The notes beneath the pieces were generated by a model, which saw only the letters and a program-made list of their open reading frames with translations, ran no database searches and was not told the DNA's origin. From a virus: a stretch of DNA of 64,000 nucleotides. The translations under genes were made by a program, and so were the position numbers. The stretch is taken from positions 2,522-66,521 of IMG/VR virus record IMGVR_UViG_3300031972_002304, one strand, 5' to 3'. Below are positions 1 to 64,000 of this stretch, in pieces; the stretch's first letter is position 1; each line of letters starts with the position of its first letter.

Positions 1-1
1 G

Positions 2-844
2 GACTGTGGCGGAACCGGGAAAGTCGATCACCCCGCCCCCTCGGCAGAGGGAACGCTGAGAGAAGAGGCCGGGAGCGGGCGACCTATCGCGAAGCGATTG
101 AGCGAGATTGAGCGGCAGGCTGCTATCTGGGGCGAGATCTCGGAAGGCGACGATCCGCTTCCCGCCGTGCTGAAAGTCGTTGCCGAACTCATCAGCATGG
201 CTCGCGCGCTGAACGGCGGCGTCGAAAGTCTGAAGCGCGAGCGCGCTCTCGCCTCCCCGCTGCCGGCGGATGGGTGGGAGGTTGGGGATGCCCGCCTTCT
301 TCAGTGGGACATCAACCGTGATCTGGCCTCCTACCCTTCAGGGCCGCTGGCAGTTGGGAAGGCGGAACACGCGTTCATTGGCTGGGAAGGCGGATTTCGC
401 GGCAAGCTTCTTCTTAGCGAGGCTGAGGCTGACTTCTTCAAGTCTCGGCTCCGCAGCGCGATCGTCTCCTCTCCACGCCCCCAGAGCGGGGGAGCCGAGA
501 CGGTGACGTTCCGCTATCGTAACTGGCGCGGCGAGAGCGCCGACGCGCTTATGCAGTTCCTCGATCAGCCGGCCAACAGCGAGCGACAGTCATCTGACGA
601 AGCTTTCAAGCTTGTCATGGTGCGCGCCGACAAGGCCGAGGCTGCCCGCGACGAAGCCCTCGCACGGCTGGAGAGGGCGGAGGCGGCGCTGGTGATCGAG
701 CGCCGGAAGGTTCGCTTGTTGCGCGACGCGCTGCCATCATGCGGGTGTGATGGCGCCTATGACGACGGATGCTTCAAATGCACCCCGGAACGGCTCGACG
801 ACGCCGCCATCGCCAGCAAGAAAGGCTCCGACCATGTCCGGTGA
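2..844 (+). CDS. Hypothetical phage protein, 5'-truncated
   Basis: Frame of ORF 98..844 is open back to position 2 (DCGGTGKV, part of a CxxCxGxG motif); C-terminal CGC/CFKC. Confidence 0.6.
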   Translation, partial: DCGGTGKVDHPAPSAEGTLREEAGSGRPIAKRLSEIERQAAIWGEISEGDDPLPAVLKVVAELISMARALNGGVESLKRERALASPLPADGWEVGDARLLQWDINRDLASYPSGPLAVGKAEHAFIGWEGGFRGKLLLSEAEADFFKSRLRSAIVSSPRPQSGGAETVTFRYRNWRGESADALMQFLDQPANSERQSSDEAFKLVMVRADKAEAARDEALARLERAEAALVIERRKVRLLRDALPSCGCDGAYDDGCFKCTPERLDDAAIASKKGSDHVR

Positions 845-1163
845 AATCCCCGAAGACGTCATGGCGCTGGCCGTGCGCATCGTCTCGCATTGCCAGAACA
901 CGCCTCCAAGAGAAGCGATCGATATCGTTGGCCGCATCCTTCTCGCCGATCGCGCCTCAGACTCCCGCCTCCAGGCGGCACGGGCTGAGGCGTACGAGGA
1001 GGCGGCGAAGATCGCTGAGGCTGAGGCGGCAAAATTCGATGACCTCGGGAGGAAACATCCAGAGGACAGCGGCTCTCGGGATCGTTGCTTCGCCAGGGCG
1101 CGGAGTGCGATCGCTATCGCAGCTGCAATCCGCAAGGCGAAGCAAAGGGGCGGGAATGTCTGA
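834..1163 (+). CDS. Hypothetical protein
   Basis: ATG 834 overlaps upstream gene end; MSGEIPEDV...; EEAAKIAE motif common in small phage proteins. Confidence 0.6.
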   Translation: MSGEIPEDVMALAVRIVSHCQNTPPREAIDIVGRILLADRASDSRLQAARAEAYEEAAKIAEAEAAKFDDLGRKHPEDSGSRDRCFARARSAIAIAAAIRKAKQRGGNV

Positions 1164-1401
1164 ACGCGAGCGATCCTCCCTCGCAGTTCAGGCAGCCGAG
1201 GTGAAGCTGATCCTGATCGAGCGGCGCGATCAGCTTGAAGGGTTGTCGGCCCGGAAGCGCGATCGGCCGCCGCAGGAGGTGCTGGACAACAAGGCGTATC
1301 GCCTGCTGATCCTCGAGGACATCTGCGAGACGGTGCAGCGTACCGCCGACGCCCGCGCCAAGCTGATGCAGAAAAAATCAACACCGGCTGTTGACCCGTA
1401 A
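1156..1401 (+). CDS. Hypothetical protein
   Basis: ATG 1156 overlaps upstream gene end; helical 81 aa. Confidence 0.6.
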   Translation: MSERERSSLAVQAAEVKLILIERRDQLEGLSARKRDRPPQEVLDNKAYRLLILEDICETVQRTADARAKLMQKKSTPAVDP

Positions 1402-1450
1402 GGAAAAGTGAGTCAAACAGCTGCCTATGTCGCGTAAATGCGTCACGAAG

Positions 1451-1471
1451 AACCCGCCACCGGCGGGTTTT
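1451..1471 (+). terminator. Intrinsic terminator in late-operon leader
   Basis: AACCCGCC-ACC-GGCGGGTTTT; TTGACC at 1391 may be the -35 of a late promoter. Confidence 0.6.
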
Positions 1472-1490
1472 GTCGTTTTGGAGCGATGCC

Positions 1491-1802
1491 GTGCCGAAGA
1501 TCCCAATGATCAAGGCGCGCATCCCGACCCTCACCAGCCGGGTGCCGCGGCAGGAAAAGCAGGCCGACAGCTTCTACACCTCGCCGGAGTGGCGCGCGCT
1601 GATCGCAGCGATCAAGGAGCAGCGCGGCAACCAGTGCGCCGATGTCGGGCCGCACTCGGGCCGCATCCTGGGCGACCACATCGTGGAAATCAAAGACGGC
1701 GGCGCGCTGCTCGACCCCGCGAATATCATGCTCCGGTGCGCGGGCTGTCACAACCGAAAGACCGGCCGCGAGCGTGCGAAGCGCGCCGCCGCCAAATGGT
1801 GA
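1491..1802 (+). CDS. HNH endonuclease (packaging-associated)
   Basis: FYTSPEWR...DHIVEIKDGG...CAGCHNRKT; directly upstream of TerS. Confidence 0.9.
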   Translation: MPKIPMIKARIPTLTSRVPRQEKQADSFYTSPEWRALIAAIKEQRGNQCADVGPHSGRILGDHIVEIKDGGALLDPANIMLRCAGCHNRKTGRERAKRAAAKW

Positions 1803-1805
1803 ACC

Positions 1806-2255
1806 ATGCCGACAAAGCCGAAGAGCAAGGCCACGCGGTCACGCGGCGGGCGCCCGCCGTATAGCCCGACCATCGAATCCCGCCAGATGGTGGAGGAGAT
1901 GAAGTTCTGCGGTGAGAGCGAGAACACGATCGCCAGGGCCCTGCGGATCGACGTCGACACGATGCGCAAGCATTTCGCCGACGAACTCGCCTATGGCCAC
2001 GCCAGCCGGCGCAGGGAGATCGTCAGTCTGCTCTTCAAGTCGGCGCGGGACGGCAATGTCTCGGCGCAGAAGAAGCTCGAGGAGATGGGGCGCGTCGCAG
2101 GCGCAGCGGCAGAGATTGACCGCCGAGGTCAGGCCCCGACTCCGCCGGCACCGCCGAAGCTTGGCAAGAAGGAGCAGCAGCTCGTCGACGCGAAGGAGGT
2201 GACGGGCAAGTTCGCACCGCCGGCGCCGCCGAAACTCATCGTGAACAACGGCTGA
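1806..2255 (+). CDS. terS: Terminase small subunit
   Basis: GRPPY + HTH N-terminus, GNVSAQ, LGKKE; precedes TerL. Confidence 0.8.
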   Translation: MPTKPKSKATRSRGGRPPYSPTIESRQMVEEMKFCGESENTIARALRIDVDTMRKHFADELAYGHASRRREIVSLLFKSARDGNVSAQKKLEEMGRVAGAAAEIDRRGQAPTPPAPPKLGKKEQQLVDAKEVTGKFAPPAPPKLIVNNG

Positions 2256-2256
2256 C

Positions 2257-3984
2257 ATGGAGTGGTCGACCGCCTGCGTTGACTGGCGTGAGAGGATCGT
2301 CGCCAAGCAGTCGCTGATCGCCTTCGACCCGCTGTTCCCGTCGGAATCTGAGGCTGCGCTCGCGGTCTTCAAGTCGCTCAATGTCGTGGACCTTCCACAG
2401 GTCTACGATCAAAAGACGGGCGAATACCGGTATCAGACCTTCGGCGACGTCGCGGAAGAGTTCGTCTTCGATTTCGTCCGAGCGGTGTTCGGCGCCTATG
2501 ACGCGGAGAACGCCTCCAGGCTGATCGAAGAGTTCTTCCTGCTGGTGAGCAAGAAGAACGGCAAGTCGGTCGTCGTCGCCGGGATCATGCTGACGGCGCT
2601 CATCCGCAACTGGCGGCACTCGGCGGAACTGCTGATCCTGGCCCCGACGAAAGAGGTCGCGGACAACTCCTTCAAGCCTGCCTCCGACATGGTGCGGTCC
2701 GACCCAGAGTTGACGGACCTCCTCCATATTCAGGACAATCTGAAGCAGATCACGCACCGGCTGACGCGGGCCGTTCTCAAGGTCGTCTCGGCAGATTCTT
2801 CGACGTCGGCCGGCAAGAAAGCCGGGTTCGTCATGGTGGACGAGCTTTGGCTGTTCGGGAAGAAGGCCAACGCCGCGGCGATGCTGCAGGAGGCGACCGG
2901 CGGCCTAATCTCCAAGCCGGAGGGCTTCATCATCTACGTGTCGACGCAGAGCGACACGCCGCCGGCTGGAGTCTTCAAGGAGAAGCTCGACTACGCTCGC
3001 GATGTCCGCGACGGGAAGATCAAGGATCCACGGTTCCTGCCGGTGATCTACGAATTCCCGGAGGCGATGATCAAGTCGAAGGCCTATCTGAAGCCTGAGA
3101 ACTTCTACATCACGAACCCCAACCTGGGCCGCTCGGTTCGGCAAAGCTGGCTAGAGCGTAAACTCGCAGCGGTCCTCCAAGGGACGGACGAAGAAAACGA
3201 CACGATTCAGACCTTCCTCGCGAAGCATCTGAACATCGAGATCGGCATGAACCTGCGGGCCAATCGCTGGCCCGGGGCGGATTTCTGGGCGCGCCAGGCG
3301 AAGCCAGAGATCACGATCGAATGGCTCATGCGGAAGTGCGACGTGATCGTGCCGGGCCTCGACGGCGGCGGTCTCGACGACCTCTTCGGGCTGTGCCTGC
3401 TCGGCCGCCACGCTGTCTCGAGGCACTGGTTCGCCTGGTGCCACGCATGGTGCCATCGCGGCGTTCTGGAAAGGCGCAAGCAGATCGCTCCGAAGCTGCT
3501 CGACTTCCGCACGGCCGGCGATCTGACGATCGTTGACGACGAGCTAGAGGACGTGTCGGCCATCGTCGAGATCATCGGCGCGGTGAAGGACGAAGGGCTG
3601 CTCGGGCCGGTCGCGGTCGACCCAGCCGGCATCGGCGAGCTGGTCGACGCCTTGGCCGAGATCGGCGTCACCGCCGAGGAGGGTCTGCTGATCGGCGCGC
3701 CGCAGGGCTACGCGCTGATGAACGCGATCAAGACGGCCGAGCGCAAGCTCGCGAACCGGACGCTCTGGCACAGCGGCGCCGGCATGATGTCCTGGTGCGT
3801 CAGCAACCTGAAGATCGAGCCGACAGCTACGGCGATTCGCGCGTCGAAGCAGACCGCCGGCGACGCGAAGATTGATCCCGTCATAGGGCTATTCAACGCG
3901 GTCACCGTGATGAGCAGAAACCCGGAAGCGAGTGGATCGATGAATCTGGACGAGTTCCTCTCGAACCCGATCATGGTGGTGTGA
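2257..3984 (+). CDS. terL: Terminase large subunit
   Basis: Walker A KKNGKS, Walker B VMVDELW, C-terminal KIDP nuclease motif. Confidence 0.97.
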   Translation: MEWSTACVDWRERIVAKQSLIAFDPLFPSESEAALAVFKSLNVVDLPQVYDQKTGEYRYQTFGDVAEEFVFDFVRAVFGAYDAENASRLIEEFFLLVSKKNGKSVVVAGIMLTALIRNWRHSAELLILAPTKEVADNSFKPASDMVRSDPELTDLLHIQDNLKQITHRLTRAVLKVVSADSSTSAGKKAGFVMVDELWLFGKKANAAAMLQEATGGLISKPEGFIIYVSTQSDTPPAGVFKEKLDYARDVRDGKIKDPRFLPVIYEFPEAMIKSKAYLKPENFYITNPNLGRSVRQSWLERKLAAVLQGTDEENDTIQTFLAKHLNIEIGMNLRANRWPGADFWARQAKPEITIEWLMRKCDVIVPGLDGGGLDDLFGLCLLGRHAVSRHWFAWCHAWCHRGVLERRKQIAPKLLDFRTAGDLTIVDDELEDVSAIVEIIGAVKDEGLLGPVAVDPAGIGELVDALAEIGVTAEEGLLIGAPQGYALMNAIKTAERKLANRTLWHSGAGMMSWCVSNLKIEPTATAIRASKQTAGDAKIDPVIGLFNAVTVMSRNPEASGSMNLDEFLSNPIMVV

Positions 3985-5276
3985 TGGGCATCGCGAGCTG
4001 GCTCGGCAGGACTATCCGCCTGACCGACGGGGACTTCTGGAAGGGGTTCTTCGGCCTCGGCACCCATTCAGGGGAGACCGTGACGACGGAAAAGGCGCTG
4101 CAGCTCGACGCCGCCTGGGCCTGCATCAAGCTCAATTCGGAGACCGTCGGCACACTCCCTTGCGTGGTCTACGAGCAGGACGGATCCACTGTCGCCGTCG
4201 ACAATCCGCTCTACGAACTGCTGCATGACGCTCCGAACGCGGACGATACCGCGGTCGAGTTTTGGGAGGGTGTGGTGCTCTCCCTTATGCTCTGGGGCAA
4301 CTATGTCGCGGAGATCGTCCGGAGCGGCGGGCGCATCGTTGCCATCATGCCGATCAAGGCAGAATGCGTCACCATCGAGCGAGCGGAAGACGGCTCCCGC
4401 CGATATGTCATCAACGAGGAAGGCAAAACTCGAAATCTTGCCGAGGAGAACGTGTTCCACGTCAGAGGCCTTCGGAAGCCTGGTCATGATCTCGGCATGT
4501 CTCCGATCGCCTACGCCCGCCAGACGCTCGGCAACGCGATGGCTGCCGAGAAGACCGCCGGGAAGATGTTCTCCAACGGGATGCAGACAGCCGGTGTCTT
4601 GACGTCCGGAACCGTTCTGAAGCCTGAGCAGCGGAAGCAGATCAGCTCGATGATGCTCGAGTACGCTGGTTCCGATAAGGCCGGCAAGATCATGATCCTG
4701 GAGGCGGGGTTCGACTACAAGCAACTCTCGCTTACACCCGAAGACGCGCAGATGCTGGCGACCCGGCAGTTCGGGATCGAGCAGATTTGCCGCTGGTTCG
4801 GCGTCCCACCCATCATGATCGGCCATGCATCTCAGGGGCAGACGATGTGGGGCAGCGGCGTCGAGCAGCTGATTCTGCAGTTTTCCAAGACGGGCCTGCG
4901 GCCGATCCTGAAACGGATCGAGGGCGCAATTCGTCGCGATCTTCTGACGATCGAACAGCGCAAGACGCTTAAGGTCGAATTCAACATGGAAGGGCTCCTG
5001 CGCGGCGACAGTGCTGCGCGGGCCGCCTTCTACTCGACCATGGTGCAGAACGGCATCATGACCCGCAACGAGGCGCGCAAGCTCGAGAATCGCCCCCCCA
5101 TGGACGGCGCCGACATGCTGACCGCGCAAACGAACCTCGCTCCCCTGGACAAACTCGGATCCACCATCGGCGGCGCCCAAGTCCAAGTGGGAGCGGCCAT
5201 GGCTGCTTTGATCGAAGGTTCGGTCGAGCAAGCGGTCGCAAAGGCGCTGGCGAAGCAGCCTGCGGAGAAGAGGTGA
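3984..5276 (+). CDS. HK97-family portal protein
   Basis: LWGNY, GMSPI, FGVPP, GLLRGD, MTRNEAR motifs. Confidence 0.97.
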   Translation: MGIASWLGRTIRLTDGDFWKGFFGLGTHSGETVTTEKALQLDAAWACIKLNSETVGTLPCVVYEQDGSTVAVDNPLYELLHDAPNADDTAVEFWEGVVLSLMLWGNYVAEIVRSGGRIVAIMPIKAECVTIERAEDGSRRYVINEEGKTRNLAEENVFHVRGLRKPGHDLGMSPIAYARQTLGNAMAAEKTAGKMFSNGMQTAGVLTSGTVLKPEQRKQISSMMLEYAGSDKAGKIMILEAGFDYKQLSLTPEDAQMLATRQFGIEQICRWFGVPPIMIGHASQGQTMWGSGVEQLILQFSKTGLRPILKRIEGAIRRDLLTIEQRKTLKVEFNMEGLLRGDSAARAAFYSTMVQNGIMTRNEARKLENRPPMDGADMLTAQTNLAPLDKLGSTIGGAQVQVGAAMAALIEGSVEQAVAKALAKQPAEKR

Positions 5277-5280
5277 TCCG

Positions 5281-6402
5281 ATGAAATACCTGCACATCCT
5301 TTCCGCCTTCGCGGCCGAGCCGCTTGCGATGCAGCCGGAGAAGATCAGGGAGATCACCGCGTTTCTGATGCTGAAGGCGGAAGGCGGCGAGCTGAGCGCC
5401 GAAGAGCGCGCGGCGAAGATCACCAACAAGGCGTCGAATGACGTCGCGAAGCGGGAAGGCGCGATCGCCGTCGTACCGGTCTATGGCGTGCTCGCGCAGC
5501 GCATGAACATGATGGCCGAGTTCTCCGGCGGCACGTCCTACTCGCTTCTCAAGCAGCAGGTCATGGCGGCGCTCGCCAGCGACGAGGTGAAGGCGGTCGT
5601 GCTCGACATCGACAGCCCAGGCGGCGCGGTGCCGGGCACGGTCGAGCTTTCCGATTTCATCCGGTCGGTCCGCGGCGGCGCAAAGCCGATCATCGCTCAG
5701 GTCAACAGCCTCGCGGCGTCGGCCGCCTACTGGATCGCGACTTCCGCCGACGAGATCGTGGTGACGCCATCCGGTCGCGCCGGCTCGATCGGCGTCTACA
5801 CCTCGCACGACGACATCTCCGCCTTCCTCGAGCAGAAGGGCGTGAAGCGGACCTATATCGCCGCCGGCAAATACAAGGTCGAGGGGAACGAGACATCTCC
5901 CCTCGACGAGGAGGCCCGCTCCTACGTGCAGAGCTTGATCGATCAGAGCTACGACGCCTTCGTCAGCTCGGTTGCCGAGGGGCGCGGCGTGACCCGGTCG
6001 AAGGTGCTGGACGGCTTCGGGCAGGGCCGCATCTTCGGCGCGCAGGATCTCGTCGATCGCGGCATGGCCGATCGGGTCGCCACGCTGGACGAGACGCTCC
6101 AGCGCTTTGGTGCGCAGACGGAGCCCGAGGCGATCCGCAAGATGCGAGCGGCGAGCGGCGCCCGCGCCGAGGCAGCGGAGACGCTGGTGAGCAAGATTCG
6201 GGCCGGGGCTCCGGTCACGAAGCGCGAGTTCGAGCACGGCCTCAAGGGGCTTGCAGGCCTCTCGAACTCGGAAGCAGAGCGGGCCGCCCGGCTCTACTTC
6301 AAGGACGATCAGGGGGATCCTGATGCTGCGGCGAGAAGCGCTTCGGTTCTGAAGGCGCTGCGCGATGCGCGGGCCAAGGCCGAGGCATTTTCCACCACGT
6401 AA
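5281..6402 (+). CDS. S49/ClpP-class prohead protease
   Basis: LDIDSPGG, AASAAYWIA, GSIGV motifs; between portal and capsid. Confidence 0.93.
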   Translation: MKYLHILSAFAAEPLAMQPEKIREITAFLMLKAEGGELSAEERAAKITNKASNDVAKREGAIAVVPVYGVLAQRMNMMAEFSGGTSYSLLKQQVMAALASDEVKAVVLDIDSPGGAVPGTVELSDFIRSVRGGAKPIIAQVNSLAASAAYWIATSADEIVVTPSGRAGSIGVYTSHDDISAFLEQKGVKRTYIAAGKYKVEGNETSPLDEEARSYVQSLIDQSYDAFVSSVAEGRGVTRSKVLDGFGQGRIFGAQDLVDRGMADRVATLDETLQRFGAQTEPEAIRKMRAASGARAEAAETLVSKIRAGAPVTKREFEHGLKGLAGLSNSEAERAARLYFKDDQGDPDAAARSASVLKALRDARAKAEAFSTT

Positions 6403-6416
6403 ATCAGGAGGGCATC

Positions 6417-7637
6417 ATGCCCGAGAACGACGAGATTGCCGGCGAGATCGGCAAGCTGGGCGAGTCCATCGCCAAGATCCGCGAGCAGGTCCAGAACATG
6501 GGCGCCGATCTGACCGCCAAGGTCAGCGCCGGCGGCGACGAGACCGCTGCGGTGAAGGAGAAGGTCGACAAGGCCCTTTCCGAGATGAACGAGATGTCGG
6601 GCCGCCTGTCCGATCTCGAGAAGAAGCGGGCCCGCGAGCGCGAGGGTGCCGATCGCCAGCAGAAGACCCTCGGCGAGCTCGTCATCGAGAGCGAGGCGTT
6701 CAAGAACTCCAACCTCGACGGTGCCTCGCGCGGCTCCTGCCGCATCAAGATCGATCGCGCCAACATCACCTCGGCGCCGTCGACCGTCGGCGACAATACC
6801 AGCGTCGGCACCAGCCTCGTCCCGGGCATGCGCGTTCCGGGCATCATCGCGCCCCCGAATCGGATGATGACCATCCGCGACCTGCTGATGCCGGGGCAGA
6901 CGAGTTCGAGCAACGTCGAATACGTCAAGGAAACCGGCTTCACCAACAACGCGCGGCCGGTGTCCGAAGGCACGACCAAGCCGAAGTCGGACCTGACCTT
7001 CGAGCTGGAGAGCGCGCCGGTCCGCACGATCGCGCACATCTTCAAGGCATCCCGCCAGATCCTGGACGATGCCGTCGGCCTGCGCTCCTACATCGACGGA
7101 CGCGCCCGCTACGGCCTGATGTTCAAGGAAGAAGCGCAGTTGCTCAACGGCGACGGTAACGGCCAGAACATCAACGGCCTGATCCCTCAGGCGACCGACT
7201 ACTCGGCCGAGTTCACCCCGTCGTCGGCGCAGCAGATCGACACGCTCCGCCTGGCGCTGCTGCAGGTCGTCCTCGCCGAGTATCCGTCGAACGGCTTCGT
7301 CCTCAACCCGATCGATTGGGCGCGGATCGAGCTGACGAAGGACGCCGAGGGCCGCTACATCATCGGCAACCCGGTCAACGGCACCATGCCGATGCTGTGG
7401 AATCTGCCGGTCGTGTCGACCCAGGCCATGGGCGACGGCGAGTTCCTGACCGGCGCCTTCAACATGGCGGCTCAGATATTCGACCGGATGGAGATCGAAG
7501 TCCTTCTGTCGTCCGAGAACGTCGACGACTTCGAGAAGAACATGTTCACGATCCGCGCCGAGGAGCGCCTCGCGCTCGCCGTCTACCGGCCCGAGGCCTT
7601 CGTCTACGGCGACTTCGGCCTGTCGTCCGGCGCCTGA
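6417..7637 (+). CDS. HK97-fold major capsid protein
   Basis: Coiled-coil delta domain, EGTTKP, LNGDG, IRAEERLAL..RPEAF. Confidence 0.97.
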   Translation: MPENDEIAGEIGKLGESIAKIREQVQNMGADLTAKVSAGGDETAAVKEKVDKALSEMNEMSGRLSDLEKKRAREREGADRQQKTLGELVIESEAFKNSNLDGASRGSCRIKIDRANITSAPSTVGDNTSVGTSLVPGMRVPGIIAPPNRMMTIRDLLMPGQTSSSNVEYVKETGFTNNARPVSEGTTKPKSDLTFELESAPVRTIAHIFKASRQILDDAVGLRSYIDGRARYGLMFKEEAQLLNGDGNGQNINGLIPQATDYSAEFTPSSAQQIDTLRLALLQVVLAEYPSNGFVLNPIDWARIELTKDAEGRYIIGNPVNGTMPMLWNLPVVSTQAMGDGEFLTGAFNMAAQIFDRMEIEVLLSSENVDDFEKNMFTIRAEERLALAVYRPEAFVYGDFGLSSGA

Positions 7638-7713
7638 TCGGCGGCCGTGACGATCTGACAAGGCGGGAGGCGGCGATGTCGCCTCCCGATCCCGGCAATC
7701 TGGAGTGATCCCG

Positions 7714-8052
7714 ATGAAGCTTCGGTCTCTGCGGCCGCTCGAGGGCAACTATGGCTCGGTCCGGCGCAATCAGGTTTTCGACGCCACCGACCACGTCGCG
7801 CGCCGTCTGATCAACAAGGGCCTCGCCGTTCCGACCGAGATGGATATCCCGGCTGACATCGGCACTCTTTCGGTGGAGGTGGCCGAAGAGGCGACCCGCC
7901 GCCCTCCGGAGCCGCCGCGCCCGCCTTCGCCGCCGGCGCCGCCCCAGCGTGGTGGCCAGACTGGCGAGGAGGAACGGCCATCCTCGTCGGAGGAGGCCCC
8001 TCCGCGGCAGAAGCGCCGCTATCGGAGGTCAAAGGACGCAGCTTCGTCATGA
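7714..8052 (+). CDS. Small Pro-rich head-associated protein
   Basis: Follows MCP; RRLINKGLA motif; ATGA overlap with next gene. Confidence 0.6.
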   Translation: MKLRSLRPLEGNYGSVRRNQVFDATDHVARRLINKGLAVPTEMDIPADIGTLSVEVAEEATRRPPEPPRPPSPPAPPQRGGQTGEEERPSSSEEAPPRQKRRYRRSKDAASS

Positions 8053-8558
8053 CGATCAACAACGCGTGGAAGCTCGCGCCTTGGGCCGACGTCCTCTACG
8101 CCTGCGATTTCTCCTGGTGGAACCATCACCGCGGCGCGCCCGAGTTCGAAGGGCTGAAGATCAGCCAGGATTCCAAGGCCTCCGACACCTTCAAGGACGT
8201 CCGCGCCGTTCGAACGAAGCGCCGCGAAGACGGCCTGCTGCTTGGCCGGCCCGGTCATATCGGCTGGGGCGGCAACGGCGGCTTTCAGGCGCTGAACCTC
8301 GCCGTCCAGTTCGGCGCCAAGCGGATCATCCTCGTCGGCTACGACATGCATCTTGATCGCGGTCGCCACTGGCACGGCGATCACCCGAAGGGGCTGCACA
8401 ACCCGCTGCCTGGCAACGTCCGGCGCTGGCGGGCAGCGATCGACAAGAACGCGCCGCTGCTGAAGGCGTTCGGCGTGACCGTGATCAACGCGTCGATGGA
8501 ATCGGCGCTCACCGCATTCCCGAAAATGAGCCTGCTGGAGGCTTTCGATGTCGATTGA
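8049..8558 (+). CDS. Putative glycosyltransferase-like protein (MAF/DUF115/sialyltransferase-like fold)
   Basis: INNAW..ADVLYACD..WW, GNGGFQALNLA..GAKRIILVGYDM, VINAS motifs. Confidence 0.65.
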   Translation: MTINNAWKLAPWADVLYACDFSWWNHHRGAPEFEGLKISQDSKASDTFKDVRAVRTKRREDGLLLGRPGHIGWGGNGGFQALNLAVQFGAKRIILVGYDMHLDRGRHWHGDHPKGLHNPLPGNVRRWRAAIDKNAPLLKAFGVTVINASMESALTAFPKMSLLEAFDVD

Positions 8559-9075
8559 CCCTGCTGCGTTCGTTCATCCGAAGGCGCACGTCGAAGGCTC
8601 GACCGTCGGCGCGCGGACGAAGGTCTGGCAGTTCGCATCGATCGTCTGCGGCACCGTCATCGGCGCGGACTGCACGGTCGGCGCTGGCGTGGTGCTCTCT
8701 GGCCCGGTCTTCGGCGACCGGTGCAAGATCAGCTCGGGCGTGGTGATGGGGCCGGGCTTCAAGATCGGCGACGGCGTCTTCGTCGGGCCGAACGTCGTCT
8801 TCGCCAACGATGTGTGGCCGGAGTTCTCTGTCGAGGGCTACGACGACCGCCTTTTGCGCTCCGGCGACCGCTGGGCGGTGATCATCGGGAATGGGGCATC
8901 GATCGGCGCCAACGCCGTCGTGCTGCCGGGCGTGTGCATCGGCGCCGGCGCGGTAGTGGCGGCCGGGGCGGTCGTCGACCGGGATCTGCCGGACGGAACG
9001 CTTTGGTCTCGCGATGGCGGGACGCGAGGCGTTCCGGTCAACCGGCGCTCGCGAAGGATGAGGTTCGCAGGATGA
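8548..9075 (+). CDS. Hexapeptide-repeat sugar N/O-acyltransferase (WbpD/FdtC-like)
   Basis: VHPKAHV, TKVWQFA, FVGPNVVFAND, GASIGANAVVLPGV left-handed beta-helix repeats. Confidence 0.88.
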   Translation: MSIDPAAFVHPKAHVEGSTVGARTKVWQFASIVCGTVIGADCTVGAGVVLSGPVFGDRCKISSGVVMGPGFKIGDGVFVGPNVVFANDVWPEFSVEGYDDRLLRSGDRWAVIIGNGASIGANAVVLPGVCIGAGAVVAAGAVVDRDLPDGTLWSRDGGTRGVPVNRRSRRMRFAG

Positions 9076-9140
9076 GCGAGATGCAGTGGTATCAGAGACC
9101 GGTGCAGAGCGAGACGACGCCGGGCGGGGCAGGGCAGTGA
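9072..9140 (+). CDS. 22-aa micro-ORF
   Basis: ATGA overlap upstream and GTGA overlap downstream; MSEMQWYQRPVQSETTPGGAGQ. Confidence 0.4.
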   Translation: MSEMQWYQRPVQSETTPGGAGQ

Positions 9141-9754
9141 TCACCGTCGCCACGCTACTCTGGCAGCCGAACGGCTCGTCGAAGCGCTTCTCGCGCATGT
9201 ACGACGAGACTTGGGTCGAGAAGCTTTATTGCGGCTTCGCCCGCAACCTGACGCGGCCGTTCCGGTTCGTCTGCTTCGTCGACCGGCCCTACGACTTCGT
9301 GGAGCCCGCGATCGTCATGGAGCGGATCGCGGCGCGGCGCCCGACTTACGCCACATGCATCGAGCCATACCGGCTGAATGAGCCGATGATCCTGGTTGGC
9401 CTCGACACGATCGTCACCGGCAACATCGACCACCTCGCCGACTACTGCCTGACGGCGGACCGGATGGCGCTGCCGCGCGATCCGTATCACCCGGAGATCG
9501 CCTGCAACGGCGTGGCGCTGGTTCCCGCCGGCATGCGCGCGGTCGCGACGACGCACCGCGGCGAGAACGACATGGAGTGGGTGAGGGGATTCCAGCACCA
9601 CTTCACCGACGACCTCTTCCCGGGCCAGATCGTGTCCTACAAGGGCGCGGTCGAGCGGCGCGGTCTTGGCGATGCCCGCATCGTCTACTTCCACGGCGAG
9701 CGCAAGCCGCACCAACTGCCGAACGTCGGCTGGATCAAGGAGCACTGGCGATGA
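9137..9754 (+). CDS. GT-A fold glycosyltransferase
   Basis: FRFVCFVD, GLDTIVTGNID, IVYFHGERKP motifs. Confidence 0.8.
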   Translation: MITVATLLWQPNGSSKRFSRMYDETWVEKLYCGFARNLTRPFRFVCFVDRPYDFVEPAIVMERIAARRPTYATCIEPYRLNEPMILVGLDTIVTGNIDHLADYCLTADRMALPRDPYHPEIACNGVALVPAGMRAVATTHRGENDMEWVRGFQHHFTDDLFPGQIVSYKGAVERRGLGDARIVYFHGERKPHQLPNVGWIKEHWR

Positions 9755-10386
9755 TGCCTCCGGTTCTGGTCACGCCGGCGGAGGAGATGCCGGTCACGCT
9801 GGACGAGGTGCGCGCCGCGGTCCCTGGCAGCGCCGACACGGCCGACGCAGTTCTGAACGGGCTGGTCGCGACGGCTGTCCGCAGCATCGAGGAGAACCTG
9901 AACCGGGCGCTCGTGCCGCAGATCTGGCGGCAGGGATTCGATGCGTTCGACAAGATCATGCGGCTGCCGCTGCCGGCGGTGGAAGACGGGATCGGCTCGA
10001 TCACCTATCGGAACGAGGCCGGTCAGATCGCCACGGTTTCGGACGACGACTACGCCCTCGACGCTGACGAGATCGGCTCTTTCGTGCGGTTCAAGGACGA
10101 CTTCGAGACGCCTGGCGACCTCTATGAGAACGCGGCCGTGTCGATCACCTGGACTGCCGGCTATGCGGATGTCTCGAGTGGCGTCGACGGAGTCCCGCCT
10201 CCGATCAAGACGGCGATCCTGCTGGTGGTCGGCAACATCTTCCGGCTCACGAAGCCGAGCCTCGAAATCCGAATGGAGGAGTTCCCTGGCGCCGGCGAGA
10301 CGCAATATTCGAGCCCGGAGATCGTGTCCCGCGCGACCGACAACGTGGTGAAGATGCTACTCGGGCCGTTCCGGAGGTACGTGTGA
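9751..10386 (+). CDS. Head-tail connector (gp6-like)
   Basis: PVTLDEV, AGY, VPPPIKTAILL motifs; position. Confidence 0.88.
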   Translation: MMPPVLVTPAEEMPVTLDEVRAAVPGSADTADAVLNGLVATAVRSIEENLNRALVPQIWRQGFDAFDKIMRLPLPAVEDGIGSITYRNEAGQIATVSDDDYALDADEIGSFVRFKDDFETPGDLYENAAVSITWTAGYADVSSGVDGVPPPIKTAILLVVGNIFRLTKPSLEIRMEEFPGAGETQYSSPEIVSRATDNVVKMLLGPFRRYV

Positions 10387-10742
10387 CCCCGGCGGAGGCG
10401 AAGGCAAAGCTGGCTCGCATGATGGAGCAGCGCGGCGAGACCGTCCGGATCGTCAACGTCGACTTCGGCACCGGCGCCGAGGACACATGCGATGCCCGCG
10501 CCGTGGTAACCGGCTTCGCCGCGCACGAGCTTGTTGCCGGCGTCGACCTCGGCGAGCGCGACGTGCTGGTCTATGCAGACGACGTCACGCTGTCGACGCC
10601 GATCGTCGAAGGCACCATCATCATCCTGCGGAGGGCAACCGCCGAAGAGACGACGATGTCGGTATCGGAGCCGCCGGACACGTCGACGCATCGCATGGCG
10701 GGCGTGCTGATCGCCTATGCGATCAAGGCCAAGGGCGGGTAG
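10383..10742 (+). CDS. Head-tail adaptor/head closure protein
   Basis: Size and position; GTGA coupling. Confidence 0.7.
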   Translation: MTPAEAKAKLARMMEQRGETVRIVNVDFGTGAEDTCDARAVVTGFAAHELVAGVDLGERDVLVYADDVTLSTPIVEGTIIILRRATAEETTMSVSEPPDTSTHRMAGVLIAYAIKAKGG

Positions 10743-10745
10743 GCG

Positions 10746-11414
10746 ATGGCCATTTCTCGTCTTGACCCGTTCGCCCGCGAGTTCGAAGTGATGATCGACG
10801 AGATCGCCTCGCCGCCGGCCCGGGCGCAACGCCTGGCCGAGGCCGCGCAGGCCGAGATCGATCGCGCCAACGAGATCAACAGGGCCGCGCTCGGCGGCGA
10901 CCCGCGCTACGAGGTGACCGTCGACGGCCGCCGCGGAGCGCCGGTGACGACGGTGAAGGCCGGCGGCATGGTCTTCGCCGAGTGGTCGTTCATGCGAGAG
11001 GTGCTCGAATACATCGGCGCGCAACTCGTCCTCTCATCGCCGGTGCGCAGCGGTCGCTACTCGCAGTCGCACATCCTGCTCATTGACGGGAACGAGCACT
11101 CCGGAGGCGAGCCGCCCGAGACGTTCGATAACGCGATTTTCGCCAGCGTCGTGCCCTACGCCCGCAAGATCGAGCGCGGACTGTCGCGGCAGGCGCCGGA
11201 GGGCGTCTACGAGGTCGTCGCCGCGATGGCGCGCCGGCGCTTCGGCAACGTCGCCAAGGTCCAGTTCAGCTACCGATCGCTGGTCGGCATGTCGATGCTC
11301 GAGGCGTGGGCGCAGCAGACCACGATGCTGAAGGTCGGCCGCCGGCGGATGAACGACAGCGAGCGCGAAAACTGGCTCCGGCGGCAGCCGGCGATCATCG
11401 TGGAGCCGTACTGA
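10746..11414 (+). CDS. Neck protein (HK97 gp10-like)
   Basis: SPVRSGRY, PYARKIERG.SRQAPEG motifs. Confidence 0.75.
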   Translation: MAISRLDPFAREFEVMIDEIASPPARAQRLAEAAQAEIDRANEINRAALGGDPRYEVTVDGRRGAPVTTVKAGGMVFAEWSFMREVLEYIGAQLVLSSPVRSGRYSQSHILLIDGNEHSGGEPPETFDNAIFASVVPYARKIERGLSRQAPEGVYEVVAAMARRRFGNVAKVQFSYRSLVGMSMLEAWAQQTTMLKVGRRRMNDSERENWLRRQPAIIVEPY

Positions 11415-11415
11415 A

Positions 11416-11829
11416 ATGGCGCACCGCCTCGTTGAAGCCGCCTTCCGCGCCCGTCTCGCCGCCGGCTTCAGCGGCTGCCAGATCTATCCGAAGGGCAAGA
11501 CCGCCGCGCCATCGAATGGCGCCGCCTTCTTGGTCCTTCAGTTTCCGCATTCGACCAGCATGCAAGCGAGCGTCGGCGACCCGGGGAACAACCGATACCG
11601 GGAAGAGGGCGGGGCCCGGTTTGTCCTGAATGTGAAATCGAACTCGGCGCCGGCCATCGCGCAGGGCGACCAGTGGTGCGAGGAGATAGCCGAACTCTTC
11701 CGCGGCAAGCGGTTCGACGGCGTGCTGACTTTCGCGCCCGGCTCGCCGACCTTCGACGACGAGAGCGACAACGCAGGGTATTTCACCATGTCGTTCGCCG
11801 TTCCGTACCTGTTCAATTTCATCGAATAG
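11416..11829 (+). CDS. Tail terminator protein
   Basis: YREEGG, LFRGKRF motifs; precedes tail tube. Confidence 0.75.
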   Translation: MAHRLVEAAFRARLAAGFSGCQIYPKGKTAAPSNGAAFLVLQFPHSTSMQASVGDPGNNRYREEGGARFVLNVKSNSAPAIAQGDQWCEEIAELFRGKRFDGVLTFAPGSPTFDDESDNAGYFTMSFAVPYLFNFIE

Positions 11830-11867
11830 TCCGGCGCCGCCGGCCATAGCCCGCGAGGGCATCAACC

Positions 11868-11897
11868 AAGGGTCGCCTCGGCGGCCCTTTTTCTTTG
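11868..11897 (+). terminator. Intrinsic terminator-like hairpin
   Basis: AAGGGTCGCC-TC-GGCGGCCCTT followed by TTTCTTT. Confidence 0.6.
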
Positions 11898-11915
11898 CCC
11901 AGATGGAGAAGACCG

Positions 11916-12857
11916 ATGGACGGCATGATCGGGATCAACGACAGCCAGACTCGCATTGCCCGCGTCGCCGAAACGACCTGGGGCGTCACTCCGACGAGCC
12001 CGGCTTTCGAGAATATGCGGTCCACGCGCGACACGCTGCAGGCGAACAAGCGCACGGTCACCTCGGAAGAGCGGCGTCCGGATCGCAACGTGTCCGATGT
12101 CATCCAGGTGGCGAGGTCTGCTTCCGGCAACATCCCCACCGAGTTCGCCTATGGCGCATATGATGACGAGTTCGAGAGCGCTCTGTTCGGGACATGGTCG
12201 AGCGGTGACGTGCTGAAGAACGGCACGACCTATCACGCTCTGACCTACGAGAAGACCTTCGCCAAGCCCGGCGGGTCGAGCATCTTCCACCGGTTCGCCG
12301 GCTGCATCGTCGATACGATGGCGCTGAGCGTCACTGCCGAGCAGCTGATCGGCCTGGAATTCGGCGTGATGGGCAAGGGCGTCACGCAGGGCATCACCGC
12401 GCTGTCTGGCGCGACCTATGCCGCGGCGAACACCAATCCGGTCCTGTCCGCAGCGGCCGACTTCGCCTCCCTGTCCATCGTTGGCCTCTCCTCGACGCCG
12501 GCGATCCAGTCGCTGACGCTGAACACCTCCAACGGCCTGCGCCAGCGCATGGCCATCGGCGACCTGAATTCGAAGGGCATCGGCACCGGCCGTTTCACTG
12601 CGACGGGCACGATCAACGCCTATTTCGAGGACGAAGAGCTCTACGCGCTCTTCCTCAGCCACGGCGAGATCGAGCTCGGCTTCACGCTCGGCACCGAAAG
12701 CGGCTCGACCTACGACGTTCTCCTTCCCCGCCTGAAGCTGACGGAAGGCACCGTCCAGTCCGGTGGCAACGACTCCGACGTCATGGCGAACCTGAACTTC
12801 CAGGCGCTCTACGACACGGACATCGCCGCCACCATGCAGATCACCCGCGGAGCCTGA
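11916..12857 (+). CDS. Major tail tube protein
   Basis: ETTWGVTP, SEERRPDR, GTINAYF motifs. Confidence 0.88.
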   Translation: MDGMIGINDSQTRIARVAETTWGVTPTSPAFENMRSTRDTLQANKRTVTSEERRPDRNVSDVIQVARSASGNIPTEFAYGAYDDEFESALFGTWSSGDVLKNGTTYHALTYEKTFAKPGGSSIFHRFAGCIVDTMALSVTAEQLIGLEFGVMGKGVTQGITALSGATYAAANTNPVLSAAADFASLSIVGLSSTPAIQSLTLNTSNGLRQRMAIGDLNSKGIGTGRFTATGTINAYFEDEELYALFLSHGEIELGFTLGTESGSTYDVLLPRLKLTEGTVQSGGNDSDVMANLNFQALYDTDIAATMQITRGA

Positions 12858-13075
12858 TGATGAGCGGCTCCGCTGAGATGACCGTCCTCGAGCCGTTCTC
12901 GGACTATCCGGACGGCAAGAAGGAGGTCGCCTACGCCAAGGGCGACCACATCACCGTCACCGCCAGCCGGGCGACGGAACTCCGCGACCGCGGGCTTGCC
13001 CGCTCGCTGCCGAAGCCCAAGGCCGAACCGAAGGCATCCGGCGCCAAGACCACCGAACCCGACGCGGCCGACTGA
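12857..13075 (+). CDS. Small hypothetical protein
   Basis: Coupled to tube gene; LRDRGLA resembles motif in 7714 ORF. Confidence 0.6.
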   Translation: MMSGSAEMTVLEPFSDYPDGKKEVAYAKGDHITVTASRATELRDRGLARSLPKPKAEPKASGAKTTEPDAAD

Positions 13076-13157
13076 GGCCAGGTATTCTGCGCAGAACGGC
13101 CGCGGGCGAAGTTCGGGCGCCCGCGGCCACCCTCCCGAACACCGAAGGAATTCCGAC

Positions 13158-13646
13158 ATGAGCCTGTATAAGAAATTCGCCACCGACGAGAACGCAGAGG
13201 CCGGCGAGGGCATCGTGCTCGACTATGGCGACGGCGTGAAGATCCGTATCCACCGCGCCGGCGGCGGCAACAAGGCGTTCGCGCGCATCCTCGAGGCGAA
13301 GACAAAACCCTACCGCCGTCAGATCGACAACGGCACGATCGACCAGGACGTGATGCGCCGGCTGATGGCCGAGATCTACGCCAAGTCCGTCATCATCGGA
13401 TGGGAAGGCGTGACCGACGAGGACGATCATCCGCTCGCCTTCACGGAGGAGAACGTTGTCAAGGTCCTGCTCGACCTGCCTGACCTCTTCCGCGACATCC
13501 AGGAAGCGGCCAGCAACGCGGCTCTCTTCCGCGCCGATGCGAATGCGGCCGTGGAGGGAAACTCGTCGACGCCCTCCGGTGGAGCCTCCGGTGGAGCGAG
13601 CAAGAAAGCTGGTTCCGAAGCCTCGCAGAGCGCGGAAAGCCGGTAA
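13158..13646 (+). CDS. Tail assembly chaperone (gpG-like)
   Basis: AAGGA RBS; IIGWEGV motif; slippery G GGA AAC at 13556-13562. Confidence 0.85.
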   Translation: MSLYKKFATDENAEAGEGIVLDYGDGVKIRIHRAGGGNKAFARILEAKTKPYRRQIDNGTIDQDVMRRLMAEIYAKSVIIGWEGVTDEDDHPLAFTEENVVKVLLDLPDLFRDIQEAASNAALFRADANAAVEGNSSTPSGGASGGASKKAGSEASQSAESR

Positions 13647-13921
13647 AAGCCTGGCTGAACCGCACCGAGTTCCTCCCGCATCTCGCGTTCCTGCGGGACG
13701 CCTTCTACGATCTGGCCGCATCAAGGTCGGTCACCCAGGCCGGCCCGCAGCCGATCCCCATCTCCGAAATCGCCGCCTACTGCTCGCTCTTTGGCGTCTC
13801 TGACGTCCAGGAGCGGGCCGAGTTCTTGAGCGCGATGCAGGCGATGGACGCCGCCTACCTCGACCACATCAACCAGCCGGACAAACCGGACCAGCCGAAG
13901 GAGGACGACAAGGGTGGTTGA
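13556..13921 (+). CDS. Tail assembly chaperone -1 frameshift extension (gpGT-like)
   Basis: -1 frame open from slippery site: KLVDALRW...AFYDLAASR..GPQPIPISEI..MDAAYL..KGG*, ending at TMP start. Confidence 0.85.
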   Translation, partial: GKLVDALRWSLRWSEQESWFRSLAERGKPVKAWLNRTEFLPHLAFLRDAFYDLAASRSVTQAGPQPIPISEIAAYCSLFGVSDVQERAEFLSAMQAMDAAYLDHINQPDKPDQPKEDDKGG

Positions 13922-16900
13922 TCGCGTCGTCAAATCGGTCGAGATCCGTGAAGCCGGAACGCAGCGCGTCTACGATCGCTTCACCAAACTGACGACGGCG
14001 GCGCGTGGGGTCAGCGTCGCCGTCAACGAAGCCGGCACTGCGATCGAGACGAATGCGCGCAAGATCGATTCCGCGGCTCGTTCCTACGAGCGCCTGACGG
14101 AGCGCACCACTTCGAATTCTGGTGCTCTGCGGAATTATGCTAGCGACATCAACACTGTGGAGAAGGCGCACGCCGCCGGCATCACGTCGGCTAAGCAGTT
14201 CGCCACCGATCTTCAGCGCGTGCAGCAAGCGCTTCAGTCTGCCGGCGCGCCCCGCGGCCCGTCGACCGATCTCCAGCGGAACCTCGAATACATCAACGAG
14301 ACGCGCTTGGCAGCGAAGTCGGCGCAGGAGTCGGCCGAGGCGATGTCCGCGGCCTTTCGCGCGATCGACACCGGCACGACGCCGCTGCAGAATACCATCA
14401 ACTCGCTGCACGGCATCGGCGAGGGGTTTCTCGATGCGCAGGCGTCGGCAAGCGCCTTCGGCGATTTCTTCAAGCGAGAGATGGAGGAGGCGAAGCGGCA
14501 GGCCGAGGTAGTCTCTGCTGCCATCTCCAAGGAATTCGGCGACGCTTTCAATCGCCGCATGAACATCGGCGGGCCGTCGGCCACGCAGATGGGTGCCAGC
14601 TATTCCGCACTGTCTGGCCTGAATTCGCAACTCGACCTGATCGAGCGGGCCCGCACTGAGCAGTTTGCCCCCGACCTCAATCGCCGGCTCGGCGTCGGCG
14701 TCAATGCCAGAGACCAAGGCGCGACAGTCTCAGCGCTGATGGAGGCAGAGAAGGCGGCCGAAGCATATGAAAGGCGCCTCGCGCAGGTGAGGGCAGAGAT
14801 CGATCCTGTCGCAGCCGCGCAGGATCGCCTTAATGCGGAGATCGCCGAATACACGGCCATGGCTGCTCGCGGCGATCTGACGACGCAGCAACTGGCCCAA
14901 GGGATGGAGGTGGCGCAGGGCAGGTTCGCGCTGGCGGAGCGATCCCTTGGCCAGTTCAAGGATGCGAGCCGGCTCTCGTCTACCGAGTTGCAGAACCTGC
15001 AGTTCCAGTTGAACGACATTGGCGTCTCGCTGGCGTCCGGCCAGTCGCCGTTCGTGGTCCTCCTCCAGCAGGGCGCGCAGATCGGCCAGTTGTTCGGGCC
15101 AGGCGCCACGGTGCAGACGGCGCTTCGCTCTGTGGCGTCTGGCGTGATGCAGTTCCTGACGAGCCCGATCAACCTTGCGGTCCTCGGCTTTGCGGCACTG
15201 GCCGGCGGCGTCGCCTATTTTGTCTCCACCTTCAAGTCCAATATCCCGCCGCTGAAGGACCGGATTGAGGACCATCTGAAGCTGGTGCGCGATCTGGCCG
15301 ATGCCTATGGCGACGCGAGCGCGAACGTCGACAAATACGGCAAGCTTGGCAAGTCTGCTCTCGAGGCGCTGAGCGCCAGGCAGCGCGAAATCACAGCGCT
15401 CCAGCTGCAGTCTGGCGCGAGCAGGATTCTCGACCGACTGGCCCCTGAGATCAGTCTGCCAGACATCACGACAGGCGAGGTCGTCCAGGCCCGGGACATG
15501 AACAAGTACCCCGAGCTTGAGGGTGCTCTGAAGCGACTTTCCGACAGCGCGAAGACCGGCGCACCGAACGTCCGTGAGTTCTTCGACGAGATCGGCAAGA
15601 TCGGCGCCACGACGAGGGACGCCGGGCTCCGCAAGTTGATCGCCGACGTGATCGAGACGAACCGGAATCTCGTCACGGCGCAGGACATCATCGATGGCAC
15701 AGTGGATCGCCTGGGCAAGCTCCGCGAGGCGGCGCGCAAGGCCGGCGATGCTGCTCGCGACGGCCTGAAGGAATTCGTCCCGGATCTGACGACTGATCGC
15801 CAGCGGATCGAGCAGCTTTACCGGCAGCGCCTGAACGCGGCCACGGTGCGCGTCCCGAACGACCCAGAGCGCAATCGGAACGCCCTCGCGGGCATCCAGA
15901 TCGAAGCCGACCGCGACCGCAAGGAGGCGCTAGACGAGATCGCCAGGGCGGAGGCCAACGTCCGCCGTGAGCGCGAGCTTGCCACGCAGGGCATATTTGC
16001 CCGCACGACGGCTGAGCGCTCTGCCATTGCCGAGCAGATGAAAGCCGTCGAACTGAACACCGTCCAAGGCGACAAGCTGGGTGAGGTCGAGCGGGAGGCT
16101 CGCATCGCGGCCGAAGGGCTTCTCGTCTTCGCCCAGGCTCAGCGAGAGGTGCAGGATGCAGCCCGATCTGCGGAGGACGCGCTTTCCACCGCAGGCATGC
16201 GTGGGTACGCCGCCGAGATCGCTGGCATCAACCGGCAGATCGAGCGCCAAATCGAATTGACGCCGGAACTCGCCGACGCATGGAACCGGATCGGCGATGC
16301 CCAGCGCGCAGTTGCGACGATCAACATGCGCGAGCAGCTGTTCACACCGCAGAACGACAATGTCGCCTCGCTGAAGGCTGAAGCAGAGGCGCTCGACCTC
16401 ACGGGCGAAGCGCGCCGCCGTGTCCTTGCGGACGCTCAGGCTGAGCAGACGCTGCGGCAGGCCGGCGTCGATCTGCTGAGCAAGGAGGCGGAGGCCTATC
16501 GCTCCAATGCGCGGGCGATCTCGGAATACGAGGCCGCGCTGTCGGCGGCGAAGGCCGAGCGCGATCTCCTGTTCGAACGCGACCAGATGCTTCGCACGCC
16601 GACCGAGCAGAAGGTCGCCGAGCAGCTTCGCAGCCTGAACCTCAGCGAGCGCGATCCCTACGGCAAGGTCATCGCCAACCAGGTCCGCTACAATGAGCGC
16701 CTGAAGGAGGGGAAAGAGCTCATCGAGGGCATGACGTCAGGCCTGTCGGCGCAGATCCGTGAAGCCAAGAGCCTCGGCGACGTGGGTAGCATCCTCCTCG
16801 ATCGTGTTTCCGGCGCTCTGAACAGCTACATGGACAAGCAACTGGAGAAAGCGCTGCAGGAGGTTGGCAACTCGGTCCTCGGAAATCTATTCCCCGGCGC

Positions 16901-18203
16901 AGGGCCGGCTATCGGCTTGCCGGATGCGCCGGCCATGCAGACGATCGCGACGGCGAACATGACCGCTTCCGTGGTGAATCTGACGTCAGCCAACGGCCTC
17001 CTGGGCGGTTTGGCGGCGAACCAGAATTCCCCGCTCGGCTCTATCGAGCGCGGCGGGCCGCTGGCGCCAGTTCTGGACCCTGCCAGCCAGCGAGTTTCGG
17101 ACGCCTTCGCGGTCACTGCCCCGGTCGCAGGGATGAGCGGCGCGGCGCCATCTGTCTCCGAAATGACGGCCTATATTCGACAGGCTGCGGCAGCTCGCGG
17201 CATTGATCAGGAGATCGCTCTTCGCGTCGCGCGATCCGAAGGCTTGGGCGAGGGAATCTGGCAGTCCAACTATCACCGCGGCAGCTTCCGCGAGCCGTCC
17301 TATGGACCGTTCCAGCTTCTGAAAGGCGGCCCAGGCACAGGCTTCGGTCCGGGCCTCGGCAACGCGTTCATGCAGGACACGGGGCTGGATCCAGCCGACC
17401 GGCGCACATCTTACGCAGGCATCGACTATGCGCTGAACCATGCGGCCAAGAACGGTTGGGGGGCATGGTACGGCGCCGACAAGGCCGGCGTCGGCGAGTG
17501 GGACGGCCTCCGCGGCGCACAGACGGTTCCGCTCGAGCAGGTGCAGGCGCAGATCCAGCAGTCGGCGACCGCTCTGCAGCAGTCAGCGCAGACGCTCGCG
17601 CCGGCTGCGTCGCAGTTCACATCGAGCCTCGGCCAGCAGCTGAACGGCACGATCGTCGGCGGCGCCAGCCAGATCGCCGATCAGTTCGTGCCAGGCCTCG
17701 GCGGTGTCGTGCAGACGTTCCTGAAGGCCTTCCAATCGGCCGCGCCTGGCGGCGGAGGCGGCTTGGGCAGTCTGATCGCGAGCGCCTTCGGCGGTGGAGG
17801 AGGCGGAGCCGATCCTTGGGCTGGGCTACGCTTCGCCAAGGGCGGCGCCTTCACCAACTCGATCGTCGACACCCCGACGCAGTTCCGATTCGCGGATGGC
17901 ATCGGCTTGATGGGCGAGGCCGGCCCCGAGGCGATCATGCCGCTCAGTCGCGGGCGCAATGGCAGGCTCGGCGTCACCATGTCAATGCAGCGGGCTCCCC
18001 AGGCGGCTCAGCCCACGATCGTCGAGAACGTCTTCCACAACGCCCCGCCTGTGAAGGAGCAGCGCGAGGAGACGGATCAGTCGACCGGCAAGCGCCGCAA
18101 CGTGATCGTCTTCGACGAGATGGTCTCGAAAAGCGTCAAGGGCGGCCCGAGGACAAAACGTGCGCTCGGCCAGCTTGGCGCCAAGATGCCACTGACGAGG
18201 TAG
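13914..18203 (+). CDS. Tape measure protein with C-terminal lysozyme/transglycosylase-like domain
   Basis: 1429 aa, Ala-rich helical; QLNDIGVSLASGQSP..QQGAQI; RVARSEG..GPFQL; GEAGPEAIMPL. Confidence 0.93.
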   Translation: MVDRVVKSVEIREAGTQRVYDRFTKLTTAARGVSVAVNEAGTAIETNARKIDSAARSYERLTERTTSNSGALRNYASDINTVEKAHAAGITSAKQFATDLQRVQQALQSAGAPRGPSTDLQRNLEYINETRLAAKSAQESAEAMSAAFRAIDTGTTPLQNTINSLHGIGEGFLDAQASASAFGDFFKREMEEAKRQAEVVSAAISKEFGDAFNRRMNIGGPSATQMGASYSALSGLNSQLDLIERARTEQFAPDLNRRLGVGVNARDQGATVSALMEAEKAAEAYERRLAQVRAEIDPVAAAQDRLNAEIAEYTAMAARGDLTTQQLAQGMEVAQGRFALAERSLGQFKDASRLSSTELQNLQFQLNDIGVSLASGQSPFVVLLQQGAQIGQLFGPGATVQTALRSVASGVMQFLTSPINLAVLGFAALAGGVAYFVSTFKSNIPPLKDRIEDHLKLVRDLADAYGDASANVDKYGKLGKSALEALSARQREITALQLQSGASRILDRLAPEISLPDITTGEVVQARDMNKYPELEGALKRLSDSAKTGAPNVREFFDEIGKIGATTRDAGLRKLIADVIETNRNLVTAQDIIDGTVDRLGKLREAARKAGDAARDGLKEFVPDLTTDRQRIEQLYRQRLNAATVRVPNDPERNRNALAGIQIEADRDRKEALDEIARAEANVRRERELATQGIFARTTAERSAIAEQMKAVELNTVQGDKLGEVEREARIAAEGLLVFAQAQREVQDAARSAEDALSTAGMRGYAAEIAGINRQIERQIELTPELADAWNRIGDAQRAVATINMREQLFTPQNDNVASLKAEAEALDLTGEARRRVLADAQAEQTLRQAGVDLLSKEAEAYRSNARAISEYEAALSAAKAERDLLFERDQMLRTPTEQKVAEQLRSLNLSERDPYGKVIANQVRYNERLKEGKELIEGMTSGLSAQIREAKSLGDVGSILLDRVSGALNSYMDKQLEKALQEVGNSVLGNLFPGAGPAIGLPDAPAMQTIATANMTASVVNLTSANGLLGGLAANQNSPLGSIERGGPLAPVLDPASQRVSDAFAVTAPVAGMSGAAPSVSEMTAYIRQAAAARGIDQEIALRVARSEGLGEGIWQSNYHRGSFREPSYGPFQLLKGGPGTGFGPGLGNAFMQDTGLDPADRRTSYAGIDYALNHAAKNGWGAWYGADKAGVGEWDGLRGAQTVPLEQVQAQIQQSATALQQSAQTLAPAASQFTSSLGQQLNGTIVGGASQIADQFVPGLGGVVQTFLKAFQSAAPGGGGGLGSLIASAFGGGGGGADPWAGLRFAKGGAFTNSIVDTPTQFRFADGIGLMGEAGPEAIMPLSRGRNGRLGVTMSMQRAPQAAQPTIVENVFHNAPPVKEQREETDQSTGKRRNVIVFDEMVSKSVKGGPRTKRALGQLGAKMPLTR

Positions 18204-18206
18204 GCC

Positions 18207-18632
18207 ATGCCGTATCCAGTTTGGCCGGCTGAGCTGCCGCAGTATCCGACGCCGGACGGATATCAGCGCGGCGCGCGAGATGGCCGGTCCTTCGCAAGCA
18301 TGCAGAACGGCCCGCCGAAGATCCGTCGCAAGACTTCCGCGGCCGTGAAGCCGGTGTCGCTGACCTACGAGATGACGACGGACGAACTCGCCAGGTTCGA
18401 GCGCTTTTGGGAAGAGGACACCGATGGTGGGCTGCTCTTCGTGATGCCAGACGCGGTCAATCATGGGCAGCCGCTACTGACCGAAGCCGGGGAGCCGATT
18501 TTGACCGAGGATGGCGATCCCATCCTGATTTCGGCATGGTGGCTGGTCGCGTTCGGCGAGGAGGCCTACCAGGTCTCGCCGATCGGGCCGCTCGACTACA
18601 ACGTCTCGTTCTCGGTGCTCGTATGGCCGTGA
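18207..18632 (+). CDS. Minor tail (distal tail-like) protein
   Basis: WPAELP, GPPKIRR, FERFW motifs; follows TMP. Confidence 0.75.
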   Translation: MPYPVWPAELPQYPTPDGYQRGARDGRSFASMQNGPPKIRRKTSAAVKPVSLTYEMTTDELARFERFWEEDTDGGLLFVMPDAVNHGQPLLTEAGEPILTEDGDPILISAWWLVAFGEEAYQVSPIGPLDYNVSFSVLVWP

Positions 18633-19186
18633 AGACCGGAAGGCGCCTCGTCAGCTTCAACATGCGGACGGCGATCGAGCAGCCGATCACGCCAGAGACG
18701 GCCGTGACGCTGGTCACGATACGGCATCCCGAGCTTGAGGCCCCGCTGCGGCTGTCGACCGATCCGACGGTTCGGACTTCCTCTGACCCTTTGATGTACG
18801 GCACGCGGTCGAAGATGATCTCGCCGCAGATCACCTCTGATGTCTTCAACCTCACCACCGCAGCGCAATTCGATTTCGTGCTGATGTCGGCCATCCTGCC
18901 GGATGATCCGGAGGAGGGCACCACGCCGGTTGACATGACCATTGAGAACGTCGCCGCCGGGATGACGGCGATGGCTCAGAAGCTGAAGACGCCGGCCCAG
19001 GTGGATTTCGCCGTCGTGCTTGCGGCGACACCGGACTATGTGGAGTTCGCATGGACCGGCCTCTACACCGTCGGCGCCGATTGGGACGAGCGGGCCATCA
19101 CGATCCCGGTCTCGCGCGAGGTCATCCAGAGGCTGAGCTATCCGTTCGGCCGCATGACGCGGTCGTTCTTTCCGGGGCTGTTCTGA
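18623..19186 (+). CDS. Minor tail protein (DUF1833-like)
   Basis: LVTIRHP, ILPDD, IENV, C-terminal FPGLF. Confidence 0.75.
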   Translation: MAVKTGRRLVSFNMRTAIEQPITPETAVTLVTIRHPELEAPLRLSTDPTVRTSSDPLMYGTRSKMISPQITSDVFNLTTAAQFDFVLMSAILPDDPEEGTTPVDMTIENVAAGMTAMAQKLKTPAQVDFAVVLAATPDYVEFAWTGLYTVGADWDERAITIPVSREVIQRLSYPFGRMTRSFFPGLF

Positions 19187-19195
19187 GAGGAAGCC

Positions 19196-19459
19196 ATGAG
19201 CATCGTTGTCGAATACCGAGAAATCGGCACGGAGGCTTGGATCAGGCATCGCTGTGCTCCGCTTTCGCGCGCCCCATCGTTCACGGAAACGGCAGGCGGA
19301 GATGGGGCGATTATCGCCAGCGGCGACGTTGGCTTCTCAACCTGGTCGGATGATGAACTGCTGGAGGAATACATCAAGCACGGGCAGTTTTCTGAAGAGT
19401 GTCGAACCACGGATGGCGCGGCCGTGAGAGACGAACTGCAGCGTCGCGGAGTTCTCTGA
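19196..19459 (+). CDS. Hypothetical protein
   Basis: GAGG RBS; TGATG coupling to next ORF. Confidence 0.55.
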   Translation: MSIVVEYREIGTEAWIRHRCAPLSRAPSFTETAGGDGAIIASGDVGFSTWSDDELLEEYIKHGQFSEECRTTDGAAVRDELQRRGVL

Positions 19460-19695
19460 TGCACATCGTTATCGAAAACAAAGTCCCCGGCGTCGACGTG
19501 AAGGTGCGCGAGGTCGACGGACAGACCGTCGTGACCGTGCAGCGTGGCGACGGCCTCAACGAGATCGTCACGGATAGGCCTCCTCTCGACATCTGGCGCG
19601 ACGCGCACCGCATTCACCGCGCGACCATTGGAGCCGCCGGCCCTGAGGCGATCATGCCGCTCCGCCGGGGGGCTAAGGCGCCATTGGTCCGCTGA
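19459..19695 (+). CDS. Hypothetical protein carrying a copy of the TMP GPEAIMPL motif
   Basis: MHIVIENK...GAAGPEAIMPLRRG. Confidence 0.55.
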   Translation: MHIVIENKVPGVDVKVREVDGQTVVTVQRGDGLNEIVTDRPPLDIWRDAHRIHRATIGAAGPEAIMPLRRGAKAPLVR

Positions 19696-19774
19696 AGCGC
19701 CAAGCCGTTCGCCTTGCGCTCCTGTGGATAGCCATCGGATGCGCGGTCAGCATAGTCTTCGAAATCGCGAGAGA

Positions 19775-20200
19775 ATGCCTGCCGTGACGCATTGGTCCTC
19801 CCCCTTCATCGGCATGCCCTTCGAAGAGCGCGGGCGCGAAGCCCGCGGCGTGGATTGCTATGGGCTCGTGCGCCTCGTCCTTATGGAGGTGCAGAGGATC
19901 GCTCTGCCGAGCTTCACCGAATCCTATGTCAGCTGCGCCGAGCGCGAGATGATCGCCGCCGCCCTCGATGCCGGCGAGCGAGACCTGCCGCTGCGCCCGA
20001 TCCGCCGCGGCGACGAGGCGCCGTTCGACATCGTGGAGTTCGTCCGCGGCGGCATCTCCGATCACGTCGGCATCGTCGTGGAGCGCGGACGGATGCTGCA
20101 CATCGAAAGCGGCGGAGAAAGCCGCATCGAGCGCTACGACGTCGGCAAGTGGCTGCCGCGCCTCAAGGGCTTCTACAGACATCGGGATCTGATCCGGTGA
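19775..20200 (+). CDS. NlpC/P60 (C40) tail protein
   Basis: GVDCYGLV, HVGI, MLH motifs. Confidence 0.9.
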   Translation: MPAVTHWSSPFIGMPFEERGREARGVDCYGLVRLVLMEVQRIALPSFTESYVSCAEREMIAAALDAGERDLPLRPIRRGDEAPFDIVEFVRGGISDHVGIVVERGRMLHIESGGESRIERYDVGKWLPRLKGFYRHRDLIR

Positions 20201-23200
20201 ACCAACTCGTCCCGATCCAGCCTGCTCCTGACGGGGTCGCTTCGGCGGCCCTTTTTCATGAGCAGAAGAGCCTGTCCGTCCTCGCGCTGCCGACGCTGGA
20301 TCTCGGCAATCGCAGGGAGGTAACGCACCGCTACGGCATGACGGTTGCTGAGCTGGTGGCTGCAGAATTCCCTGGCCTCCCTCCTGAGCGCATGGCGATG
20401 GTGCGCGTCACCATCGGCAATTGGGAGATATCAGCGGCGGTCTGGCACCGCGTCCGGCCTCAGCCTGGCTGGACCGTCGTCGTCCGGATCGTCCCACATG
20501 GCGGCAATCTGCGGAGCATCCTATCGGTCGTGATTTCGGTTGCGGCCATCGCCATCGGTCAGTTCTATGTCGGGCCGTTGTTGGGGGCTGCAGCAGGCGC
20601 ATTCGCGACCGCGGCCATCGGCTTCGCAGGCAACTTGCTTCTGAACGCCCTGATCCCGGTCAAGGCACCGGGCGGAGACGAACGATCCCAGACATATGAT
20701 GTCCAGGGTTGGGAGAATGTCGTCAACCGAAACGGGCCGGTCGTCGACCTCATGGGCAGGCATCGTTGGGCGCCGCCGTCGCTGGCATCATCTTTCACCG
20801 AAACTATCGGCGACGAACGCTGGGTCACTGGCCTATTCGGCGGGTACGGGCCGCTTGAGATCGACGTCGACTCCATCAAGATCGGCGACACGCCGATCAC
20901 CGACCTCGAGGATGACGAATACGAGATCGAGATCCGCGAAGGCTATCCTGACGACGAGCCTTTGTCGCTCTATCCGGCACAGATTAGCGAGGTGCAGGTC
21001 GGCATCTCACTGCAGGAAACCGATGACGATGGAAAGCTATATCCAGTCACAAGGTCAAGCCCCCCTGACGCGGAAGAACTCTCCGTCGACATCGCATTTC
21101 CTGGCGGTCTAATTGACGTAAACGATAAGGGTGAAGAATATCAGCAGAATGTTCGTATAACTATTGAATACAGACTCGCTGGAACTGATACGTGGATATT
21201 TCTACCGGGTAATGAAGGCGATACGATAAGGATAACTGCAGAGACAAGAAAGCCTATATACAGAAGTTTCAGGTGGACGCCCGCAGTCAGAGGTCAATAT
21301 GAGCTTCGACTGACGCGCACCAGCGGTGAAGACAGTACGGCATCACAAGAAACGGTGTGGGCTTGCGTCCGCGCGCATCGGCCGGAGTATCCTCTGAATT
21401 TCCCGAAGCCGTTGGCGATGGTCTGCGCCAAGGTGAAGGGCACGCGCCTCACGAACGGCCAGCTGAAGGAACTGAACTTCGTCGCCCAGCGGGTTTGCAA
21501 GGATTGGGACGCGGAGACAGAGACGTGGATAGAGAGGCCTACCAGCAGCCCGGCCTCGCTGCGGCGCTGGAGCCTGCAGGGGCCGGCGAACGCCAAGCCG
21601 CTAGCCGATGCCGACATCGACCTCGCCTACTTCGCTGACTGGCACGAATGGTGCGATGGGCTTGGCCTCGAGTATAACAGGGTCCACGACTACGACGCGT
21701 CGATCGAGGAGGTGGCACAGGACATCTGCCGGGTCGGCCGGGCGACGCCGCAGAACTATGGCACGCAGGAAACCGTCTGCATCGACCGTCAGCAGACGGA
21801 GATCGTCTCGCACATCGGCCCGCGCAACGCCTGGGACATCAAAGGCTCGGTCCAGTCCATTGATCCGCCGGACGCCTGGCGGATCCCGTTTCGCGACGCT
21901 TCCAATCTTTGGGAGCAGCATGAGCGGATTGTCCCACGCCCCGGGTTGGTCGGCGCGCCGCAGCGCATCGAGGAGCTGAACGCCGACGGCATCACCGACC
22001 CGGCTCAGATCTGGTACTACGGCCGTCGCCGGTTCCTCGAGCTCGAATACCGCGCCGAGACTTGGACGGCATCCATGGACATCGAGAACCTCGTCTTGGT
22101 GCGGGGAAACCTCGTGCGGCTGTCGATGTTCGATGGGCAGACGAGCGCGAGGGTGAAGAGGGCCAGCGGCAGGTTCGTGGAGCTCGACGAACTTGTGGAG
22201 ATGGAGGAGGGCACCGACTACGGCGTTCGCTTTCGGCTGCGCGATGGCTCCTCCGTGCTCTGGATCGTTGCGGCCACCCCCGGCGAGACCAAAGGGCTGC
22301 GTCTAGTCTCGATCTCCTCCCGCTATGCGGCCGATAACGACGAAGATTACCGCCCGACGGACAACGACTGGCTCCCGCAGGGCCGCGAGATGATCGACGG
22401 CGAGCGCTATGACGGCGACCTCGCCTTCTTCGGCCCGCTGAACGGCGAGACCGTCGCGGCGATCGTGAAAGACATCGAGGGGGGCGAGGACTTCAGCGCC
22501 GTGATCACGCTCATGCCCGCCGCGCCAGAAATCGACGCCTTCCTCGAGACCGACACGCCGCCTGCCTGGGATGGCCGCGTCGGCGCCGAGGTGGAGATCG
22601 ACGTCGTTGCGCCGCGGACGCCGTTGATCACCAGCGTCAGGACTGGCGAGCAGGCCCGCCGCGATACCGACGATCCGGACGAATATCCGCCGATCAGGGT
22701 CATCGTCTCGGCGGCCGGCGCGACCCGCGTCACGGTCTACCAGATTCAACACCGCTTGCAAGGATATGGGACGTGGAGCGACCCACCGGCGACAGGATAT
22801 GCCTATAGCGGGGTCGTCGAGATCCCTGGTTACGATAAGGGCGACATCGTCGAGATGCAGCCGCGCGCAGTCGGGCAGACGGGGCTGACCAGCGCATGGG
22901 GGCCGACCGTGACGCGAACCGTCGGCGCCGAGGATCCGGAGGCAATGGCTGCGGTTTCAGGTGTATCGGTCACCGCCGATGACGATGCTGCGCTGATCAC
23001 CTGGACGACACCGAACGACAGCCGGCTCGAAGGAGTGCAGATCTTCCGCGTGCCGTCGGGGACGGCGTTCGCCGATGCAGAGCCGAGCGATATCATCGCG
23101 ACGGTTTACTCCGCTCCCAGCGCTTCCCCGCCAGCGGTTGTCGACGAAGCCGGCTACGGCGACTGGACGTGGTTCATCGTAGCGTTCGGCGATGGTGTCT

Positions 23201-23601
23201 TCTCCGATCCATCATCAGCTTCGGCCCCGCTCATGGGCCCGACGCTGATGACCAATGGCGGATTCGACACCGACACCGACTACGTGAAGGGCGCCGGCTA
23301 CTCGATCGGCTCCGGCGTCGCTACGAAGGCTGCTGGCAGTGTCTCTGTGATGTCGCAGAACATCGGTTCGCTCACCGCAGGGACGGAATACCGGCTGCAG
23401 GTCGAGGTGAAGACCTTCACCGCTGGGCAGATCCGCATGCGTCTGAGTGGCGGTTCGGTAGTGAACGGCCCGCTCCTTACCGGCGTTGGCCTGTTCTATT
23501 TGGACGTTACTGCGGTTTCCGGAAACAACACCGTCGAGTTCCTTTCCACATCGACCGCGGCGATGACGTTCGACGATGCGAGCGTCAGAAGGATTTCCTG
23601 A
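20197..23601 (+). CDS. Tail hub / host-specificity protein J-like
   Basis: GTGA coupling; IKIGDTPI, GQYELR, FN3-like and C-terminal carbohydrate-binding-like (NGGFDTD) segments. Confidence 0.88.
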   Translation: MNQLVPIQPAPDGVASAALFHEQKSLSVLALPTLDLGNRREVTHRYGMTVAELVAAEFPGLPPERMAMVRVTIGNWEISAAVWHRVRPQPGWTVVVRIVPHGGNLRSILSVVISVAAIAIGQFYVGPLLGAAAGAFATAAIGFAGNLLLNALIPVKAPGGDERSQTYDVQGWENVVNRNGPVVDLMGRHRWAPPSLASSFTETIGDERWVTGLFGGYGPLEIDVDSIKIGDTPITDLEDDEYEIEIREGYPDDEPLSLYPAQISEVQVGISLQETDDDGKLYPVTRSSPPDAEELSVDIAFPGGLIDVNDKGEEYQQNVRITIEYRLAGTDTWIFLPGNEGDTIRITAETRKPIYRSFRWTPAVRGQYELRLTRTSGEDSTASQETVWACVRAHRPEYPLNFPKPLAMVCAKVKGTRLTNGQLKELNFVAQRVCKDWDAETETWIERPTSSPASLRRWSLQGPANAKPLADADIDLAYFADWHEWCDGLGLEYNRVHDYDASIEEVAQDICRVGRATPQNYGTQETVCIDRQQTEIVSHIGPRNAWDIKGSVQSIDPPDAWRIPFRDASNLWEQHERIVPRPGLVGAPQRIEELNADGITDPAQIWYYGRRRFLELEYRAETWTASMDIENLVLVRGNLVRLSMFDGQTSARVKRASGRFVELDELVEMEEGTDYGVRFRLRDGSSVLWIVAATPGETKGLRLVSISSRYAADNDEDYRPTDNDWLPQGREMIDGERYDGDLAFFGPLNGETVAAIVKDIEGGEDFSAVITLMPAAPEIDAFLETDTPPAWDGRVGAEVEIDVVAPRTPLITSVRTGEQARRDTDDPDEYPPIRVIVSAAGATRVTVYQIQHRLQGYGTWSDPPATGYAYSGVVEIPGYDKGDIVEMQPRAVGQTGLTSAWGPTVTRTVGAEDPEAMAAVSGVSVTADDDAALITWTTPNDSRLEGVQIFRVPSGTAFADAEPSDIIATVYSAPSASPPAVVDEAGYGDWTWFIVAFGDGVFSDPSSASAPLMGPTLMTNGGFDTDTDYVKGAGYSIGSGVATKAAGSVSVMSQNIGSLTAGTEYRLQVEVKTFTAGQIRMRLSGGSVVNGPLLTGVGLFYLDVTAVSGNNTVEFLSTSTAAMTFDDASVRRIS

Positions 23602-23732
23602 CGGCGAGCGGCAGGGAGTCTCGTCGACGTTCCAGGAAATCAAAATGCAGTCCGCAGCCTGCGTCTTCGGCACAATCTGATCCGGCGCTCGCCGAGATCT
23701 TCATCTCAAATCGTTCAGATCAGGATTCCATC

Positions 23733-25790
23733 ATGGCGCTTGCAAGCGACCTCCCGTTGCTGTCGTCCGTCAGCCACCTCGTCGGGCTGGAGGATGTCTC
23801 TGGGCAATTCAGCGTTGGGCGTCTCTCGTTCTCGCTCCTCGTCGCCCAGCTTCTTTCCGAGGGTGGGATCGCGGACGAGATCAACGATCTCCGCGATTTG
23901 ATCGAGGCGTTGGATAGCGGCGCCTACAAGGGAACGTGGAATGCAGCTACTAACACCCCAGAGCTGGCATCCGGCGTAGGAACCGACAAAGATCGCTATC
24001 TGGTTTCGACCCCAGGCTCGACGGAGCTCGACGGCATCTCGTCGTGGTTTGCCGGCGATCAGCTGGTGTTCTCCGATGCAGCCGGCGGCGTGTGGCAGCG
24101 GATCGCTGGCACGACGGATTCCGCAACCTTGGCGGCGCTGGCGGCGAAGATCGCGAACGTCTTCCCTACGGAGGCTATCTGTGCCCCGAGCGGCACTCAG
24201 GCCCGCGTCGAATTTCGGCTCTCAGCTGGCGCGTTGGCGTCGGCCATGGCCATCCTGCTGGGCACTGGTGCGCTGTCTCTGCGAAACGGCACACGCGACT
24301 CCCTTCTCATCGACACAGCCGGCAACGTCATTATGCCGTTCACGCCGGACGCTCCGAAGCCAATCGGCACCACTCCGACGAAAGACATGGTGCGCAAGGG
24401 CTTCACGCCGTGGGGGGAGAAAACGGAGGAGCGCGAAGACCTCGTCGTTCCCCAGCTGTATCACGTCAGCGCGGGCGACGCGTATCACCAGCTTGTGGTG
24501 CAGACATCAGACCGCACCCTTCAGTGCGAGCACCTGGCGGCAGGCTTCGCCGTCGAGATCCATACGGACGGAGTGGGCGTCCGGCTGGACGCCGGCATTG
24601 ACCGGGAATGGTTCGGCGTCTCGGGATCGCCGCGCTTCATCGACGTCAGCGCCGACGCCATCGTGCAGATCAGGGCGCTGCGGACGGGATCCAACAAACT
24701 GCGGATCACGGTCCTGGCCGGCTCGCCGACCATCGCTGCGTCGGCGTCGCAGCTGGAAGCTATCGCCGACAAGACCGTCGCGATGATGTTCCAGTCGCTC
24801 GGCTACCGGCTGTTCAATGGCTTTGGCCTGGAGGGCATCCAGCGTGCGCTTCGGGATGCCGGGTACACGGCGACGATCCGCTTCATCAACCTGGCGACGC
24901 CGAACACCTCGCTTCTGGAGGGCAACGATACCGGGACCGGCCATTGGGTGAAGGACGACCATACGGCTGGCTCGTTGCTCCTCCCAGCTCTGGTCGCTCT
25001 GGCTTCGCTGACCGCCGCGCAGCCGGGCGGGGCAGGCCAGCCGGCGCCGTCGGCCGTCGTTGCCAACGGTGGACAGAACGAAGTCACCAAGATCAACGAC
25101 AATGCCGCCTACACGACAATGGCCGCCGTCTCGACGGGCTATCAGGACTTCGGCGACCTGATTGACGCGGCCTATCCTGGATGCAAGTTGATCGTCACAC
25201 CACTGCCATCTCGCGACGGGCAACTTTCCGGGGTGACATGGCAGCAGCTCGTGCGCCGGGCGCAACTGGATGCCATCGCGACGTCGAGCAAGCTCGCCCT
25301 CGGCGAGGAGACCTACGACCTCATCCGACGGCCCGAAGACGTCCACATGCCCTGCGAGAGCCAGCGCATTCAGGGCTATCGCCTCGGTAAGATCCTGCAC
25401 AACATCATCGGTGGCGGCAGCAATTACCTTGGGCCGGTGATCACCAAGATCACCCGCGTCTCCGACACGACGCTTGATTTCACGGTGGACTGGAGCGGCG
25501 GGGCTGCCATCGAAGCGCAGTATTTCAATGAAGGCTGGCCTGACTGGTGGGTTACCGCGGTCGGCGCGGCGACCAAGAATCAGACGTACCAGACGCCGAT
25601 CAAATGCGACTTGCAGGCCACGGTCGGCTCGACGCGCCGCTATCGCCTGACCTTCGCCACCACTCTCCCTGCAGATCTCATCGCCTCCTACCCAGGCGGA
25701 TACTGCGACAACAGCGAGACCGGGCGAGGCATGAACGACAACACCAACGTTCTTCCGCTGCGCAGCGTCGCGATGGAAGACACCCCGTAA
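23733..25790 (+). CDS. Tail fibre/spike with SGNH esterase-like domain
   Basis: AGGA RBS; YKGTWNA anchor motif; FQS, GGQNE, EDVH motifs. Confidence 0.7.
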   Translation: MALASDLPLLSSVSHLVGLEDVSGQFSVGRLSFSLLVAQLLSEGGIADEINDLRDLIEALDSGAYKGTWNAATNTPELASGVGTDKDRYLVSTPGSTELDGISSWFAGDQLVFSDAAGGVWQRIAGTTDSATLAALAAKIANVFPTEAICAPSGTQARVEFRLSAGALASAMAILLGTGALSLRNGTRDSLLIDTAGNVIMPFTPDAPKPIGTTPTKDMVRKGFTPWGEKTEEREDLVVPQLYHVSAGDAYHQLVVQTSDRTLQCEHLAAGFAVEIHTDGVGVRLDAGIDREWFGVSGSPRFIDVSADAIVQIRALRTGSNKLRITVLAGSPTIAASASQLEAIADKTVAMMFQSLGYRLFNGFGLEGIQRALRDAGYTATIRFINLATPNTSLLEGNDTGTGHWVKDDHTAGSLLLPALVALASLTAAQPGGAGQPAPSAVVANGGQNEVTKINDNAAYTTMAAVSTGYQDFGDLIDAAYPGCKLIVTPLPSRDGQLSGVTWQQLVRRAQLDAIATSSKLALGEETYDLIRRPEDVHMPCESQRIQGYRLGKILHNIIGGGSNYLGPVITKITRVSDTTLDFTVDWSGGAAIEAQYFNEGWPDWWVTAVGAATKNQTYQTPIKCDLQATVGSTRRYRLTFATTLPADLIASYPGGYCDNSETGRGMNDNTNVLPLRSVAMEDTP

Positions 25791-25799
25791 GGAGCAACC

Positions 25800-26069
25800 A
25801 TGCCCACTGTGAAAATGAGCCACGATGGAACCGGCTTCGTGCTTGAAGGCGCCCCCGGCTACAACGAGAGCACAGCAGTCGAATACGACCTGCCGACCGG
25901 GTCACGGGTGCAGCCCTTCATCGTTTACGGATACCGCGGCGGAGGCGTCGATATCGTCCAGATCGGCGAATATCGCGACACGACGAAGGTCAATGGCAAG
26001 GTCGTTGAGCGCATCCGCCCGCAGCTGGAGTTGCCGCCTGAGATGCCGATTCTCGACCCGGTCGGCTGA
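25800..26069 (+). CDS. Hypothetical protein
   Basis: AAGGAG RBS; follows fibre gene. Confidence 0.65.
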   Translation: MPTVKMSHDGTGFVLEGAPGYNESTAVEYDLPTGSRVQPFIVYGYRGGGVDIVQIGEYRDTTKVNGKVVERIRPQLELPPEMPILDPVG

Positions 26070-26101
26070 TCTCGCCCATCCACCCGTAGCAAAACAACAT
26101 C

Positions 26102-26131
26102 GCCCGGCCGCATCTCGCGAGCCGGGTTTTT
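26102..26131 (+). terminator. Intrinsic terminator-like hairpin before endolysin
   Basis: GCCCGGC...GCCGGG followed by T run. Confidence 0.5.
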
Positions 26132-26145
26132 CGTGCGAGGACATC

Positions 26146-26877
26146 ATGAGCAACGCAATGGCCGAGGCCATCGTGAAGTCGGTGCAGACCCGTCTGCAGG
26201 AGCTTCGCTACTATGACGGCGGCATCGACGGCGACGCCGGCCCGAAGACCGAAGGCGCGATTACCGAGTTCAAGCGGGCGCACGGGCTGACACCTCGCCC
26301 GTATCCGGTCATCTCGACACTGCATCTCCTCTTTGACGAGAATGCCAAGCCAGCCGCCGCGAAGGCGCCGATCGCGACGCAGGACGGGTCGAAGGAGCCG
26401 GCATGGATGATCGACGTGCGCTCCAGGCTGGGGCTGCACGAGGTCAACAACTATACGGAGCTGTCGAAGTATCTTCGATCGGATGGCGCGACGCTCGGCG
26501 ACCCGCGCAAGCTGCCCTGGTGCGGCGATCTGGTCGCCACCGCGATCAAGCTGGCGCTGCCGGACGAGCCGCTGCCGGCCAATCCCTATCTCGCCCGCAA
26601 CTGGCTGAAGTTCGGCGTCGAGACGAAGCCCCGGGTCGGCGCCGTCATGGTGTTCTGGCGCGGCTCGCGGAACGGCATCTCCGGTCACGTCGCCTTCTAT
26701 GTCGGCGAGGACGCGACGACCTATCACATCCTCGGCGGAAACCAGTCGAACAAGATCTCGATCACCCGCATCGCCAAGGATCGCTTCCTCGGCGCGCGCT
26801 GGCCCAAAGGCGACGCCAGCCAGACCGGCACCGTCACCACGAGCGCCGCCGGCGCCGTTTCCACCAACGAGGCCTGA
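26146..26877 (+). CDS. Endolysin: peptidoglycan-binding domain + TIGR02594-like (NlpC/P60/CHAP) peptidase
   Basis: IDGDAGPKT; PWCG, GHVAFY, LGGNQS motifs. Confidence 0.9.
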   Translation: MSNAMAEAIVKSVQTRLQELRYYDGGIDGDAGPKTEGAITEFKRAHGLTPRPYPVISTLHLLFDENAKPAAAKAPIATQDGSKEPAWMIDVRSRLGLHEVNNYTELSKYLRSDGATLGDPRKLPWCGDLVATAIKLALPDEPLPANPYLARNWLKFGVETKPRVGAVMVFWRGSRNGISGHVAFYVGEDATTYHILGGNQSNKISITRIAKDRFLGARWPKGDASQTGTVTTSAAGAVSTNEA

Positions 26878-26881
26878 CACC

Positions 26882-27208
26882 ATGCTCGACCATCTAACGC
26901 CAATCCAGTCGACGAACAAGGCCAACATGGGGGCGGGCGGCGCTGCCGGCGGAATGACCGTCGGCAGCGCCGTGGCTCTGCTCTGGTCGATGACCTCGTG
27001 GTTTCCCGCGGAGTGGGCTGGCAGCCCCGCCGCGATCGTCGCGGTGGTCTTTCTGCTCAATCTGCTCTTCGGCAGCGTCGGGTCGTGGATTGCGACATAT
27101 CGAGCGCGTGAGCTTCGCCTTGATAGCTCGCGTTACGACGCGGCGGCCAAGGCCGGCGAGGCGCCGGCGGTTCCCTCGCGGGTGCTGGCGACGCGGAGGG
27201 AAGGCTGA
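26882..27208 (+). CDS. Putative holin
   Basis: Two hydrophobic segments; directly after endolysin. Confidence 0.6.
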   Translation: MLDHLTPIQSTNKANMGAGGAAGGMTVGSAVALLWSMTSWFPAEWAGSPAAIVAVVFLLNLLFGSVGSWIATYRARELRLDSSRYDAAAKAGEAPAVPSRVLATRREG

Positions 27209-27300
27209 TGCGCTGGATAGCGGCATTCTTCCTTCTCGCCGTCGCCGGCACGGCGATCGTCCTCATCGCCTTGGAACAAGGTCTTCAGGCGGTGCCGTGA
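27208..27300 (+). CDS. 30-aa membrane peptide
   Basis: TGATG coupling; MRWIAAFFLLAVAGTAIVLIALEQGLQAVP. Confidence 0.45.
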   Translation: MRWIAAFFLLAVAGTAIVLIALEQGLQAVP

Positions 27301-27325
27301 GCATGCCGCAGCATAGGATACCATC

Positions 27326-27745
27326 ATGGCGAACACTGCCGACATCGCCGGTTTGACCGTCTCTCTGCCGCTGCTCTTCGGATTCGGAGGGACGTTGGCC
27401 GCGGTCCTGGGGGCCTGGTACGATCTGAGGGCGCGATCGCTTTCCAATAGTCGCCAGATCACGGAACTTGAGATCGACCTCGAAAAGCAGCGCACCGCCC
27501 TGCAGACCGAGCTCGACAAGGAAATGGCGGCGATGGGCCGGCGGGTCGAGACTGCCGACCTCAAGGCCGGCGCCGTCGCGGCGCGGCTGGAAATCCACGA
27601 GGAGCGGTTCCACAATTACCGGGTCGAGGCGGCGGAGAAGTTCGTCACCTCAGAGCAACTGGAGCGCATGCGGGTGGAGATGACCGCCGGATTCCAGCGG
27701 ATCGAGGAGAAGCTCGACCGGAGGCCGGCGCCGCGTCAGGGCTGA
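27326..27745 (+). CDS. Single-TM coiled-coil lysis-region protein
   Basis: N-terminal TM, RIEEKLD C-terminus. Confidence 0.65.
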   Translation: MANTADIAGLTVSLPLLFGFGGTLAAVLGAWYDLRARSLSNSRQITELEIDLEKQRTALQTELDKEMAAMGRRVETADLKAGAVAARLEIHEERFHNYRVEAAEKFVTSEQLERMRVEMTAGFQRIEEKLDRRPAPRQG

Positions 27746-27763
27746 ACTATCGTCCTTGAAGCC

Positions 27764-27799
27764 AAAGCCCGCCGCTCCTGACAGGGGGCGGCGGGCTTT
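27764..27799. terminator. Bidirectional terminator hairpin
   Basis: AAAGCCCGCCGCTCCT-GAC-AGGGGGCGGCGGGCTTT. Confidence 0.75.
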
Positions 27800-27875
27800 C
27801 TGCGTCTGAGATACTGTCTTTTCGCTCTCGTCGCCGTATGCTGCTGCGCAGTAAGATCACGAGCGAGGCAGAACG

Positions 27876-28838
27876 ATGAACTCCACCGACATATTGAAGG
27901 CGACGTTTCGCAACAAAAACAGACACTACCCAGGGCATGAGGACAAGCGGCAAGTCTCGTTCCCTGATCGGGTTGAAATCGGCCGCCAGCAAAACATGAT
28001 CCGCCCCGCGCTGCGGCCGAGTTTTCAAATCAAGCGCTCTTCCTCGGTTTTCACCATCGGATCGTGCTTCGCGCGCAACGTCGAGAGGTTCCTTTTGGCC
28101 GAAGGTGTTGACGTGCCGGCGGCAAGCTTTCGCGTTCCTGAAGGCGAAGTCCCAGGGGGCGAGAACCGGGTCTTGAACCAGTACAACCCCGGATCGATGG
28201 CGCAGGCCATCCAATTCGCGAGCGAGCCAGTCCATTACGATGGCATTGTCGAGACCGCCTCCGGAGCGGTCGACCTGCTTCTCGCGACTGGCACGAGACC
28301 GGTAAGCATAGACCGCGCTCGCGAGAGGCGCGAGCAGGTTCACGACCTATACCGTCGGAGCATTGATCAAGCCGATGTTGTTCTCATCACACTCGGGTTG
28401 GTGGAGGCATGGCGCGACAAGCAGACCGGCCTATGGCTCAATGATGTTCTTGTCGGGCATGTCCGATCCGAACCAGACAGGTATGAATTCCATCAAATGA
28501 ACGTCGCGCAGTGCGAGGAAATGATTACGCAGATGATCGCCTCGCTCGGCGAGAAGAATGTCGTCGTGACCGTTTCGCCTGTGCCGCTTCAGATGACATT
28601 TACAGACGATGATTGTGTCGTGGCGAACACGACATCAAAGGCCACTTTGCGAGTTGCGGCGGATCTGGTCTGCAAGAAATTCCCGAATGTTGACTATTAC
28701 CCGTCGTTTGAAATGGTTACGCTACTTGGTGCGACGGCGTATGGATATGACAACGTCCATGTGAGGGACTACATCGTCCATCATGTTGTGAACTACATGC
28801 TCACATCGTACCTTGAGAAACTTAGCGGCAGACATTAG
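27876..28838 (+). CDS. GSCFA-family (SGNH-like) protein, moron
   Basis: TIGSCFARN, ITLGLVEAW, TVSPVPL, SKATLR, YYPSFE, HV motifs; lower GC than flanks. Confidence 0.9.
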   Translation: MNSTDILKATFRNKNRHYPGHEDKRQVSFPDRVEIGRQQNMIRPALRPSFQIKRSSSVFTIGSCFARNVERFLLAEGVDVPAASFRVPEGEVPGGENRVLNQYNPGSMAQAIQFASEPVHYDGIVETASGAVDLLLATGTRPVSIDRARERREQVHDLYRRSIDQADVVLITLGLVEAWRDKQTGLWLNDVLVGHVRSEPDRYEFHQMNVAQCEEMITQMIASLGEKNVVVTVSPVPLQMTFTDDDCVVANTTSKATLRVAADLVCKKFPNVDYYPSFEMVTLLGATAYGYDNVHVRDYIVHHVVNYMLTSYLEKLSGRH

Positions 28839-28874
28839 CCCGCCGCTCCCGGTGAGGAGCGGCGGGCCTTCTGC
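28837..28874. terminator. Hairpin, near copy of 27764 hairpin
   Basis: AGCCCGCCGCTCC-CGGTGA-GGAGCGGCGGGCCTTCTGC between convergent genes. Confidence 0.7.
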
Positions 28875-28876
28875 AT

Positions 28877-29149
28877 TCAGAACCGCAGATGACGGCTCAT
28901 GTCCATCTTGGCCGGGGCGGGCGAGCGCGAGCCGTTCCAGTCATCAGCTGCAAGGTCGGACGCCAGCGCTTCCCACTCTTCCGGCGAACCGAATACGGCG
29001 CCCATCTGGCCATCTTCGGGGGTGAAGTAGATCCCGGTCTTCTCGCCGCAGGACGTGCAGGCCGCATAGACCTCGCCGCCGACGCTCTTCATCTCGGCCT
29101 TGCCGCCGCATGCGCAAGGCGCAAGGCGGCCGTTTTCGATATTCGTCAT
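28877..29149 (-). CDS. Lar-like (restriction alleviation) zinc-finger protein
   Basis: LAPCACGGKA, CTSCG, terminal WN motif. Confidence 0.6.
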   Translation of the reverse strand: MTNIENGRLAPCACGGKAEMKSVGGEVYAACTSCGEKTGIYFTPEDGQMGAVFGSPEEWEALASDLAADDWNGSRSPAPAKMDMSRHLRF

Positions 29150-29182
29150 TTCATGGGCTCCCGTGAGGTTGGGCGGACCATA

Positions 29183-30244
29183 TCAAAGTTCCGCGGTTGC
29201 TGGCAAACTATGGCTGGCGGAGGTGCGCGCCAGCCGTATCGTCTCAATCCTGATCTCGCCCTCGATTGCGCCTTCCAGCGATTTGACGATAACGCTGACA
29301 GGTTGATTTGGTCGCTCGACTTCGAACGCCATTGTGGCCGAAAACTGCCCGTCCCTGACAATCCCGGTCCTGACCTCCTCGCCGTGACGGCGCCCGACGA
29401 GCGTTTTAACGCCGATCTCGTTTCCGGAGAGGTTCGCCGTCAGGCGGAACACCACCTCCATAAGCCATCGGCCGGGCGGAAGAGAATAGGCTGGACCACC
29501 CGCTAGGCGCTTAGCCCGCCCAAGCATCTGCACATTTCCGTCATCAGCGGAAGCGGACCGGTCGATCGTGGCCTCCGCAGGCCAGCGCATCGCCTTTGGC
29601 ATCTTGCCTCCGGCCATCGGCTCATAAGCTTCCGCCGCCGTGACCAGGATGCGCAAATCACGATCTGATATCTCCTCCAAGGTGCGAGCCATCTGGCCAT
29701 AGCCGGGGAAACGGCTGCGCATCGTTGCCGCCACCGGCGTGTGCTGCGTGATGCGGTCAAGGCCCAATCCTGCCGCCACGGCTTCGACAAGCCCGCCATC
29801 CGGCTCGATGCCGTAGAACAGAGCAACCGACTGGATTAGCGGCAGTAACAGGGCATCGTCGTCGGGCCACGCGTAGACCACCACGCTCGCGGCATCGCAA
29901 AGCCCGGCCATCTCCGCGAACGTGCCTGTTGCGGCTCTGACCGCAGCCTCTGCATCGACTTTGCGACGGAGGATCGACAGGGCGACCGTTTCCGCGAAGC
30001 CACCGCCAAACATCAGGATCTTGGACTGCGTGCGCCGGAACAACTCGATCATACGCGGATCGCTGCCGGACAGCGAAACGACCGCCGGCGCACCGCCGAG
30101 CAGTTTGTAGGCCTGATAGAAAGCGTCCAGGCTGCCTGCCTGCACCGTTTCGACGCGCCCGAAATGGTGCCGGGCAATTGCGTGGATGATGTCGAGCCCC
30201 AGCCGGCTGTATGACGACGGAGCGGAGGAGACTACGAATAGCAT
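29183..30244 (-). CDS. Hypothetical moron protein (353 aa)
   Basis: Long ORF opposite to the late operon; C-terminal LPPGRW beta-rich segment. Confidence 0.65.
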   Translation of the reverse strand: MLFVVSSAPSSYSRLGLDIIHAIARHHFGRVETVQAGSLDAFYQAYKLLGGAPAVVSLSGSDPRMIELFRRTQSKILMFGGGFAETVALSILRRKVDAEAAVRAATGTFAEMAGLCDAASVVVYAWPDDDALLLPLIQSVALFYGIEPDGGLVEAVAAGLGLDRITQHTPVAATMRSRFPGYGQMARTLEEISDRDLRILVTAAEAYEPMAGGKMPKAMRWPAEATIDRSASADDGNVQMLGRAKRLAGGPAYSLPPGRWLMEVVFRLTANLSGNEIGVKTLVGRRHGEEVRTGIVRDGQFSATMAFEVERPNQPVSVIVKSLEGAIEGEIRIETIRLARTSASHSLPATAEL

Positions 30245-30269
30245 GCGATGGTTTTAATGCGGGTGCCTG

Positions 30270-30425
30270 TCATGGCTTTGCCTTCATGAGCGCGTTGCGG
30301 CTGGTCACCATCCTATAGTCGTCGGCGAAGCGGACAAGGCAACTGTTCATCGTGCCGCGGGCCTCAACGGTGCAGCGCTGGCCCTTCCGGCCCTGGCGGT
30401 TCCAGCGGTAGATGTAGACCTGCAT
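30270..30425 (-). CDS. Small hypothetical protein (51 aa)
   Basis: AAGGA RBS; MQVYIYRWNRQGRKGQRCTVEARGTMNSCLVRFADD... Confidence 0.55.
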   Translation of the reverse strand: MQVYIYRWNRQGRKGQRCTVEARGTMNSCLVRFADDYRMVTSRNALMKAKP

Positions 30426-30427
30426 CC

Positions 30428-30601
30428 GTTGCGATCCTTCATGGTCTGTCGCAACGCCGTGCCAGACTCATCAGCATCTTGGCAGAAATTCCTAATCTGA
30501 GGGTCACTGGTTCGAATCCAGTCGGGATCACCAATCAAATCAGGAACTTGATGCTGCATCTGTCCTTGGCGTTGCGACCATGTTGCGACGCCGTTGCGAC
30601 G
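30428..30601. promoter_or_regulatory. Integrase arm-type sites and IHF site of attP
   Basis: GTTGCGAC at 30571, 30582, 30593 (11-bp period), inverted copy at 30448, variant at 30428; AATCAGGAACTTG at 30538 fits WATCARNNNNTTR. Confidence 0.75.
30488..30533 (+). other. attP core: 3' half of tRNA-Arg(CCU)
   Basis: TTCCTAA anticodon loop, T-arm CACTGG-TTCGAAT-CCAGT, CCA end; no 5' half; adjacent to integrase 3' end. Confidence 0.9.
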
Positions 30602-30602
30602 C

Positions 30603-31790
30603 CTACGTTTTCGGCTTGTTCCTGGCGGCGACTCGCGCGGCCGCCGCGGCTCTGGTTTTGTCGAGCGTCCCGCGGCTGTAGATCGCCGTTGTCGCGATCT
30701 GCGAATGGTTCGCGTGGTGTCGCATCGTCTCGAGGTCGACGCCAGCCGTTGTGCCCTCGGTGACGCCTCCGGCGCGGCTGTCGCGGTTCCACACGCCATC
30801 GGGCACACCAGCCTTGCGCGCGATCGCCCGCCACATCTGGAAGAAGTTTCGATAGCGATAGGGCAGGCCGGTCGTCTCGTTCTTGACGATGGGCCCCAAG
30901 CGGTTCTCCGCAGGGATCAACGCCAGGCACTCGGCGACGAGCGGATAGGCCGCCGTGTCATGCACGGCCTGCTGACCGGTCTTCGTGGTCTTCTTCCGCA
31001 GCACGCCGTCGCGATCGATGTCAGACCACTGCACGCCGCCGCTCCACCGCTGGCCGCGATCGACGATTCCGCTGGCGCTCTCGCGGTTCGGCGTCCATTC
31101 CCCGATGACGTCGATCTGGCGCAGGGTGAGTTCGAACTGAAGGGCCTGGGCGATGGCGATGGAAGGCCGGCCCATCTCGATCGCCTTCAGGATTATCGCG
31201 CTGCTCTGTTCGAAGGTGACGAATTCTGACCGGGCAGCCGGACTGGCGAAGCGCATGGCCGCCAAGATCGCCGCAAGCCTGGCGCACTCGGGGATGTCCA
31301 TCGTGACGCCGAACTTCACGACGATGCGCAGGATCTGCATGGCCTTGAAAGCCCGGCGGACGCGCTCGGGGCCACCTTCGTCCCGAGGCTCGCGCAGCTT
31401 CGTGTACCAGCGCCGGAAGTCGGCGCCGTTCAGCCGGGCGAGGATGCGGTCGCCGACGGCTGTCTCCAGAAGGTCGAGGGATTCGCCGTACATGCGCCGG
31501 CTGTTGTCCTTCAGCGCGTGGAACGGGCTTTCCGGGGTCTTGCGGTAGAGCGTGATCAGGCCGCGCAGGGTGCCGTCGAAGCGCGCGCCGGCATCACCGT
31601 TGCCGGACAGCCATTCGAGCAGCTCGGCCGTGTAGCGCTGGCAGAGGTGGGCGATCGCCGCCTCGTCGGTTTCGTGGATGCGGATCGTGGGCGTCGGGTA
31701 GCCGTCGGCTTTCTTGGAGATGGCCTTCGCCACCCAATAGAGCGCGGCGCCGCCGGCGCGCTTTCGCCGCTGGAGGCCGGGTGTTCTCAC
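30603..31790 (-). CDS. int: Tyrosine integrase
   Basis: LRQIDV, KKTTKTG, RDSRAGG, HANHS, terminal Y motifs; next to attP. Confidence 0.92.
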   Translation of the reverse strand: MRTPGLQRRKRAGGAALYWVAKAISKKADGYPTPTIRIHETDEAAIAHLCQRYTAELLEWLSGNGDAGARFDGTLRGLITLYRKTPESPFHALKDNSRRMYGESLDLLETAVGDRILARLNGADFRRWYTKLREPRDEGGPERVRRAFKAMQILRIVVKFGVTMDIPECARLAAILAAMRFASPAARSEFVTFEQSSAIILKAIEMGRPSIAIAQALQFELTLRQIDVIGEWTPNRESASGIVDRGQRWSGGVQWSDIDRDGVLRKKTTKTGQQAVHDTAAYPLVAECLALIPAENRLGPIVKNETTGLPYRYRNFFQMWRAIARKAGVPDGVWNRDSRAGGVTEGTTAGVDLETMRHHANHSQIATTAIYSRGTLDKTRAAAAARVAARNKPKT

Positions 31791-32035
31791 CAGTTTTCCT
31801 TTCCGTCGGGTTGCAGCGGCAGAGCGCCGCCGCCAGCATCGGGCCTCAAGCCCGCCCGCCGGTCAAGGAATTCGCGCACAGCCGGCCAATATCGCCGATC
31901 GTGGAACATCGGATCGCGGCGTGGGAAGCCTTGCCGCTCGAGCACGGTCAGGCGCTCGGCGACCTCCTCCTTCTTCAAGCCAAGCCGGGTCGCAATCTCG
32001 GCGTCGGACAGGAAAAGACGCTCGGCCGTGCTCAT
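31787..32035 (-). CDS. Excisionase-like wHTH protein
   Basis: SDAEIATRLG..GFP..RRYWPAV; immediately upstream of int. Confidence 0.7.
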   Translation of the reverse strand: MSTAERLFLSDAEIATRLGLKKEEVAERLTVLERQGFPRRDPMFHDRRYWPAVREFLDRRAGLRPDAGGGALPLQPDGKENW

Positions 32036-32424
32036 CCCCGCGCTCCAGCATGCATGATCACCTTCAGCGCCTCGGCTTCGTTGCCGGTGACGGCGTAGAG
32101 GAGGAGGGCGATTCCGCACGGGTCGGCGATGCCGTGCATCTGCCAGAAGGCGAGCTCGTTCATGGAATGCTGCTCGCGGTGCTCGGCCGGGGTGAGCGGC
32201 AGAACGAACTCGTCCGAAGGCTTCCGGCCCTTGCCCGTGCTTGGCTTGCCGTGCTGGGGCGCGGCCATGCGCAGATGGCAGGCTTCGACGCCGAACTCGC
32301 CGGAGACGATCGAGGGCAAGGTCCGGATGAAGGCGAGGTGGCGCGGGTTCTCGCGCCGGCGTGTCTCGCGGCCGGACGGGTCGAGCGAGAAGGCGGTCGA
32401 GGGGCGGGGGATGATGCCGGCCAT
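32032..32424 (-). CDS. DUF968-like putative HNH-type nuclease
   Basis: HLAFIRTLP, EACHLR, KPSD, LPL..EHREQH motifs. Confidence 0.75.
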   Translation of the reverse strand: MAGIIPRPSTAFSLDPSGRETRRRENPRHLAFIRTLPSIVSGEFGVEACHLRMAAPQHGKPSTGKGRKPSDEFVLPLTPAEHREQHSMNELAFWQMHGIADPCGIALLLYAVTGNEAEALKVIMHAGARG

Positions 32425-32425
32425 G

Positions 32426-33121
32426 TCAGAGTACGCTCGCCGGCATGGCGTGGATGTTGCGGCGGTCGACCGTGAACGTGTAGGCGGCAATCCAAGGGTT
32501 CATCGCCGAGCCGAAGCCGCGCTTGGCGTTGAGGCTGTCCCAAAGGGTGCGGTAGCTTTCGCGAGGATCTGCGAAGTGCCGCTTGGCCATGTCGTCACCG
32601 CGCAGGTAGTCGTGCCAGCCCCACACGCCTGGCATCCCCGCCGCGTGATCCTTCTCGATCCCCTCGGCTTCCGCATCCTCATCGCTGATATCCTGCAGCC
32701 GCTGCACCCGGACATCTGTGACGGTGAGCGTCAGGCGTGAGGCCCACCGGGGCATGTGCATGGCCGCGCGAAGGCGGACGAGGCCGACTGTCCGAAACGT
32801 CCAGCGCTCTCGTGATCCGTCGGCTTCGAAATGCACAGGCTCCTCACCTCCCATGTCGGACGGGCGAAGGTCATCATAGGCGATACTCGATCGCCACGCC
32901 TCGCGCACCCAGAGGCGGTCGCCTCGGGTATACCTAGGGCGGAAGGTGGCGCCATGGCGGATCAGCTGGTCGGCGGGCCACGAGATGAGAATGTCGCCTG
33001 GGAGAAGCTTCTTGGCCTGCTCGCCGGAGAGGGGCAATGTCACCCGCCGCGTCTGCGTCTTTCGCCCGTCGAGAATGGCGCGCAACATCGGGGCACTGAA
33101 GTGGATAGGTTTGTCGCTCAC
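32426..33121 (-). CDS. ASCH-like phage protein
   Basis: MLRAILDGRKTQTRR, GDRLWVRE, MHMPRWASR, RLQDIS..DA.AEG. Confidence 0.8.
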   Translation of the reverse strand: MSDKPIHFSAPMLRAILDGRKTQTRRVTLPLSGEQAKKLLPGDILISWPADQLIRHGATFRPRYTRGDRLWVREAWRSSIAYDDLRPSDMGGEEPVHFEADGSRERWTFRTVGLVRLRAAMHMPRWASRLTLTVTDVRVQRLQDISDEDAEAEGIEKDHAAGMPGVWGWHDYLRGDDMAKRHFADPRESYRTLWDSLNAKRGFGSAMNPWIAAYTFTVDRRNIHAMPASVL

Positions 33122-33666
33122 GCCGCCCTCCTGTCGCAGATGCCCCACCACAGCGCGGCGACGGCGCGGACGCCGACGGTTTCCTTGAACTCGATCGCGG
33201 CCAGCTTCTCGACGGCCGCCTCGAACTTCATCGCCTTGCCGCCGTTTGCGACCTGGGCGGCCTCGACCAGCGCGCAGCGGCGCGTCAGGCCGGGCCGGCG
33301 CCACTCGGGCGGCGCGGCCTTGATCCGGTCGAGCTCGATGTCGATGACGCGGGAGGCGAACTCCTCGCTGTAGGCGACGATCTCGCCGGCGGACCGGACG
33401 AGATCCATGAAGACGCCGAGCGCGGCCCGTGCACGGACGCCGTAGAGTTCGGCGCGGCGCGGCGACACGTCGTGCTTGGCGCGGGCCCCGTCGCTGCTCG
33501 TCCAGCCTTCGGGCCGGATGAGCGCGCACATTGTGGCGGCCTCCTCGCGCTTGGCGTCGAAGAGGATGGCGCCGAGCTTGACCATGCGAGGCTGCGACGG
33601 ATCGCCGAGCGGCCGGTCGAACTTCACCAGCCCGGTCGTGTCGGTCTTGAAGACGAGGATCGACAT
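33118..33666 (-). CDS. DnaQ-like 3'-5' exonuclease homolog, degenerate active site
   Basis: VFKTDTTGL, QPRMVKLG, IRPEGW fit the fold; acidic catalytic residues altered. Confidence 0.65.
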   Translation of the reverse strand: MSILVFKTDTTGLVKFDRPLGDPSQPRMVKLGAILFDAKREEAATMCALIRPEGWTSSDGARAKHDVSPRRAELYGVRARAALGVFMDLVRSAGEIVAYSEEFASRVIDIELDRIKAAPPEWRRPGLTRRCALVEAAQVANGGKAMKFEAAVEKLAAIEFKETVGVRAVAALWWGICDRRAA

Positions 33667-33669
33667 CGC

Positions 33670-34077
33670 TCAGCCCTCCGCGTCGATGCGATAGGCATGC
33701 CCGCACCGCCCGCAGGTGTAGACGGACATCATCGCGTCGTGCCGGGGCGTCCACTCGTGGGCGCACTCCGACCAGGTGAAGAACCGCGGCTCGAGCGTTC
33801 CGACGTGGATGGCGACGGCGACGCCGCCGCGCTGCGCCGGATCGAAGGTCGCGAAGACCCGGCATGCTTTACCGTCGACGCGGCGGATACCGAGTTCGGC
33901 CAGAACCTTCGGCGCACCGGCGGCGAACAGGTTCCAGTAGGCGGGCGGGCTGATCTCCACCGCGTTCGGGAGCGGCCAGACGATCGCGTCAGCGTCGAGC
34001 ACGCCGAGGGCGGAAAGGACGTCGACGGTGGTCTCGTCACGGGCGAGGGTGGTCTCGTGGATCATGGCTGTGCTCAC
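33670..34077 (-). CDS. Hypothetical protein with C-terminal zinc ribbon
   Basis: CAHEW...CGRCGH; start overlaps helicase stop. Confidence 0.6.
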   Translation of the reverse strand: MSTAMIHETTLARDETTVDVLSALGVLDADAIVWPLPNAVEISPPAYWNLFAAGAPKVLAELGIRRVDGKACRVFATFDPAQRGGVAVAIHVGTLEPRFFTWSECAHEWTPRHDAMMSVYTCGRCGHAYRIDAEG

Positions 34078-35210
34078 ATTACGAGGGTCAGGTTCTCGGC
34101 CGCACGGGTGATGCCCGTGTAGAGCCAGCGGAATCGATCGGCGCGGAAGGCGGAGCTTTCGTCGAACAGGACGACGTTGCGCCACTGCGAGCCCTGGCTC
34201 TTGTGGACGGTGATCGCGTAGCCGTAGTCGAACTCCTGCGTGCCCATCTTCGAGCGCCAGTCGAGTTGCTTCAGCCGATCGTCGCCCTGAAAGAAGTGCT
34301 CCCAGACATCGACCGGCACGAAGTGGCCGGGATTGTCGGCGTCCTGCACGACCATGCGGTAGATCTTGCCTTCGGGCGTCTTCTTCGCCCGGTTGTGCTT
34401 CTCAAGCTGCCAGAGGCCGCCGTTTAGGAGCCCGGCCGAGCTATCGTTGCGAAGGCAGATCAACGTTTCGCCCGGCATTGGGTCGGTGGCGTCGAAGCCC
34501 TTGAGGCTGCGGATGCGCGCGTTGTAGCGATGCCTCGTCATGTTCCGCCCGACGAGGATCGCATCCGACGCGAGCACCATCTCGCTGTTGATCTCGCTGC
34601 TGGACAGGATCTTCAGACCGTCGGCATCAGCCCAGCCGAAGTCCTTCGCGTGACGCGCATCCGGCATCGTCCCTTGCCGGACGAGCGTCGCGAGTTGCAG
34701 GATCGGACTTTCGGCTGCCTGGCGGTGAACCTCGTCGAGCATGAAGTCGGGCCGATCGACTTCGGTGAACACGCCGACATCCTTCCCGACAGGCGGAAGC
34801 TGCGCAGGATCACCGAGGACTAGGACCGGCTTTCGGAACGACAGGAGATCGTTCGCCAGCTTCTCGCCCACCATCGAGCACTCATCGATGATGACGAGAT
34901 CGACGTTGCGCATGTTGCGGTCGGTCTTCTTGTATTTGAACAGGCCGGTTTCCTCGTCCTGCTCACTGGCGTAGATCAGCGAATGGATGGTGGATGCGTC
35001 GCTGCAGCCTTTCTCGCGGAGCACCTTGGCGGCCTTGCCGGTGAACGCCGCGAAGGCGACCTTGCCGTTGTGCTGAGAGGCAAGATGCTTGGCGAGCGTC
35101 GTCTTGCCGGTGCCTGCGTAGCCAAAGAGGCGGAAGACCTGCTGGTCACGCTGCTTCAGCCATGCGCCGACGGCGTCGATCGCCTTCGTCTGCTGAGGCG
35201 AAAAGTCCAT
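34074..35210 (-). CDS. RecD/Dda-like SF1B DNA helicase
   Basis: GYAGTGKT, DECSMV, GDPAQLPPV, YAITVHKSQGS, YTGITRA. Confidence 0.95.
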   Translation of the reverse strand: MDFSPQQTKAIDAVGAWLKQRDQQVFRLFGYAGTGKTTLAKHLASQHNGKVAFAAFTGKAAKVLREKGCSDASTIHSLIYASEQDEETGLFKYKKTDRNMRNVDLVIIDECSMVGEKLANDLLSFRKPVLVLGDPAQLPPVGKDVGVFTEVDRPDFMLDEVHRQAAESPILQLATLVRQGTMPDARHAKDFGWADADGLKILSSSEINSEMVLASDAILVGRNMTRHRYNARIRSLKGFDATDPMPGETLICLRNDSSAGLLNGGLWQLEKHNRAKKTPEGKIYRMVVQDADNPGHFVPVDVWEHFFQGDDRLKQLDWRSKMGTQEFDYGYAITVHKSQGSQWRNVVLFDESSAFRADRFRWLYTGITRAAENLTLVM

Positions 35211-35665
35211 TATGCCACCTCACTCCTCGCCTGTTCGAATGACATCCCGGCCATGGCTTCGACGCTCTCGCGCAGCTGCTGGTCAGGGATTCCTGGGATG
35301 ATGTCCGTGTGGATCTTCGCCATCAGGACATCGATGTATCGGGTCCAATCCTCGGCGCCCCATTCGGCGGTCGAGACTGGCGTGGCGCGGACGTCGCCGC
35401 GCCCGGTGATGATGACGGCATCGCAGTAGCCGCAGGAGATCAGCAGCTGCCGGTGCGCCTGATCGGCCGTCGGCCACATCTCGGTCATCTCGACGAGCCG
35501 GTGGAGGAGCGCGCGATACCAAGCGACGAGGCGCTGGTTCGGCTTCTGCGTCGCGACGACGGTGACGAAGCCCCGGACGGCCAGCCGCTCGATCTCGTCC
35601 TTGTCCCGGGGGGCCGCGGCGATAAGAGCCTCGCCGCGGCGGTACATGAGGAGTTCGATCGGCAT
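35210..35665 (-). CDS. DUF1367/NinB-like recombination-region protein
   Basis: WYRALL, LISCGYCD; lies between Bet and helicase. Confidence 0.55.
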   Translation of the reverse strand: MPIELLMYRRGEALIAAAPRDKDEIERLAVRGFVTVVATQKPNQRLVAWYRALLHRLVEMTEMWPTADQAHRQLLISCGYCDAVIITGRGDVRATPVSTAEWGAEDWTRYIDVLMAKIHTDIIPGIPDQQLRESVEAMAGMSFEQARSEVA

Positions 35666-35862
35666 CACCAACTCGCCAAGCTTGCGAGGATTGCGATCGA
35701 AAGGCCGAAGCCTGCCATGAGCATCGCGATGCGATCCCCCGTGCTGGTCTCAATCACCCAGCCGAAATCAAGGGTAACGAAGGCGATCAAGAGGTAGACG
35801 AAGATCGAGGGGCCGAAGACGATCAATGCGATGACGCCTATCGCCAAGAGGGTATCCTTCAT
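35665..35862 (-). CDS. Small membrane protein
   Basis: Hydrophobic 65 aa; coupled to both neighbours. Confidence 0.6.
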   Translation of the reverse strand: MKDTLLAIGVIALIVFGPSIFVYLLIAFVTLDFGWVIETSTGDRIAMLMAGFGLSIAILASLASW

Positions 35863-37136
35863 CAGCCCAGCCTTTCGAACGCGTCGGCGAAGGCGCTGTC
35901 GAAATGCTCCTCCTTGTCGGCGGTGCTGAGCAGGCCCTCCTCCACGGCGGCCTCGACGTCGGCGAGGGCGATCTCGACGGCCTCCTTATCGCCTTCCTTG
36001 ATGCGTTCGATGATGTCGTCGCGAAAAGCCACCGGGTCGAACTCCACTGCTTCGCCAGCGCCACCTCCGTCTGGAGCGCCGCCGTCGCCGTCGCCCTGGT
36101 CGGCAGCCGGCGGCGCCAAGCGGACGCGGTACTTTTCCTTGATCGCGACGATGCGATCGTACTGCTCCTGGTTTCGATGCCTCGGGCGCTGGTCGAAAAC
36201 CACCCTCAGCTCGTCCAGATTGCCGGCCTTCGCCATCGCCGATTCCCACTTGCGCAGATCGGCGTCGAACGGATCTTCGTCGATCGTCTGCTCGCGCTTC
36301 GGCGGCGCGGGCGGCGTGGTCTGCTTCGGCGGGGCCGGCGGCGTCTTCTTCGCCTCGCTGGAATATTCCTTACGAAGTCGGTGGAAGGTCGCCTCGTCGA
36401 TCTCCTCGGTCATACCATCGCCTTTTCCTGCGATGTTGGCCCCGTCGTCGGTCGACCAGACGCTGCTGCTTTCGCCATGGTGCCAGTAGCGCAGCACGGC
36501 CCCGACGCTCTGGTCGCTCTTGCTGCTATCGCCCTGCTTGGCCGGGGTCGGGGGAGACGGAGGAGTAACCGCCGGCGTGACGTCGCGCATGTCGGCGATC
36601 TTCGCCGCCTCGTCCTCGTCGTAGACGCCGGCGAAGCCGAACGCATATCGTGCCGCCTGGATGAGCGTCTTGTGGCGCAGCATCCGGTGCTTCATCTTCC
36701 ACGGGTCGGTCGCCCTGATGCACTCGATCAAGTATTCCGTGATGCGCACCGGCCGACTGCGGTCCTTCCGGTACATGATGCAGGTGCAGGAGATCAGGTT
36801 GCCCTTGTCGTCGTGCTCGTCCTCGAATTCGAACCCGTCGCAGGCGGGGTGCGAATTGATCAGATGTACCCAGCCGTCGATTGATACGACGGGCACGATG
36901 CCGCCGCCCTTCGCGGGGAACGCGTAAATCTCCTTCGTGAGCGGGTTCAGCCCGTATTCCTTGGCGACGAGGAGGAAAGCGGCGAACTCCTCGCGGGTGG
37001 CCGGCGCCTCGTTTCTGCTGGGCCTCATGCAGGTGGCGCGCACCGTGGCCTCGAACGCGTCGGGCTCCATGCCGAAACGCTCGGACATGGTTTTCAGGAC
37101 CGAGCGCGGCTCGGCGGCGACGAGGGCGTTGCTCAT
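35862..37136 (-). CDS. bet: Redbeta/RecT-family ssDNA annealing protein
   Basis: GLNPLTKEIYAFP, VVSIDGW, RMLRHKTLIQAARYAFGF.G.YD.DE. Confidence 0.93.
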   Translation of the reverse strand: MSNALVAAEPRSVLKTMSERFGMEPDAFEATVRATCMRPSRNEAPATREEFAAFLLVAKEYGLNPLTKEIYAFPAKGGGIVPVVSIDGWVHLINSHPACDGFEFEDEHDDKGNLISCTCIMYRKDRSRPVRITEYLIECIRATDPWKMKHRMLRHKTLIQAARYAFGFAGVYDEDEAAKIADMRDVTPAVTPPSPPTPAKQGDSSKSDQSVGAVLRYWHHGESSSVWSTDDGANIAGKGDGMTEEIDEATFHRLRKEYSSEAKKTPPAPPKQTTPPAPPKREQTIDEDPFDADLRKWESAMAKAGNLDELRVVFDQRPRHRNQEQYDRIVAIKEKYRVRLAPPAADQGDGDGGAPDGGGAGEAVEFDPVAFRDDIIERIKEGDKEAVEIALADVEAAVEEGLLSTADKEEHFDSAFADAFERLG

Positions 37137-38101
37137 GACATTTTCTCCGCCGCTTCGACACGGTCTATCGCGGCCTTCAGCAGGATGTTCAGCTCGGTGA
37201 TGACGTACTGGCCGAGCGGCATGAAGATCAGCCGATCATCTGGCGGCAGTGCCGTGGTGAAGCCCTGCATCCAGCAGGCGAGGTCGGAGCAGGACGCGCT
37301 GAATTCCTCCAGCTTTTCCTTCGGCACGAAGACGGCGGTCACGCTGCCGTCGAAGTATGAGTCGTGCGGTACGCAGAGGGCATCCAGCCGGCTCTCGGCC
37401 CGCTGCATGTCGGCGAGAATGTCGTTCGCCCGGTCGCGCCACATCTCGACGTCGTGCTTCAGCCTGGAAGCTGTCGAGACAAGCCGATTGACGACATCCT
37501 CGATGCTCTCGTGCGGTAGCGGTCGAATAATGCTGAGAGCGTCGCACAACGGTGCGAAATCGCTTCGGCAGGCTGAGCCATGCTTCAGCCGGTCGATCTG
37601 CGAATGCAGCTTGCCGATTTCCTGCCGCTGATGTTCGGCAACCTGCCGCAGCCGATCGACAGACTGCAGGCACTCGTGGAAGACGGTCGAGCGGTGCCGG
37701 TTCGGACCGACCTTCTCGACGCCCAGCCGCTTGGCGAGGTGGTTTGCATCGGAGCGCGACAGACCATCGAAGACGTCGATGCGCGTCTGCAGTTGCTCAA
37801 CCTCCTGCCGCAGCCGCTCGTTCTCCTCGGCGGCGTGATGCGGGACGGGCGGGATCCACTCGGCGACGAGCCTAATCGAATTGCCAAGAGGGCAACTTCC
37901 ATCGGATCGGAAGGTCAGAAATCCATCGTGGAAATCGAACGCCTCGTCCAGATTGCGCTTCTTCATCGGCCCATGCAGGAAGCCGTCAGCGTCGACGTAG
38001 ATCTTGCCGGCCTCGATCTTCAGCGGCGTGGCCGGCGCGCCTTCGACCTCGGCGAAGTCGGGATCGTCCAGGTGTCGTTTTCCGTCATCGATCGCGACCA
38101 T
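37133..38101 (-). CDS. Hypothetical coiled-coil protein
   Basis: ATG 38101 next to upstream stop; KIEAGKIY motif. Confidence 0.6.
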   Translation of the reverse strand: MVAIDDGKRHLDDPDFAEVEGAPATPLKIEAGKIYVDADGFLHGPMKKRNLDEAFDFHDGFLTFRSDGSCPLGNSIRLVAEWIPPVPHHAAEENERLRQEVEQLQTRIDVFDGLSRSDANHLAKRLGVEKVGPNRHRSTVFHECLQSVDRLRQVAEHQRQEIGKLHSQIDRLKHGSACRSDFAPLCDALSIIRPLPHESIEDVVNRLVSTASRLKHDVEMWRDRANDILADMQRAESRLDALCVPHDSYFDGSVTAVFVPKEKLEEFSASCSDLACWMQGFTTALPPDDRLIFMPLGQYVITELNILLKAAIDRVEAAEKMS

Positions 38102-38103
38102 GA

Positions 38104-39267
38104 TCACCGCGCCTCCTTCCGCTCTTCGAGGCGAGCGCCCGGCACCGGGGCGCCGGCCATCAGCATCTTGCCCGCCTTCTTGGTCAGGAGATCCATCAGG
38201 TCGGCATCCGGCTTCTGCCTGCCGCCCTCCGAGCATTCGAGAAGGAACCTCGCCACTGCGATGGGGTCGTCGAGGACGGCATAGCTGCGCGTGACGAGTC
38301 CGGTGGCCTGCTGGCGGCCGCGCGATGCCGGGCGAGCCGGTTCTGCCGCGGCGCCGGCGAGATCGCCGTTCTGCTCGGCTTCCTTCTGCCGTCGCTCGGC
38401 CTCCGCCTGCTCCTTCTCCCTGCGCTCCCTGTCGAGCTTCAGCCGATATGGCTCGCACGCCTTCTTGGCGCGGCGCTTCTGGTCTTCGGCCTCGCCGATC
38501 GGCGGCTTCCAGACCTTGTTGATCTCCTTCACCTGCTCGTTCAGCGGGCGAACGCGGGCGTCACGGGCATTGTCCATGCGCTTGGCGATGTCGGCCATCT
38601 TGTCGCCGATGTCCGCCACGCGCTTCTCGTGGTCGGCGGTCATCGGGTCGCCGTCCTTCAGCTCGGCGTCGAGCTTGCGCTGCCATGTGGCGAGTTCCTC
38701 GCGGAAGTTCTCGATCTCGGTGTCGATGCCATCGGCGCCGGCAGAGTTGTCGCCGATCGTGGCGCGCGGGTTCGGCTCGTCATCGGACGATTTACCGGCC
38801 GCCTCAGACGCCTGGGTTTTCTCGGCTTTTTGCCCCTTCGCCTTCGATCCACGGCCGGGCAGACCGACGCCAGCCGGCGCCTTCTCCTCGGCCTTCTTCG
38901 GCTTCTCGGCTGTGGACTGCTTCTCGCCGTTGATCTCGACGATGACCTCGTCCGGCCACTCGCCATGTTCGGTCTTCGCGACATAGGCCTCGTGGGAGAC
39001 AGGCTGGCGGCAGAACCACGTCCACTGCGCGCGGGCCCGGTCCTCGCTGACGACCTCGTCGCCGATCTTGCAGAGGAGGTCGCCGCTATCCTGGTCATAC
39101 CAGATAGCCACCGGCTTGGAGCCGTCCTTCGGCTTCGTCCGGTAGAAGCCGGTCATCACGTCGACCTCGTGGATCGGAAGCTCCGGAGTGCCGATCTTCG
39201 AAGGATCGGCGATGGCGGCCATCCACCAGTCCCAGCCGGCGGGTTCAAACGTCTGCGCAGCGCTCAT
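38104..39267 (-). CDS. Hypothetical protein (coiled-coil, recombination operon)
   Basis: AGGAG RBS; GFYR..PVAIW N-terminus; VPGA C-terminus. Confidence 0.7.
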   Translation of the reverse strand: MSAAQTFEPAGWDWWMAAIADPSKIGTPELPIHEVDVMTGFYRTKPKDGSKPVAIWYDQDSGDLLCKIGDEVVSEDRARAQWTWFCRQPVSHEAYVAKTEHGEWPDEVIVEINGEKQSTAEKPKKAEEKAPAGVGLPGRGSKAKGQKAEKTQASEAAGKSSDDEPNPRATIGDNSAGADGIDTEIENFREELATWQRKLDAELKDGDPMTADHEKRVADIGDKMADIAKRMDNARDARVRPLNEQVKEINKVWKPPIGEAEDQKRRAKKACEPYRLKLDRERREKEQAEAERRQKEAEQNGDLAGAAAEPARPASRGRQQATGLVTRSYAVLDDPIAVARFLLECSEGGRQKPDADLMDLLTKKAGKMLMAGAPVPGARLEERKEAR

Positions 39268-39311
39268 GGCGATGCTCCTGTGCTTTGGGAGGTGCGGCCG
39301 CAGCCGCGGGA

Positions 39312-39608
39312 TCAGTTCGCGGCCAGGCGGTTCAGAGCGCTGACGATCAGATCGGCGCCATCTTGGTCCGTCGCCGCGGCAAGAGGTTCAGCGAGGCCGG
39401 TAATGATCTCGAAAGTCGTCACGGCCTCGGAGACGATGAGGAAATCGGTTTCGTCCTCATGAGGCTCACCGCAGCCCGGGCACGGCTCGCCGTCGGTCCC
39501 AGCATGAAGGGTCTCCAAAACGCGATAGCGATTGGCCGGCCCGCGCTCGGCGGCCTGACGCTCCGCCTCTTCCATCGTCATGACCTGGATTTCGGGTCCG
39601 TCGCTCAT
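39312..39608 (-). CDS. Hypothetical protein, first gene of the leftward operon
   Basis: AGGA RBS; CPGCG motif. Confidence 0.55.
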   Translation of the reverse strand: MSDGPEIQVMTMEEAERQAAERGPANRYRVLETLHAGTDGEPCPGCGEPHEDETDFLIVSEAVTTFEIITGLAEPLAAATDQDGADLIVSALNRLAAN

Positions 39609-39641
39609 TGGCGCTCGTCCTGTCTGCTGGAAACGAGACGG

Positions 39642-39696
39642 ACGGTAATCGGATAAAAGCGACACGTCAACATCTTGTGTCGTTTTTTTACGATTT
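39642..39696 (-). promoter_or_regulatory. pL-like promoter with two operators
   Basis: TTGACG-N17-TACCGT on minus strand; TCG-N8-CGA operators at 39646-39665 and 39677-39696. Confidence 0.7.
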
Positions 39697-39811
39697 GAAT
39701 TATTGGAAGCGTCGCTTACCAATGCTTTTCAGATTGACCGACGGCGCATGTGGGCCGATAACATCCGGCGCCACGCAATCCCGCGTGCCGTATCAACTAT
39801 CGGACATCGTT

Positions 39812-40777
39812 ATGAAAACCGTTGCAAAAGAAAACCCTGGCGCCGCTTGCGACGGCAACCAGGGTCAAGGGATAGGCCAGGAAACAGTCAATCAGTACCC
39901 GAAAGGGCAGCGCAAAAGCAAGACGCTTTCGAGCGTCGAAAGCGATATTCTCGCCTGGCCGTGTGGCGACGTCGAGCGGCGCAAGATGCGCGAGGCGTGG
40001 AGCCTGCTCGCTTTCGGCCTTTGCACCAGCGACATTCAGGCGCTGCGGCTGATCCGGGCGATCGAGGCGAATGTGCATCTCGGGAGCCTTCAGTGCTGGC
40101 TTACGAACGAGAGGCTCGCGTCCCTCGCCAACTGCAGCCTCTCCGCGGTGAAGGACGGTCTTTCGGTTCTCGCCCGCCGCGGGGTGATCCGCTGGACGAC
40201 GGCCCTGAAGCGGGAGCACGGCATCATCACCGGGCGGAAGCGGGTGATCGAGTTGACGTTGCCTGTCGGGATGCCGGCCACGCTCGAGGCGATGCAGGCG
40301 GCTCTTGATAGCGATTCCACCGAAGGGTGCTCTGAGCAACCGTCGGAAGGGGCACCGAAGGGTGCTCAGCGTGTCTCACCGAAGGGTGCTCAGCGTAGCC
40401 GCACCGAAGGGTGCTCTGAGCAACCTACTCCCTTGATAAGAAAATACCCTGATAAAAATACCCTGAAACGCGCTGACGCGCGCGACGAAGATTCGATCTT
40501 CGAAGAGCATGTCTTCAACGGTTGCGGATCCCTGGAGTCGTACCGGCGGGATCTGACGAAGGAAGGCGTCTTCTTCGAGGGTGTCGCCTTTGCCGAGAAC
40601 CTTCGACGCGGTGCCATGAGCAACGCGAAGCCATGTTTCGACGACATCCATGGCTGCGGCAGCTTCGTTCGTCTTCCAGAGCCTGAGAAGCAGCGATTGA
40701 GGGAACGCGCGCTGGATGTCGCGCTGGCAAAGTTCGGGATGACCCGGGCGGATCTTTCGGAAGGAGCCCTGGCATGA
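39812..40777 (+). CDS. Replication initiator (O-like wHTH)
   Basis: CWLTNERLA..CS..VKDGL..L...GVI wHTH; internal iterons. Confidence 0.75.
   Translation: MKTVAKENPGAACDGNQGQGIGQETVNQYPKGQRKSKTLSSVESDILAWPCGDVERRKMREAWSLLAFGLCTSDIQALRLIRAIEANVHLGSLQCWLTNERLASLANCSLSAVKDGLSVLARRGVIRWTTALKREHGIITGRKRVIELTLPVGMPATLEAMQAALDSDSTEGCSEQPSEGAPKGAQRVSPKGAQRSRTEGCSEQPTPLIRKYPDKNTLKRADARDEDSIFEEHVFNGCGSLESYRRDLTKEGVFFEGVAFAENLRRGAMSNAKPCFDDIHGCGSFVRLPEPEKQRLRERALDVALAKFGMTRADLSEGALA
40318..40467. repeat. Iteron cluster / putative origin
   Basis: CACCGAAGGGTGCTC at 40318, 40353, 40377, 40402, then AT-rich tract with AAAATACCCTGA x2. Confidence 0.85.
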
Positions 40778-41091
40778 TCCACGACAACAACCCTCGGCCG
40801 TTCGAGAAGCCTTCCGAGCGGCTCTGCACCGTCATTCCGTTCCCGTCAGTGAAGCGGGTCCACAAGCTCGCCTATACGGCGCAGCGGCTGGCGGGCCCGG
40901 GCACCGAGAAGCAGAAGGCGCGGTGGCGCGATCAGATCTTCAACGGGATCGAGAACCAGTTCCTGGCCGTCGGCGTATCGCCGGAGCGGGCCGAGGAGGA
41001 GCGTCTTGCATTTGAGGCAGCGGTGGCGCGTCAGATCGAGCGGTGGCGAGATGCTGGCGTCTTCCCGGCAGAGGACGACGGGGCGGCGTGA
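40774..41091 (+). CDS. DUF6074-like protein
   Basis: VIPFPS..R motif; ATGA coupled to initiator. Confidence 0.6.
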   Translation: MIHDNNPRPFEKPSERLCTVIPFPSVKRVHKLAYTAQRLAGPGTEKQKARWRDQIFNGIENQFLAVGVSPERAEEERLAFEAAVARQIERWRDAGVFPAEDDGAA

Positions 41092-41147
41092 GCGGCCATG
41101 TTAATTTTCTCGACCACAAATGAGGCTGCAGAAATTATCGTGCCGCC

Positions 41148-41894
41148 TCAGCCGTCGATCCGCCGGCGGTGCTTCCGGATGATGTCGTCGACGATCGCGA
41201 TGATGGCGATCTCCTCGCCGTTGTCCGGTTCGTGGTCGGGGATGATCCGCAGGCTCTTGTGCGTGCCATTGCTCGAGATCGGCCGCAGCTCCTGCATTCC
41301 GTCCGGATGGCGGAAGAGCCGCTTCACGGTGAGCTCGCGCAGGTGGCCGCCGTTCCTGGTGCGCTGGACAACCACGTCGTCGCCGTCTCGCAGTTCGAAC
41401 GGGTAATCCCAGATTTCCCAGCAGACGATCCTGTCGCCCTCCTGGATGCCGCCGCGATCCATCGAGTCACCAGCTACTTCGTAAATGACCTTTTTTGCAG
41501 ATGGGAAAGAAGGGTCCATGGGGATAACGACGCTTTCTCTTGGCTCGAAATATTCGTCAATTTCCAGCCACATTCCGGCCTGCACAACCCCGGCAACTGC
41601 GACAATTTGCCCCGCAACTGAGGCGACGGCCGACTTCGGCACGTCAATTGGCCTGGGGTTGGCTGCCCGTATCTCGTCCTGCTCGCCGTAGAGGTATTCG
41701 ACGTCGCACTGCAGCACGTCGGCGAGGCGCCGGATCGAATCCCGGCGAGGGTCTTCTGTGCGTCCGGTCTTCACGGTCGAGAGCCAGGTCGGCCCCATGC
41801 CGGCGTCCATTGACGCCTTTCGCATGGACATGCGGACGCCTTGGCTGCGCAGGTCATCGATACGTTTTTCGATGCGGGAAAAATCAATCGGCAT
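41148..41894 (-). CDS. cI: CI-like repressor (HTH + S24 peptidase)
   Basis: N-terminal HTH; VQAG cleavage site, GDSM and TVKR catalytic motifs; AAGGAGG RBS. Confidence 0.92.
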   Translation of the reverse strand: MPIDFSRIEKRIDDLRSQGVRMSMRKASMDAGMGPTWLSTVKTGRTEDPRRDSIRRLADVLQCDVEYLYGEQDEIRAANPRPIDVPKSAVASVAGQIVAVAGVVQAGMWLEIDEYFEPRESVVIPMDPSFPSAKKVIYEVAGDSMDRGGIQEGDRIVCWEIWDYPFELRDGDDVVVQRTRNGGHLRELTVKRLFRHPDGMQELRPISSNGTHKSLRIIPDHEPDNGEEIAIIAIVDDIIRKHRRRIDG

Positions 41895-41907
41895 GGCACC
41901 TCCTTAA

Positions 41908-42029
41908 ATGTCGTTTCTGGGACGGCTCTCCTTTTCAGAGTGCGCGGTGCTTTCCAACGCACACGGCCCGAACTTTTTTGCAGCACAAAAGCGACATTTA
42001 GACTTGCGCGCATCGGATAAAAGCGACAT
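41908..42029. promoter_or_regulatory. Immunity region operators (pR/pRM)
   Basis: GCATCG-GATAAAAG-CGACAT 42010-42029 shares 17 identical bp with the pL site; further sites at 41978 and 41908 (half site). Confidence 0.7.
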
Positions 42030-42038
42030 AACGAAATC

Positions 42039-42437
42039 ATGAGCAAGGCACCCACTCTCTCGTTGCGGTTCTGCAACACCATCATGACCGGACTGATCGA
42101 CGCCCTCCAGGCGAAGATCGGCGGCGCGGACACGACCGTCTCGCGCGACGCGTGCGGAAACAATCCGGATGCGGTGAAGACTTTCCGTCAGTGGGATGGG
42201 GCGAACCGATCGCCGCGCATGCTGACCGCACTGACGCTCGAGCACCACATCCGGACGAACCTGGGCGAGGCGGACTATCAGCGGGCATCGATCCGGCTGA
42301 TCGGCGAGATGCTGGCGTCGTCGATTGGCGCGCTCGCAGAAGAGACCGGCGAAAGCGCCGAGGAAATCCTGGCCGGCTTCTGCCGCGACGTCGCCGGAAA
42401 GCTTATCGAACCGAGCGGCTCCAACCTCCTCCCATAA
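42039..42437 (+). CDS. Cro-like regulator
   Basis: First gene divergent from cI; call is positional. Confidence 0.55.
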   Translation: MSKAPTLSLRFCNTIMTGLIDALQAKIGGADTTVSRDACGNNPDAVKTFRQWDGANRSPRMLTALTLEHHIRTNLGEADYQRASIRLIGEMLASSIGALAEETGESAEEILAGFCRDVAGKLIEPSGSNLLP

Positions 42438-42478
42438 GCCGCTCGCAGGAGGCGGCGCTTCCCCCGGGCGCCGCCTCC
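42413..42478 (+). ncRNA. Cuckoo-like RNA hairpins
   Basis: GAGCGGCT-[CCAACCTCCTCCCATA]-AGCCGCTC plus a second hairpin with C-rich loop. Confidence 0.55.
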
Positions 42479-42510
42479 GACCATCAACCCCGAACAAAGG
42501 ACCGATCCCG

Positions 42511-43335
42511 ATGGCCGGACGAGTTCTCGAAAGCAACGACAACGGCGACGGGCCGACCGAGGAGGTCTTCACCCGGATCCTGAACGAGCACATCCGCCTC
42601 GAAAAGGAGGCGAGCAGCGTCCGTTCGAAACAGAAGGCGCTGAAGAAGAAGGCCGAGGACGACGGCATCGACATGACCGATCTCAAGGCGGCCTTGAAGC
42701 TCGTCAGCGCCGATCCGCGCGAGGTCATCGCCCAGCGGAATCGAGAGCTGCAGTATGCGCGGTGGCTGAAGGCGCCGGTCGGCGAGCAACTCCACATGCT
42801 CGAAATGCCGCCGGACCAGTCGAAGATGTCCGACGAGCAGCGCGAGCAGAAGTGGGAAGACGAAGGCTGGCAGGCCGGACTGATGGGCCGCGATCGCGAC
42901 ACCTGTCCGCATGCGCCGGAGAGCCTCGGCTTCCAGGCGTGGATGCGAGGATATGATGCCGGTCAGCGGAAGAACCTGTCCGGCATCAAGGGGCCGAACA
43001 ACAAGCCGGTGACCGACCCTTCCAACGCGCCGAAGCTGGACGGCACCGGCACCGATGCCGCCCCGAAGCGCCGCGGCCGCCCGCCGAAGAACCAGACCGC
43101 CGCATCGTCGTCCGAGGGTGAGAAGGGGGCGGCACCTCCCGCGCCCCCGTCCTCGGGCGACGGCGGCAAGAAGCAGCCGCCCGCTCCGCCGGCGCCGCCG
43201 AAGGCCGCGAAGCCGGACGAGCCCAAGTCGGAGCCCATGCCGGAGCCCATGCCGGACGCCGATCTGTCCGAGGAGGAGCGCAAACGCATCCAGGATGATC
43301 TGGACTGGCAGAGTTCCGGCCCCGGCGTCTCCTGA
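42511..43335 (+). CDS. GapR-like coiled coil fused to Rmf-like motif
   Basis: RLEKE..KKKAEDDGID..LK.ALKL; EGWQAG..CPH..AWMRGY; Pro-rich tail. Confidence 0.6.
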   Translation: MAGRVLESNDNGDGPTEEVFTRILNEHIRLEKEASSVRSKQKALKKKAEDDGIDMTDLKAALKLVSADPREVIAQRNRELQYARWLKAPVGEQLHMLEMPPDQSKMSDEQREQKWEDEGWQAGLMGRDRDTCPHAPESLGFQAWMRGYDAGQRKNLSGIKGPNNKPVTDPSNAPKLDGTGTDAAPKRRGRPPKNQTAASSSEGEKGAAPPAPPSSGDGGKKQPPAPPAPPKAAKPDEPKSEPMPEPMPDADLSEEERKRIQDDLDWQSSGPGVS

Positions 43336-43477
43336 AATCCCAGAGCGAAAGCATCCGAGGACAACGGCGTCACAGGGAGACCGGAGAGTGCCGGCCCCGC
43401 CGACGTGACGGGAGATGCGAGTAGGCCGAGCCGGGGCGGCGGTTCCCCGGCAGCAATCCGCAATCAGGAGAGCGGCC

Positions 43478-43930
43478 ATGGATACCATCGACCTGACCGA
43501 AAAGACGTTGAGAGCCATCGGCGGTGACCCATTCGACTGGCGAAATCACCGGATCAGCTATGAAGAACTTCAGCGTGCATCTGTCGTTCGGATCACGATC
43601 CACGGCGAGCAGCGGGTCGTCAAGAACCGCAACGGGCCGGTCACAAGTGCGGTCGACAGCGCGTCGGACGATCGCACCGCGAACAATGCCGTCCGCCACA
43701 AGTACCGCGTCCTCTCGGATGCCGAGAAGGCTCAGGTGGTCGCCATCAAGGACAAGGGCGCCGAGTTCCTCAGCCTGATCGACAGCCTGCGCACACCGCT
43801 GCAGCCGGCGCTCGACGCCGATGGCAATGACACCGGCATGGCCTACGGCACGATAGACCGCGATCTGAACATCGCCGCCGAGCGTGCCGAGGAAGCCGTC
43901 ATGTGGGCGGTGAAGCACATCACCGCCTGA
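43478..43930 (+). CDS. Acb2/Tad1-like nucleotide-sponge protein
   Basis: RHKYRVLSDAEK..IKDKG..R.L.IA....EEAVMWAVKHIT helical-hairpin motif. Confidence 0.7.
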   Translation: MDTIDLTEKTLRAIGGDPFDWRNHRISYEELQRASVVRITIHGEQRVVKNRNGPVTSAVDSASDDRTANNAVRHKYRVLSDAEKAQVVAIKDKGAEFLSLIDSLRTPLQPALDADGNDTGMAYGTIDRDLNIAAERAEEAVMWAVKHITA

Positions 43931-43940
43931 CGAGCAATCT

Positions 43941-44003
43941 CGGGCGGCACCTCCTCCAGCCGCCCGCGGAGGGGCTCTGGTCCCGGTCACCCTTCCGACC
44001 GGG
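43941..44003 (+). ncRNA. Cuckoo-like RNA hairpins
   Basis: CGGGCGGC-[ACCTCCTCCA]-GCCGCCCG and CCCGGTC-[ACCCTTCC]-GACCGGG. Confidence 0.5.
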
Positions 44004-44026
44004 CATCCTCAAACCGGAGAAAGTCG

Positions 44027-44203
44027 ATGTTCAAGTTCGAGATGAAGCAGGTGGTCAAGATGGTGGAGAGCGAGGAGACCGGAACCGTGATCGCCCGCGC
44101 CGAGTATGCCGCCTGCGAGAACCAGTACCGGGTTCGCTACAAGGCAGCCGATGGCCGCCAGGTCGAAAACTGGTGGGACGAGTCGGCTATCGCGGCGGCC
44201 TGA
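44027..44203 (+). CDS. Small SH3-like protein (58 aa)
   Basis: GGAG RBS; MFKFEMKQVV..GTVIARAEY..YRVRY..ENWWDE. Confidence 0.7.
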   Translation: MFKFEMKQVVKMVESEETGTVIARAEYAACENQYRVRYKAADGRQVENWWDESAIAAA

Positions 44204-44277
44204 CGAGTAGTCCCGCGCCGGCTTGGGGCGACAGGCGCGGGTGACTTTCGGTCCCGTTTCAACAGGAAACGGGCGCA

Positions 44278-44353
44278 GGGCGCTTAGCTCAGCGGATAGA
44301 GCACGGAGCTTCTATCTCCGGTGTCGCAGGTTCGAGTCCTGCAGCGCTCGCCA
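44278..44353 (+). tRNA. tRNA-Arg(UCU)
   Basis: Full cloverleaf: GGGCGCT/AGCGCTC acceptor, GCTC/GAGC D-arm, CGGAG-CTTCTAT-CTCCG anticodon arm, GCAGG-TTCGAGT-CCTGC T-arm, encoded CCA. Confidence 0.95.
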
Positions 44354-44377
44354 GTTTCACCAAACGGGGCTCGGATT

Positions 44378-44644
44378 ATGCGCAGCATCATGAGCAGGGA
44401 CGCGTGGCGCCGGTCGCGCGCAAAGCTGAGGCAGCAGGACGCCAAGCGCGCTCTCGCACCGATCCCGCCGTCCGCCGATCCCGACGAGATCCACTTCGCC
44501 ACCGACATCGACTTCCCCGGCATCTGGTTCGCATCGATGCCGTCGTGCCCCGGCGTGACGGTGCCCATCCACAGCAAGCACGAGCCGCAGGAGCCGATCC
44601 GCCAGGCTATCCGGGCCGAATACGAGAAGGACCGCAAGCGATGA
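44378..44644 (+). CDS. Hypothetical protein
   Basis: ATGA coupling to next gene. Confidence 0.5.
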   Translation: MRSIMSRDAWRRSRAKLRQQDAKRALAPIPPSADPDEIHFATDIDFPGIWFASMPSCPGVTVPIHSKHEPQEPIRQAIRAEYEKDRKR

Positions 44645-45159
44645 AAGCCGAATGCCCATGCTGCGGCGGGAAGGTCAGTCCGCACGACATCCTGATCGAT
44701 GAAGCCGTCGGCGGCGTCGCCCATAAGGGCAGGATCGCGCATTTCGCCCCCAGGCGGCTCGCGGTCTTCAAGCTCCTGCTCGACGGATACCCGGAGATGC
44801 TCACGAAGGACGACATTCTGGACAAAGTCTTTGGCGAGCGCGGGCGGGACAAGGAGCGGCTCCTCTCCACGATGCTGGCGCAGATGAGGCCAGACCTCGA
44901 GCGCCTCGGCCTGCAGACCGTCACCAGCTACGGCGTGGGTTATCGCCTCGCCTTCGTGGAGGAGAACCTCCGCCCATTCGTGCGGAGCAAGAACCGCCGG
45001 AGGAAGCTCGACACAGGCGATATCGCCGCGATCCGCATGCTGCGCGAGCGTGACAATCTGCGTGCGATCGACATCGCGAAGCGCCTGAACATCACCAGCC
45101 GCGCCGCCATGCTCGCCGTGTGCGAGATCGAGCGCGAAAAGGCGAGGGTCGTCGCATGA
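44641..45159 (+). CDS. OmpR/PhoB-type winged-helix transcriptional regulator
   Basis: CPCCG; L..MR..L...GL..VTSYGVGYRL; second HTH at C-terminus. Confidence 0.75.
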   Translation: MKAECPCCGGKVSPHDILIDEAVGGVAHKGRIAHFAPRRLAVFKLLLDGYPEMLTKDDILDKVFGERGRDKERLLSTMLAQMRPDLERLGLQTVTSYGVGYRLAFVEENLRPFVRSKNRRRKLDTGDIAAIRMLRERDNLRAIDIAKRLNITSRAAMLAVCEIEREKARVVA

Positions 45160-45380
45160 GCCAGGTTGGCCACGAAATGAAGCAAGCCATGGCGATGAAG
45201 GTGATGATGGAGGCCAAGCTCCAGGAGGTCAGCGCCTACACGATGATCGGCAACAGCCCGATGGTCGCCGTTCGGCGCGACGAGGCGCACGCGCTTCTCG
45301 ACGCGCACATGGATGCGCTCGAGCGGCAAATGAAGGCCGCCGTCGCCGAGGCCGATCGCAAGTCGGGGGAAGGGGCATGA
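45156..45380 (+). CDS. Hypothetical protein
   Basis: ATGA coupled on both sides. Confidence 0.6.
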   Translation: MSQVGHEMKQAMAMKVMMEAKLQEVSAYTMIGNSPMVAVRRDEAHALLDAHMDALERQMKAAVAEADRKSGEGA

Positions 45381-45724
45381 ACATGAAACCATTCGCCTCC
45401 GTGGCCGTAGCGACCATCTTCCTGACGGCGGCTCCCGCTTTCGCGCACGACGCGCCCATGGGCTGGCAGTACGATCGCTCGTGCTGCAACGGCACGGCCC
45501 ATAACGGCGATTGCCAGCGCATCCCGCATTCCGCCGTGAAGGCAGAGCAGGGCGGCTGGCGGATCACGCTGAAGCCGGGCGAGCACCGCCTTGTGACGAG
45601 GCCGCACACCTGGACCAAGGGCTACGACCAGACGCGCCAGTCTCAGGACGGCGACTTCCACGCATGCCTCTGGCCTGACGAAGACACGCTCCGATGCCTC
45701 TACGTCCCGCCGATGGGGTTCTGA
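45377..45724 (+). CDS. Secreted Cys-rich protein
   Basis: Signal peptide ending APAFA; YDRSCC..DC..SQDG.FHAC..CLYVP. Confidence 0.7.
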   Translation: MNMKPFASVAVATIFLTAAPAFAHDAPMGWQYDRSCCNGTAHNGDCQRIPHSAVKAEQGGWRITLKPGEHRLVTRPHTWTKGYDQTRQSQDGDFHACLWPDEDTLRCLYVPPMGF

Positions 45725-45726
45725 CG

Positions 45727-46338
45727 ATGAGCGACGTCGTCGAGAAGCGCGAGAAGAAGGCGCACCTCTGGGATCGAGACCCGGACGGCTGGTACAGCGA
45801 GCCGGAATGGGTCTGGCGCCGGTTCTTCGAGGAGGAGCCGTTTGTCGGCAAAATCCACGATCCCTGCTGCGGTCGTGGCAATGTCATCCAGGCGGCTCGC
45901 GCCGCTGGCCATGCCGCCATGGGGTCAGACATCGCACCGGCCGAGGAAAGGGGCGGTGACGAGCCGCACCTCATCCGCGACTTCATGACCGCAGACGTCG
46001 GCCGCATTCCGAACATCGCGAGCAACCCGGCCTTTCACCTCTGCGATCCGCGCGACGGACCGTGCCTTGTCCGGCGCGCCATCGATGTGACCGATGGCAA
46101 GGTCGCCCTCCTGCTGCCGACGCCGTGGGTCAACGCCCGCTCCTGGCTCCGCACCACGCCGCTCTATCGCGTCTGGTGGCTGACGCCGCGGCCGTCGATG
46201 CCGCCCGGCCGGGTGATCATGGCCGGCGAGAAGCCCGGCGGCGGCACGAAGGACTTCGCGATCTTCGTCTGGTGGATCGGTTTCGACGGTGCGCCGACGA
46301 TGAAATGGCTGCATCGCGACGAGGGGCGCGCATCGTGA
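45727..46338 (+). CDS. SAM-dependent DNA amino-methyltransferase-like protein
   Basis: DPCCGRG (motif I), GSDI, SNPAF (NPPF-like motif IV). Confidence 0.75.
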   Translation: MSDVVEKREKKAHLWDRDPDGWYSEPEWVWRRFFEEEPFVGKIHDPCCGRGNVIQAARAAGHAAMGSDIAPAEERGGDEPHLIRDFMTADVGRIPNIASNPAFHLCDPRDGPCLVRRAIDVTDGKVALLLPTPWVNARSWLRTTPLYRVWWLTPRPSMPPGRVIMAGEKPGGGTKDFAIFVWWIGFDGAPTMKWLHRDEGRAS

Positions 46339-46688
46339 TCATCCGCCCCTACGACTACGTCCGAGCTATCGAAGCCGCGCAGATCGACCTTTCGACGGAG
46401 AAGGCTGCGCAGGCATCGATCGCATCGGCCATCGCCGGCGTCTCGCCATCGCTCGAGCGCGAGGTGCGCCTGTCGGCCGAAAGCATCATCGACTTTTTCG
46501 GCGAAGGCCTCGGGATCGAAGTGAAGATCTCAGGCTCACCCATGGCGATCTTCGCGCAGATCGAGCGCTACGCCGCTTTCGACGAGGTGCAGTGGATCAT
46601 CCTCGCGACCAGCCGCGCCATGCGCCTGCCCCCGCTCGTCAAAGCCAAGCCGGCCTTTGTCGCGTCGCTCGGTCGGGGGTGGCTGTGA
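46335..46688 (+). CDS. PD-(D/E)XK nuclease-like protein
   Basis: EREV, IDF, GIEVK, QIERY motifs. Confidence 0.65.
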   Translation: MIIRPYDYVRAIEAAQIDLSTEKAAQASIASAIAGVSPSLEREVRLSAESIIDFFGEGLGIEVKISGSPMAIFAQIERYAAFDEVQWIILATSRAMRLPPLVKAKPAFVASLGRGWL

Positions 46689-48352
46689 ACTTCGGCGCCG
46701 CCTATTACCGGCCCGGCATGTGGCGCATCCGCCTGAAGCCGCACGTCTCGCTGCGCTTCAAGCAGATGTTCCCCAGCATCAAGAAGGGCGACGTCTCGCC
46801 GTTCCACCTCGTCGATCGGCCGGACACGGCGGTTGATCTCGAATGGTTCTTCTCCCGCTATCCCGTCACCCTCTCGGATGCTGCGGCTGATCGGCTGCGC
46901 ACCGGCGTCGCCGAGAGCCGCCGCCGCGAAGAGGCGCGAGATGCGATCCTCGCCGGCGACTGGCGGCCGGGCGCCGCGGTCGGCTTCAAGGAAGGCCGGG
47001 CGCCATTCCCCTATCAGGCCCGCGCCGCCGCGCTCGCGAGGGAAACCGGGCGGCTCCTGCTGCTTGACGACGTCGGCCTCGGCAAGACGATCTCGTCGCT
47101 CGCCGTCATTGCGGACGGTGAGCACCTGCCGGCGGCGATCGTGGTGCAGCCGCACCTCTCCAGCCAGTGGATCGCCAACTACATCAACGATTTCACGCAT
47201 CTGCGCGCGCACGAGATCAAGACGACGAAGCCCTACCGGCTGCCGCACGCCGACGTCTACGTCTTCCGCTACTCCAACATCGCTGGCTGGGCCGACTATG
47301 CTGCGGACGCCGATTTCAAGGCGGTCATCTTCGACGAGATCCAGGAGCTTCGCCACGGCGACAAGACGTCGAAGGGCAGGGCGGCGCAGGCTTTCGTCGC
47401 GTCGCGCCCGCTCGTCATGGGGCTCACGGCGACGCCGATCTACAATTACGGCAGCGAGATCTTCAACGTCGTCGAGCTGATCGCACCCGGCGCGTTCGGC
47501 AGTTGGGACGAGTTCCTCACGGAGTGGTGCCGCCCGCACGGCAATCATTGGGTGGTGAAGGATCCGGGCGCGCTCGGCAGCTACCTCCAGGAGTCCGCGA
47601 TCGCGCTGCGGCGGACCGAGGACAGCGAGGAGGTGAAGAGCCAGCTCCCACCGCTGAATCGCGTCATCTTCGAGGTCGACTGGAACACCGACGACGCGCA
47701 GGACGACCAGGCGCTTCGGAGGGCGCTGGCGCAGCGGGTGCTGCATGGATCGTTCACCGACCGCGGCCAGGCGGCACGCGAGCTCGACCTGATGATGCGA
47801 CAGATGACCGGTGTCGCGAAGGCGAGGTCGGTCGCCGCCTACGTCCGGATGCTGGTCGAGGCCGGCGAGCCCGTGCTCCTCGCCGGCTGGCACCGCGAGG
47901 TCTACTCGATCTGGCTCAAGGCGCTCGCCGACCTCAACCCGGTGATGTTCACTGGCACGGAATCGCAGAACAAGAAGCGCGAGGCGAAGGCCGCCTTCAT
48001 GGACGGACGGTCAAAGGTCATGATCATGTCGCTCCGGTCCGGCGCCGGCCTCGACGGGCTCCAGCACCGCGCCGCGCATGTGGTCTATGGCGAACTCGAC
48101 TGGTCGCCGCAGGTGCATGTGCAGGTGACCGGCCGTCTCCGGCGTCGCGGGCAGAAGCGTCAGGTCACCGCCCACTTCCTGCACGTCGACAACGGATCCG
48201 ACCCGGTCCTGATGGAGACGCTTGGCCTGAAGGCCTCGCAGTCGCACGGGATCCTCAACCCCTACAGCAGCGGCCCGACCGAGCAGCAGCAGGACCAGAC
48301 CCGCATGCAGCGGCTGGCGCGGCAGGTGCTCGGCTTGGGCGAGGAGGAATGA
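46685..48352 (+). CDS. SNF2-family helicase
   Basis: DDVGLGKT, DEIQ, LTATP, GLDGLQ, Q..GR..R.GQ. Confidence 0.93.
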   Translation: MNFGAAYYRPGMWRIRLKPHVSLRFKQMFPSIKKGDVSPFHLVDRPDTAVDLEWFFSRYPVTLSDAAADRLRTGVAESRRREEARDAILAGDWRPGAAVGFKEGRAPFPYQARAAALARETGRLLLLDDVGLGKTISSLAVIADGEHLPAAIVVQPHLSSQWIANYINDFTHLRAHEIKTTKPYRLPHADVYVFRYSNIAGWADYAADADFKAVIFDEIQELRHGDKTSKGRAAQAFVASRPLVMGLTATPIYNYGSEIFNVVELIAPGAFGSWDEFLTEWCRPHGNHWVVKDPGALGSYLQESAIALRRTEDSEEVKSQLPPLNRVIFEVDWNTDDAQDDQALRRALAQRVLHGSFTDRGQAARELDLMMRQMTGVAKARSVAAYVRMLVEAGEPVLLAGWHREVYSIWLKALADLNPVMFTGTESQNKKREAKAAFMDGRSKVMIMSLRSGAGLDGLQHRAAHVVYGELDWSPQVHVQVTGRLRRRGQKRQVTAHFLHVDNGSDPVLMETLGLKASQSHGILNPYSSGPTEQQQDQTRMQRLARQVLGLGEEE

Positions 48353-48531
48353 CGATGAGAGTGGTGGTCTATGACGATGAAGGTTTCATCGCGCTCGACT
48401 ACGACGAGACGTCCGAAAACGTCCTGGCGCCAAGCAACGATGAGAAGGCGGATGTCTTCCGCGTTCTGACTGTCGCTCGAAATACCGTCGCGGCGGCAAG
48501 CGAAGTAGCGGCGAGGGGTACGAAACGATGA
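48349..48531 (+). CDS. Hypothetical protein
   Basis: ATGA coupled on both sides. Confidence 0.55.
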   Translation: MTMRVVVYDDEGFIALDYDETSENVLAPSNDEKADVFRVLTVARNTVAAASEVAARGTKR

Positions 48532-49070
48532 TGCTCCTCGCCCTCGACCCATCGAACCAGATGGGCTTCTGCTTTGGCCAGCACGACGGCACGCCAATTT
48601 ACGGCACCCACCGGCTGCCCAAGGCGCGCTTCTCTCGCCAGGCGCTCGCGCTCGAGGAGATGCTCCTCGACATGATCAAGGCCAATGGGATCGAGCGCGT
48701 CTACGCGGAGAAGCCGATCATGCCCCGCGTCACCTCGTTCGACGCGATGATCGCCATGGCCGGCAAGGCGGCCGTCATCGGCATGACGTGCGCCCGCATC
48801 GGGATCGATCTCGTCTACGTCGACATGGCGTCGTGGCGCAGCGAGTTCGGCGTCCCGACGCAGGCGCCCAAGCGGGTCGAGAAGAAGGACCGGCGGAAGT
48901 GGGTGAAGGCCGCGACGATCGCGCGGTGCGAGGCGCTTGGTTACGCGCCGCAGGACGACAATTCAGCGGACGCGATCGGCATCTGGTGGAGCCGGGCGGA
49001 GGCCATCCGCGCGCGCGAGGCCGCGCCGACGCTGTTCGAGACGGACATCACTGAAGGCATGGAGGTCTGA
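48528..49070 (+). CDS. RuvC-like Holliday junction resolvase
   Basis: LALDPS..G, YAE, DDNSADAIGI motifs. Confidence 0.85.
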   Translation: MMLLALDPSNQMGFCFGQHDGTPIYGTHRLPKARFSRQALALEEMLLDMIKANGIERVYAEKPIMPRVTSFDAMIAMAGKAAVIGMTCARIGIDLVYVDMASWRSEFGVPTQAPKRVEKKDRRKWVKAATIARCEALGYAPQDDNSADAIGIWWSRAEAIRAREAAPTLFETDITEGMEV

Positions 49071-50003
49071 ATGCCCTCCTGGAATGGGCCCGAAAGTCGA
49101 TGGGTTGGCGGATTGGCGCACTGGACGTCGGGCGACCGCGCCTACCTTTCGGTTGCCTTCACGTTCCGACTGCCAGAGGCGCGCAAACTCGCTGTCTACT
49201 ACTCGACCCTTGGGCTCAAGGTTTTCGCCGGCGGTCCGGCCTTGGCTCACGTGAAGACGCAGAAATTCATGGAAGATGTCGCATGGGTTCCGCGCGGTGC
49301 AGGCAATCCCGGTCGGTTGGACGGCGCCCTTCAGCGCCACAACCCGGCGGCTACGATCGCGAGCAGGGGGTGCTCCGAAAAATGCAGCTTCTGCATTGTG
49401 CCGTTCATGGAGGGCGATTTCACCGAGTTGCCGGATTTCCCGGTCCTGCCGGTGCTCTGCGACAACAATCTGTCCGGCCTGCCGGCGGAATACCAGGATC
49501 ACATCGTTCGGCGCTATCAGGAGGAGGACATTCCGCTCCTAGACGCAAACAGTGGGTTCGAGCCACGATCGTTCTCGGCGGTGGTCTTCGATCGGTGGCG
49601 CACCATCAATCGCGGCGTCTGGCGGCTCGCCTATGACGATATGGCGGAACGGGAGTTCATCCGCGAGGCTATGGCGGTTCTTCGCACGGCAGGTGTCGGG
49701 CCTCGAAAAATTCAGATCTACACGCTCCTCGGCAACGAGCCGTATGACGCCTGCATGCAGCGGATACGGGAGGTCATCGAGTGGGGCGGTGAGCCATTCT
49801 GCCAGCCGCTGATGAAGCTCAATTCGCTAACCCGCGATCCTCACGTCAAACACGATTGGACCGCGCAGAAGCTCCGGGCCGTCGCGCGTTGGGCGAACAA
49901 CCATATGTGGCGATCGGATGCCCCGCGCTTTGAAGACTACGACCCGAAGGTCAGGCGAGCCACGCGCGCCAAATATGATCCGAGGCAGGGCCTTATGATC
50001 TGA
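49071..50003 (+). CDS. Radical SAM protein
   Basis: SRGCSEKCSFC.VP..EG (CxxxCxxC), DNN, AGGPA. Confidence 0.88.
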   Translation: MPSWNGPESRWVGGLAHWTSGDRAYLSVAFTFRLPEARKLAVYYSTLGLKVFAGGPALAHVKTQKFMEDVAWVPRGAGNPGRLDGALQRHNPAATIASRGCSEKCSFCIVPFMEGDFTELPDFPVLPVLCDNNLSGLPAEYQDHIVRRYQEEDIPLLDANSGFEPRSFSAVVFDRWRTINRGVWRLAYDDMAEREFIREAMAVLRTAGVGPRKIQIYTLLGNEPYDACMQRIREVIEWGGEPFCQPLMKLNSLTRDPHVKHDWTAQKLRAVARWANNHMWRSDAPRFEDYDPKVRRATRAKYDPRQGLMI

Positions 50004-51061
50004 TGGCTCGCTTCGATCCGCGCCTTCTCGACGACATCCGCGACCGGCTGCCGATCTCATCGGTGGTCGGTTCTCGCGTGACGTGGGATCGGAGGAAGAC
50101 GAACCCGGGCCGCGGCGACTTCTGGGCCTGCTGCCCTATCCACGGGGAGAGGAGCCCGTCCTTCCATTGCGAGGACCAGAAGGGGCGCTACCACTGCTTC
50201 GGCTGCGGGATCTCGGGCGACGTGTTCCGATTCCTCCAGGAGGTGGACGGGGTCTCCTTCCCGCGGGCGGTTGAGATGGCGGCGCAGCTCGCCGGCGTGC
50301 CCATGCCCGGCGCACGCGAGGAGACCGCCGCCGAGAAGGCTGAGCGCGACCGCCGAGCGGCGGAGCTGGAGCGGAAGAAGCAGCGCGACGCCGATCGCGC
50401 GGCGCGGGAGGACGAGCGCAAGCTCGCCACTGCCGCCGGCATCTGGCGATCGACGCAGCCGCTCGCCGGGACGCTCGCTGAGATCTATCTCCGCTCGCGC
50501 GGGATCGCGGCGGCCATGTTCGTCGACGAGCCGAACCTGCGGTTTCACCCTGCGCTTCCATATCCCGGCGACGGCAAGCACCCGGCGCTCGTCGCCCGCG
50601 TCCAGCGCGCCGACGGCACCGGCTGCGGCGTCTGGCGGATCTACCTGGCGCCGGACGGCCGAGGCAAGGCCGACGTCGAGAACGCCAAGCTCGGCCTCGG
50701 CAATGTCCGCGGCGGCGCCGTGCGGCTCGGCGGCGAGGGAACGACTATCGGCATCGCCGAGGGCGTCGAGACCGCGCTTGCCGCCAGGGAGATGGACAGA
50801 CGGCATCCGATCTGGGCCGGCCTGTCGACTTCCGGCATGCAGACATTCGAGCCGCCGGAGTTCGTGAAGCGCGTCCTGATCTATCCCGACGGCGACTCGC
50901 CGCGGTGGAGGGACGGTGAGGTGAAGGGCCCTCCTGGAATTCGTGCCGCCATCCTGCTGCGCGATCGGCTTTCCGGCGCGGGGATGCCGGTGTCGATCGT
51001 TGAGCCTCCGGTCGGCGGCGACTACCTCGACATCCTCAAGGCGATGAAGGCGCTCGCCTGA
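50003..51061 (+). CDS. DNA primase (CHC2 Zn finger + Toprim)
   Basis: CCPIHGERSPSF, HCFGCG, YLRSRGI, AEGVETAL, YPDGD. Confidence 0.93.
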   Translation: MARFDPRLLDDIRDRLPISSVVGSRVTWDRRKTNPGRGDFWACCPIHGERSPSFHCEDQKGRYHCFGCGISGDVFRFLQEVDGVSFPRAVEMAAQLAGVPMPGAREETAAEKAERDRRAAELERKKQRDADRAAREDERKLATAAGIWRSTQPLAGTLAEIYLRSRGIAAAMFVDEPNLRFHPALPYPGDGKHPALVARVQRADGTGCGVWRIYLAPDGRGKADVENAKLGLGNVRGGAVRLGGEGTTIGIAEGVETALAAREMDRRHPIWAGLSTSGMQTFEPPEFVKRVLIYPDGDSPRWRDGEVKGPPGIRAAILLRDRLSGAGMPVSIVEPPVGGDYLDILKAMKALA

Positions 51062-51203
51062 GCAAATCCTGTGCGAGTCTACGATCAGACCACGCTAACC
51101 GCGCCGCCAGCCCGCAGCACGCCGCCCCGGCCGCGATCATTACCGTCGCCATGACGGCCTGCGCCATCCCGCTCGTCACCGTTTCCACCACCGCCTGCGT
51201 CAT
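51036..51203 (-). CDS. Small membrane peptide (55 aa)
   Basis: GGAGG RBS; MTQAVVETVTSGMAQAVMATVMIAAGAACCGLAARLAWSDRR... Confidence 0.45.
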   Translation of the reverse strand: MTQAVVETVTSGMAQAVMATVMIAAGAACCGLAARLAWSDRRLAQDLLRRAPSSP

Positions 51204-51226
51204 CTTGCGCCTCCATCCGTTGCGAT

Positions 51227-51287
51227 GTGTCGCTTATAGGCGCCGAGCGGTTAACGGCTGGTAAATTTCGTCGGAAATAAGCGACAT
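51227..51287. promoter_or_regulatory. Operator pair in an internal control region
   Basis: GTGTCG-N8-CGCCGA and TCGTCG-GAAATAAG-CGACAT. Confidence 0.6.
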
Positions 51288-51500
51288 CACGTGTTGCTTT
51301 TGGCGCTTTCGCGGGGCATGGTTTGTCCATCGAAACGCACCGTCGATGGAGCATCCAGTGCGCGCACCCGATTCCTCACGCATTCTTGACATCAAGCCTT
51401 TCGTGCCGGTCGGCGGCGCGGCTGCGGCGGTCGTCGCCCAGGCCGCCGCGCTCAAGGCCGCGCGCGGCAACGTCGCCAATCGCCCGACGGACGAACGCTG

Positions 51501-52031
51501 ATGCCGCGGGCGTGGACAACCGAGGACGACCGGCGGCTCCTCGAGCTCAAAGCCGCCGACACTCCCCTTCGTCAGATCGCCGCAGAGCTTCATCGCAACC
51601 GGACCGGCGTCGAGACGCGCTTGCAGCAGCTCGGCCATGCCGTGCAGGTTCGCCAGCCGCTCGCAGACGAGACGATCTGCGCGGCGTGCGACGAGATGAT
51701 CCTCGCCGGGAAGACGGCGGTGGCGATCTCGGCCGCGTTGACCGAACGCTTCGGCGTCATCGTGAAGGCGTGGCAGGTGCGCGGCCGCAGCTTGCGCATC
51801 CAGGATCAGGTGCGCCGGAAGCGGGCGGAAGACCTCGCCGCAGCCGAAGCCGCCGCTCACGCCGCTGCGGAGCGAGCGGCAAAGGAGCCCCGAGAAGTCC
51901 GCTGCGGCGATCTCGTCATTTCAGTCGCGCGCCGAGAGGTTCCCGATACCAGCGTGATGAAGGACGGCCGCTTTCCGCGCGTGCATGTCTCGCTGCCGCG
52001 CATCTCGATGGGCGAGGCCGCCGCGTCGTGA
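51501..52031 (+). CDS. HTH (Myb/GcrA-like) protein
   Basis: WTTEDDRRL..IAAELHR. Confidence 0.65.
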   Translation: MPRAWTTEDDRRLLELKAADTPLRQIAAELHRNRTGVETRLQQLGHAVQVRQPLADETICAACDEMILAGKTAVAISAALTERFGVIVKAWQVRGRSLRIQDQVRRKRAEDLAAAEAAAHAAAERAAKEPREVRCGDLVISVARREVPDTSVMKDGRFPRVHVSLPRISMGEAAAS

Positions 52032-52972
52032 CTGCGTACTACAACGAAATCGATCAGGACGCAGCTGGGATCCTTCGGCGGCTCATAGCCGATGACGTGA
52101 TTGCCCCCGGCGAAGTCGACACTCGCTCAATTCAGGAAGTCTCGGCCGATGACCTTCGAGGGTTCACGCAATGCCACTTCTTTGCCGGCGGGGGCCTTTG
52201 GTCAGTCGCAGCTCGACTTGCTGGATGGCCTGACGATCGCGAGCTCTGGACCGGGTCGTGCCCTTGCCAGCCCTTCAGCACTGCCGGCAACGGGCTCGGG
52301 TTCGATGATCCAAGGCATCTGTGGCCCGACTTTCATCGCCTCATCCGTGCCAGACGGCCCGCTGTCGTCATGGGAGAGCAAGTTGCGCGAAAGGCTGGGC
52401 TCGATTGGTTCGACCGAGTCCGCTCTGATCTGGCGTCGGACGGTTTCGCCAGCCGGCCTGTCGTTATCCCGGCTTGCGCCGTTGACGCGCCGCAGATCAG
52501 AGAGCGCATCTATTGGGCCGCGATCGACATGGCCTGCGCCGCAGGTGGCGTTGTCGCATGCGGAAGATCCGGAGAAGCACGCGGCGCGGCAAAAGCGCAT
52601 GACGGCGAAGGGTTCGAGATTCCCTGGGCAGAACCTGCCGACGTTGATGACTGCGGCCTGGGCCGCAGTCACGGCGAGGGACGGCAAGAACGCCAACGCG
52701 AAGCCGTTCAAGGAACGCGGAGGCGGGAAGAAGGGCGAGCAACTGGTGAACCAGATCGCTCACTTCGCTCCAGGAACTGCTCTTGGTGGACTGACGCCGA
52801 GTGGCTTGCCTGTCACGACGGGAAAGCGCGGCGTGCCAAACCCGGTCTTTGCCTTCTGGTTGATGGGCTTCCCGGACGAGTGGGTCTCTGGCGCGTTGGC
52901 GGCAATGCGATCTCGCCAATCCTCGCGGCGGAAGTGATCGCGGCTTTCCTGGATTCCGAGGCAGCCGCATGA
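52028..52972 (+). CDS. C5 cytosine DNA methyltransferase, alpha chain
   Basis: HFFAGGG (I), GSCPCQPFS (IV), EQV (VI), QIRERIY (VIII), GNAI (X). Confidence 0.9.
   Translation: MTAYYNEIDQDAAGILRRLIADDVIAPGEVDTRSIQEVSADDLRGFTQCHFFAGGGLWSVAARLAGWPDDRELWTGSCPCQPFSTAGNGLGFDDPRHLWPDFHRLIRARRPAVVMGEQVARKAGLDWFDRVRSDLASDGFASRPVVIPACAVDAPQIRERIYWAAIDMACAAGGVVACGRSGEARGAAKAHDGEGFEIPWAEPADVDDCGLGRSHGEGRQERQREAVQGTRRREEGRATGEPDRSLRSRNCSWWTDAEWLACHDGKARRAKPGLCLLVDGLPGRVGLWRVGGNAISPILAAEVIAAFLDSEAAA
52149..52937 (+). CDS. Nested alternative-frame ORF, putative MTase beta chain
   Basis: Open +1 frame ending PNPVFAFWLMGFPDEW (motif IX-like); start uncertain. Confidence 0.65.
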   Translation: MTFEGSRNATSLPAGAFGQSQLDLLDGLTIASSGPGRALASPSALPATGSGSMIQGICGPTFIASSVPDGPLSSWESKLRERLGSIGSTESALIWRRTVSPAGLSLSRLAPLTRRRSESASIGPRSTWPAPQVALSHAEDPEKHAARQKRMTAKGSRFPGQNLPTLMTAAWAAVTARDGKNANAKPFKERGGGKKGEQLVNQIAHFAPGTALGGLTPSGLPVTTGKRGVPNPVFAFWLMGFPDEWVSGALAAMRSRQSSRRK

Positions 52973-54393
52973 GCAACCGCCGCCGAGAGCAATTGCTGCC
53001 GGCCACCGACTCGGCACCGGGGCACGAGCGGGCGATCATCGCCTACTGCCTGACGAACCCGGCCGAGTTCTTCGACGTCAGCGATCGGCTCCAGCCGGCG
53101 CACTTTTCCGTCACCAGGCATGCCCGCATATGGGAGGCGATGCAGAAGGTCGCCGCCGGCGGCCACACGCCCAACCGGCTGCAGGTCCGCCTGCGCATCG
53201 CCCCAGAGGATCTTAAGGAAGACACCACCCTCGAGATGTTCCTCGGTGCCCTGATCCACGAGCTTCAGGGCAACATGGAGGGCTTCGACTTCCTCGCCTA
53301 TGTCGACACGGTCGCCTCGCTCGGCCAGCGCCGGCAAATGCTCGATGCGATGCAGGACGCCATGGTGCGGATCCGCGCCATGGACTCGTCCGTGCCGAAC
53401 GAGGATCTCGTCGATGAGGCGGTGCGGGCGATCACCGCGTCCACCGGCCGGTCCTTCGACCGCGACATGCGGACCTATGGCGAATTCGCTGACGAGGTGG
53501 CGCAGCGCGTCACGGCATCGCTGGACGCGGGCGAGGGCGGCGGCATCGGCCTGTCGCCCGGCCTGAAGGCGGTCGAGGAGGTCATGGGCCCGCTGATCGG
53601 CGGCAAGGTCTATGTCCTCGCCGGCATGTCGTCGGGCGGCAAGTCCGCGCTGGCGAAGACGATCGTCGAGGCGGCCTCGCTTGACGCCAAGCGCAAGGGG
53701 CTCGGTTGGGCCTATGTGGCCAGCCTGGAAATGAACGGGCAAGAGCACGCTGCCCGCGCCTTGGCCGATTTCCTCCGCATCCCGTCCTACAAGATCGAGC
53801 GGGCGGCTCTGAACCGCGCCGAGGTCGACATGATCGCCACGCGCGGCCGGGAAAAGCTTCACCAATACCCGATCCTGATCGACCAGCGCCGGCGGATGAA
53901 CATGGAGATGATCCGGGCCCGTATGGCTCAGGTCCGAATCCAGCGCGGCCTGTCGCTCGCCGTGATCGACCACCTCCTCCTCATCCGCGGCGGCAAGAAG
54001 GACTCCCTCATGGACCGGGTCATGGAGGCGGTGATCGAGGCGAAGATCATGGCCGGCGAATTCAACATCCCGATCATCCTCCTCGCCCAGATCAACGAAA
54101 AGAACCTCCTGGACAGGCCGAGCGGCTGGCCGATCGCTTCGGACCTCTTCGGCGGGGCGTCGATCACGCAGAACGCCGACATCGTCGCCTTCATCCACCG
54201 CCCTGAACTCGTCACTCGCAAGAAGGAGCCGAAGAAGGAGGCGACCGAGCAGCACGACAAGTGGACCCAGCAGCTGGAGCGTGAGCGCGGCAAGGCCTGG
54301 TTCTTCTCGGACAAATCGCGCGGCATGGAAGGCGGCGTCAAGCGCGAGCTCACCTTCGACGGTGCCACGACCAGCTTCAAGGACGTGTCATGA
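52969..54393 (+). CDS. dnaB: DnaB-like replicative helicase
   Basis: GMSSGGKS, SLEM, VIDHL, LAQIN, RP..SDL..I.QNAD. Confidence 0.93.
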   Translation: MSNRRREQLLPATDSAPGHERAIIAYCLTNPAEFFDVSDRLQPAHFSVTRHARIWEAMQKVAAGGHTPNRLQVRLRIAPEDLKEDTTLEMFLGALIHELQGNMEGFDFLAYVDTVASLGQRRQMLDAMQDAMVRIRAMDSSVPNEDLVDEAVRAITASTGRSFDRDMRTYGEFADEVAQRVTASLDAGEGGGIGLSPGLKAVEEVMGPLIGGKVYVLAGMSSGGKSALAKTIVEAASLDAKRKGLGWAYVASLEMNGQEHAARALADFLRIPSYKIERAALNRAEVDMIATRGREKLHQYPILIDQRRRMNMEMIRARMAQVRIQRGLSLAVIDHLLLIRGGKKDSLMDRVMEAVIEAKIMAGEFNIPIILLAQINEKNLLDRPSGWPIASDLFGGASITQNADIVAFIHRPELVTRKKEPKKEATEQHDKWTQQLERERGKAWFFSDKSRGMEGGVKRELTFDGATTSFKDVS

Positions 54394-54692
54394 GCGACGC
54401 CCCGCACTTGCACGTCAGTCACCACGCGATCAACCGCTACTCCGAGCGCATCCTCATGGGGCCGGCTTCGATCAACGATCGCGCCACGCTCTTCGCGCTC
54501 GAGGCCGAGATCTTCTGCCTCCTCGCCCGGTGCAATCTTCCGCAGTTCCCTCGCTACGTCGCCACGGTCGGCCGGGCGAGGTTCGTCATCATCGGCGGTG
54601 TCGTCGTCACGACGCTGGCGCCCGGCGGCGTCGCGTGGGTCGGCCGCCACGCTCCCAACCATCAGACAGAGGTCGAGATCCATGACCGCTAA
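54390..54692 (+). CDS. Hypothetical protein
   Basis: VSHHAINRY.ER..VVT motif; ATGA coupling. Confidence 0.6.
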   Translation: MSDAPHLHVSHHAINRYSERILMGPASINDRATLFALEAEIFCLLARCNLPQFPRYVATVGRARFVIIGGVVVTTLAPGGVAWVGRHAPNHQTEVEIHDR

Positions 54693-55080
54693 AGCCGGCA
54701 ACAGCTGGCGCGCCTTTGCCCTTCCGTTCGGCACGAGCTTCCAAGCGATGGTTTGCGTCCCGCACAAGGCCGAGCCCTACTCGCTGAAGCGGGATGGCAA
54801 GCCGATCCTTTTCCCACGGGAGGGGGCGGCCCGGCGCGCGGCCTATGAGCACATCGTCGACGACATCCTGCAGCGGCCGATCTACGCCGAGAACCTCGCG
54901 CCTCGGCTGACCGAGCACGAGAAGCTTCAGCATCAGGTCTTCGGCGCCGCCGGCGTGCAGCCGGACCATACGGCCGAGCAGACGTTCGGCGTCGTCTTCC
55001 AGAAGGGCCGCAATGGCAGCAGCCACGAGGTCAAGGTCGAGAGGATAGGCCGGCGGCGCCGGCGGAGGGAAAGCAAATGA
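54682..55080 (+). CDS. Hypothetical protein
   Basis: GAGG RBS; overlaps neighbours. Confidence 0.6.
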   Translation: MTAKAGNSWRAFALPFGTSFQAMVCVPHKAEPYSLKRDGKPILFPREGAARRAAYEHIVDDILQRPIYAENLAPRLTEHEKLQHQVFGAAGVQPDHTAEQTFGVVFQKGRNGSSHEVKVERIGRRRRRRESK

Positions 55081-55370
55081 TTATCGGTCGCCGATCGAAG
55101 CACACGGACAAGAACCTCTACATCGCCTCGGTGCTGTTCCTGTACGGCCTGAGCGAGAGCCAGATCGCTCGCAAGATGACAGCCCATGGCCTGGGCGAGT
55201 TCACGAAGGGGCGCGTGTCGGGGATCCTCAACCGGACGCCGTTCCGCGGGCTCGACCATGCGAAGCGGCAGGAGAACCTCGACCATCTGAAGCAGCATCG
55301 GCTCGACGGCGGGATACTCGGCGAGTTCGTGTTCACGGCGAGCAGCAAGGACGGGAGGGGAGGGCGATGA
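55077..55370 (+). CDS. HTH-like hypothetical protein
   Basis: GLSESQIARKM..V.GIL; ATGA coupled. Confidence 0.6.
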   Translation: MIIGRRSKHTDKNLYIASVLFLYGLSESQIARKMTAHGLGEFTKGRVSGILNRTPFRGLDHAKRQENLDHLKQHRLDGGILGEFVFTASSKDGRGGR

Positions 55371-56464
55371 GCGAGACCTTCCTCGACGGTCGCGTGACAC
55401 TGCACGTCGGCGACGTGCGTCAGGTGCTCAGCAAGATGCCGGACACATCGGTCAACTGCGTCGTGACGAGCCCGCCTTACTTCGGACTGCGGGATTATGG
55501 CGTCGCTGGGCAGATCGGTCTGGAGGCGACGCCGTCAGAGTTCGTCGCGGCCATGGTCGACGTGTTCCGCGAGATACGGCGTGTCCTGCGTGATGATGGG
55601 ACGCTCTGGCTGAACCTCGGGGATAGCTACAACAATTCCGATAAGTGGGGCGGTGGCGGCGCCAACACCGGCAAGCATCGGCGCACACCGGATGGAGACG
55701 TAGCATCATGGAAAGCCGTGCGGCGCAAGTGGGGCGGCATGGAGGGGCTCAAGCCGAAAGACCTGATCGGAATCCCGTGGCGCGTCGCCTTCGCGCTTCA
55801 GGAAGACGGCTGGTATCTCCGCAAGGACATCATTTGGCACAAGCCAAATCCGATGCCGGAGAGCGTCACGGATCGCCCGACGAGCGCCCATGAGCATCTG
55901 TTCTTCCTGACGAAGTCGCAGCGGTACTGGTACGATGCGGATGCGATCCGCGAAGGAATGGCTCCTTCCAGCATAGCGCGCCTCTCTCAATCCAACCTGC
56001 AAAACCAGATCGGTTCAACGAGAGCCCACGCCGGAGGAAAGACCAACGGCAACATGAAGGCAGTCGGCCGCGTTCGCGGTGTTCCTCCTCGCCATGCTCA
56101 ATATGAAAGCAGCGATCAATCCGGCCTCGATGAGGTGACGCGCGGCGGCGGTCGGAATGCCCGCGACGTGTGGACGATCGCGACGCAGCCTTTCAGCGAG
56201 GCGCACTTCGCCACCTTCCCGCCAGAGCTTCCGCGTCGCTGCATCCTGGCGGGATGTCCGAAAGGCGGCGTCGTCCTCGACCCGTTCGGCGGCGCAGGTA
56301 CGACGGCGTTGGTCGCGCTGCGGCATGGGCGCAGGGCGGAACTGATCGAACTGAACCCCGAATATGCCGCGATGGCTCGGCGCCGCATCGAGACGGAGTG
56401 GCGGGTTCCGCAAGAACATGTCGCTGACGATTTCGGCCCGCTTTTCGCAGGAGATTTAGCATGA
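55367..56464 (+). CDS. N4-cytosine/N6-adenine DNA methyltransferase (beta class)
   Basis: TSPPY, IWHKPN, HFATFP, LDPFGGAGTT, IELN. Confidence 0.95.
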   Translation: MSETFLDGRVTLHVGDVRQVLSKMPDTSVNCVVTSPPYFGLRDYGVAGQIGLEATPSEFVAAMVDVFREIRRVLRDDGTLWLNLGDSYNNSDKWGGGGANTGKHRRTPDGDVASWKAVRRKWGGMEGLKPKDLIGIPWRVAFALQEDGWYLRKDIIWHKPNPMPESVTDRPTSAHEHLFFLTKSQRYWYDADAIREGMAPSSIARLSQSNLQNQIGSTRAHAGGKTNGNMKAVGRVRGVPPRHAQYESSDQSGLDEVTRGGGRNARDVWTIATQPFSEAHFATFPPELPRRCILAGCPKGGVVLDPFGGAGTTALVALRHGRRAELIELNPEYAAMARRRIETEWRVPQEHVADDFGPLFAGDLA

Positions 56465-56733
56465 ATTGGCCGGTTGATCGGCGCGGCCGCCTGGCACCGC
56501 CGCCACAATACGACGCAACTGCCGAGAAGGCGAAAAGCGCCGAGCGGGCAGCGGCCGGCAAGGTTCGGTCGGCCATGACGCGCTTCGCCAAAGCGCACGG
56601 CGAGGACGCTCTGATCAGTCTGCTGAAACACGAACTCCAGAGCCGTGGCGAAGAGCGCTGGCGGCTCGACCAGTTGGCTCCGCCGCGCGCCGGCGCCGAT
56701 GGGCAAACATCTCTACTGGACAGTGGCACATGA
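56461..56733 (+). CDS. Hypothetical protein
   Basis: AGGAG RBS; coupled. Confidence 0.6.
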   Translation: MNWPVDRRGRLAPPPQYDATAEKAKSAERAAAGKVRSAMTRFAKAHGEDALISLLKHELQSRGEERWRLDQLAPPRAGADGQTSLLDSGT

Positions 56734-56957
56734 GCGACGGACCGATGGACCTATCCGGCGAGGTTGAAGACCTCTTCAAGAAGAAGATGCTCGAGTTCCT
56801 CAAGTGGTGTGAGGCCAATTGGCAGATTTCGGAGAAGGACCGACAAAGCGACGATTGGGTTGCAGAGAAAAGTGCCGAATACGTCGAGGGCTACAATGCC
56901 GCCATCGAGGGTCTCGGCGGGGCGTATGAGTGTTGGGCAGAGGAGTTTCTCCGGTGA
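56730..56957 (+). CDS. Hypothetical acidic protein
   Basis: ATGA coupling; YVEGYNAA motif. Confidence 0.6.
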   Translation: MSDGPMDLSGEVEDLFKKKMLEFLKWCEANWQISEKDRQSDDWVAEKSAEYVEGYNAAIEGLGGAYECWAEEFLR

Positions 56958-57208
56958 GCGCCTTCTTCAACCTGATCGCCCATTCCCCCGGTAGGGGTGC
57001 GGTGTCCGCTACCAGGGGGGCGCCAATCGTTCTGCCGCTAAAGGCGTTCTATCGGCGGGAGCCGCGTTTCGAGCGCCGACGGGCGGCCTTCTATGCCGAC
57101 CTCGCCCGGGCCTTCGGCTCGCAAGGCTGGTCATTCCCGCGCCCGGCCATCTCCGCTACAGGTAGGCCCGGCCGGGAGGGGCGCCCGAAAGAGGTCGAGG
57201 TCAAATCC

Positions 57209-57799
57209 ATGAAGGGGCCCGGCGGCAGGCAGCTTGGCATCGACCGCGACCTCTACGGCGGCGTCGTCGAATACCTCGAGCTGACGAACGTCATCGACGA
57301 GCCGGTCAGCCTTTCCGCCAGCGATCGCGAGAAGGACGAGGCGCGCCGCTGGGGCGACATCCGCCGGCGGGTGGCCCGCAACATCCGTGAAACGGACGAA
57401 GGCGCCCAAGGCTCGCCCCTGTCATCGCCCGACTGGATGGCCACGCCGACCGGCAACGCGCCGGGCCCGACGACTGTCTCAGATGTCCGGCTCTGGTGCA
57501 TGGAAGCCATGGGCGAGCTGCACAAGCGGATGCCGGCGGACTCCATGGCCGTGATCAACTCCGAGATCCTCGGCGACGCCTTCAGTTTCATGGCGATCGA
57601 GAGCCGGGAGGCAAAGGCCATCGCGATAGAGGATCTTCGCCGGGCCCTTGACCTCGCCGCCTACATCTTCAAGCCTGGCGACGAGGTGACATGGGACCGG
57701 CTGATGAAACGCTGGCCGGAGGTTCGCTACGGCGAGTTGCGCAAGGCGATCCGCGCCGGGCGCTATGGCCGGGTGGCGCCGGCGGATCTGAGCAAGTAG
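57209..57799 (+). CDS. Putative late regulator (Q-like position)
   Basis: End of the early-right operon; LRRALD helix; start could be GTG 56954. Confidence 0.45.
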   Translation: MKGPGGRQLGIDRDLYGGVVEYLELTNVIDEPVSLSASDREKDEARRWGDIRRRVARNIRETDEGAQGSPLSSPDWMATPTGNAPGPTTVSDVRLWCMEAMGELHKRMPADSMAVINSEILGDAFSFMAIESREAKAIAIEDLRRALDLAAYIFKPGDEVTWDRLMKRWPEVRYGELRKAIRAGRYGRVAPADLSK

Positions 57800-57807
57800 G
57801 AGACACC

Positions 57808-58032
57808 ATGGCGATAGATCACACGGCCGAAGACGGCTTCCGCTTAGCGGTAATGAAGAGCGCCGAAGTGGCCGGCGCCGAGCCTGGCGGCGTAGCCGTC
57901 ACGGTGACGGATGATCTGGCCGGCGGCTACGGCTATTTCGGCTTCATCTACCTCAAGTCGGAGCAGGAATTCCGAGCTTTCGTCGAGCACGTCAAGAGCG
58001 TCGGTCGGTCTGTCGGATGGGAAGCGGATTGA
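57808..58032 (+). CDS. Hypothetical protein
   Basis: AGGAG RBS. Confidence 0.6.
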   Translation: MAIDHTAEDGFRLAVMKSAEVAGAEPGGVAVTVTDDLAGGYGYFGFIYLKSEQEFRAFVEHVKSVGRSVGWEAD

Positions 58033-58065
58033 CATCTTCGCCACAAGGGGCCCGCAGCATTTGCG

Positions 58066-58329
58066 CTACGGGCCCTGTTCGTCGATGAGTTCCTCCTCCG
58101 TCACCCTCAGCGCCCGGCGCATGTTCTGCGGATTGGCGAGCAGGACGAGCAGCACCCTGAGCCAGTGAGGTGCCGCGTCCTGCTCGGCCTGGGCTTCCAG
58201 ATAGCGCTGCAGGCTGCGCGGCTGGGCGCCGGTGAGGCGAGACAACTGGCGAAGCGTCAGGCCGGCGTCGGTCATGGCGCGGGACATCTCCGCGCCCGTC
58301 ATGCGTCTGTGCCTGTATCGTTGGCTCAC
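58066..58329 (-). CDS. Small HTH protein (XRE/Aca-like)
   Basis: MTGAEM..AM..AGLT..QLSRLTG..RSLQRY..PHW..LL; AAGGA RBS. Confidence 0.75.
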   Translation of the reverse strand: MSQRYRHRRMTGAEMSRAMTDAGLTLRQLSRLTGAQPRSLQRYLEAQAEQDAAPHWLRVLLVLLANPQNMRRALRVTEEELIDEQGP

Positions 58330-58454
58330 GGCCGTTTCCTTTCGCTGGTGCGCCATGCTCGGCGTCTGGTGGGTCCGCCTCGGAATATGCGAGGCGCGCC
58401 GCCTGGCCGCAACTGCGGCGCGCCAATTGCCTCGGTGGAGGGTGGGGATCTCCG

Positions 58455-59354
58455 CTACAGGTCGTTCCTGATGCCGACGAAGACCGGAAAGCGCGGCGCG
58501 CCCTTTGATCCCAGCCCCTGAAACTTGAACGTGACGAGCTGGCCGGGCAAGGCGTCGCGCCGCGCCCAAAGGTCGGCCCGGGTCGCATCGTCCATGCCGG
58601 TGCCGATCTCGAAGGCGACGCCGCTATAGGTGGCCTGCAGCGCGCCCAACGTGCCGCAAGGGACCAGGCCGGCCTTTGCGCTTGATCGCTTGGAGCGGCC
58701 GAGCGCGTCCCGCTCCGCCTCGTTGCCGTTGTGCATGCGCTCCACGGTCCCGGTAATGACCGCCTCGGCATCCTCGAAGCGCTTCACCTTCAGCAAGATT
58801 CCCTCACGCGCCGTCGATCGGCCGAACTTGTAGCGCCCGGCCGGGTCGCGGAGCATGACGCCTTCCCAGCCTTCGACGTCGACGCATTGACGCTCGAAGG
58901 CGACGAGCTCGGCCGCATCAGAAATCAGCCGGTGCGTGACGAATGCAACCGGGTGGCCGGCTGCCTCGGCCGATATGGCGAAGATGGCTGCGGCGTCCAG
59001 GCGCTTCGAAAAATGCGCGTCCCATGCCTTGAAGCAGTCGAAGACGTGAAACCGCGCGTCCGGCGCGCCGTCGGCGCTCATGACCTTCGATTGCACCGTG
59101 TTGAAATCGTCCCGAACACCGTTGGTATAGGTCAGCAGCTCGCCGTCCAGGTGCGGCTGCAGGCCGGCCATGATGCTCTGAATGTGCCGGTTCGGGATCG
59201 GCTTCAGGTTCCTCGAGCAGATGACAGGCAGGATGCCGGTAAGCGCCCGGATCCCATCGATCTTGGGCGAGGCGAGGACCGGGAAGCGCGCCGCCTCCAG
59301 GTCGGCCTTTTCCGCCAGTAGGGGCTTGAAGCCGGCGGGGTGAATCGTGGTCAT
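58455..59354 (-). CDS. ATP-dependent DNA ligase
   Basis: SPKIDGIR, LDGEL, VFD, EGVMLR, LKVK, PRFP motifs. Confidence 0.95.
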   Translation of the reverse strand: MTTIHPAGFKPLLAEKADLEAARFPVLASPKIDGIRALTGILPVICSRNLKPIPNRHIQSIMAGLQPHLDGELLTYTNGVRDDFNTVQSKVMSADGAPDARFHVFDCFKAWDAHFSKRLDAAAIFAISAEAAGHPVAFVTHRLISDAAELVAFERQCVDVEGWEGVMLRDPAGRYKFGRSTAREGILLKVKRFEDAEAVITGTVERMHNGNEAERDALGRSKRSSAKAGLVPCGTLGALQATYSGVAFEIGTGMDDATRADLWARRDALPGQLVTFKFQGLGSKGAPRFPVFVGIRNDL

Positions 59355-59433
59355 GTCGGTTCCTTTCTGGTCTGCCATGATCGGCAAGGCGCCATTGTGC
59401 GCCGGTAGTGGGTGGATATGCGCCGGTAGCGGG

Positions 59434-59655
59434 TCAGCGCTTGCGCCTGGCGGCGGCGTTCCGCTCCATCTCGCGTCGGAAGTAGTCGGCTTGCGGCGGT
59501 AGATCGTTGCGCCGCCGCTTGATGCCTTCGCGGATCGAATGAGCGCACCAATAGCCGGCGCATCCGTCGTCGCCTTCGATGTCGCGGCTGATCGAATGCG
59601 TTCGATTGCAGCCGGCGCAAAACCATGTCTTCGGGGTCGCGAATGGTCCGGGCAT
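59434..59655 (-). CDS. Small Cys-containing protein
   Basis: AGGA RBS; CAGC..H..C..C. Confidence 0.55.
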   Translation of the reverse strand: MPGPFATPKTWFCAGCNRTHSISRDIEGDDGCAGYWCAHSIREGIKRRRNDLPPQADYFRREMERNAAARRKR

Positions 59656-59748
59656 GGCACGAGCCTTTCCTGTTGCACCGCTCGGGCACCTAGATTGTTC
59701 GTCGGTGGAGGAGTGCGGCGCCGGATCGCCCGACGCCGCTACAAGGGG

Positions 59749-60054
59749 CTAGATGCGCGGCGCCTGAAGCTCGCCGGAGAATGACGAAGCGTCCCAGCCC
59801 TCGGCATAGAGCGTAAGGAACTTGCGCACCTTCGACGGGCTGGCGACATAGGCGCGCCCGCGCCCCGTCCAGCGGCAGTTCAGACCGTCGCCGATTAGCC
59901 GAGCCGCCCGCGTCTTGTAGCCGTCGCAGGACGGCGCCCGGACCTGCAGCATTCCCTTGGCATAGGGCGCCACGGAAACGCTGTAGTCCTCGGTCTGGAG
60001 GATCGCGCCCGCTTCCTTGAGAGCATCGAATGCGGCTTTGCCTGTGGTGTTCAT
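59749..60054 (-). CDS. Hypothetical protein
   Basis: AAGGA RBS with leader hairpin. Confidence 0.7.
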   Translation of the reverse strand: MNTTGKAAFDALKEAGAILQTEDYSVSVAPYAKGMLQVRAPSCDGYKTRAARLIGDGLNCRWTGRGRAYVASPSKVRKFLTLYAEGWDASSFSGELQAPRI

Positions 60055-60147
60055 CGTCGTTTCCTTCAAAGGGCGCGCCATGATCGGCGCTTGTTCGGCT
60101 CTAGCGGCCGGAAGACGGGCGCAACGCGGCGCCCGTCACACAAGGCG

Positions 60148-60279
60148 CTAGTAGGGCAGGGACTGGCGAGCGGCCGCGATGGCGCGCCACGCCGGCAACG
60201 TCGCCCTGAAATGGCGGTAGGCTTCAATCAGCAGGATTGCTTCATCGAATGTGCGAGATGGCAGGATTCGTTTGCGCAA
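60148..60279 (-). CDS. Small hypothetical protein (43 aa)
   Basis: AAAGG RBS, TTG start; MRKRILPSRTFDEAILLIEAY... Confidence 0.4.
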   Translation of the reverse strand: MRKRILPSRTFDEAILLIEAYRHFRATLPAWRAIAAARQSLPY

Positions 60280-60290
60280 GGTCGTGCCTT

Positions 60291-60566
60291 TCACGGAATC
60301 AGGATCATGCAGCCGAACCCGAAGAGAAAAGCCGACAGCGCGGCAAGCGCGGCCAGATCCTTCAGGAATGCCCGGACCGGCTGCGGCTCGAGCCCGACGC
60401 TGCGCAAGTCGGAGTGCCGCTGCAGCCGATCGGCCTTCATCATCAGCCGCTCATGGCGCCGATAGTCGCGGCGCTTCATCACGCCGAAACAGGCCTTGCG
60501 CTCCAGGTGGTGAAGCTCGCGGCGCATGGCCGGCGGGACGGGATCGAAAGCGTTCGCCATGGTCAC
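60291..60566 (-). CDS. Hypothetical protein with C-terminal TM
   Basis: GTGA coupling; LAALAALSAFLFGFGCMILIP. Confidence 0.6.
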   Translation of the reverse strand: MTMANAFDPVPPAMRRELHHLERKACFGVMKRRDYRRHERLMMKADRLQRHSDLRSVGLEPQPVRAFLKDLAALAALSAFLFGFGCMILIP

Positions 60567-61228
60567 GCCTCCGGCTTGATGGAAGCGATAGCAGCTTCAC
60601 GCGTGGCAAAGTGAGCGCGGCCGTCAAAGCCGACAGACGGGCCTTCGTCATCGACTTCGGCTTCGTCGTCTGTCGCGACGTACCATCCGCCGATGTCGTG
60701 GCCGATATAGAATCCCTCCGGCGCAAGCGGTTCGGCGTCCGAATGCATCTCGTCATAGATCCGCTCAATCACGGCGTCCGACGCGATGCCTTGCCCGGTC
60801 GTGGTACGCGCCCAGACCGTCAGCCCGGCGAAATCCTTGTCGACCTTCTCGCCCTTCTCGGCGAGCTTGTCAGCGAGCCAGTCGGAAACGATCCAGTGCT
60901 CGAAAACCTCGCTGTCGATCGGCTCAAGGTCCCAATCCTCGCAAGCATCCTCGGCACTGCTGTAAGTCGCGTCCTTCGAGGCGCTATGCCACTCGCCGGA
61001 CGCGGTGCGAGAGAAGCCGGCTTGAATGGCCGCCTCTTCAAAATCGGCGATCGGAAAGGCGAGTTCCTGCGCCTGATCCATCAGCGTGCCGAGGTCGTCG
61101 GCGCCGTGGCTGTAGTCGCTGCCGGCAAGCGTCGAGACGAGCGCCGAAACGCAATAGTGCACCTCGCGATTGACGAAGGCCTGAACGGCCGATTGATCGT
61201 CTGAGGGGCGGATTTTGGACGGGTTCAT
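60563..61228 (-). CDS. Highly acidic hypothetical protein
   Basis: GAGGA RBS; EVFEHWIVSDWLA..L..GE..WARTTTGQ.I..D. Confidence 0.8.
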   Translation of the reverse strand: MNPSKIRPSDDQSAVQAFVNREVHYCVSALVSTLAGSDYSHGADDLGTLMDQAQELAFPIADFEEAAIQAGFSRTASGEWHSASKDATYSSAEDACEDWDLEPIDSEVFEHWIVSDWLADKLAEKGEKVDKDFAGLTVWARTTTGQGIASDAVIERIYDEMHSDAEPLAPEGFYIGHDIGGWYVATDDEAEVDDEGPSVGFDGRAHFATREAAIASIKPEA

Positions 61229-61266
61229 AGTGGTGGTTCCTCAAAGGCGCGCCACAATTGGCGCTG

Positions 61267-61893
61267 TTAGTGAACGGAGGTGAGCGAGCGAGCGGCTTGC
61301 TTGCCGGCCACGTAGCGGCGAGCGGCGCCCACCATGTCGATACCAGGGATCGTCGGCAGGTCGCCGCCCAGCGCTTCCTGTACGGCTGCCAGCTTCGCCA
61401 GCAGCTCGAAACACAGATCCCGGTATTGATTGCGCGTCAGGAACGACGCATCGAGGTCGCGAGCGTCCATGCCGCGCGGCCGAACCGCCGTGGCCGGCTC
61501 GACACGCCGCGCCGGGGCTGCCCGGCGATGCGCCTTGACCTTCACCGGCCGCTCGACAGCCATGCGCCGGTATTCGGTGAACACGTTGATGATTTCCCGC
61601 CGCGCCTCGGCAGACCGATCTGTGCGGCTGAACATCACCACGACGAGCGCCTGTTCTTCCGTCAGCCAGTATTCAGCGACTTCGCGCTTCGCGCCGCTGC
61701 CGATTTCGACCATCGCCGCACGGCGCGGCAATGGTGCATAGGTGTGGAGCTCCGAGGCGTTGCGAGCGATGATGTCGCGGATATTGCGCGGACGGTCGAA
61801 ACCCAGCGCTTTGCCGAGGTCAACGTCGCGAACGCGTGGCGTCTCATCGTCGATTATGGCGAGGTCGGAAGCGGAAATATGGAAAGCGGTCAT
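61267..61893 (-). CDS. ant: Antirepressor (KilA-N/Bro-like N-terminus)
   Basis: RVRDVDLG..LGF..IR.II.RN..EL, EYWLTEEQA..M.S.T; preceded by C4 element. Confidence 0.8.
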   Translation of the reverse strand: MTAFHISASDLAIIDDETPRVRDVDLGKALGFDRPRNIRDIIARNASELHTYAPLPRRAAMVEIGSGAKREVAEYWLTEEQALVVVMFSRTDRSAEARREIINVFTEYRRMAVERPVKVKAHRRAAPARRVEPATAVRPRGMDARDLDASFLTRNQYRDLCFELLAKLAAVQEALGGDLPTIPGIDMVGAARRYVAGKQAARSLTSVH

Positions 61894-61942
61894 AGCCGTG
61901 GCCCTACGTTTGGTGTGGACCTGACCGGCAATTTCCAGATTG

Positions 61943-62019
61943 GCGGCCAGGCAACGGCGGGCTGGAAAACCGCGACGTAGGGCACGGCAGCCCGAAGGCT
62001 CCCACCGCGCCTGACCATA
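61943..62019 (-). ncRNA. C4-like antisense RNA
   Basis: Stem GGUCAGGC/GCCUGGCC, UUCG hairpin; segments GCCCUACG and UUUCCAG complementary to flanking CGTAGG(G)C and CTGGAAA copies at ~62083-62107 and ~61901-61938. Confidence 0.85.
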
Positions 62020-62265
62020 GAGCCGGAGCTTGGACTCCGAGCAAAGAAAAACGCGCTCGGAAGAGCTTCCGGCGCGTGTGGCGCCTACGAACGGTGCGGT
62101 TTCCAGGCCGCATCCGATCCCTTTTCGATCGGACAAGTTGAAGGTGGCACCGATCGCCAATCCCGTCAAGCCGAAAATCGAATTAAAACTACATTCTAGG
62201 AAGGAGGATGCAGCCGCAGGCCGTTTCTGCCATACAGAGGGCATTTCAACGGTGGAGGGAACAGT

Positions 62266-62652
62266 ATGTTGAGAACGGCAATTGCAGCGCTGCTGATGAT
62301 CGCATCGGCGCCGGCCCTTGCACAAACTGTCCAGGACCAGTCCGACAAGAATCTGTCGGATGAAGATGCAGCTGCCGTCATCCATGCGGCATCCCGCGAC
62401 GCTTTCGACGCGGAATCCGCCCGCTTCCTGTCGCTCAACTACATGCAGAACGAAGACGGCCCGGTGAAACAGCATATTTGCGGGTTCATGAATGCGAAGA
62501 ACCGCATGGGTGGATATGTCGGCTATCAGCCTTTCGTCTACAACGTGGCGGACAAGAAAGCGTTCTTCATGCCCGACGCCGTAGCAGAGCAGCCAGGAGC
62601 AAAAGAGACCTTCGTTAAGATGGTCGAGGCGATGGGCTGTCCCCGCCCATAG
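62266..62652 (+). CDS. Secreted protein (moron)
   Basis: GGAGG RBS; signal peptide ending ALA; CG..NAKNRMGGYVG motif. Confidence 0.8.
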   Translation: MLRTAIAALLMIASAPALAQTVQDQSDKNLSDEDAAAVIHAASRDAFDAESARFLSLNYMQNEDGPVKQHICGFMNAKNRMGGYVGYQPFVYNVADKKAFFMPDAVAEQPGAKETFVKMVEAMGCPRP

Positions 62653-62726
62653 CATTGGGGTTTTCACAAGATCATTCCTTGCTGGCGCGCCATGCTCGGC
62701 GCTTCGATGCTGAGAGAGATTTCCGC

Positions 62727-62879
62727 CTAGCAGGCGAGCCACTCCGATTTGCGCGCGATGGCGTCGCGCCGCTCGCTCCGGCGGATCCGCTTGCGAGCAT
62801 TCGCCCGGAAGCCGTCGTCGTCGATCAGCGCGTTATCGTTCGCCGCGCTCCGGCGGTTGTCATTGTGATGCGTCCGCAT
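62727..62879 (-). CDS. Small basic protein (50 aa)
   Basis: AGGAGG RBS; MRTHHNDNRRSAANDN... Confidence 0.65.
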   Translation of the reverse strand: MRTHHNDNRRSAANDNALIDDDGFRANARKRIRRSERRDAIARKSEWLAC

Positions 62880-62977
62880 TTTCCGTCCTCCTGTGTGGGT
62901 CGCCATGATCGGCGGGGTTCGGCCTGGCAGCCGGTAGGCAGGCGCCCGCAAGCGCCGGCCAGTCTGCGGCCAGTGGG

Positions 62978-63448
62978 TTAGGCGACTCGATCGAAGGCGA
63001 TGTCGTCGCGACCCGACATGATGACGCGGGCGCACCATGCCTTTGCCTTCGCGAGCGACCGAAAGCCGGGATTTTCGCCCGCGTTGCCATCGTGCTCGAC
63101 TTGAAACCATCCGCAATGGCAAGCGATCGAATATCGTTCGCCCGAATGGTGACGCGTCACGCCGTCGTTTCCGGCTGCCCTGCGCCACACGATCGGCGCA
63201 GCGCGATGCTTGAATGCTTCCCGGTGCGCGCCAAGTTCGCACTCCGCCTTTGCCTGCAGGCGCGCCGCATGGGCGTCAGCTGCAGCCTTGTCCGGATATG
63301 CGGCAATGATGCAGCGATCGTTCCACACTGCCCAGCCTGTCGGCTCGACTGCCCAGCCTGGCCCATGCGGCGCCGCTCCGTAAAAGCTGCAGCTGCGCCC
63401 GTCAGTGTGGCGCCATACGTGATCCAGGGTAACGCGAAAGCTGGTCAT
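62978..63448 (-). CDS. Hypothetical protein
   Basis: GAGGA RBS; FRSLAKAKAW motif. Confidence 0.7.
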   Translation of the reverse strand: MTSFRVTLDHVWRHTDGRSCSFYGAAPHGPGWAVEPTGWAVWNDRCIIAAYPDKAAADAHAARLQAKAECELGAHREAFKHRAAPIVWRRAAGNDGVTRHHSGERYSIACHCGWFQVEHDGNAGENPGFRSLAKAKAWCARVIMSGRDDIAFDRVA

Positions 63449-63488
63449 GGTCGTTCCTCAGTGGCGCGCCATAGTCGGCGCTAGTTGA

Positions 63489-63674
63489 TCAGGCTGCAGC
63501 GAATGCGGCGAGCGCTTCCTCGCGATCGCTGAATTTCATCATGACGGTTTCGCCGCGACCGAACATGCCATTCTCGCCCTTCGTCTTCACAGTGACGGTA
63601 AAGCGCGGGCGCCGGGCGCCGCTCTGCAGGACGTTGGCAATCGTGGTCTCTGTGATCTTCTCGGCAATGAACAT
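63489..63674 (-). CDS. Small hypothetical protein, first gene of the array
   Basis: AAGGA RBS; FSDREEA motif. Confidence 0.7.
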   Translation of the reverse strand: MFIAEKITETTIANVLQSGARRPRFTVTVKTKGENGMFGRGETVMMKFSDREEALAAFAAA

Positions 63675-63715
63675 CTGTCGGTCCTTTATGGCTCACCATG
63701 TTCGGCGATGACGTG

Positions 63716-63769
63716 AATATGCGGCACCATTCGAAAGCAGTCAATATGAATGTCGAAAAAAAACGACAT
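63716..63769 (-). promoter_or_regulatory. Sigma70-type promoter with perfect palindromic operator
   Basis: TTGACT-N17-CATATT (63744-63716); ATGTCG-A8-CGACAT at 63750-63769. Confidence 0.75.
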
Positions 63770-64000
63770 GAAACGACACGGCCGCAAGCCTGGCAATAGG
63801 CAAGGCCGCAAGCCGGGCGCCTGGTCGACGATTGGCAGCTCGCCGCATCTCGTCGACGCCGCTTGGCGCAATTCCATTCCGATAAATGACACCTCGTCGA
63901 CGGTCGGATACCGCCGGCATTCTCCAAAACCTCCAAAAATCGGAATGATTTTGCCGAAATAGGGGGCGGGTCGAAAGTCGTCGGCCTTGGATGCTGTCAC

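Follow-up and report, generated by a model that had tools for sequence, protein, structure and literature searches.

A domain-sized island of rare, AT-ending codons in the tail-tip hub gene of a phage

The window, meaning the whole 64-kb stretch of marine phage DNA analysed here (64.5% G+C), contains a gene for a TipJ/lambda gpJ-like tail-tip hub that is interrupted, at the level of codon choice, by a sharply bounded island of low GC3 and rare codons. The island (codons 274–385) coincides with a single accessory domain of the protein, FNIII-A (Pfam envelope 265–389, with its flanking linkers). The explanation tentatively preferred treats the island as a mosaic segment, one domain in size, that has a recombination history separate from its surroundings, the rare codons being a by-product.

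The island and the FNIII-A domain of TipJ

The features of the tail-tip region are as follows.

19544–20200 (+): NlpC/P60 (gpK-like) tail-tip gene (PF00877, E 5.2e-9), directly upstream of TipJ
20197–23601 (+): gene for the tail-tip hub and central fibre (TipJ / gpJ-like; 1134 aa, starting at GTG)
20989–21363 (+): FNIII-A Ig-like insertion domain of TipJ, Pfam PF24801 envelope

Domain content, fold and gene order all identify the host gene of the island as TipJ, the counterpart of the lambda gpJ tail-tip hub. PF24801 (FNIII-A_GpJ) matches with 54.3 bits (curated cut-off 27, E 1.9e-14) at residues 262–386 as read from 20206, which correspond to residues 265–389 of P0001, a database protein identical to the product of 20197–23601. 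In the AF2 model (mean pLDDT 85.7), a β-sandwich occupies about residues 281–375, and lower-confidence linkers at residues 271–280 and 371–390 flank FNIII-A; the N-terminal part is gpI-like and combines a ubiquitin-like fold with a pair of long hydrophobic helices (103–125 and 131–152). The top Foldseek matches of the model are lambda tail-tip gpJ chains (8k35_A, E 6e-40), and 8xcg_F gives a target TM-score of 0.72. The upstream order is lambda-like: TMP_2 in 13914–18203, a minor tail protein at 18407–19186, the NlpC/P60 gene and TipJ.

A maximum-likelihood two-boundary fit places the island at 21016–21351 (+), with a GC3 of 0.40 inside and 0.82 outside (2ΔlnL 68.6); the support intervals are codons 269–278 for the start and 384–401 for the end. 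In 30-codon windows, GC3 falls from 0.67–0.87 upstream to 0.27 in the core (21097–21216) and returns to 0.87–0.93 downstream. The G+C content is 47.7% over 21030–21350 and 42.2% over 21121–21300. When the 64 kb are scanned in 180-nt windows at 10-nt steps, the 15 windows with the lowest G+C all start within 21011–21151; the most AT-rich 180 nt of the entire stretch lies inside the island and exceeds every intergenic region in this respect. Among 3334 in-frame 30-codon windows (mean GC3 0.814, sd 0.114), ranked on an ORF set from a crude GC3-frame filter rather than a curated annotation, the six windows with the lowest GC3 and the four richest in rare codons (8–9 of 30) all fall in the island, which lies at a z of about −5 relative to the remaining windows. 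Rare codons are most tightly packed (9 of 30) at 21187–21291.

An earlier note on this DNA had described an abrupt low-GC, rare-codon patch in the tail hub gene, and both its G+C count (76/180 at 21121–21300) and the sliding GC3 bear this out. Its codon counts for the 90 in-frame codons of 21030–21300 (4 AGA, 3 AGG, 5 ATA and 3 CTA) are exact, and the scarcity that it claimed for these codons in flanking structural genes is seen in the major capsid ORF (6417–7637), which has 0, 0, 1 and 0 of them, respectively.

The compositional shift is almost purely synonymous. The amino-acid composition of the island has no AT shift (FYMINK 0.20 vs 0.21 ± 0.04 in the family, rank 39 of 60). AGR encodes 7/10 Arg, ATA 5/8 Ile and GAA 9/11 Glu, a style unlike the genome's own use of AT-ending codons; TTA/TTG is used for 0/7 Leu and AAA for 0/3 Lys. 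The rarest codons are over-used among the AT-shifted choices (ATA vs ATT, p 0.026; CTA vs CTT, p 0.017; AGR vs CGT+CGA, p 0.04), these comparisons being post hoc and based on small counts.

An assembly chimera was ruled out as the source of the island by sequencing runs and contigs. All sampled words of 20700–21700 are present in three runs of one study, with no RNA run listed; a contig of a fourth run spans 21192–21477 with 0 differences, and database entries for the TipJ protein derive from 6 and 5 contigs. A comparison of four runs at 80% likeness yielded short fragments only, the longer pieces being identical or nearly so; the other fragments from these runs are 17–43-nt matches in unrelated contigs. 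Three runs have no cover over 21024–21391, which is taken as uninformative.

Comparison with the Jiella prophage and the wider TipJ family

The only close relative is a prophage of Jiella avicenniae, whose TipJ has 75% overall amino-acid identity to that of the window phage. The two phages match at the DNA level only over 17611–22938, the tail-tip module. Divergence between them jumps at the island boundaries: within the N-terminal 640 residues it is the island segment that diverges, with an amino-acid identity of 73% vs 91–92% in the flanks, a nucleotide identity of 0.56–0.64 vs 0.80–0.89, a pN of 0.21 vs 0.044–0.050 and a pS of 0.95 vs 0.53–0.58. An 8–9-residue loop insertion specific to this pair is the only lineage-specific feature seen.

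In the Jiella prophage this segment dips too, though less strongly (GC3 0.57–0.60, codons 289–385 in window-phage numbering); the right boundary is the same in both phages and the left boundaries overlap. The two have AT-richness in common, and not tRNA-specific codons. The rare codons kept in place in Jiella are 1/4 AGA, 0/5 ATA and 0/3 CTA, and its version of the island relies largely on mild codons (ATT and CTT, for example) and has only 1 AGA and 1 AGG. AT-ending sites in the island are not shared site by site (odds ratio 0.95), and in the flanks the GC or AT state of a third position in one phage does not correlate with its state in the other (phi 0.018, n 502).

More distant relatives have no such dip. 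In 81 IMG/VR TipJ genes the mean GC3 deviation at island positions is −0.04 to +0.04, and the genes' own GC3 minima average −0.21 (sd 0.05, extreme −0.37), compared with −0.49 in the window phage; L002 was left out of this comparison and analysed separately. All five distinct TipJ loci from genomes of Jiella's bacterial family have an island-position GC3 at least equal to that of the flanks. Among the TipJ genes compared, the dip is restricted to the window phage and the Jiella lineage. A family-wide folding pause was rejected, since 0/86 of the more distant genes (81 IMG/VR and 5 prophage loci) dip at this position.

The dip common to two lineages bears on the main rival explanation, according to which selection keeps FNIII-A in AT-ending, poorly decoded codons, as a maintained slow-translation island that requires no particular tRNA. 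Slower ribosomes might give the inserted Ig-like domain, and the HDII-insertion domain that it interrupts, time to fold; alternatively, the slow-down might limit how much is made of a protein of which each virion needs three copies. The persistence of the dip across saturated synonymous divergence, with synonymous sites otherwise randomised, favours such maintenance, and the agreement of the boundaries in the two phages is hard to obtain passively. The almost purely synonymous nature of the shift, with the amino-acid composition unchanged, the over-use of the rarest codons (subject to the small, post hoc counts given above) and the match to a protein domain, and not to a nucleic-acid feature, point the same way, and conserved rare-codon clusters are a phenomenon described in the literature (PMC5438181). 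Nevertheless, the dip is lacking in 86 further TipJ genes that also encode this domain, the sister phage conserves neither the positions nor the severity of the codons, and there is no known reason why this clade alone would need a slow-down. Selection of this kind is considered rather unlikely.

Passive descent from a segment imported before the two lineages split was ruled out for the window phage. As third positions in the flanks are uncorrelated, such an import cannot give a GC3 of 0.40; the ancestral deviation needed is at least 1.3, more than the possible 0.83. For the Jiella dip the same bound is marginal, with an ancestral GC3 of at most 0.15 needed.

Tests of a proposed tRNA gate and of possible nucleic-acid elements

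Two features outside the tail region are relevant to the proposed gate.

41148–41894 (−): CI/LexA-like repressor gene (phrog_4 transcriptional repressor, E 2.9e-20; UmuD-like C-terminal part)
44278–44353 (+): tRNA-Arg, anticodon TCT, 76 nt, CCA encoded (ARAGORN; Rfam RF00005, 62.4 bits)

The repressor gene marks the switch region, and the tRNA gene sits between small ORFs of a rightward early operon that diverges from there, so the earlier note's placing of an AGA-reading tRNA in the lytic early operon holds. The same note had proposed a translational gate, in which the rare Arg codons of the island would tie TipJ synthesis to this early lytic tRNA-Arg(UCU), timing or limiting tail-tip output. 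The tRNA is genuine and lies in the operon diverging from the repressor gene, and the density of AGA in the island is 35.7 per 1000 codons vs 1.0–2.6 elsewhere (2.5 in the genome). There is also a precedent in phage lambda, where Int synthesis has been reported to be modulated by a rare Arg tRNA.

The distribution of codons nevertheless speaks against the gate. The phage tRNA reads AGA and possibly, by wobble, AGG, and can serve at most 7/15 rare codons of 21030–21300; the remaining eight (5 ATA and 3 CTA) are matched by no tRNA of the phage. The 70 ORFs contain 45 AGA codons, of which the island has 4, the remainder of J has 1, other late ORFs have 13 and non-late genes have 27, so that 41/45 lie outside the island; at least one AGA occurs in 27 of the 70 ORFs. 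AGA is not concentrated in TipJ or in late genes, and a codon-compensation test does not pair the tRNA with the island. At the seven AGR positions of the island the sister phage has only two AGR codons. The genome of J. avicenniae, a plausible host relative, has its own tRNA-Arg(TCT), to which the phage tRNA is 81% identical, and AGA is therefore readable without the phage copy. Moreover, an early tRNA is already present when late genes are read and would add no timing beyond that of the late promoter. The probability left to the gate is very small. A combined reading is likewise judged very unlikely: an actively maintained translational brake on FNIII-A, specific to this clade, would have outlasted the turnover of all other synonymous sites and would have been sharpened in the window phage into a cluster whose Arg codons are read with the help of the early tRNA-Arg(UCU), which would pace tail-tip assembly.

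A further rival places the cause in the DNA or RNA itself, as an element (a binding or nucleation site for a nucleoid-associated silencer, an internal promoter, an RNase or pause site) or as a local GC-to-AT mutation hot spot. In the latter form, a raised GC-to-AT mutation rate would be filtered to synonymous sites by purifying selection. This rival, in either form, would suit the rank of the island as the most AT-rich 180 nt of the window, beyond any intergenic region, the synonymous shift with a conserved protein, and the direction of the synonymous differences in the island, of which 30 are GC in Jiella and AT in the window phage and 16 are the opposite. The GC-to-AT changes, however, comprise 17 transitions and 13 transversions in the island vs 34 and 15 in the flanks, with no single-strand deamination signature. 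As regards an element, a scan for sites of the E. coli sigma-70-type consensus only found 0 promoter-like sites on either strand of 19000–24000, an Rfam scan of 19000–47000 found no family except the tRNA, the RNA folding of the island is unremarkable (z −1.0), and no plausible alternative-frame ORF covers it. An embedded promoter, a structured RNA and an overprinted ORF were rejected on these grounds. The embedded promoter or silencer suggested in the earlier note is further disfavoured by the lack of site-level AT conservation between the two phages. A DNA-level element also gives no reason for the match to protein-domain boundaries, and this rival as a whole is regarded as improbable.

A target of a diversity-generating retroelement (DGR) was ruled out as well: the island has no repeat copy within the 64-kb window, and no RVT_1 reverse transcriptase was found in the 66.5-kb record (estimated 79% complete), the control genomes being positive. 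The 9-mer ACGATAAGG occurs three times, always in J, and two of the copies encode DKG peptides; its rough joint chance is about 0.06 and it is not treated as a motif.

A possible mosaic cassette and its relation to known systems

Under the preferred explanation, the ~110 codons encoding FNIII-A would have an evolutionary history apart from the rest of TipJ. The likeliest route would be that the phage recombined homologously with an unsampled relative of lower GC from its own small clade, either once the Jiella-prophage lineage had branched off or through the cassette passing repeatedly between clade members. AGA, AGG, ATA and CTA would then be passive by-products of an AT-shifted codon style of foreign origin; local slowing of ribosomes at these codons is probable, and nothing points to their use as a switch. 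The phage tRNA-Arg(UCU) would be a general supplement for AGA/AGG genome-wide and no partner of the island.

Several observations argue for such a cassette. The island boundaries match FNIII-A, which is a natural unit of exchange; the composition departs sharply from that of the resident genome (its GC3 is the genome-wide minimum), and the codon style differs from the genome's AT-ending usage as a foreign dialect would. The phages are visibly mosaic, sharing DNA with each other only over the tail-tip module, and the dip is no property of the family. Since import before the split is excluded for a GC3 of 0.40, the allele of the window phage must, if it is a cassette, be a later arrival.

The domain swap raised in the earlier note gains from the coincidence with FNIII-A and from the raised divergence; the match to a low-GC donor, which the note had named as counting against its gate, appeared in none of the searches. 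Among 98 homologues, none is closer in the island than the Jiella protein (72.7%). An island-only word search of 5.8 billion proteins returned only the query itself, P0002 (73%) and P0099 (34%); HMMER, run exhaustively against 1.84 billion cluster representatives, reached at best 56% for the island, and one metagenome scan gave one locus, with 49% over 59 residues. In isolated phages there is no DNA match to the island and tblastn reaches at most 40% in 22 records. All near matches have a high-GC-type amino-acid composition, and the most AT-type proteins among 150 listed representatives (FYMINK 0.23–0.27) reach at most 38% in the island. A search for the DNA of the next-closest proteins gave only 36–38% relatives for P0003 and nothing for P0102.

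Other observations also tell against a cassette. The amino-acid composition is not AT-shifted, and the lack of TTA/TTG among Leu codons and of AAA among Lys codons is untypical of a low-GC donor. In pairwise identities the island protein is not phylogenetically out of place: the window phage and Jiella are mutually closest in the island, distances to P0003–P0007 scale as in the flanks, and the matrices for island and flanks have the same ordering. Because the sister lineage dips in the same segment, a second event or a shared cause is needed.

As no more than a mosaic cassette, the island would represent ordinary domain-level shuffling in phage host-interaction proteins, and a warning that a rare-codon cluster and a phage tRNA can coincide by chance. 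Less ordinary is the AT shift of the same domain in two lineages with otherwise randomised synonymous sites; should it prove to be maintained, it would offer a clear example from nature of selection acting on the synonymous sites of one domain in a virion protein.

We know of no compositional island in lambda J. TipJ and lambda gpJ superpose as whole proteins and have the same accessory Ig-like domain; their sequence identity is about 15%, and in TipJ a gpI-like part is fused to the N-terminus. In lambda gpJ, FNIII-A is described as an additional Ig-like domain that interrupts the HDII-insertion domain and contacts gpI (PMC10721106). As with phage tRNAs that compensate for codon usage, the window phage encodes a tRNA for AGA, which is among the rarest codons of its 64.5% G+C genome, but the demand for it, counted in the phage genome alone, is spread over 27/70 ORFs and is greater in non-late genes, and most rare codons of the island are not Arg codons. 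The island resembles the conserved rare-codon clusters that tune co-translational folding in that the genome's rarest codons make up 9 of 30 within one autonomously folding domain; the position-specific conservation that defines such clusters fails here, the sister phage keeping 1/12 of the AGA, ATA and CTA codons in place and 86 relatives having no dip. The closest parallel to the preferred explanation is the intragenic mosaicism of phage tail proteins; shuffling of fragments has been described in phage host-interaction proteins (PMC10684548). The present case differs in that the searches and the pairwise identities showed neither a donor nor phylogenetic incongruence, in being AT-shifted at synonymous sites only and in the weaker dip in the same block of the sister. 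It is similar in that a domain-sized block has a composition and a divergence unlike those of its flanks, in two phages that share, at the DNA level, only their tail-tip module.

Genome layout and the tail-tip protein

The virus record comprises 66,521 bases, 64,000 of them in the window, and its completeness is estimated at 79%. The GC content of the whole window is 64.5%. Judged from the sequence, the layout is that of a lambda-like temperate siphophage, with Bet/RecT-like and exonuclease genes, a rightward operon containing small ORFs, a tRNA, a DNA methyltransferase and a helicase, and the following features:

2257-3984, + strand, 575-aa ORF, putative large terminase, at the start of a + strand run through the tail genes
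13914-18203, + strand, tape-measure gene
18407-19186, + strand, minor tail protein
19544-20200, + strand, NlpC/P60 gpK-like gene
20197-23601, + strand, TipJ gene
30603-31790, - strand, integrase
41148-41894, - strand, CI/LexA-like repressor

The stretch is present in seawater-metagenome runs of one study, and the estuary runs of a second study contain fragments identical or nearly identical to it.

A fragment resembling a tRNA 3′ end (T-arm, acceptor strand and CCA) at 30490-30535 adjoins the 3′ terminus of the integrase gene; it is likely to be the attP core and suggests that the phage integrates into a tRNA gene of its host. The acceptor of this fragment is unlike that of the tRNA-Arg(TCT) of Jiella avicenniae, the bacterium whose prophage carries the sister TipJ, and the fragment matches the Jiella tRNA-Pro T-arm over 21 nt at 90%. 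In the 23-kb Jiella locus, a tRNA-Pro and tRNA-Arg(TCT) pair (22535-22606 of that locus), belonging to either host or prophage, falls in the lowest-GC part, some 9 kb downstream from the TipJ gene of the prophage, and may indicate where the prophage ends or attaches. Four direct repeats with the common sequence CACCGAAGGGTGCTC, spaced by 24-35 nt, occupy 40318-40435 within the replication-initiator (O-like) ORF 39608-40777 and look like origin iterons; the lambda origin is located inside gene O. Near-identical GC-rich hairpins at 27764-27803 and 28837-28874 (an inverted pair, 88% complementary) bracket a 320-aa ORF, 27876-28838, whose 3′ portion is relatively GC-poor for the window (GC 0.47-0.50). 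Situated between the tail/lysis genes and the integrase region, this ORF may form a 'moron' cassette delimited by terminators.

The TipJ/gpJ tail-tip hub protein has 1134 aa, and its top Foldseek matches are lambda gpJ chains (8k35_A, E 6e-40; 8xcg_F, target TM-score 0.72). Pfam places an FNIII-A_GpJ domain at residues 265-389, and an AlphaFold2 model built from 60 homologues (mean pLDDT 85.7) contains an all-beta domain at about 281-375, bordered by lower-confidence linkers 271-280 and 371-390. The lambda FNIII-A is described in PMC10721106 as an extra Ig-like domain within the HDII-insertion domain, touching gpI; PMC11101478 also gives a list of lambda gpJ domains. Residues 1-165 (20197-20700) comprise a small beta-grasp-like fold, long hydrophobic helices 103-125 and 131-152 and then a disordered linker. 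This part was found in 12 of 12 aligned homologues, labelled 'ThiS' in some sources, and it resembles a plug or membrane segment of gpI type that has been joined to J.

A synonymous island confined to one domain

The base and codon counts of the earlier note were reproduced: 21121-21300 contains 76 G+C in 180 nt, and the 90 in-frame codons of 21030-21300 include 4 AGA, 3 AGG, 5 ATA and 3 CTA. This patch includes the lowest-GC 180 nt of the entire window. In 30-codon sliding windows, in-frame third-position GC (GC3) falls from about 0.8-0.9 to 0.27, and of 3334 coding windows across the genome, the six with the lowest GC3 and those with the top rare-codon counts (8-9 per 30) are all found in the patch, some 5 sd from the remainder. 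A two-boundary likelihood fit delimits the island to codons 274-385 (nt 21016-21351; 2*dlnL 68.6), with GC3 of 0.40 inside and 0.82 outside. Since these limits coincide with the Pfam domain and the model linkers, the island corresponds to one protein domain plus its linkers, within a few residues. The island is real, statistically extreme and precisely confined to one domain. An assembly artefact was rejected as its source, the same stretch occurring in several sequencing runs.

In its amino-acid composition the patch is typical of the family (AT-type fraction, FYMINK, 0.20 vs 0.21 ± 0.04, rank 39 of 60); the core has 0.30 vs 0.24 ± 0.05 (rank 6 of 60). The shift is synonymous: codon choice changes. 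Seven of ten arginines use AGA or AGG (AGR) and nine of eleven glutamates GAA; isoleucine is encoded by 5 ATA, 2 ATT and 1 ATC, and leucine by 3 CTA, 2 CTC, 1 CTT and 1 CTG. Among the AT-shifted choices, the rarest codons are more frequent than AT-ending usage in the genome at large would predict (ATA vs ATT, p 0.026; CTA vs CTT, p 0.017; AGR vs CGT+CGA, p 0.04; post hoc, with small counts). The 9-mer ACGATAAGG occurs on the + strand at 21122, 21223 and 22832, exactly three copies in 64 kb, all within TipJ and two of them in the island in differing reading frames; with up to one mismatch there are 15 matches vs 6.9 ± 2.5 in shuffles. This recurrence probably reflects chance plus DKG-coding peptides.

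tRNA supply and nucleic-acid signals

The earlier note proposed that TipJ synthesis depends on the phage tRNA-Arg(UCU). The existence and position of this tRNA were confirmed, but the dependence is not supported and is highly improbable. The tRNA would reach at most 7 of the 15 rare codons (AGR), and of the 45 AGA codons counted in a set of 70 ORFs, the patch has 4, the remainder of J 1, other late ORFs 13 and the remaining ORFs 27; AGA is present in 27 ORFs of the set. The sister gene shares AT-richness through mild codons (ATT and CTT, for example), with only 1 AGA and 1 AGG, and not the tRNA-specific codons; a Jiella genome itself encodes a tRNA-Arg(TCT), which is 81% identical to the phage copy. 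On the simplest reading, the phage tRNA gives general support to the decoding of a codon that is scarce across a high-GC genome. Phage tRNAs are the subject of recent computational surveys (PMC13015707 and PMC12482277). A second ARAGORN call, tRNA-Ala(CGC), 95 nt at 45994-46088 (- strand) inside the DNA methyltransferase ORF 45694-46338, has no Rfam support at the gathering threshold and is probably spurious.

A nucleic-acid element or mutational hot spot as the cause of the island is improbable. The embedded promoter or silencer offered as an alternative in the earlier note found no backing: a scan of the TipJ region (19000-24000) with the E. coli consensus gave no promoter-like site on either strand, and AT-ending sites are not common to the two phages at site level (odds ratio 0.95). 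Over 19000-47000, Rfam matched the tRNA alone and nothing in the patch, RNA folding of the patch is unremarkable (z -1.0), and no credible alternative-frame ORF was found there. A target of an RT-dependent diversification system (DGR) was rejected; the patch has no repeat copy, and no reverse transcriptase was found in the record, which is about 79% complete.

Relatives and origin of the island

Among 5.8 billion proteins, the sole close relative of this TipJ is that of the Jiella avicenniae prophage (75% overall identity); the next-nearest share 53-56% over residues 150-550. In the Jiella gene GC3 also dips at this location, less deeply but significantly (codons 289-385 in the numbering of the window phage; 0.57-0.60 vs 0.82; 2*dlnL 25). 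Within the N-terminal 640 residues the patch is the divergent block between the two genes:

Comparison of the window phage and Jiella TipJ genes
Measure: patch; flanks
Amino-acid identity: 73%; 91-92%
Nucleotide identity: 0.56-0.64; 0.80-0.89
Same codon at identical residues: 0.24-0.35; 0.6-0.7
pN: 0.21; 0.044-0.050
pS: 0.95; 0.53-0.58

The Jiella gene retains the AGA codon in place at 1 of 4 sites, ATA at 0 of 5 and CTA at 0 of 3. DNA similarity between the two phages is limited to the tail-tip module, 17611-22938. Beyond about 22938, the C-terminal ~230 residues of TipJ have 30-60% amino-acid identity and normal GC3, the usual divergence of a receptor-binding end.

In more distant relatives the dip is absent. 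The mean GC3 deviation at patch positions is -0.04 to +0.04 in 81 IMG/VR TipJ genes (33-41% identity), in which the deepest 30-codon dip of each gene is -0.21 on average (sd 0.05, strongest -0.37), compared with -0.49 in the window phage; the Jiella locus, where another ORF had been selected, was left out of this comparison and analysed separately. In five of five distinct TipJ loci from the bacterial family of Jiella, patch GC3 is at or above flank level. The FNIII-A domain evolves faster than its neighbours family-wide (for example, 63% in the patch vs 78-86% in the flanks between homologues P0003 and P0004), and within the patch the window phage and Jiella are still mutual nearest relatives.

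In the flanks, third-position GC/AT states of the two genes are uncorrelated (n=502, phi 0.018, with an upper 95% bound of 0.106). If composition follows a stationary two-state model with equal rates, this allows a lineage to keep at most about 0.32 of an ancestral compositional deviation, a bound resting on crude assumptions (equal rates, site homogeneity, amino-acid-identical codons only) and a clade of two sequences. The present deviation of 0.43 in the window phage would require an ancestral deviation of at least 1.3, which is impossible, and that of 0.22 in Jiella at least 0.68. Under this model, passive retention therefore does not explain the shared dip; either the allele arrived recently in the window phage, with a separate cause in Jiella, or AT-richness is maintained. 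A maintained AT-rich, slow-translation island would account for a shared dip of this size and is rather unlikely; against it stand its restriction to this lineage, the lack of conservation of its rare codons and the absence of any known reason for it. Nevertheless, the same domain is AT-shifted in the sister across saturated synonymous divergence, an oddity that keeps a functional reading alive.

The most likely reading, held tentatively, is an ordinary mosaic: the patch would be a domain cassette with a history separate from that of the rest of the gene. Of the domain swap suggested in the earlier note, the match of island to domain and the raised divergence held up, but no search of protein, metagenome or isolated-phage data yielded a donor. 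Near matches are all high-GC-type proteins, the amino acids have no AT shift, TTA, TTG and AAA codons are absent from the patch, pairwise identities order the relatives in it as they do in the flanks, and the same block dips in the sister lineage. The cassette is favoured by the coincidence of island and domain with raised dN and dS, by the restriction of shared DNA to the tail-tip module and by the lack of a dip in all other relatives; it is also in keeping with the domain-level shuffling described for such phage proteins (PMC10684548).

Follow-up and report, generated by a model that had tools for sequence, protein, structure and literature searches.

Eight elements in the stretch of viral DNA analysed here (64,000 nt, the window) are copies of one start-associated hairpin leader of about 40-48 nt. 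The window is part of a 66.5-kb temperate siphophage genome of seawater origin, and the hairpin array forms one leftward accessory operon behind a CI-type operator, which also holds a C4 antisense RNA/anti-repressor module. We consider it very probable that the hairpin is an RNA-level cis element linked to the start codon. As to function, our preferred hypothesis, to which we assign a probability of roughly 35%, is that the hairpin is a translational operator for a factor encoded by the array.

All eight minus-strand hairpins listed in an initial annotation of this DNA were found. Each leader has the same order of parts: an A/C-rich, G-poor run comes first, followed by a G+C stem of 4-6 bp whose closing pair, G.U or A-U, holds a tetraloop; RCC(A) and a purine SD then lead to the start codon. 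Leader 1 (63672-63714, minus strand like all leaders and genes below unless stated; 29.6 bits) has the hairpin UCGCC-GAACAU-GGUGA (63708-63693), GCCA and an SD before the ATG at 63674 of g1 (63489-63674, 61 aa, no family). Leader 2 (63446-63487, 36.1 bits), with GCGCC-GACUAU-GGCGC (63481-63466), GCCA and an SD, precedes the ATG at 63448 of g2 (62978-63448, 156 aa, no family). Leader 3 (62877-62921, 33.0 bits), with CGCC-GAUCAU-GGCG (62915-62900) and an SD, precedes the ATG at 62879 of the tiny Arg-rich g3 (62727-62879, 50 aa). Leader 4 (62665-62708, 34.9 bits) has GCGCC-GAGCAU-GGCGC (62702-62687), GCCA and an SD and is an orphan. Leader 5 (61226-61270, 35.2 bits), with GCGCCA-AUUG-UGGCGC (61264-61249) and an SD, precedes the ATG at 61228 of g6 (60563-61228, 221 aa), the most widespread array gene, with relatives at 26 viral and 80 kept metagenome loci. 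Leader 6 (60052-60096, 36.2 bits), with GCGCC-GAUCAU-GGCGC (60090-60075) and an SD, precedes the ATG at 60054 of g9 (59749-60054, 101 aa, no family). Leader 7 (59352-59393, 29.7 bits), with UGCC-GAUCAU-GGCA (59387-59372), ACCA and an SD, precedes the ATG at 59354 of an ATP-dependent DNA ligase (58455-59354, 299 aa; NF006592, E 1.1e-28, below the curated cut-off); its U-A stem pair is a double change relative to C-G. Leader 8 (58327-58371, 29.7 bits), with CGCC-GAGCAU-GGCG (58365-58350), ACCA and an SD, precedes the GTG at 58329 of the last array gene, g12 (58066-58329, 87 aa). The g12 product is weakly HTH-like, of XRE/MqsA type (HTH_31, E 0.0045; phrog_664; TIGR03830, E 4e-4), and matched no Aca structure by sequence.

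The proposal that each gene is headed by a hairpin thus needs qualification: it applies to seven supported genes, one behind each hairpin except hairpin 4. Behind hairpin 4 there is just a 3-codon ORF, or a GTG opening a spurious 491-aa frame, and the downstream space is filled by an opposite-strand moron gene (62266-62652, plus strand; 128 aa with an N-terminal signal-peptide-like segment; phrog_2320, E 4.6e-12). Four array genes have no hairpin. The Ant-like anti-repressor (61267-61893, 208 aa; phrog_63, E 5.7e-7) has the C4 antisense RNA instead of a hairpin leader (61939-62022; Rfam RF01695, 49.9 bits against a gathering score of 45, E 1.5e-7). The genes g7 (89 aa) and g8 (about 43 aa, start uncertain), at 60148-60560, are translationally coupled to g6 and have no leader. 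In the leader of g10 (59434-59655, 73 aa, no family) there is no canonical hairpin but a degenerate variant at best, and neither covariance model detects one. The hairpin heads cistrons that need their own initiation; coupled genes lack it, and it does not occur elsewhere in the genome.

The placement of the hairpin immediately before the start codon and an AGGA-type ribosome binding site was borne out. The gaps from the 16-mer to the start codon are 18, 17, 20, 19, 20, 20, 17 and 20 nt in copies 1-8, and 7-10 nt separate the start from the end of an AGGA/AAGG-type SD. Distances from the upstream stop codon are far more variable, in stop-to-start regions of 44-131 nt. Inside the closing pair, the tetraloops of copies 1-8 are AACA, ACUA, AUCA, AGCA, AUUG, AUCA, AUCA and AGCA, so that, as previously described, all but copy 5 fit ANYA. 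Folding energies of the leaders (54-57 nt) are ordinary, with z-scores from -0.72 to +0.56, and the canonical hairpin appears in the MFE or centroid structure of six leaders, the exceptions being copies 1 and 8.

The hairpins are not equally frequent at random positions. The core GCCRANYRTGGC occurs 10 times in the window versus 0.74 expected and a maximum of 4 among 100 shuffles; seven of the 10 lie inside the array, every one on the minus strand. Covariance model R1 yields 8 matches in the window (29.6-36.2 bits), all of them array copies, and the next best scores 15.3 bits. Because the array copies are the training rows of R1, the telling result is the absence of matches elsewhere. A regular-expression search across all 66,521 bp of the contig likewise gave no additional copy next to a start codon; the initial annotation had noticed none upstream of genes elsewhere. 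In a census where sites were chosen by the loop hexamer class [AG]AN[CT][AG]T and pairing was not used, 25 of 619 hexamers had four complementary flanking pairs, and 8 of these 25 are the array copies. A chance origin of the hairpin set is excluded.

To analyze covariation, we used 25 copies from 5 sources, with 500 shuffles and slid controls. It is important to note that copies in relatives were first chosen by eye, which introduces a bias toward paired ones. Standard pairing is seen at the four inner positions in all 100 cells, the types being GC 17/CG 6/UA 1/GU 1, CG 19/UA 6, CG 25 and AU 13/GU 12, while slid controls are at most 52% paired. Both sides are changed in 23 cells, compared with 8.1+-2.0 in shuffles, and none of the 500 shuffles reaches 23; the stem changes are indeed compensatory. 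Model R2 found two copies missed by eye (L129 6389, 34.0 bits; L095 934, 21.3 bits), both fully paired and with new stem variants. One L065 copy (2569) and one L129 copy (14111) are poorly paired though leader-placed. In all 25 copies, 12-20 nt separate the hairpin from the start codon. The closing pair is G.U in 12 of the 25, which would be C.A on the opposite strand, so the fold is on the sense strand, in the mRNA, and is RNA rather than a DNA operator. Hairpin orientation equals gene orientation in all eight window copies.

The same leader is common to at least three other, distantly related uncultured temperate phages (L027, L129 and L065), where it stands before mostly unrelated genes. 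Covariance searches of related genomes gave 8 matches in G006 and 6 in G001, each set forming one same-strand cluster. Gene content is almost wholly different between the phages' arrays while the leader is kept; what any two arrays have in common is limited to g3, g6, Ant, the HTH domain and one 77-aa gene. A strand-specific hairpin confined to one operon, and found before unrelated genes in relatives, fits the earlier suggestion of a shared RNA signal co-regulating the array.

Upstream of hairpin 1 is a sigma-70-like promoter, TTGACT-17-CATATT (63716-63744), which ends 8 nt before the hairpin and places the predicted transcription start at about 63709. The claim that the first copy lies at the start site of an operator-controlled promoter holds as a consensus match; this is the sole promoter-like site in 57500-64000, and with 1 found versus 1.1 expected it is not significant alone. 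The palindrome ATGTCG-T8-CGACAT (63750-63769), 5 nt upstream of the -35, is a candidate CI operator that CI would bind. Its half-site ATGTCG/CGACAT occurs three further times in the cI-cro intergenic region (41880-42060). The CI-like repressor gene is at 41151-41894 (phrog_4, E 2.9e-20). From the CI-type operator we infer the label "early genes" for the array.

A folded RNA tag before nearly every separately translated cistron, here and in distant relatives, points to a putative shared control of translation or message stability. Under the translational-operator hypothesis, an array-encoded factor would bind the hairpin at its loop and the upper part of its stem. Only 5-9 nt lie between the hairpin's 3' end and the SD, which puts that end where the 30S footprint has its 5' edge, so that ribosomes would have difficulty docking once the factor was bound, simultaneously on every independently initiated cistron. 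Accessory genes would in this way come under coordinated feedback or be shut off together. Among candidate factors, g3 ranks first and the terminal HTH protein g12 second. The g3 product has one confidently predicted C-terminal helix (residues 34-49) over RRxxRRxxIAxKxxW, with pLDDT of 89 (31-40) and 90 (41-50). Pfam, PHROGs, NCBIfam, PDB sequences and the Atlas gave no match for it, so its reading as a candidate RNA binder rests on composition and the predicted helix. Genes of the g3 family (24 clusters, 35-63 aa) occur in all four array-bearing sources (window, L027, L065 and L129), and in both relatives' records searched (G006 and G001) the array has a g12-like HTH domain downstream of it, also on the same strand.

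A specific reader is also suggested by L129, whose stems have drifted (GGCC, GCUC, CGCC, UCUC, UGCC) while its copies keep the A-U closing pair, the neighbouring C-G pair and the loop A-U/C-Y-G. Relatives have AUUG, AUYG or NCNN loops in place of ANYA, and loops are similar inside each genome and different from genome to genome. However, duplication or gene conversion could also make the loops of one genome alike. Against the operator model, g3 homologues on the short contigs L059 (3.6 kb) and L063 (1.4 kb) have no leader detected by R2 at E<=0.05, and the model leaves unexplained why RCC(A) is kept behind the stems of the window and L129 copies.

The main alternative, which is possible if somewhat doubtful, is that the hairpins are processing and stabilizing punctuation of a polycistronic RNA, factor-independent or read by a host nuclease. 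RNase E, or RNase P given the stem-R-CCA shape, would cleave within the A/C-rich run immediately 5' to each hairpin, and each cistron would then begin with a flush protective 5' stem-loop, its SD clear of upstream structure. Consistent with this, the -10 ends at 63716 and hairpin 1 starts at 63708, at the predicted transcription start, so internal copies would mimic a primary 5' end; the first L129 copy is laid out alike (TTGCAA-17-CATATC, 6 nt, then the stem). In L027 and L065, however, the first copy is about 40-45 nt downstream of a likely promoter. Similarly, stem-N-CCA is present in 6 of 8 window copies (NCC in all 8) and CCA in 6 of 7 L129 copies, but in 0 of 6 from L027 and 0 of 4 from L065, so CCA cannot be the shared core function. 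Processing would also suit the 6-nt 5' flanks, which are 40% A, 35% C and 15% G versus 19/32/31% in the region, and the strong G+C hairpin directly after the upstream stop codon in long intergenic gaps. The C4 RNA is located in the same operon, and the references of one review cover how polycistronic mRNAs and the P1/P7 C4 precursor are processed (PMC4919922). On the other hand, the 4-6-bp stems fall well short of the 12-bp acceptor/T-arm stack, and a plain stabilizer does not need a conserved loop.

It is unlikely that the leaders are mainly recombination handles, with RecT-type annealing swapping, gaining and losing single-gene cassettes and any role in expression secondary. The phage does have genes for a RecT/Bet-like annealase and for an exonuclease, the repeat unit, 35-48 nt long, shows 63-83% identity, and the leader persists between arrays that share few genes. 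Orphan leader 4 adjoins the inverted moron, g2 contains an in-frame hairpin-like relic (63199-63182, family D2), and L018 has two similar leaders of which one lacks the hairpin. Yet the compensatory changes and fixed start distance show that an RNA fold is under selection, something recombination would not require. No close relative usable for mapping indel breakpoints was found.

Less probable still is N/boxB-like antitermination, with g3 as a minimal Arg-rich antiterminator acting on nascent hairpins and permitting read-through of the intercistronic G+C hairpins. In complexes with boxB, N peptides of 19-22 residues form a bent helix (PMC11480772). The window's 5-bp stem with a 6-nt loop starting GA resembles the 15-nt boxB, g3 has its basic helix, and strong hairpins follow several stop codons. 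Lambdoid N proteins, however, carry NusA- and polymerase-binding parts, for which the g3 family has no room; nut sites are few per operon, not one per cistron, and do not need a fixed start distance; loops vary between genomes; and no N peptide turned up when PDB sequences were searched by profile. Finally, it is very improbable that the dyad is a DNA-level site before each gene, either an operator bound by a dimeric HTH protein or a phage-specific promoter, as its symmetry (half-site centres about 9 bp apart) and the HTH gene closing the array might suggest, since covariation preserves complementarity and not sequence, G.U closing pairs are asymmetric in DNA, there is no space for a -10 and -35 between dyad and SD, the 20 large ORFs scanned include no RNA polymerase or sigma factor, and the array promoter's candidate operator is a different palindrome.

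Regarding known systems, the analogy with the MS2 operator, proposed on account of its ANYA loop, does not hold: the loop is replaced in relatives, and the hairpins have no bulged A and leave the start codon outside. PeSLs of T4-type phages, between copies of which one report documents recombination (PMC2839356), also differ; the window's internal leaders have no promoter and no U-run and so are not PeSL-type cassettes. The initial description of an undescribed system should be softened, since start-associated repeats (SAS/ESAS) are known in kind, with DNA binding preferred for the ESAS inverted repeats by the authors of that report (PMC3203893). For the translational-operator hypothesis, the precedent is Aca1 and Aca2, which bind 5' UTR hairpins, and such motifs are reported between adjacent genes inside operons (PMC13551039).

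The window represents bases 2522-66521 of one 66,521-bp contig, and its gene set is, by sequence, that of a temperate siphophage. The plus strand carries the terminase together with other large ORFs of up to 1429 aa, and the minus strand carries an integrase (30606-31790) and a CI-type repressor (41151-41894). Genes for replication and recombination encode a RecT/Bet-like annealase, an exonuclease, helicases, a primase, a DnaB-like helicase and DNA methyltransferases; no RNA polymerase or sigma factor was found among the 20 large ORFs scanned. Public runs that match the window are seawater and estuary metagenomes. Among annotated relatives of the array genes, Rhizobium phage RHph_N65 is the closest; its homologue of g6, the most widespread of these genes, is 60% identical.

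The hairpin leaders are set in an operon that lies behind a CI-type operator and also holds a C4/Ant module, i.e., an antisense RNA and an anti-repressor. A promoter-like site, TTGACT-17-CATATT (63744-63716, minus strand), ends 8 nt ahead of hairpin 1, in agreement with the initial annotation, which had this hairpin begin at the predicted transcription start. No second promoter-like site was found in 57500-64000, and this one precedes copy 1 alone. The -35 element is preceded, at 5 nt, by a palindrome, ATGTCG-T8-CGACAT (63769-63750), whose half-site ATGTCG/CGACAT recurs three times in the cI-cro intergenic region (41900-42040). The half-site common to both places is a candidate CI operator set that would join the two control regions, and control of the array by CI is plausible.

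From this promoter onward on the minus strand, leader 1 precedes g1, leader 2 precedes g2 and leader 3 precedes g3. Leader 4 has no gene behind it and is followed by a plus-strand gene (62266-62652; phrog_2320). Next come the C4 RNA (62022-61939, minus strand; RF01695, 49.9 bits) and, directly downstream of it, the Ant-like gene (61893-61267), as in the immI region of P1/P7. Leader 5 precedes g6 and then the coupled genes g7 and g8; leader 6 precedes g9 and then g10, which has no detectable copy; leader 7 precedes a DNA ligase gene, and leader 8 precedes the HTH gene g12. Because the coupled genes g7 and g8 and the C4-controlled ant lack a leader, we take the leader to mark cistrons that need their own initiation. 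The proposal that each gene is headed by the hairpin is overstated: leader 4 heads no gene, and ant, g7, g8 and g10 lack a copy. The stop-to-start regions vary from 44 to 131 nt while the distance from leader to start is fixed, so the element belongs to the downstream gene.

Several other features of this region deserve mention. A stretch of the C4 RNA, GCCCUACGU, finds its complement in ACGUAGGGC at the ant ribosome site. The sole RNA run has contigs on 61898-62078, where the metatranscriptome contig is identical to the window, and on 62509-62718; such contigs show neither proof of transcription nor RNA ends. The plus-strand gene right behind the orphan leader 4 encodes 128 aa with a signal-peptide-like N-terminus, and it looks like a gene replaced or inserted at a leader. 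Within g2, a hairpin-like relic (63199-63182, minus strand; arms GCGCC/GGCGC, 8-nt loop) lies in frame and is followed by GGAAAC and GTG, and a VWR motif occurs in each half of g2; the gene may have arisen by fusion of two earlier cassettes, and it has no relatives in IMG/VR. Finally, a strong G+C hairpin follows the upstream stop in the gaps 62978-62915, 60148-60090, 59749-59655, 59434-59387 and 58455-58365 (minus strand), and one post-stop hairpin, GGCGC-ACAAUG-GCGCC, directly adjoins hairpin 7. These post-stop hairpins may protect the 3' end of the upstream cistron.

All eight hairpins of the initial annotation were confirmed on the minus strand (63693, 63466, 62901, 62687, 61249, 60075, 59373 and 58351), each 17-20 nt before a start codon and directly 5' of an AGGA/AAGG-type ribosome site (SD). 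A covariance model run unfiltered over the whole window, as had been proposed, assigned these copies 29.6-36.2 bits and all else at most 15.3 bits, which agrees with the initial annotation, where no copy had been noticed upstream of genes elsewhere. The core pattern has 10 matches in the window, as against 0.74 expected, and 7 of the 10 fall in the array. When a census was made by loop sequence alone, four complementary flanking pairs were present around 25 of 619 loop-class hexamers, and 8 of these 25 are the array copies. A repeat finder independently recovered the unit as a direct repeat of 35-48 nt (63-83% identity). Because this repeat spans the 5' arm to the start codon, the repeated unit is the whole leader, beyond the hairpin. 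A putative ninth copy at g10 was dropped; it is detected by neither of our two covariance models of the leader, R1 and R2. There is no T-run behind any of the 8 copies, and no minus-strand terminator-like site was found in the array region. A cmscan search of 57000-64000 against Rfam at E<=1 placed only C4 (RF01695) above threshold, and the sole Rfam match on the hairpins (22.5 bits over copy 4, with a gathering score of 50) is at chance level.

No further array was found by exact-motif or blastn search of IMG/VR, 185,579 species genomes and 50,697 GenBank phage records. The exact window motif has 14 single matches in IMG/VR, none of which is a leader, and the motif plus SD has one chance-like match in one genome per species across 185,579 species. 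With blastn, the 45-nt leader gave 23 single-place matches among the 50,697 GenBank phage records, at E>=3 and mostly within coding sequences. The array-bearing relatives came from protein-guided searches, and all are uncultured phages. L027, a 65-kb provirus record, has six copies of the form CCGCCA-NCNN-UGGCAC and a syntenic order of g3, C4-like region, Ant and g6. L129, a 64.8-kb record that is 96% complete, has one cluster of seven strong copies and a weak one, all on the same strand. L065, a 2.9-kb metagenome contig, has four copies with the loop GAUUGU and the stems GCCUC, CCUC, GGCUC and GCCCC, each with a matching 3' arm. The L027-type pattern was found in its own contig and 2 array-less contigs only, and the L065-type pattern gave 0 matches. 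Single copies are also present in L018/L019/L051 and in L095.

The proteins common to the arrays are few and distant. Between arrays, g6 is 41-58% identical, Ant 33% and the HTH domain 28%; g3 is 36% identical between the window and L027, and 52-59% among L027, L129 and L065. The remaining array proteins are unrelated. The leaders of the window, L027 and L129 form one family, with covariation pooled across them. Among the g6-bearing loci (26 viral and 80 kept metagenome loci), most lack the hairpin and some have repeated leaders of their own. Since other g6-bearing phages use different leaders, the leader follows the genome, not the gene. In RHph_N65, two genes are each followed by another kind of hairpin, AAGGGCG-CGCG-TCGCCCTT (7590-7640 and 7895-7945). 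Another g6-bearing phage, L017 (7900-11800), has a repeated promoter and a fixed AAGGCAAGGCA before ATG, and L018 (1240-1870) has two near-identical leaders, one with the hairpin and one without.

We analyzed the fold using an ungapped alignment of 25 copies, in which the relatives' copies were first chosen by eye, favouring paired ones. All 100 cells of the four inner pairs hold standard pairs. The compensatory changes seen initially in the window stems are borne out, with 23 cells altered on both sides, a count that none of 500 shuffles reaches (8.1+-2.0), and a covariation score of 0.482 against 0.218. When the 3' partner is shifted by 1-3 columns, the paired share does not exceed 52%. Pairing extends to the two outer positions in only 27 of 50 cells and in none of those of L027, where the stem therefore has 4 bp. 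We consider the selection by eye to be offset by the loop-defined censuses and by the new copies from R2. In L065, 4 of 7 loop-class sites are fully flanked and all four are leaders; in L129, 5 of 22 are, four of them in leader context; and each of these two censuses also contains one leader-placed copy that is poorly paired. The suggested scan of related genomes, made with R2, returned further fully paired copies, namely two new ones with new stem variants, and R2 itself rewards pairing.

The closing pair is G.U in 12 of the 25 copies, three further pairs are also G.U, and every copy is co-oriented with its gene. Because a G.U pair is a mismatch on the other strand, and thus an asymmetry in duplex DNA, these observations point to an RNA hairpin in the mRNA and speak against a DNA operator. 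As isolated 16-mers, 27 of 27 sequences are predicted to fold as the canonical hairpin (-2.7 to -9.4 kcal/mol). In a context of 54-57 nt, the folding energies are unremarkable, and other folds are favoured for copies 1 and 8. In hairpins 2, 4, 5 and 6, the 3' arm plus its flank reads TGGCGCGCC(A), which in copies 2 and 4 is a perfect 10-nt palindrome overlapping the hairpin dyad; this palindrome is probably a by-product of GC-rich arms, since the relatives lack it. An AUG or GUG also stands at the junction of loop and 3' arm in each window hairpin (1-8). N-terminal extension from these codons was considered and dropped: they are in frame in 6 of the 8 window copies, 2 of which run into a stop, and in only 1 of 6 L027 copies by hand count. 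In-frame AUG or GUG codons inside the hairpins are probably due to chance.

Our preferred reading is that the hairpin is a translational operator, to which we assign a probability of roughly 0.35. Three observations suggest a specific reader. In L129, drift of the stems has spared the closing pair, its neighbour and most of the loop; copies within one genome have similar loops, whereas those of different genomes do not; and the 3' end of the hairpin lies 5-9 nt before the SD. A factor bound at the hairpin would collide with the 30S subunit. Aca2 and Aca1 bind hairpins in 5' UTRs, and such motifs are also reported from between genes of one operon (PMC13551039). It is this precedent, together with the reader-like features, that leads us to commit to a translational operator.

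The array encodes two small candidate readers. The first is the g3 family, which comprises 24 clusters (P0001-P0024) of Arg-rich proteins of 35-63 aa with the core RIRRxxRRAAIAxKxxW/F-L, several of them on contigs of 50-68 kb. The family occurs in 4 of 4 array-bearing sources, and also on two short contigs without detectable leaders. For g3 itself (62727-62879, minus strand), a single confident basic helix is predicted; no match was found in Pfam, PHROG, NCBIfam or PDB sequences, and further annotation attempts were empty. The second candidate is g12, which has weak matches to HTH_31, phrog_664 and the MqsA family, and no match among PDB sequences. In the two relatives' records that were searched, G006 and G001, an HTH domain resembling that of g12 is encoded downstream of the array.

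The main rival, to which we give only slightly less weight, holds that the mRNA is processed and stabilised at the hairpins. In its favour, the first hairpin starts at the predicted transcription start in the window and, by inspection, in L129; the 5' flanks are A/C-rich and G-poor; and strong hairpins follow the upstream stop codons. Moreover, R-CCA follows the stem in 6 of 8 window copies and 6 of 7 L129 copies, a shape shared with the hairpin model substrates of RNase P. However, CCA is absent from L027 (0 of 6) and L065 (0 of 4). A specific form of this rival, which we consider improbable, is that the window and L129 hairpins are tRNA-acceptor-like microhelices (stem, purine, CCA) that would recruit host RNase P, with the operon RNA cut 5' of each. 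The cistrons of the cut message would then all start with a flush 5' stem-loop, like the primary transcript. This would be a bacterial-virus counterpart, built from 16-nt elements, of the tRNA punctuation of mitochondria. Besides the short stem-loop, which R-CCA follows in only two of the four array-bearing phages, the likeness to RNase P substrates (PMC4919922) lies in the placement between cistrons and in the C4 RNA of the same operon. Both the C4 precursor of P1/P7 and some operon mRNAs are processed by RNase P (PMC4919922).

The remaining rivals are weaker. One, by analogy with the PeSL elements of T4-type phages, sees a recombination handle. As with PeSL, small conserved cassettes punctuate arrays of non-essential ORFans with fluid gene content (PMC2839356). 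However, PeSL is described as a strong sigma-70 promoter plus a terminator stem-loop that acts in DNA recombination (PMC2839356), whereas the internal copies here lack a promoter and a U-run and are tied to a start codon. The public runs (n=4, contigs only) contained fragments of the same phage, identical or 1-2 letters off, and no joints, and no close relative for mapping indels at leaders was found in the searches made; the orphan leader 4 is at most suggestive of such exchange. Another weaker rival is antitermination of the N/boxB kind. The lambdoid N protein has about 100 aa, and a nut site has a 5-bp stem, a GNRA-like pentaloop and a boxA. The candidate g3 family, at 35-63 aa, is below this size, the loops here have 4 nt (6 if the closing pair is open) and vary between genomes, and no conserved box precedes the hairpins beyond A/C richness. 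In an operon, N has one or two nut sites at which it affects transcription, whereas the present hairpin comes once per cistron and keeps a fixed distance to the SD. What the two systems would share is a hairpin of about 15 nt read by a short Arg-rich helix from the same early operon (PMC11480772); g3 has the predicted basic helix, but no sequence match to solved N peptides. A DNA-level role is also weaker, given the strand asymmetry of the G.U pairs, although DNA binding was favoured by the authors who described the ESAS repeats of mycobacteriophages (PMC3203893). Dropped altogether were a promoter for a phage RNA polymerase (no polymerase among the 20 ORFs scanned), targeting of the hairpin by C4 (the complement of GCCCUACGU lies in the ant SD region and not in the hairpin), an intrinsic terminator ahead of C4 (its fold being ambiguous) and an integron attC site (wrong size, no integron integrase nearby).

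Accessory ORFan arrays hold the most changeable genes of temperate phages, and how imported genes are expressed in step is poorly understood. The leader offers a compact, testable case: a 16-nt covarying hairpin at a fixed place before the ribosome site, in one operon behind a CI-type operator, with two small candidate readers alongside, and kept across phages whose proteins are 26-59% identical or unrelated. Were it a translational operator, a whole accessory set would be under the control of one tiny protein; were it a processing signal, phages would be shown to standardise the 5' ends of cistrons. Either way, R2 is a searchable marker for this class of operon, and the leader could be portable to synthetic operons in high-G+C hosts.

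Among known systems, SAS and ESAS are start-associated repeats of cluster K mycobacteriophages, and in the 2011 paper their function is given as unknown (PMC3203893). Like them, the leader is a short repeat whose many copies share an orientation and occur only in the non-structural part of a temperate siphophage genome; it is tied to the starts of genes from different families and conserved across related phages. However, the SAS consensus is asymmetric, spans 13 bp and includes the SD core at 3-7 bp from the start (PMC3203893), whereas the conserved block of the leader is a dyad ending 12-20 nt before the start, next to a generic AGGA/AAGG-like SD. ESAS elements are described as imperfect inverted repeats of 17 bp; their spacer is 4-13 bp, and their departures are not of a kind that would maintain RNA pairing (PMC3203893); the leader, in contrast, has arms of 4-6 nt, a fixed 4-nt loop and 23 cells changed on both sides with the pair kept. 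The analogy drawn initially is therefore apt as to orientation, non-structural placement and mixed gene families, but not as to what defines SAS and ESAS.

The MS2 operator, another analogy of the initial annotation, has an ANYA loop and a bulged A, and its hairpin encloses the start codon. Of the window copies, 7 of 8 have an ANYA loop, as against 1 of 17 relatives' copies (in L129; AUCA); there is no bulge, and the start lies 12-20 nt downstream. The leader works like a start-associated repeat, yet it fails the defining features of SAS/ESAS, PeSL, the nut site and the MS2 operator. No paper describing it was found among open-access full-text papers and preprints, in a non-exhaustive search.

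With the Aca1/Aca2 systems, the leader shares structured 5'-UTR hairpins that stand beside the ribosome site and also between adjacent genes of an operon (PMC13551039). In those systems, a small regulator encoded at the end of the operon binds the hairpin and blocks translation (PMC13551039). The earlier comparison with Aca2 stands for the 5'-UTR hairpin beside the ribosome site. It does not extend to the promoter, because Aca2 also binds a promoter inverted repeat (PMC13551039), and the palindrome at the present promoter bears no relation to the hairpin. The window has eight copies, as against one to three in the Aca systems described (PMC13551039), and no known anti-defence gene was recognised in the array by Pfam, PHROG and NCBIfam-type searches. 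By analogy, and with g12 only weakly HTH-like, the leader is closest in logic to the Aca RNA motifs.
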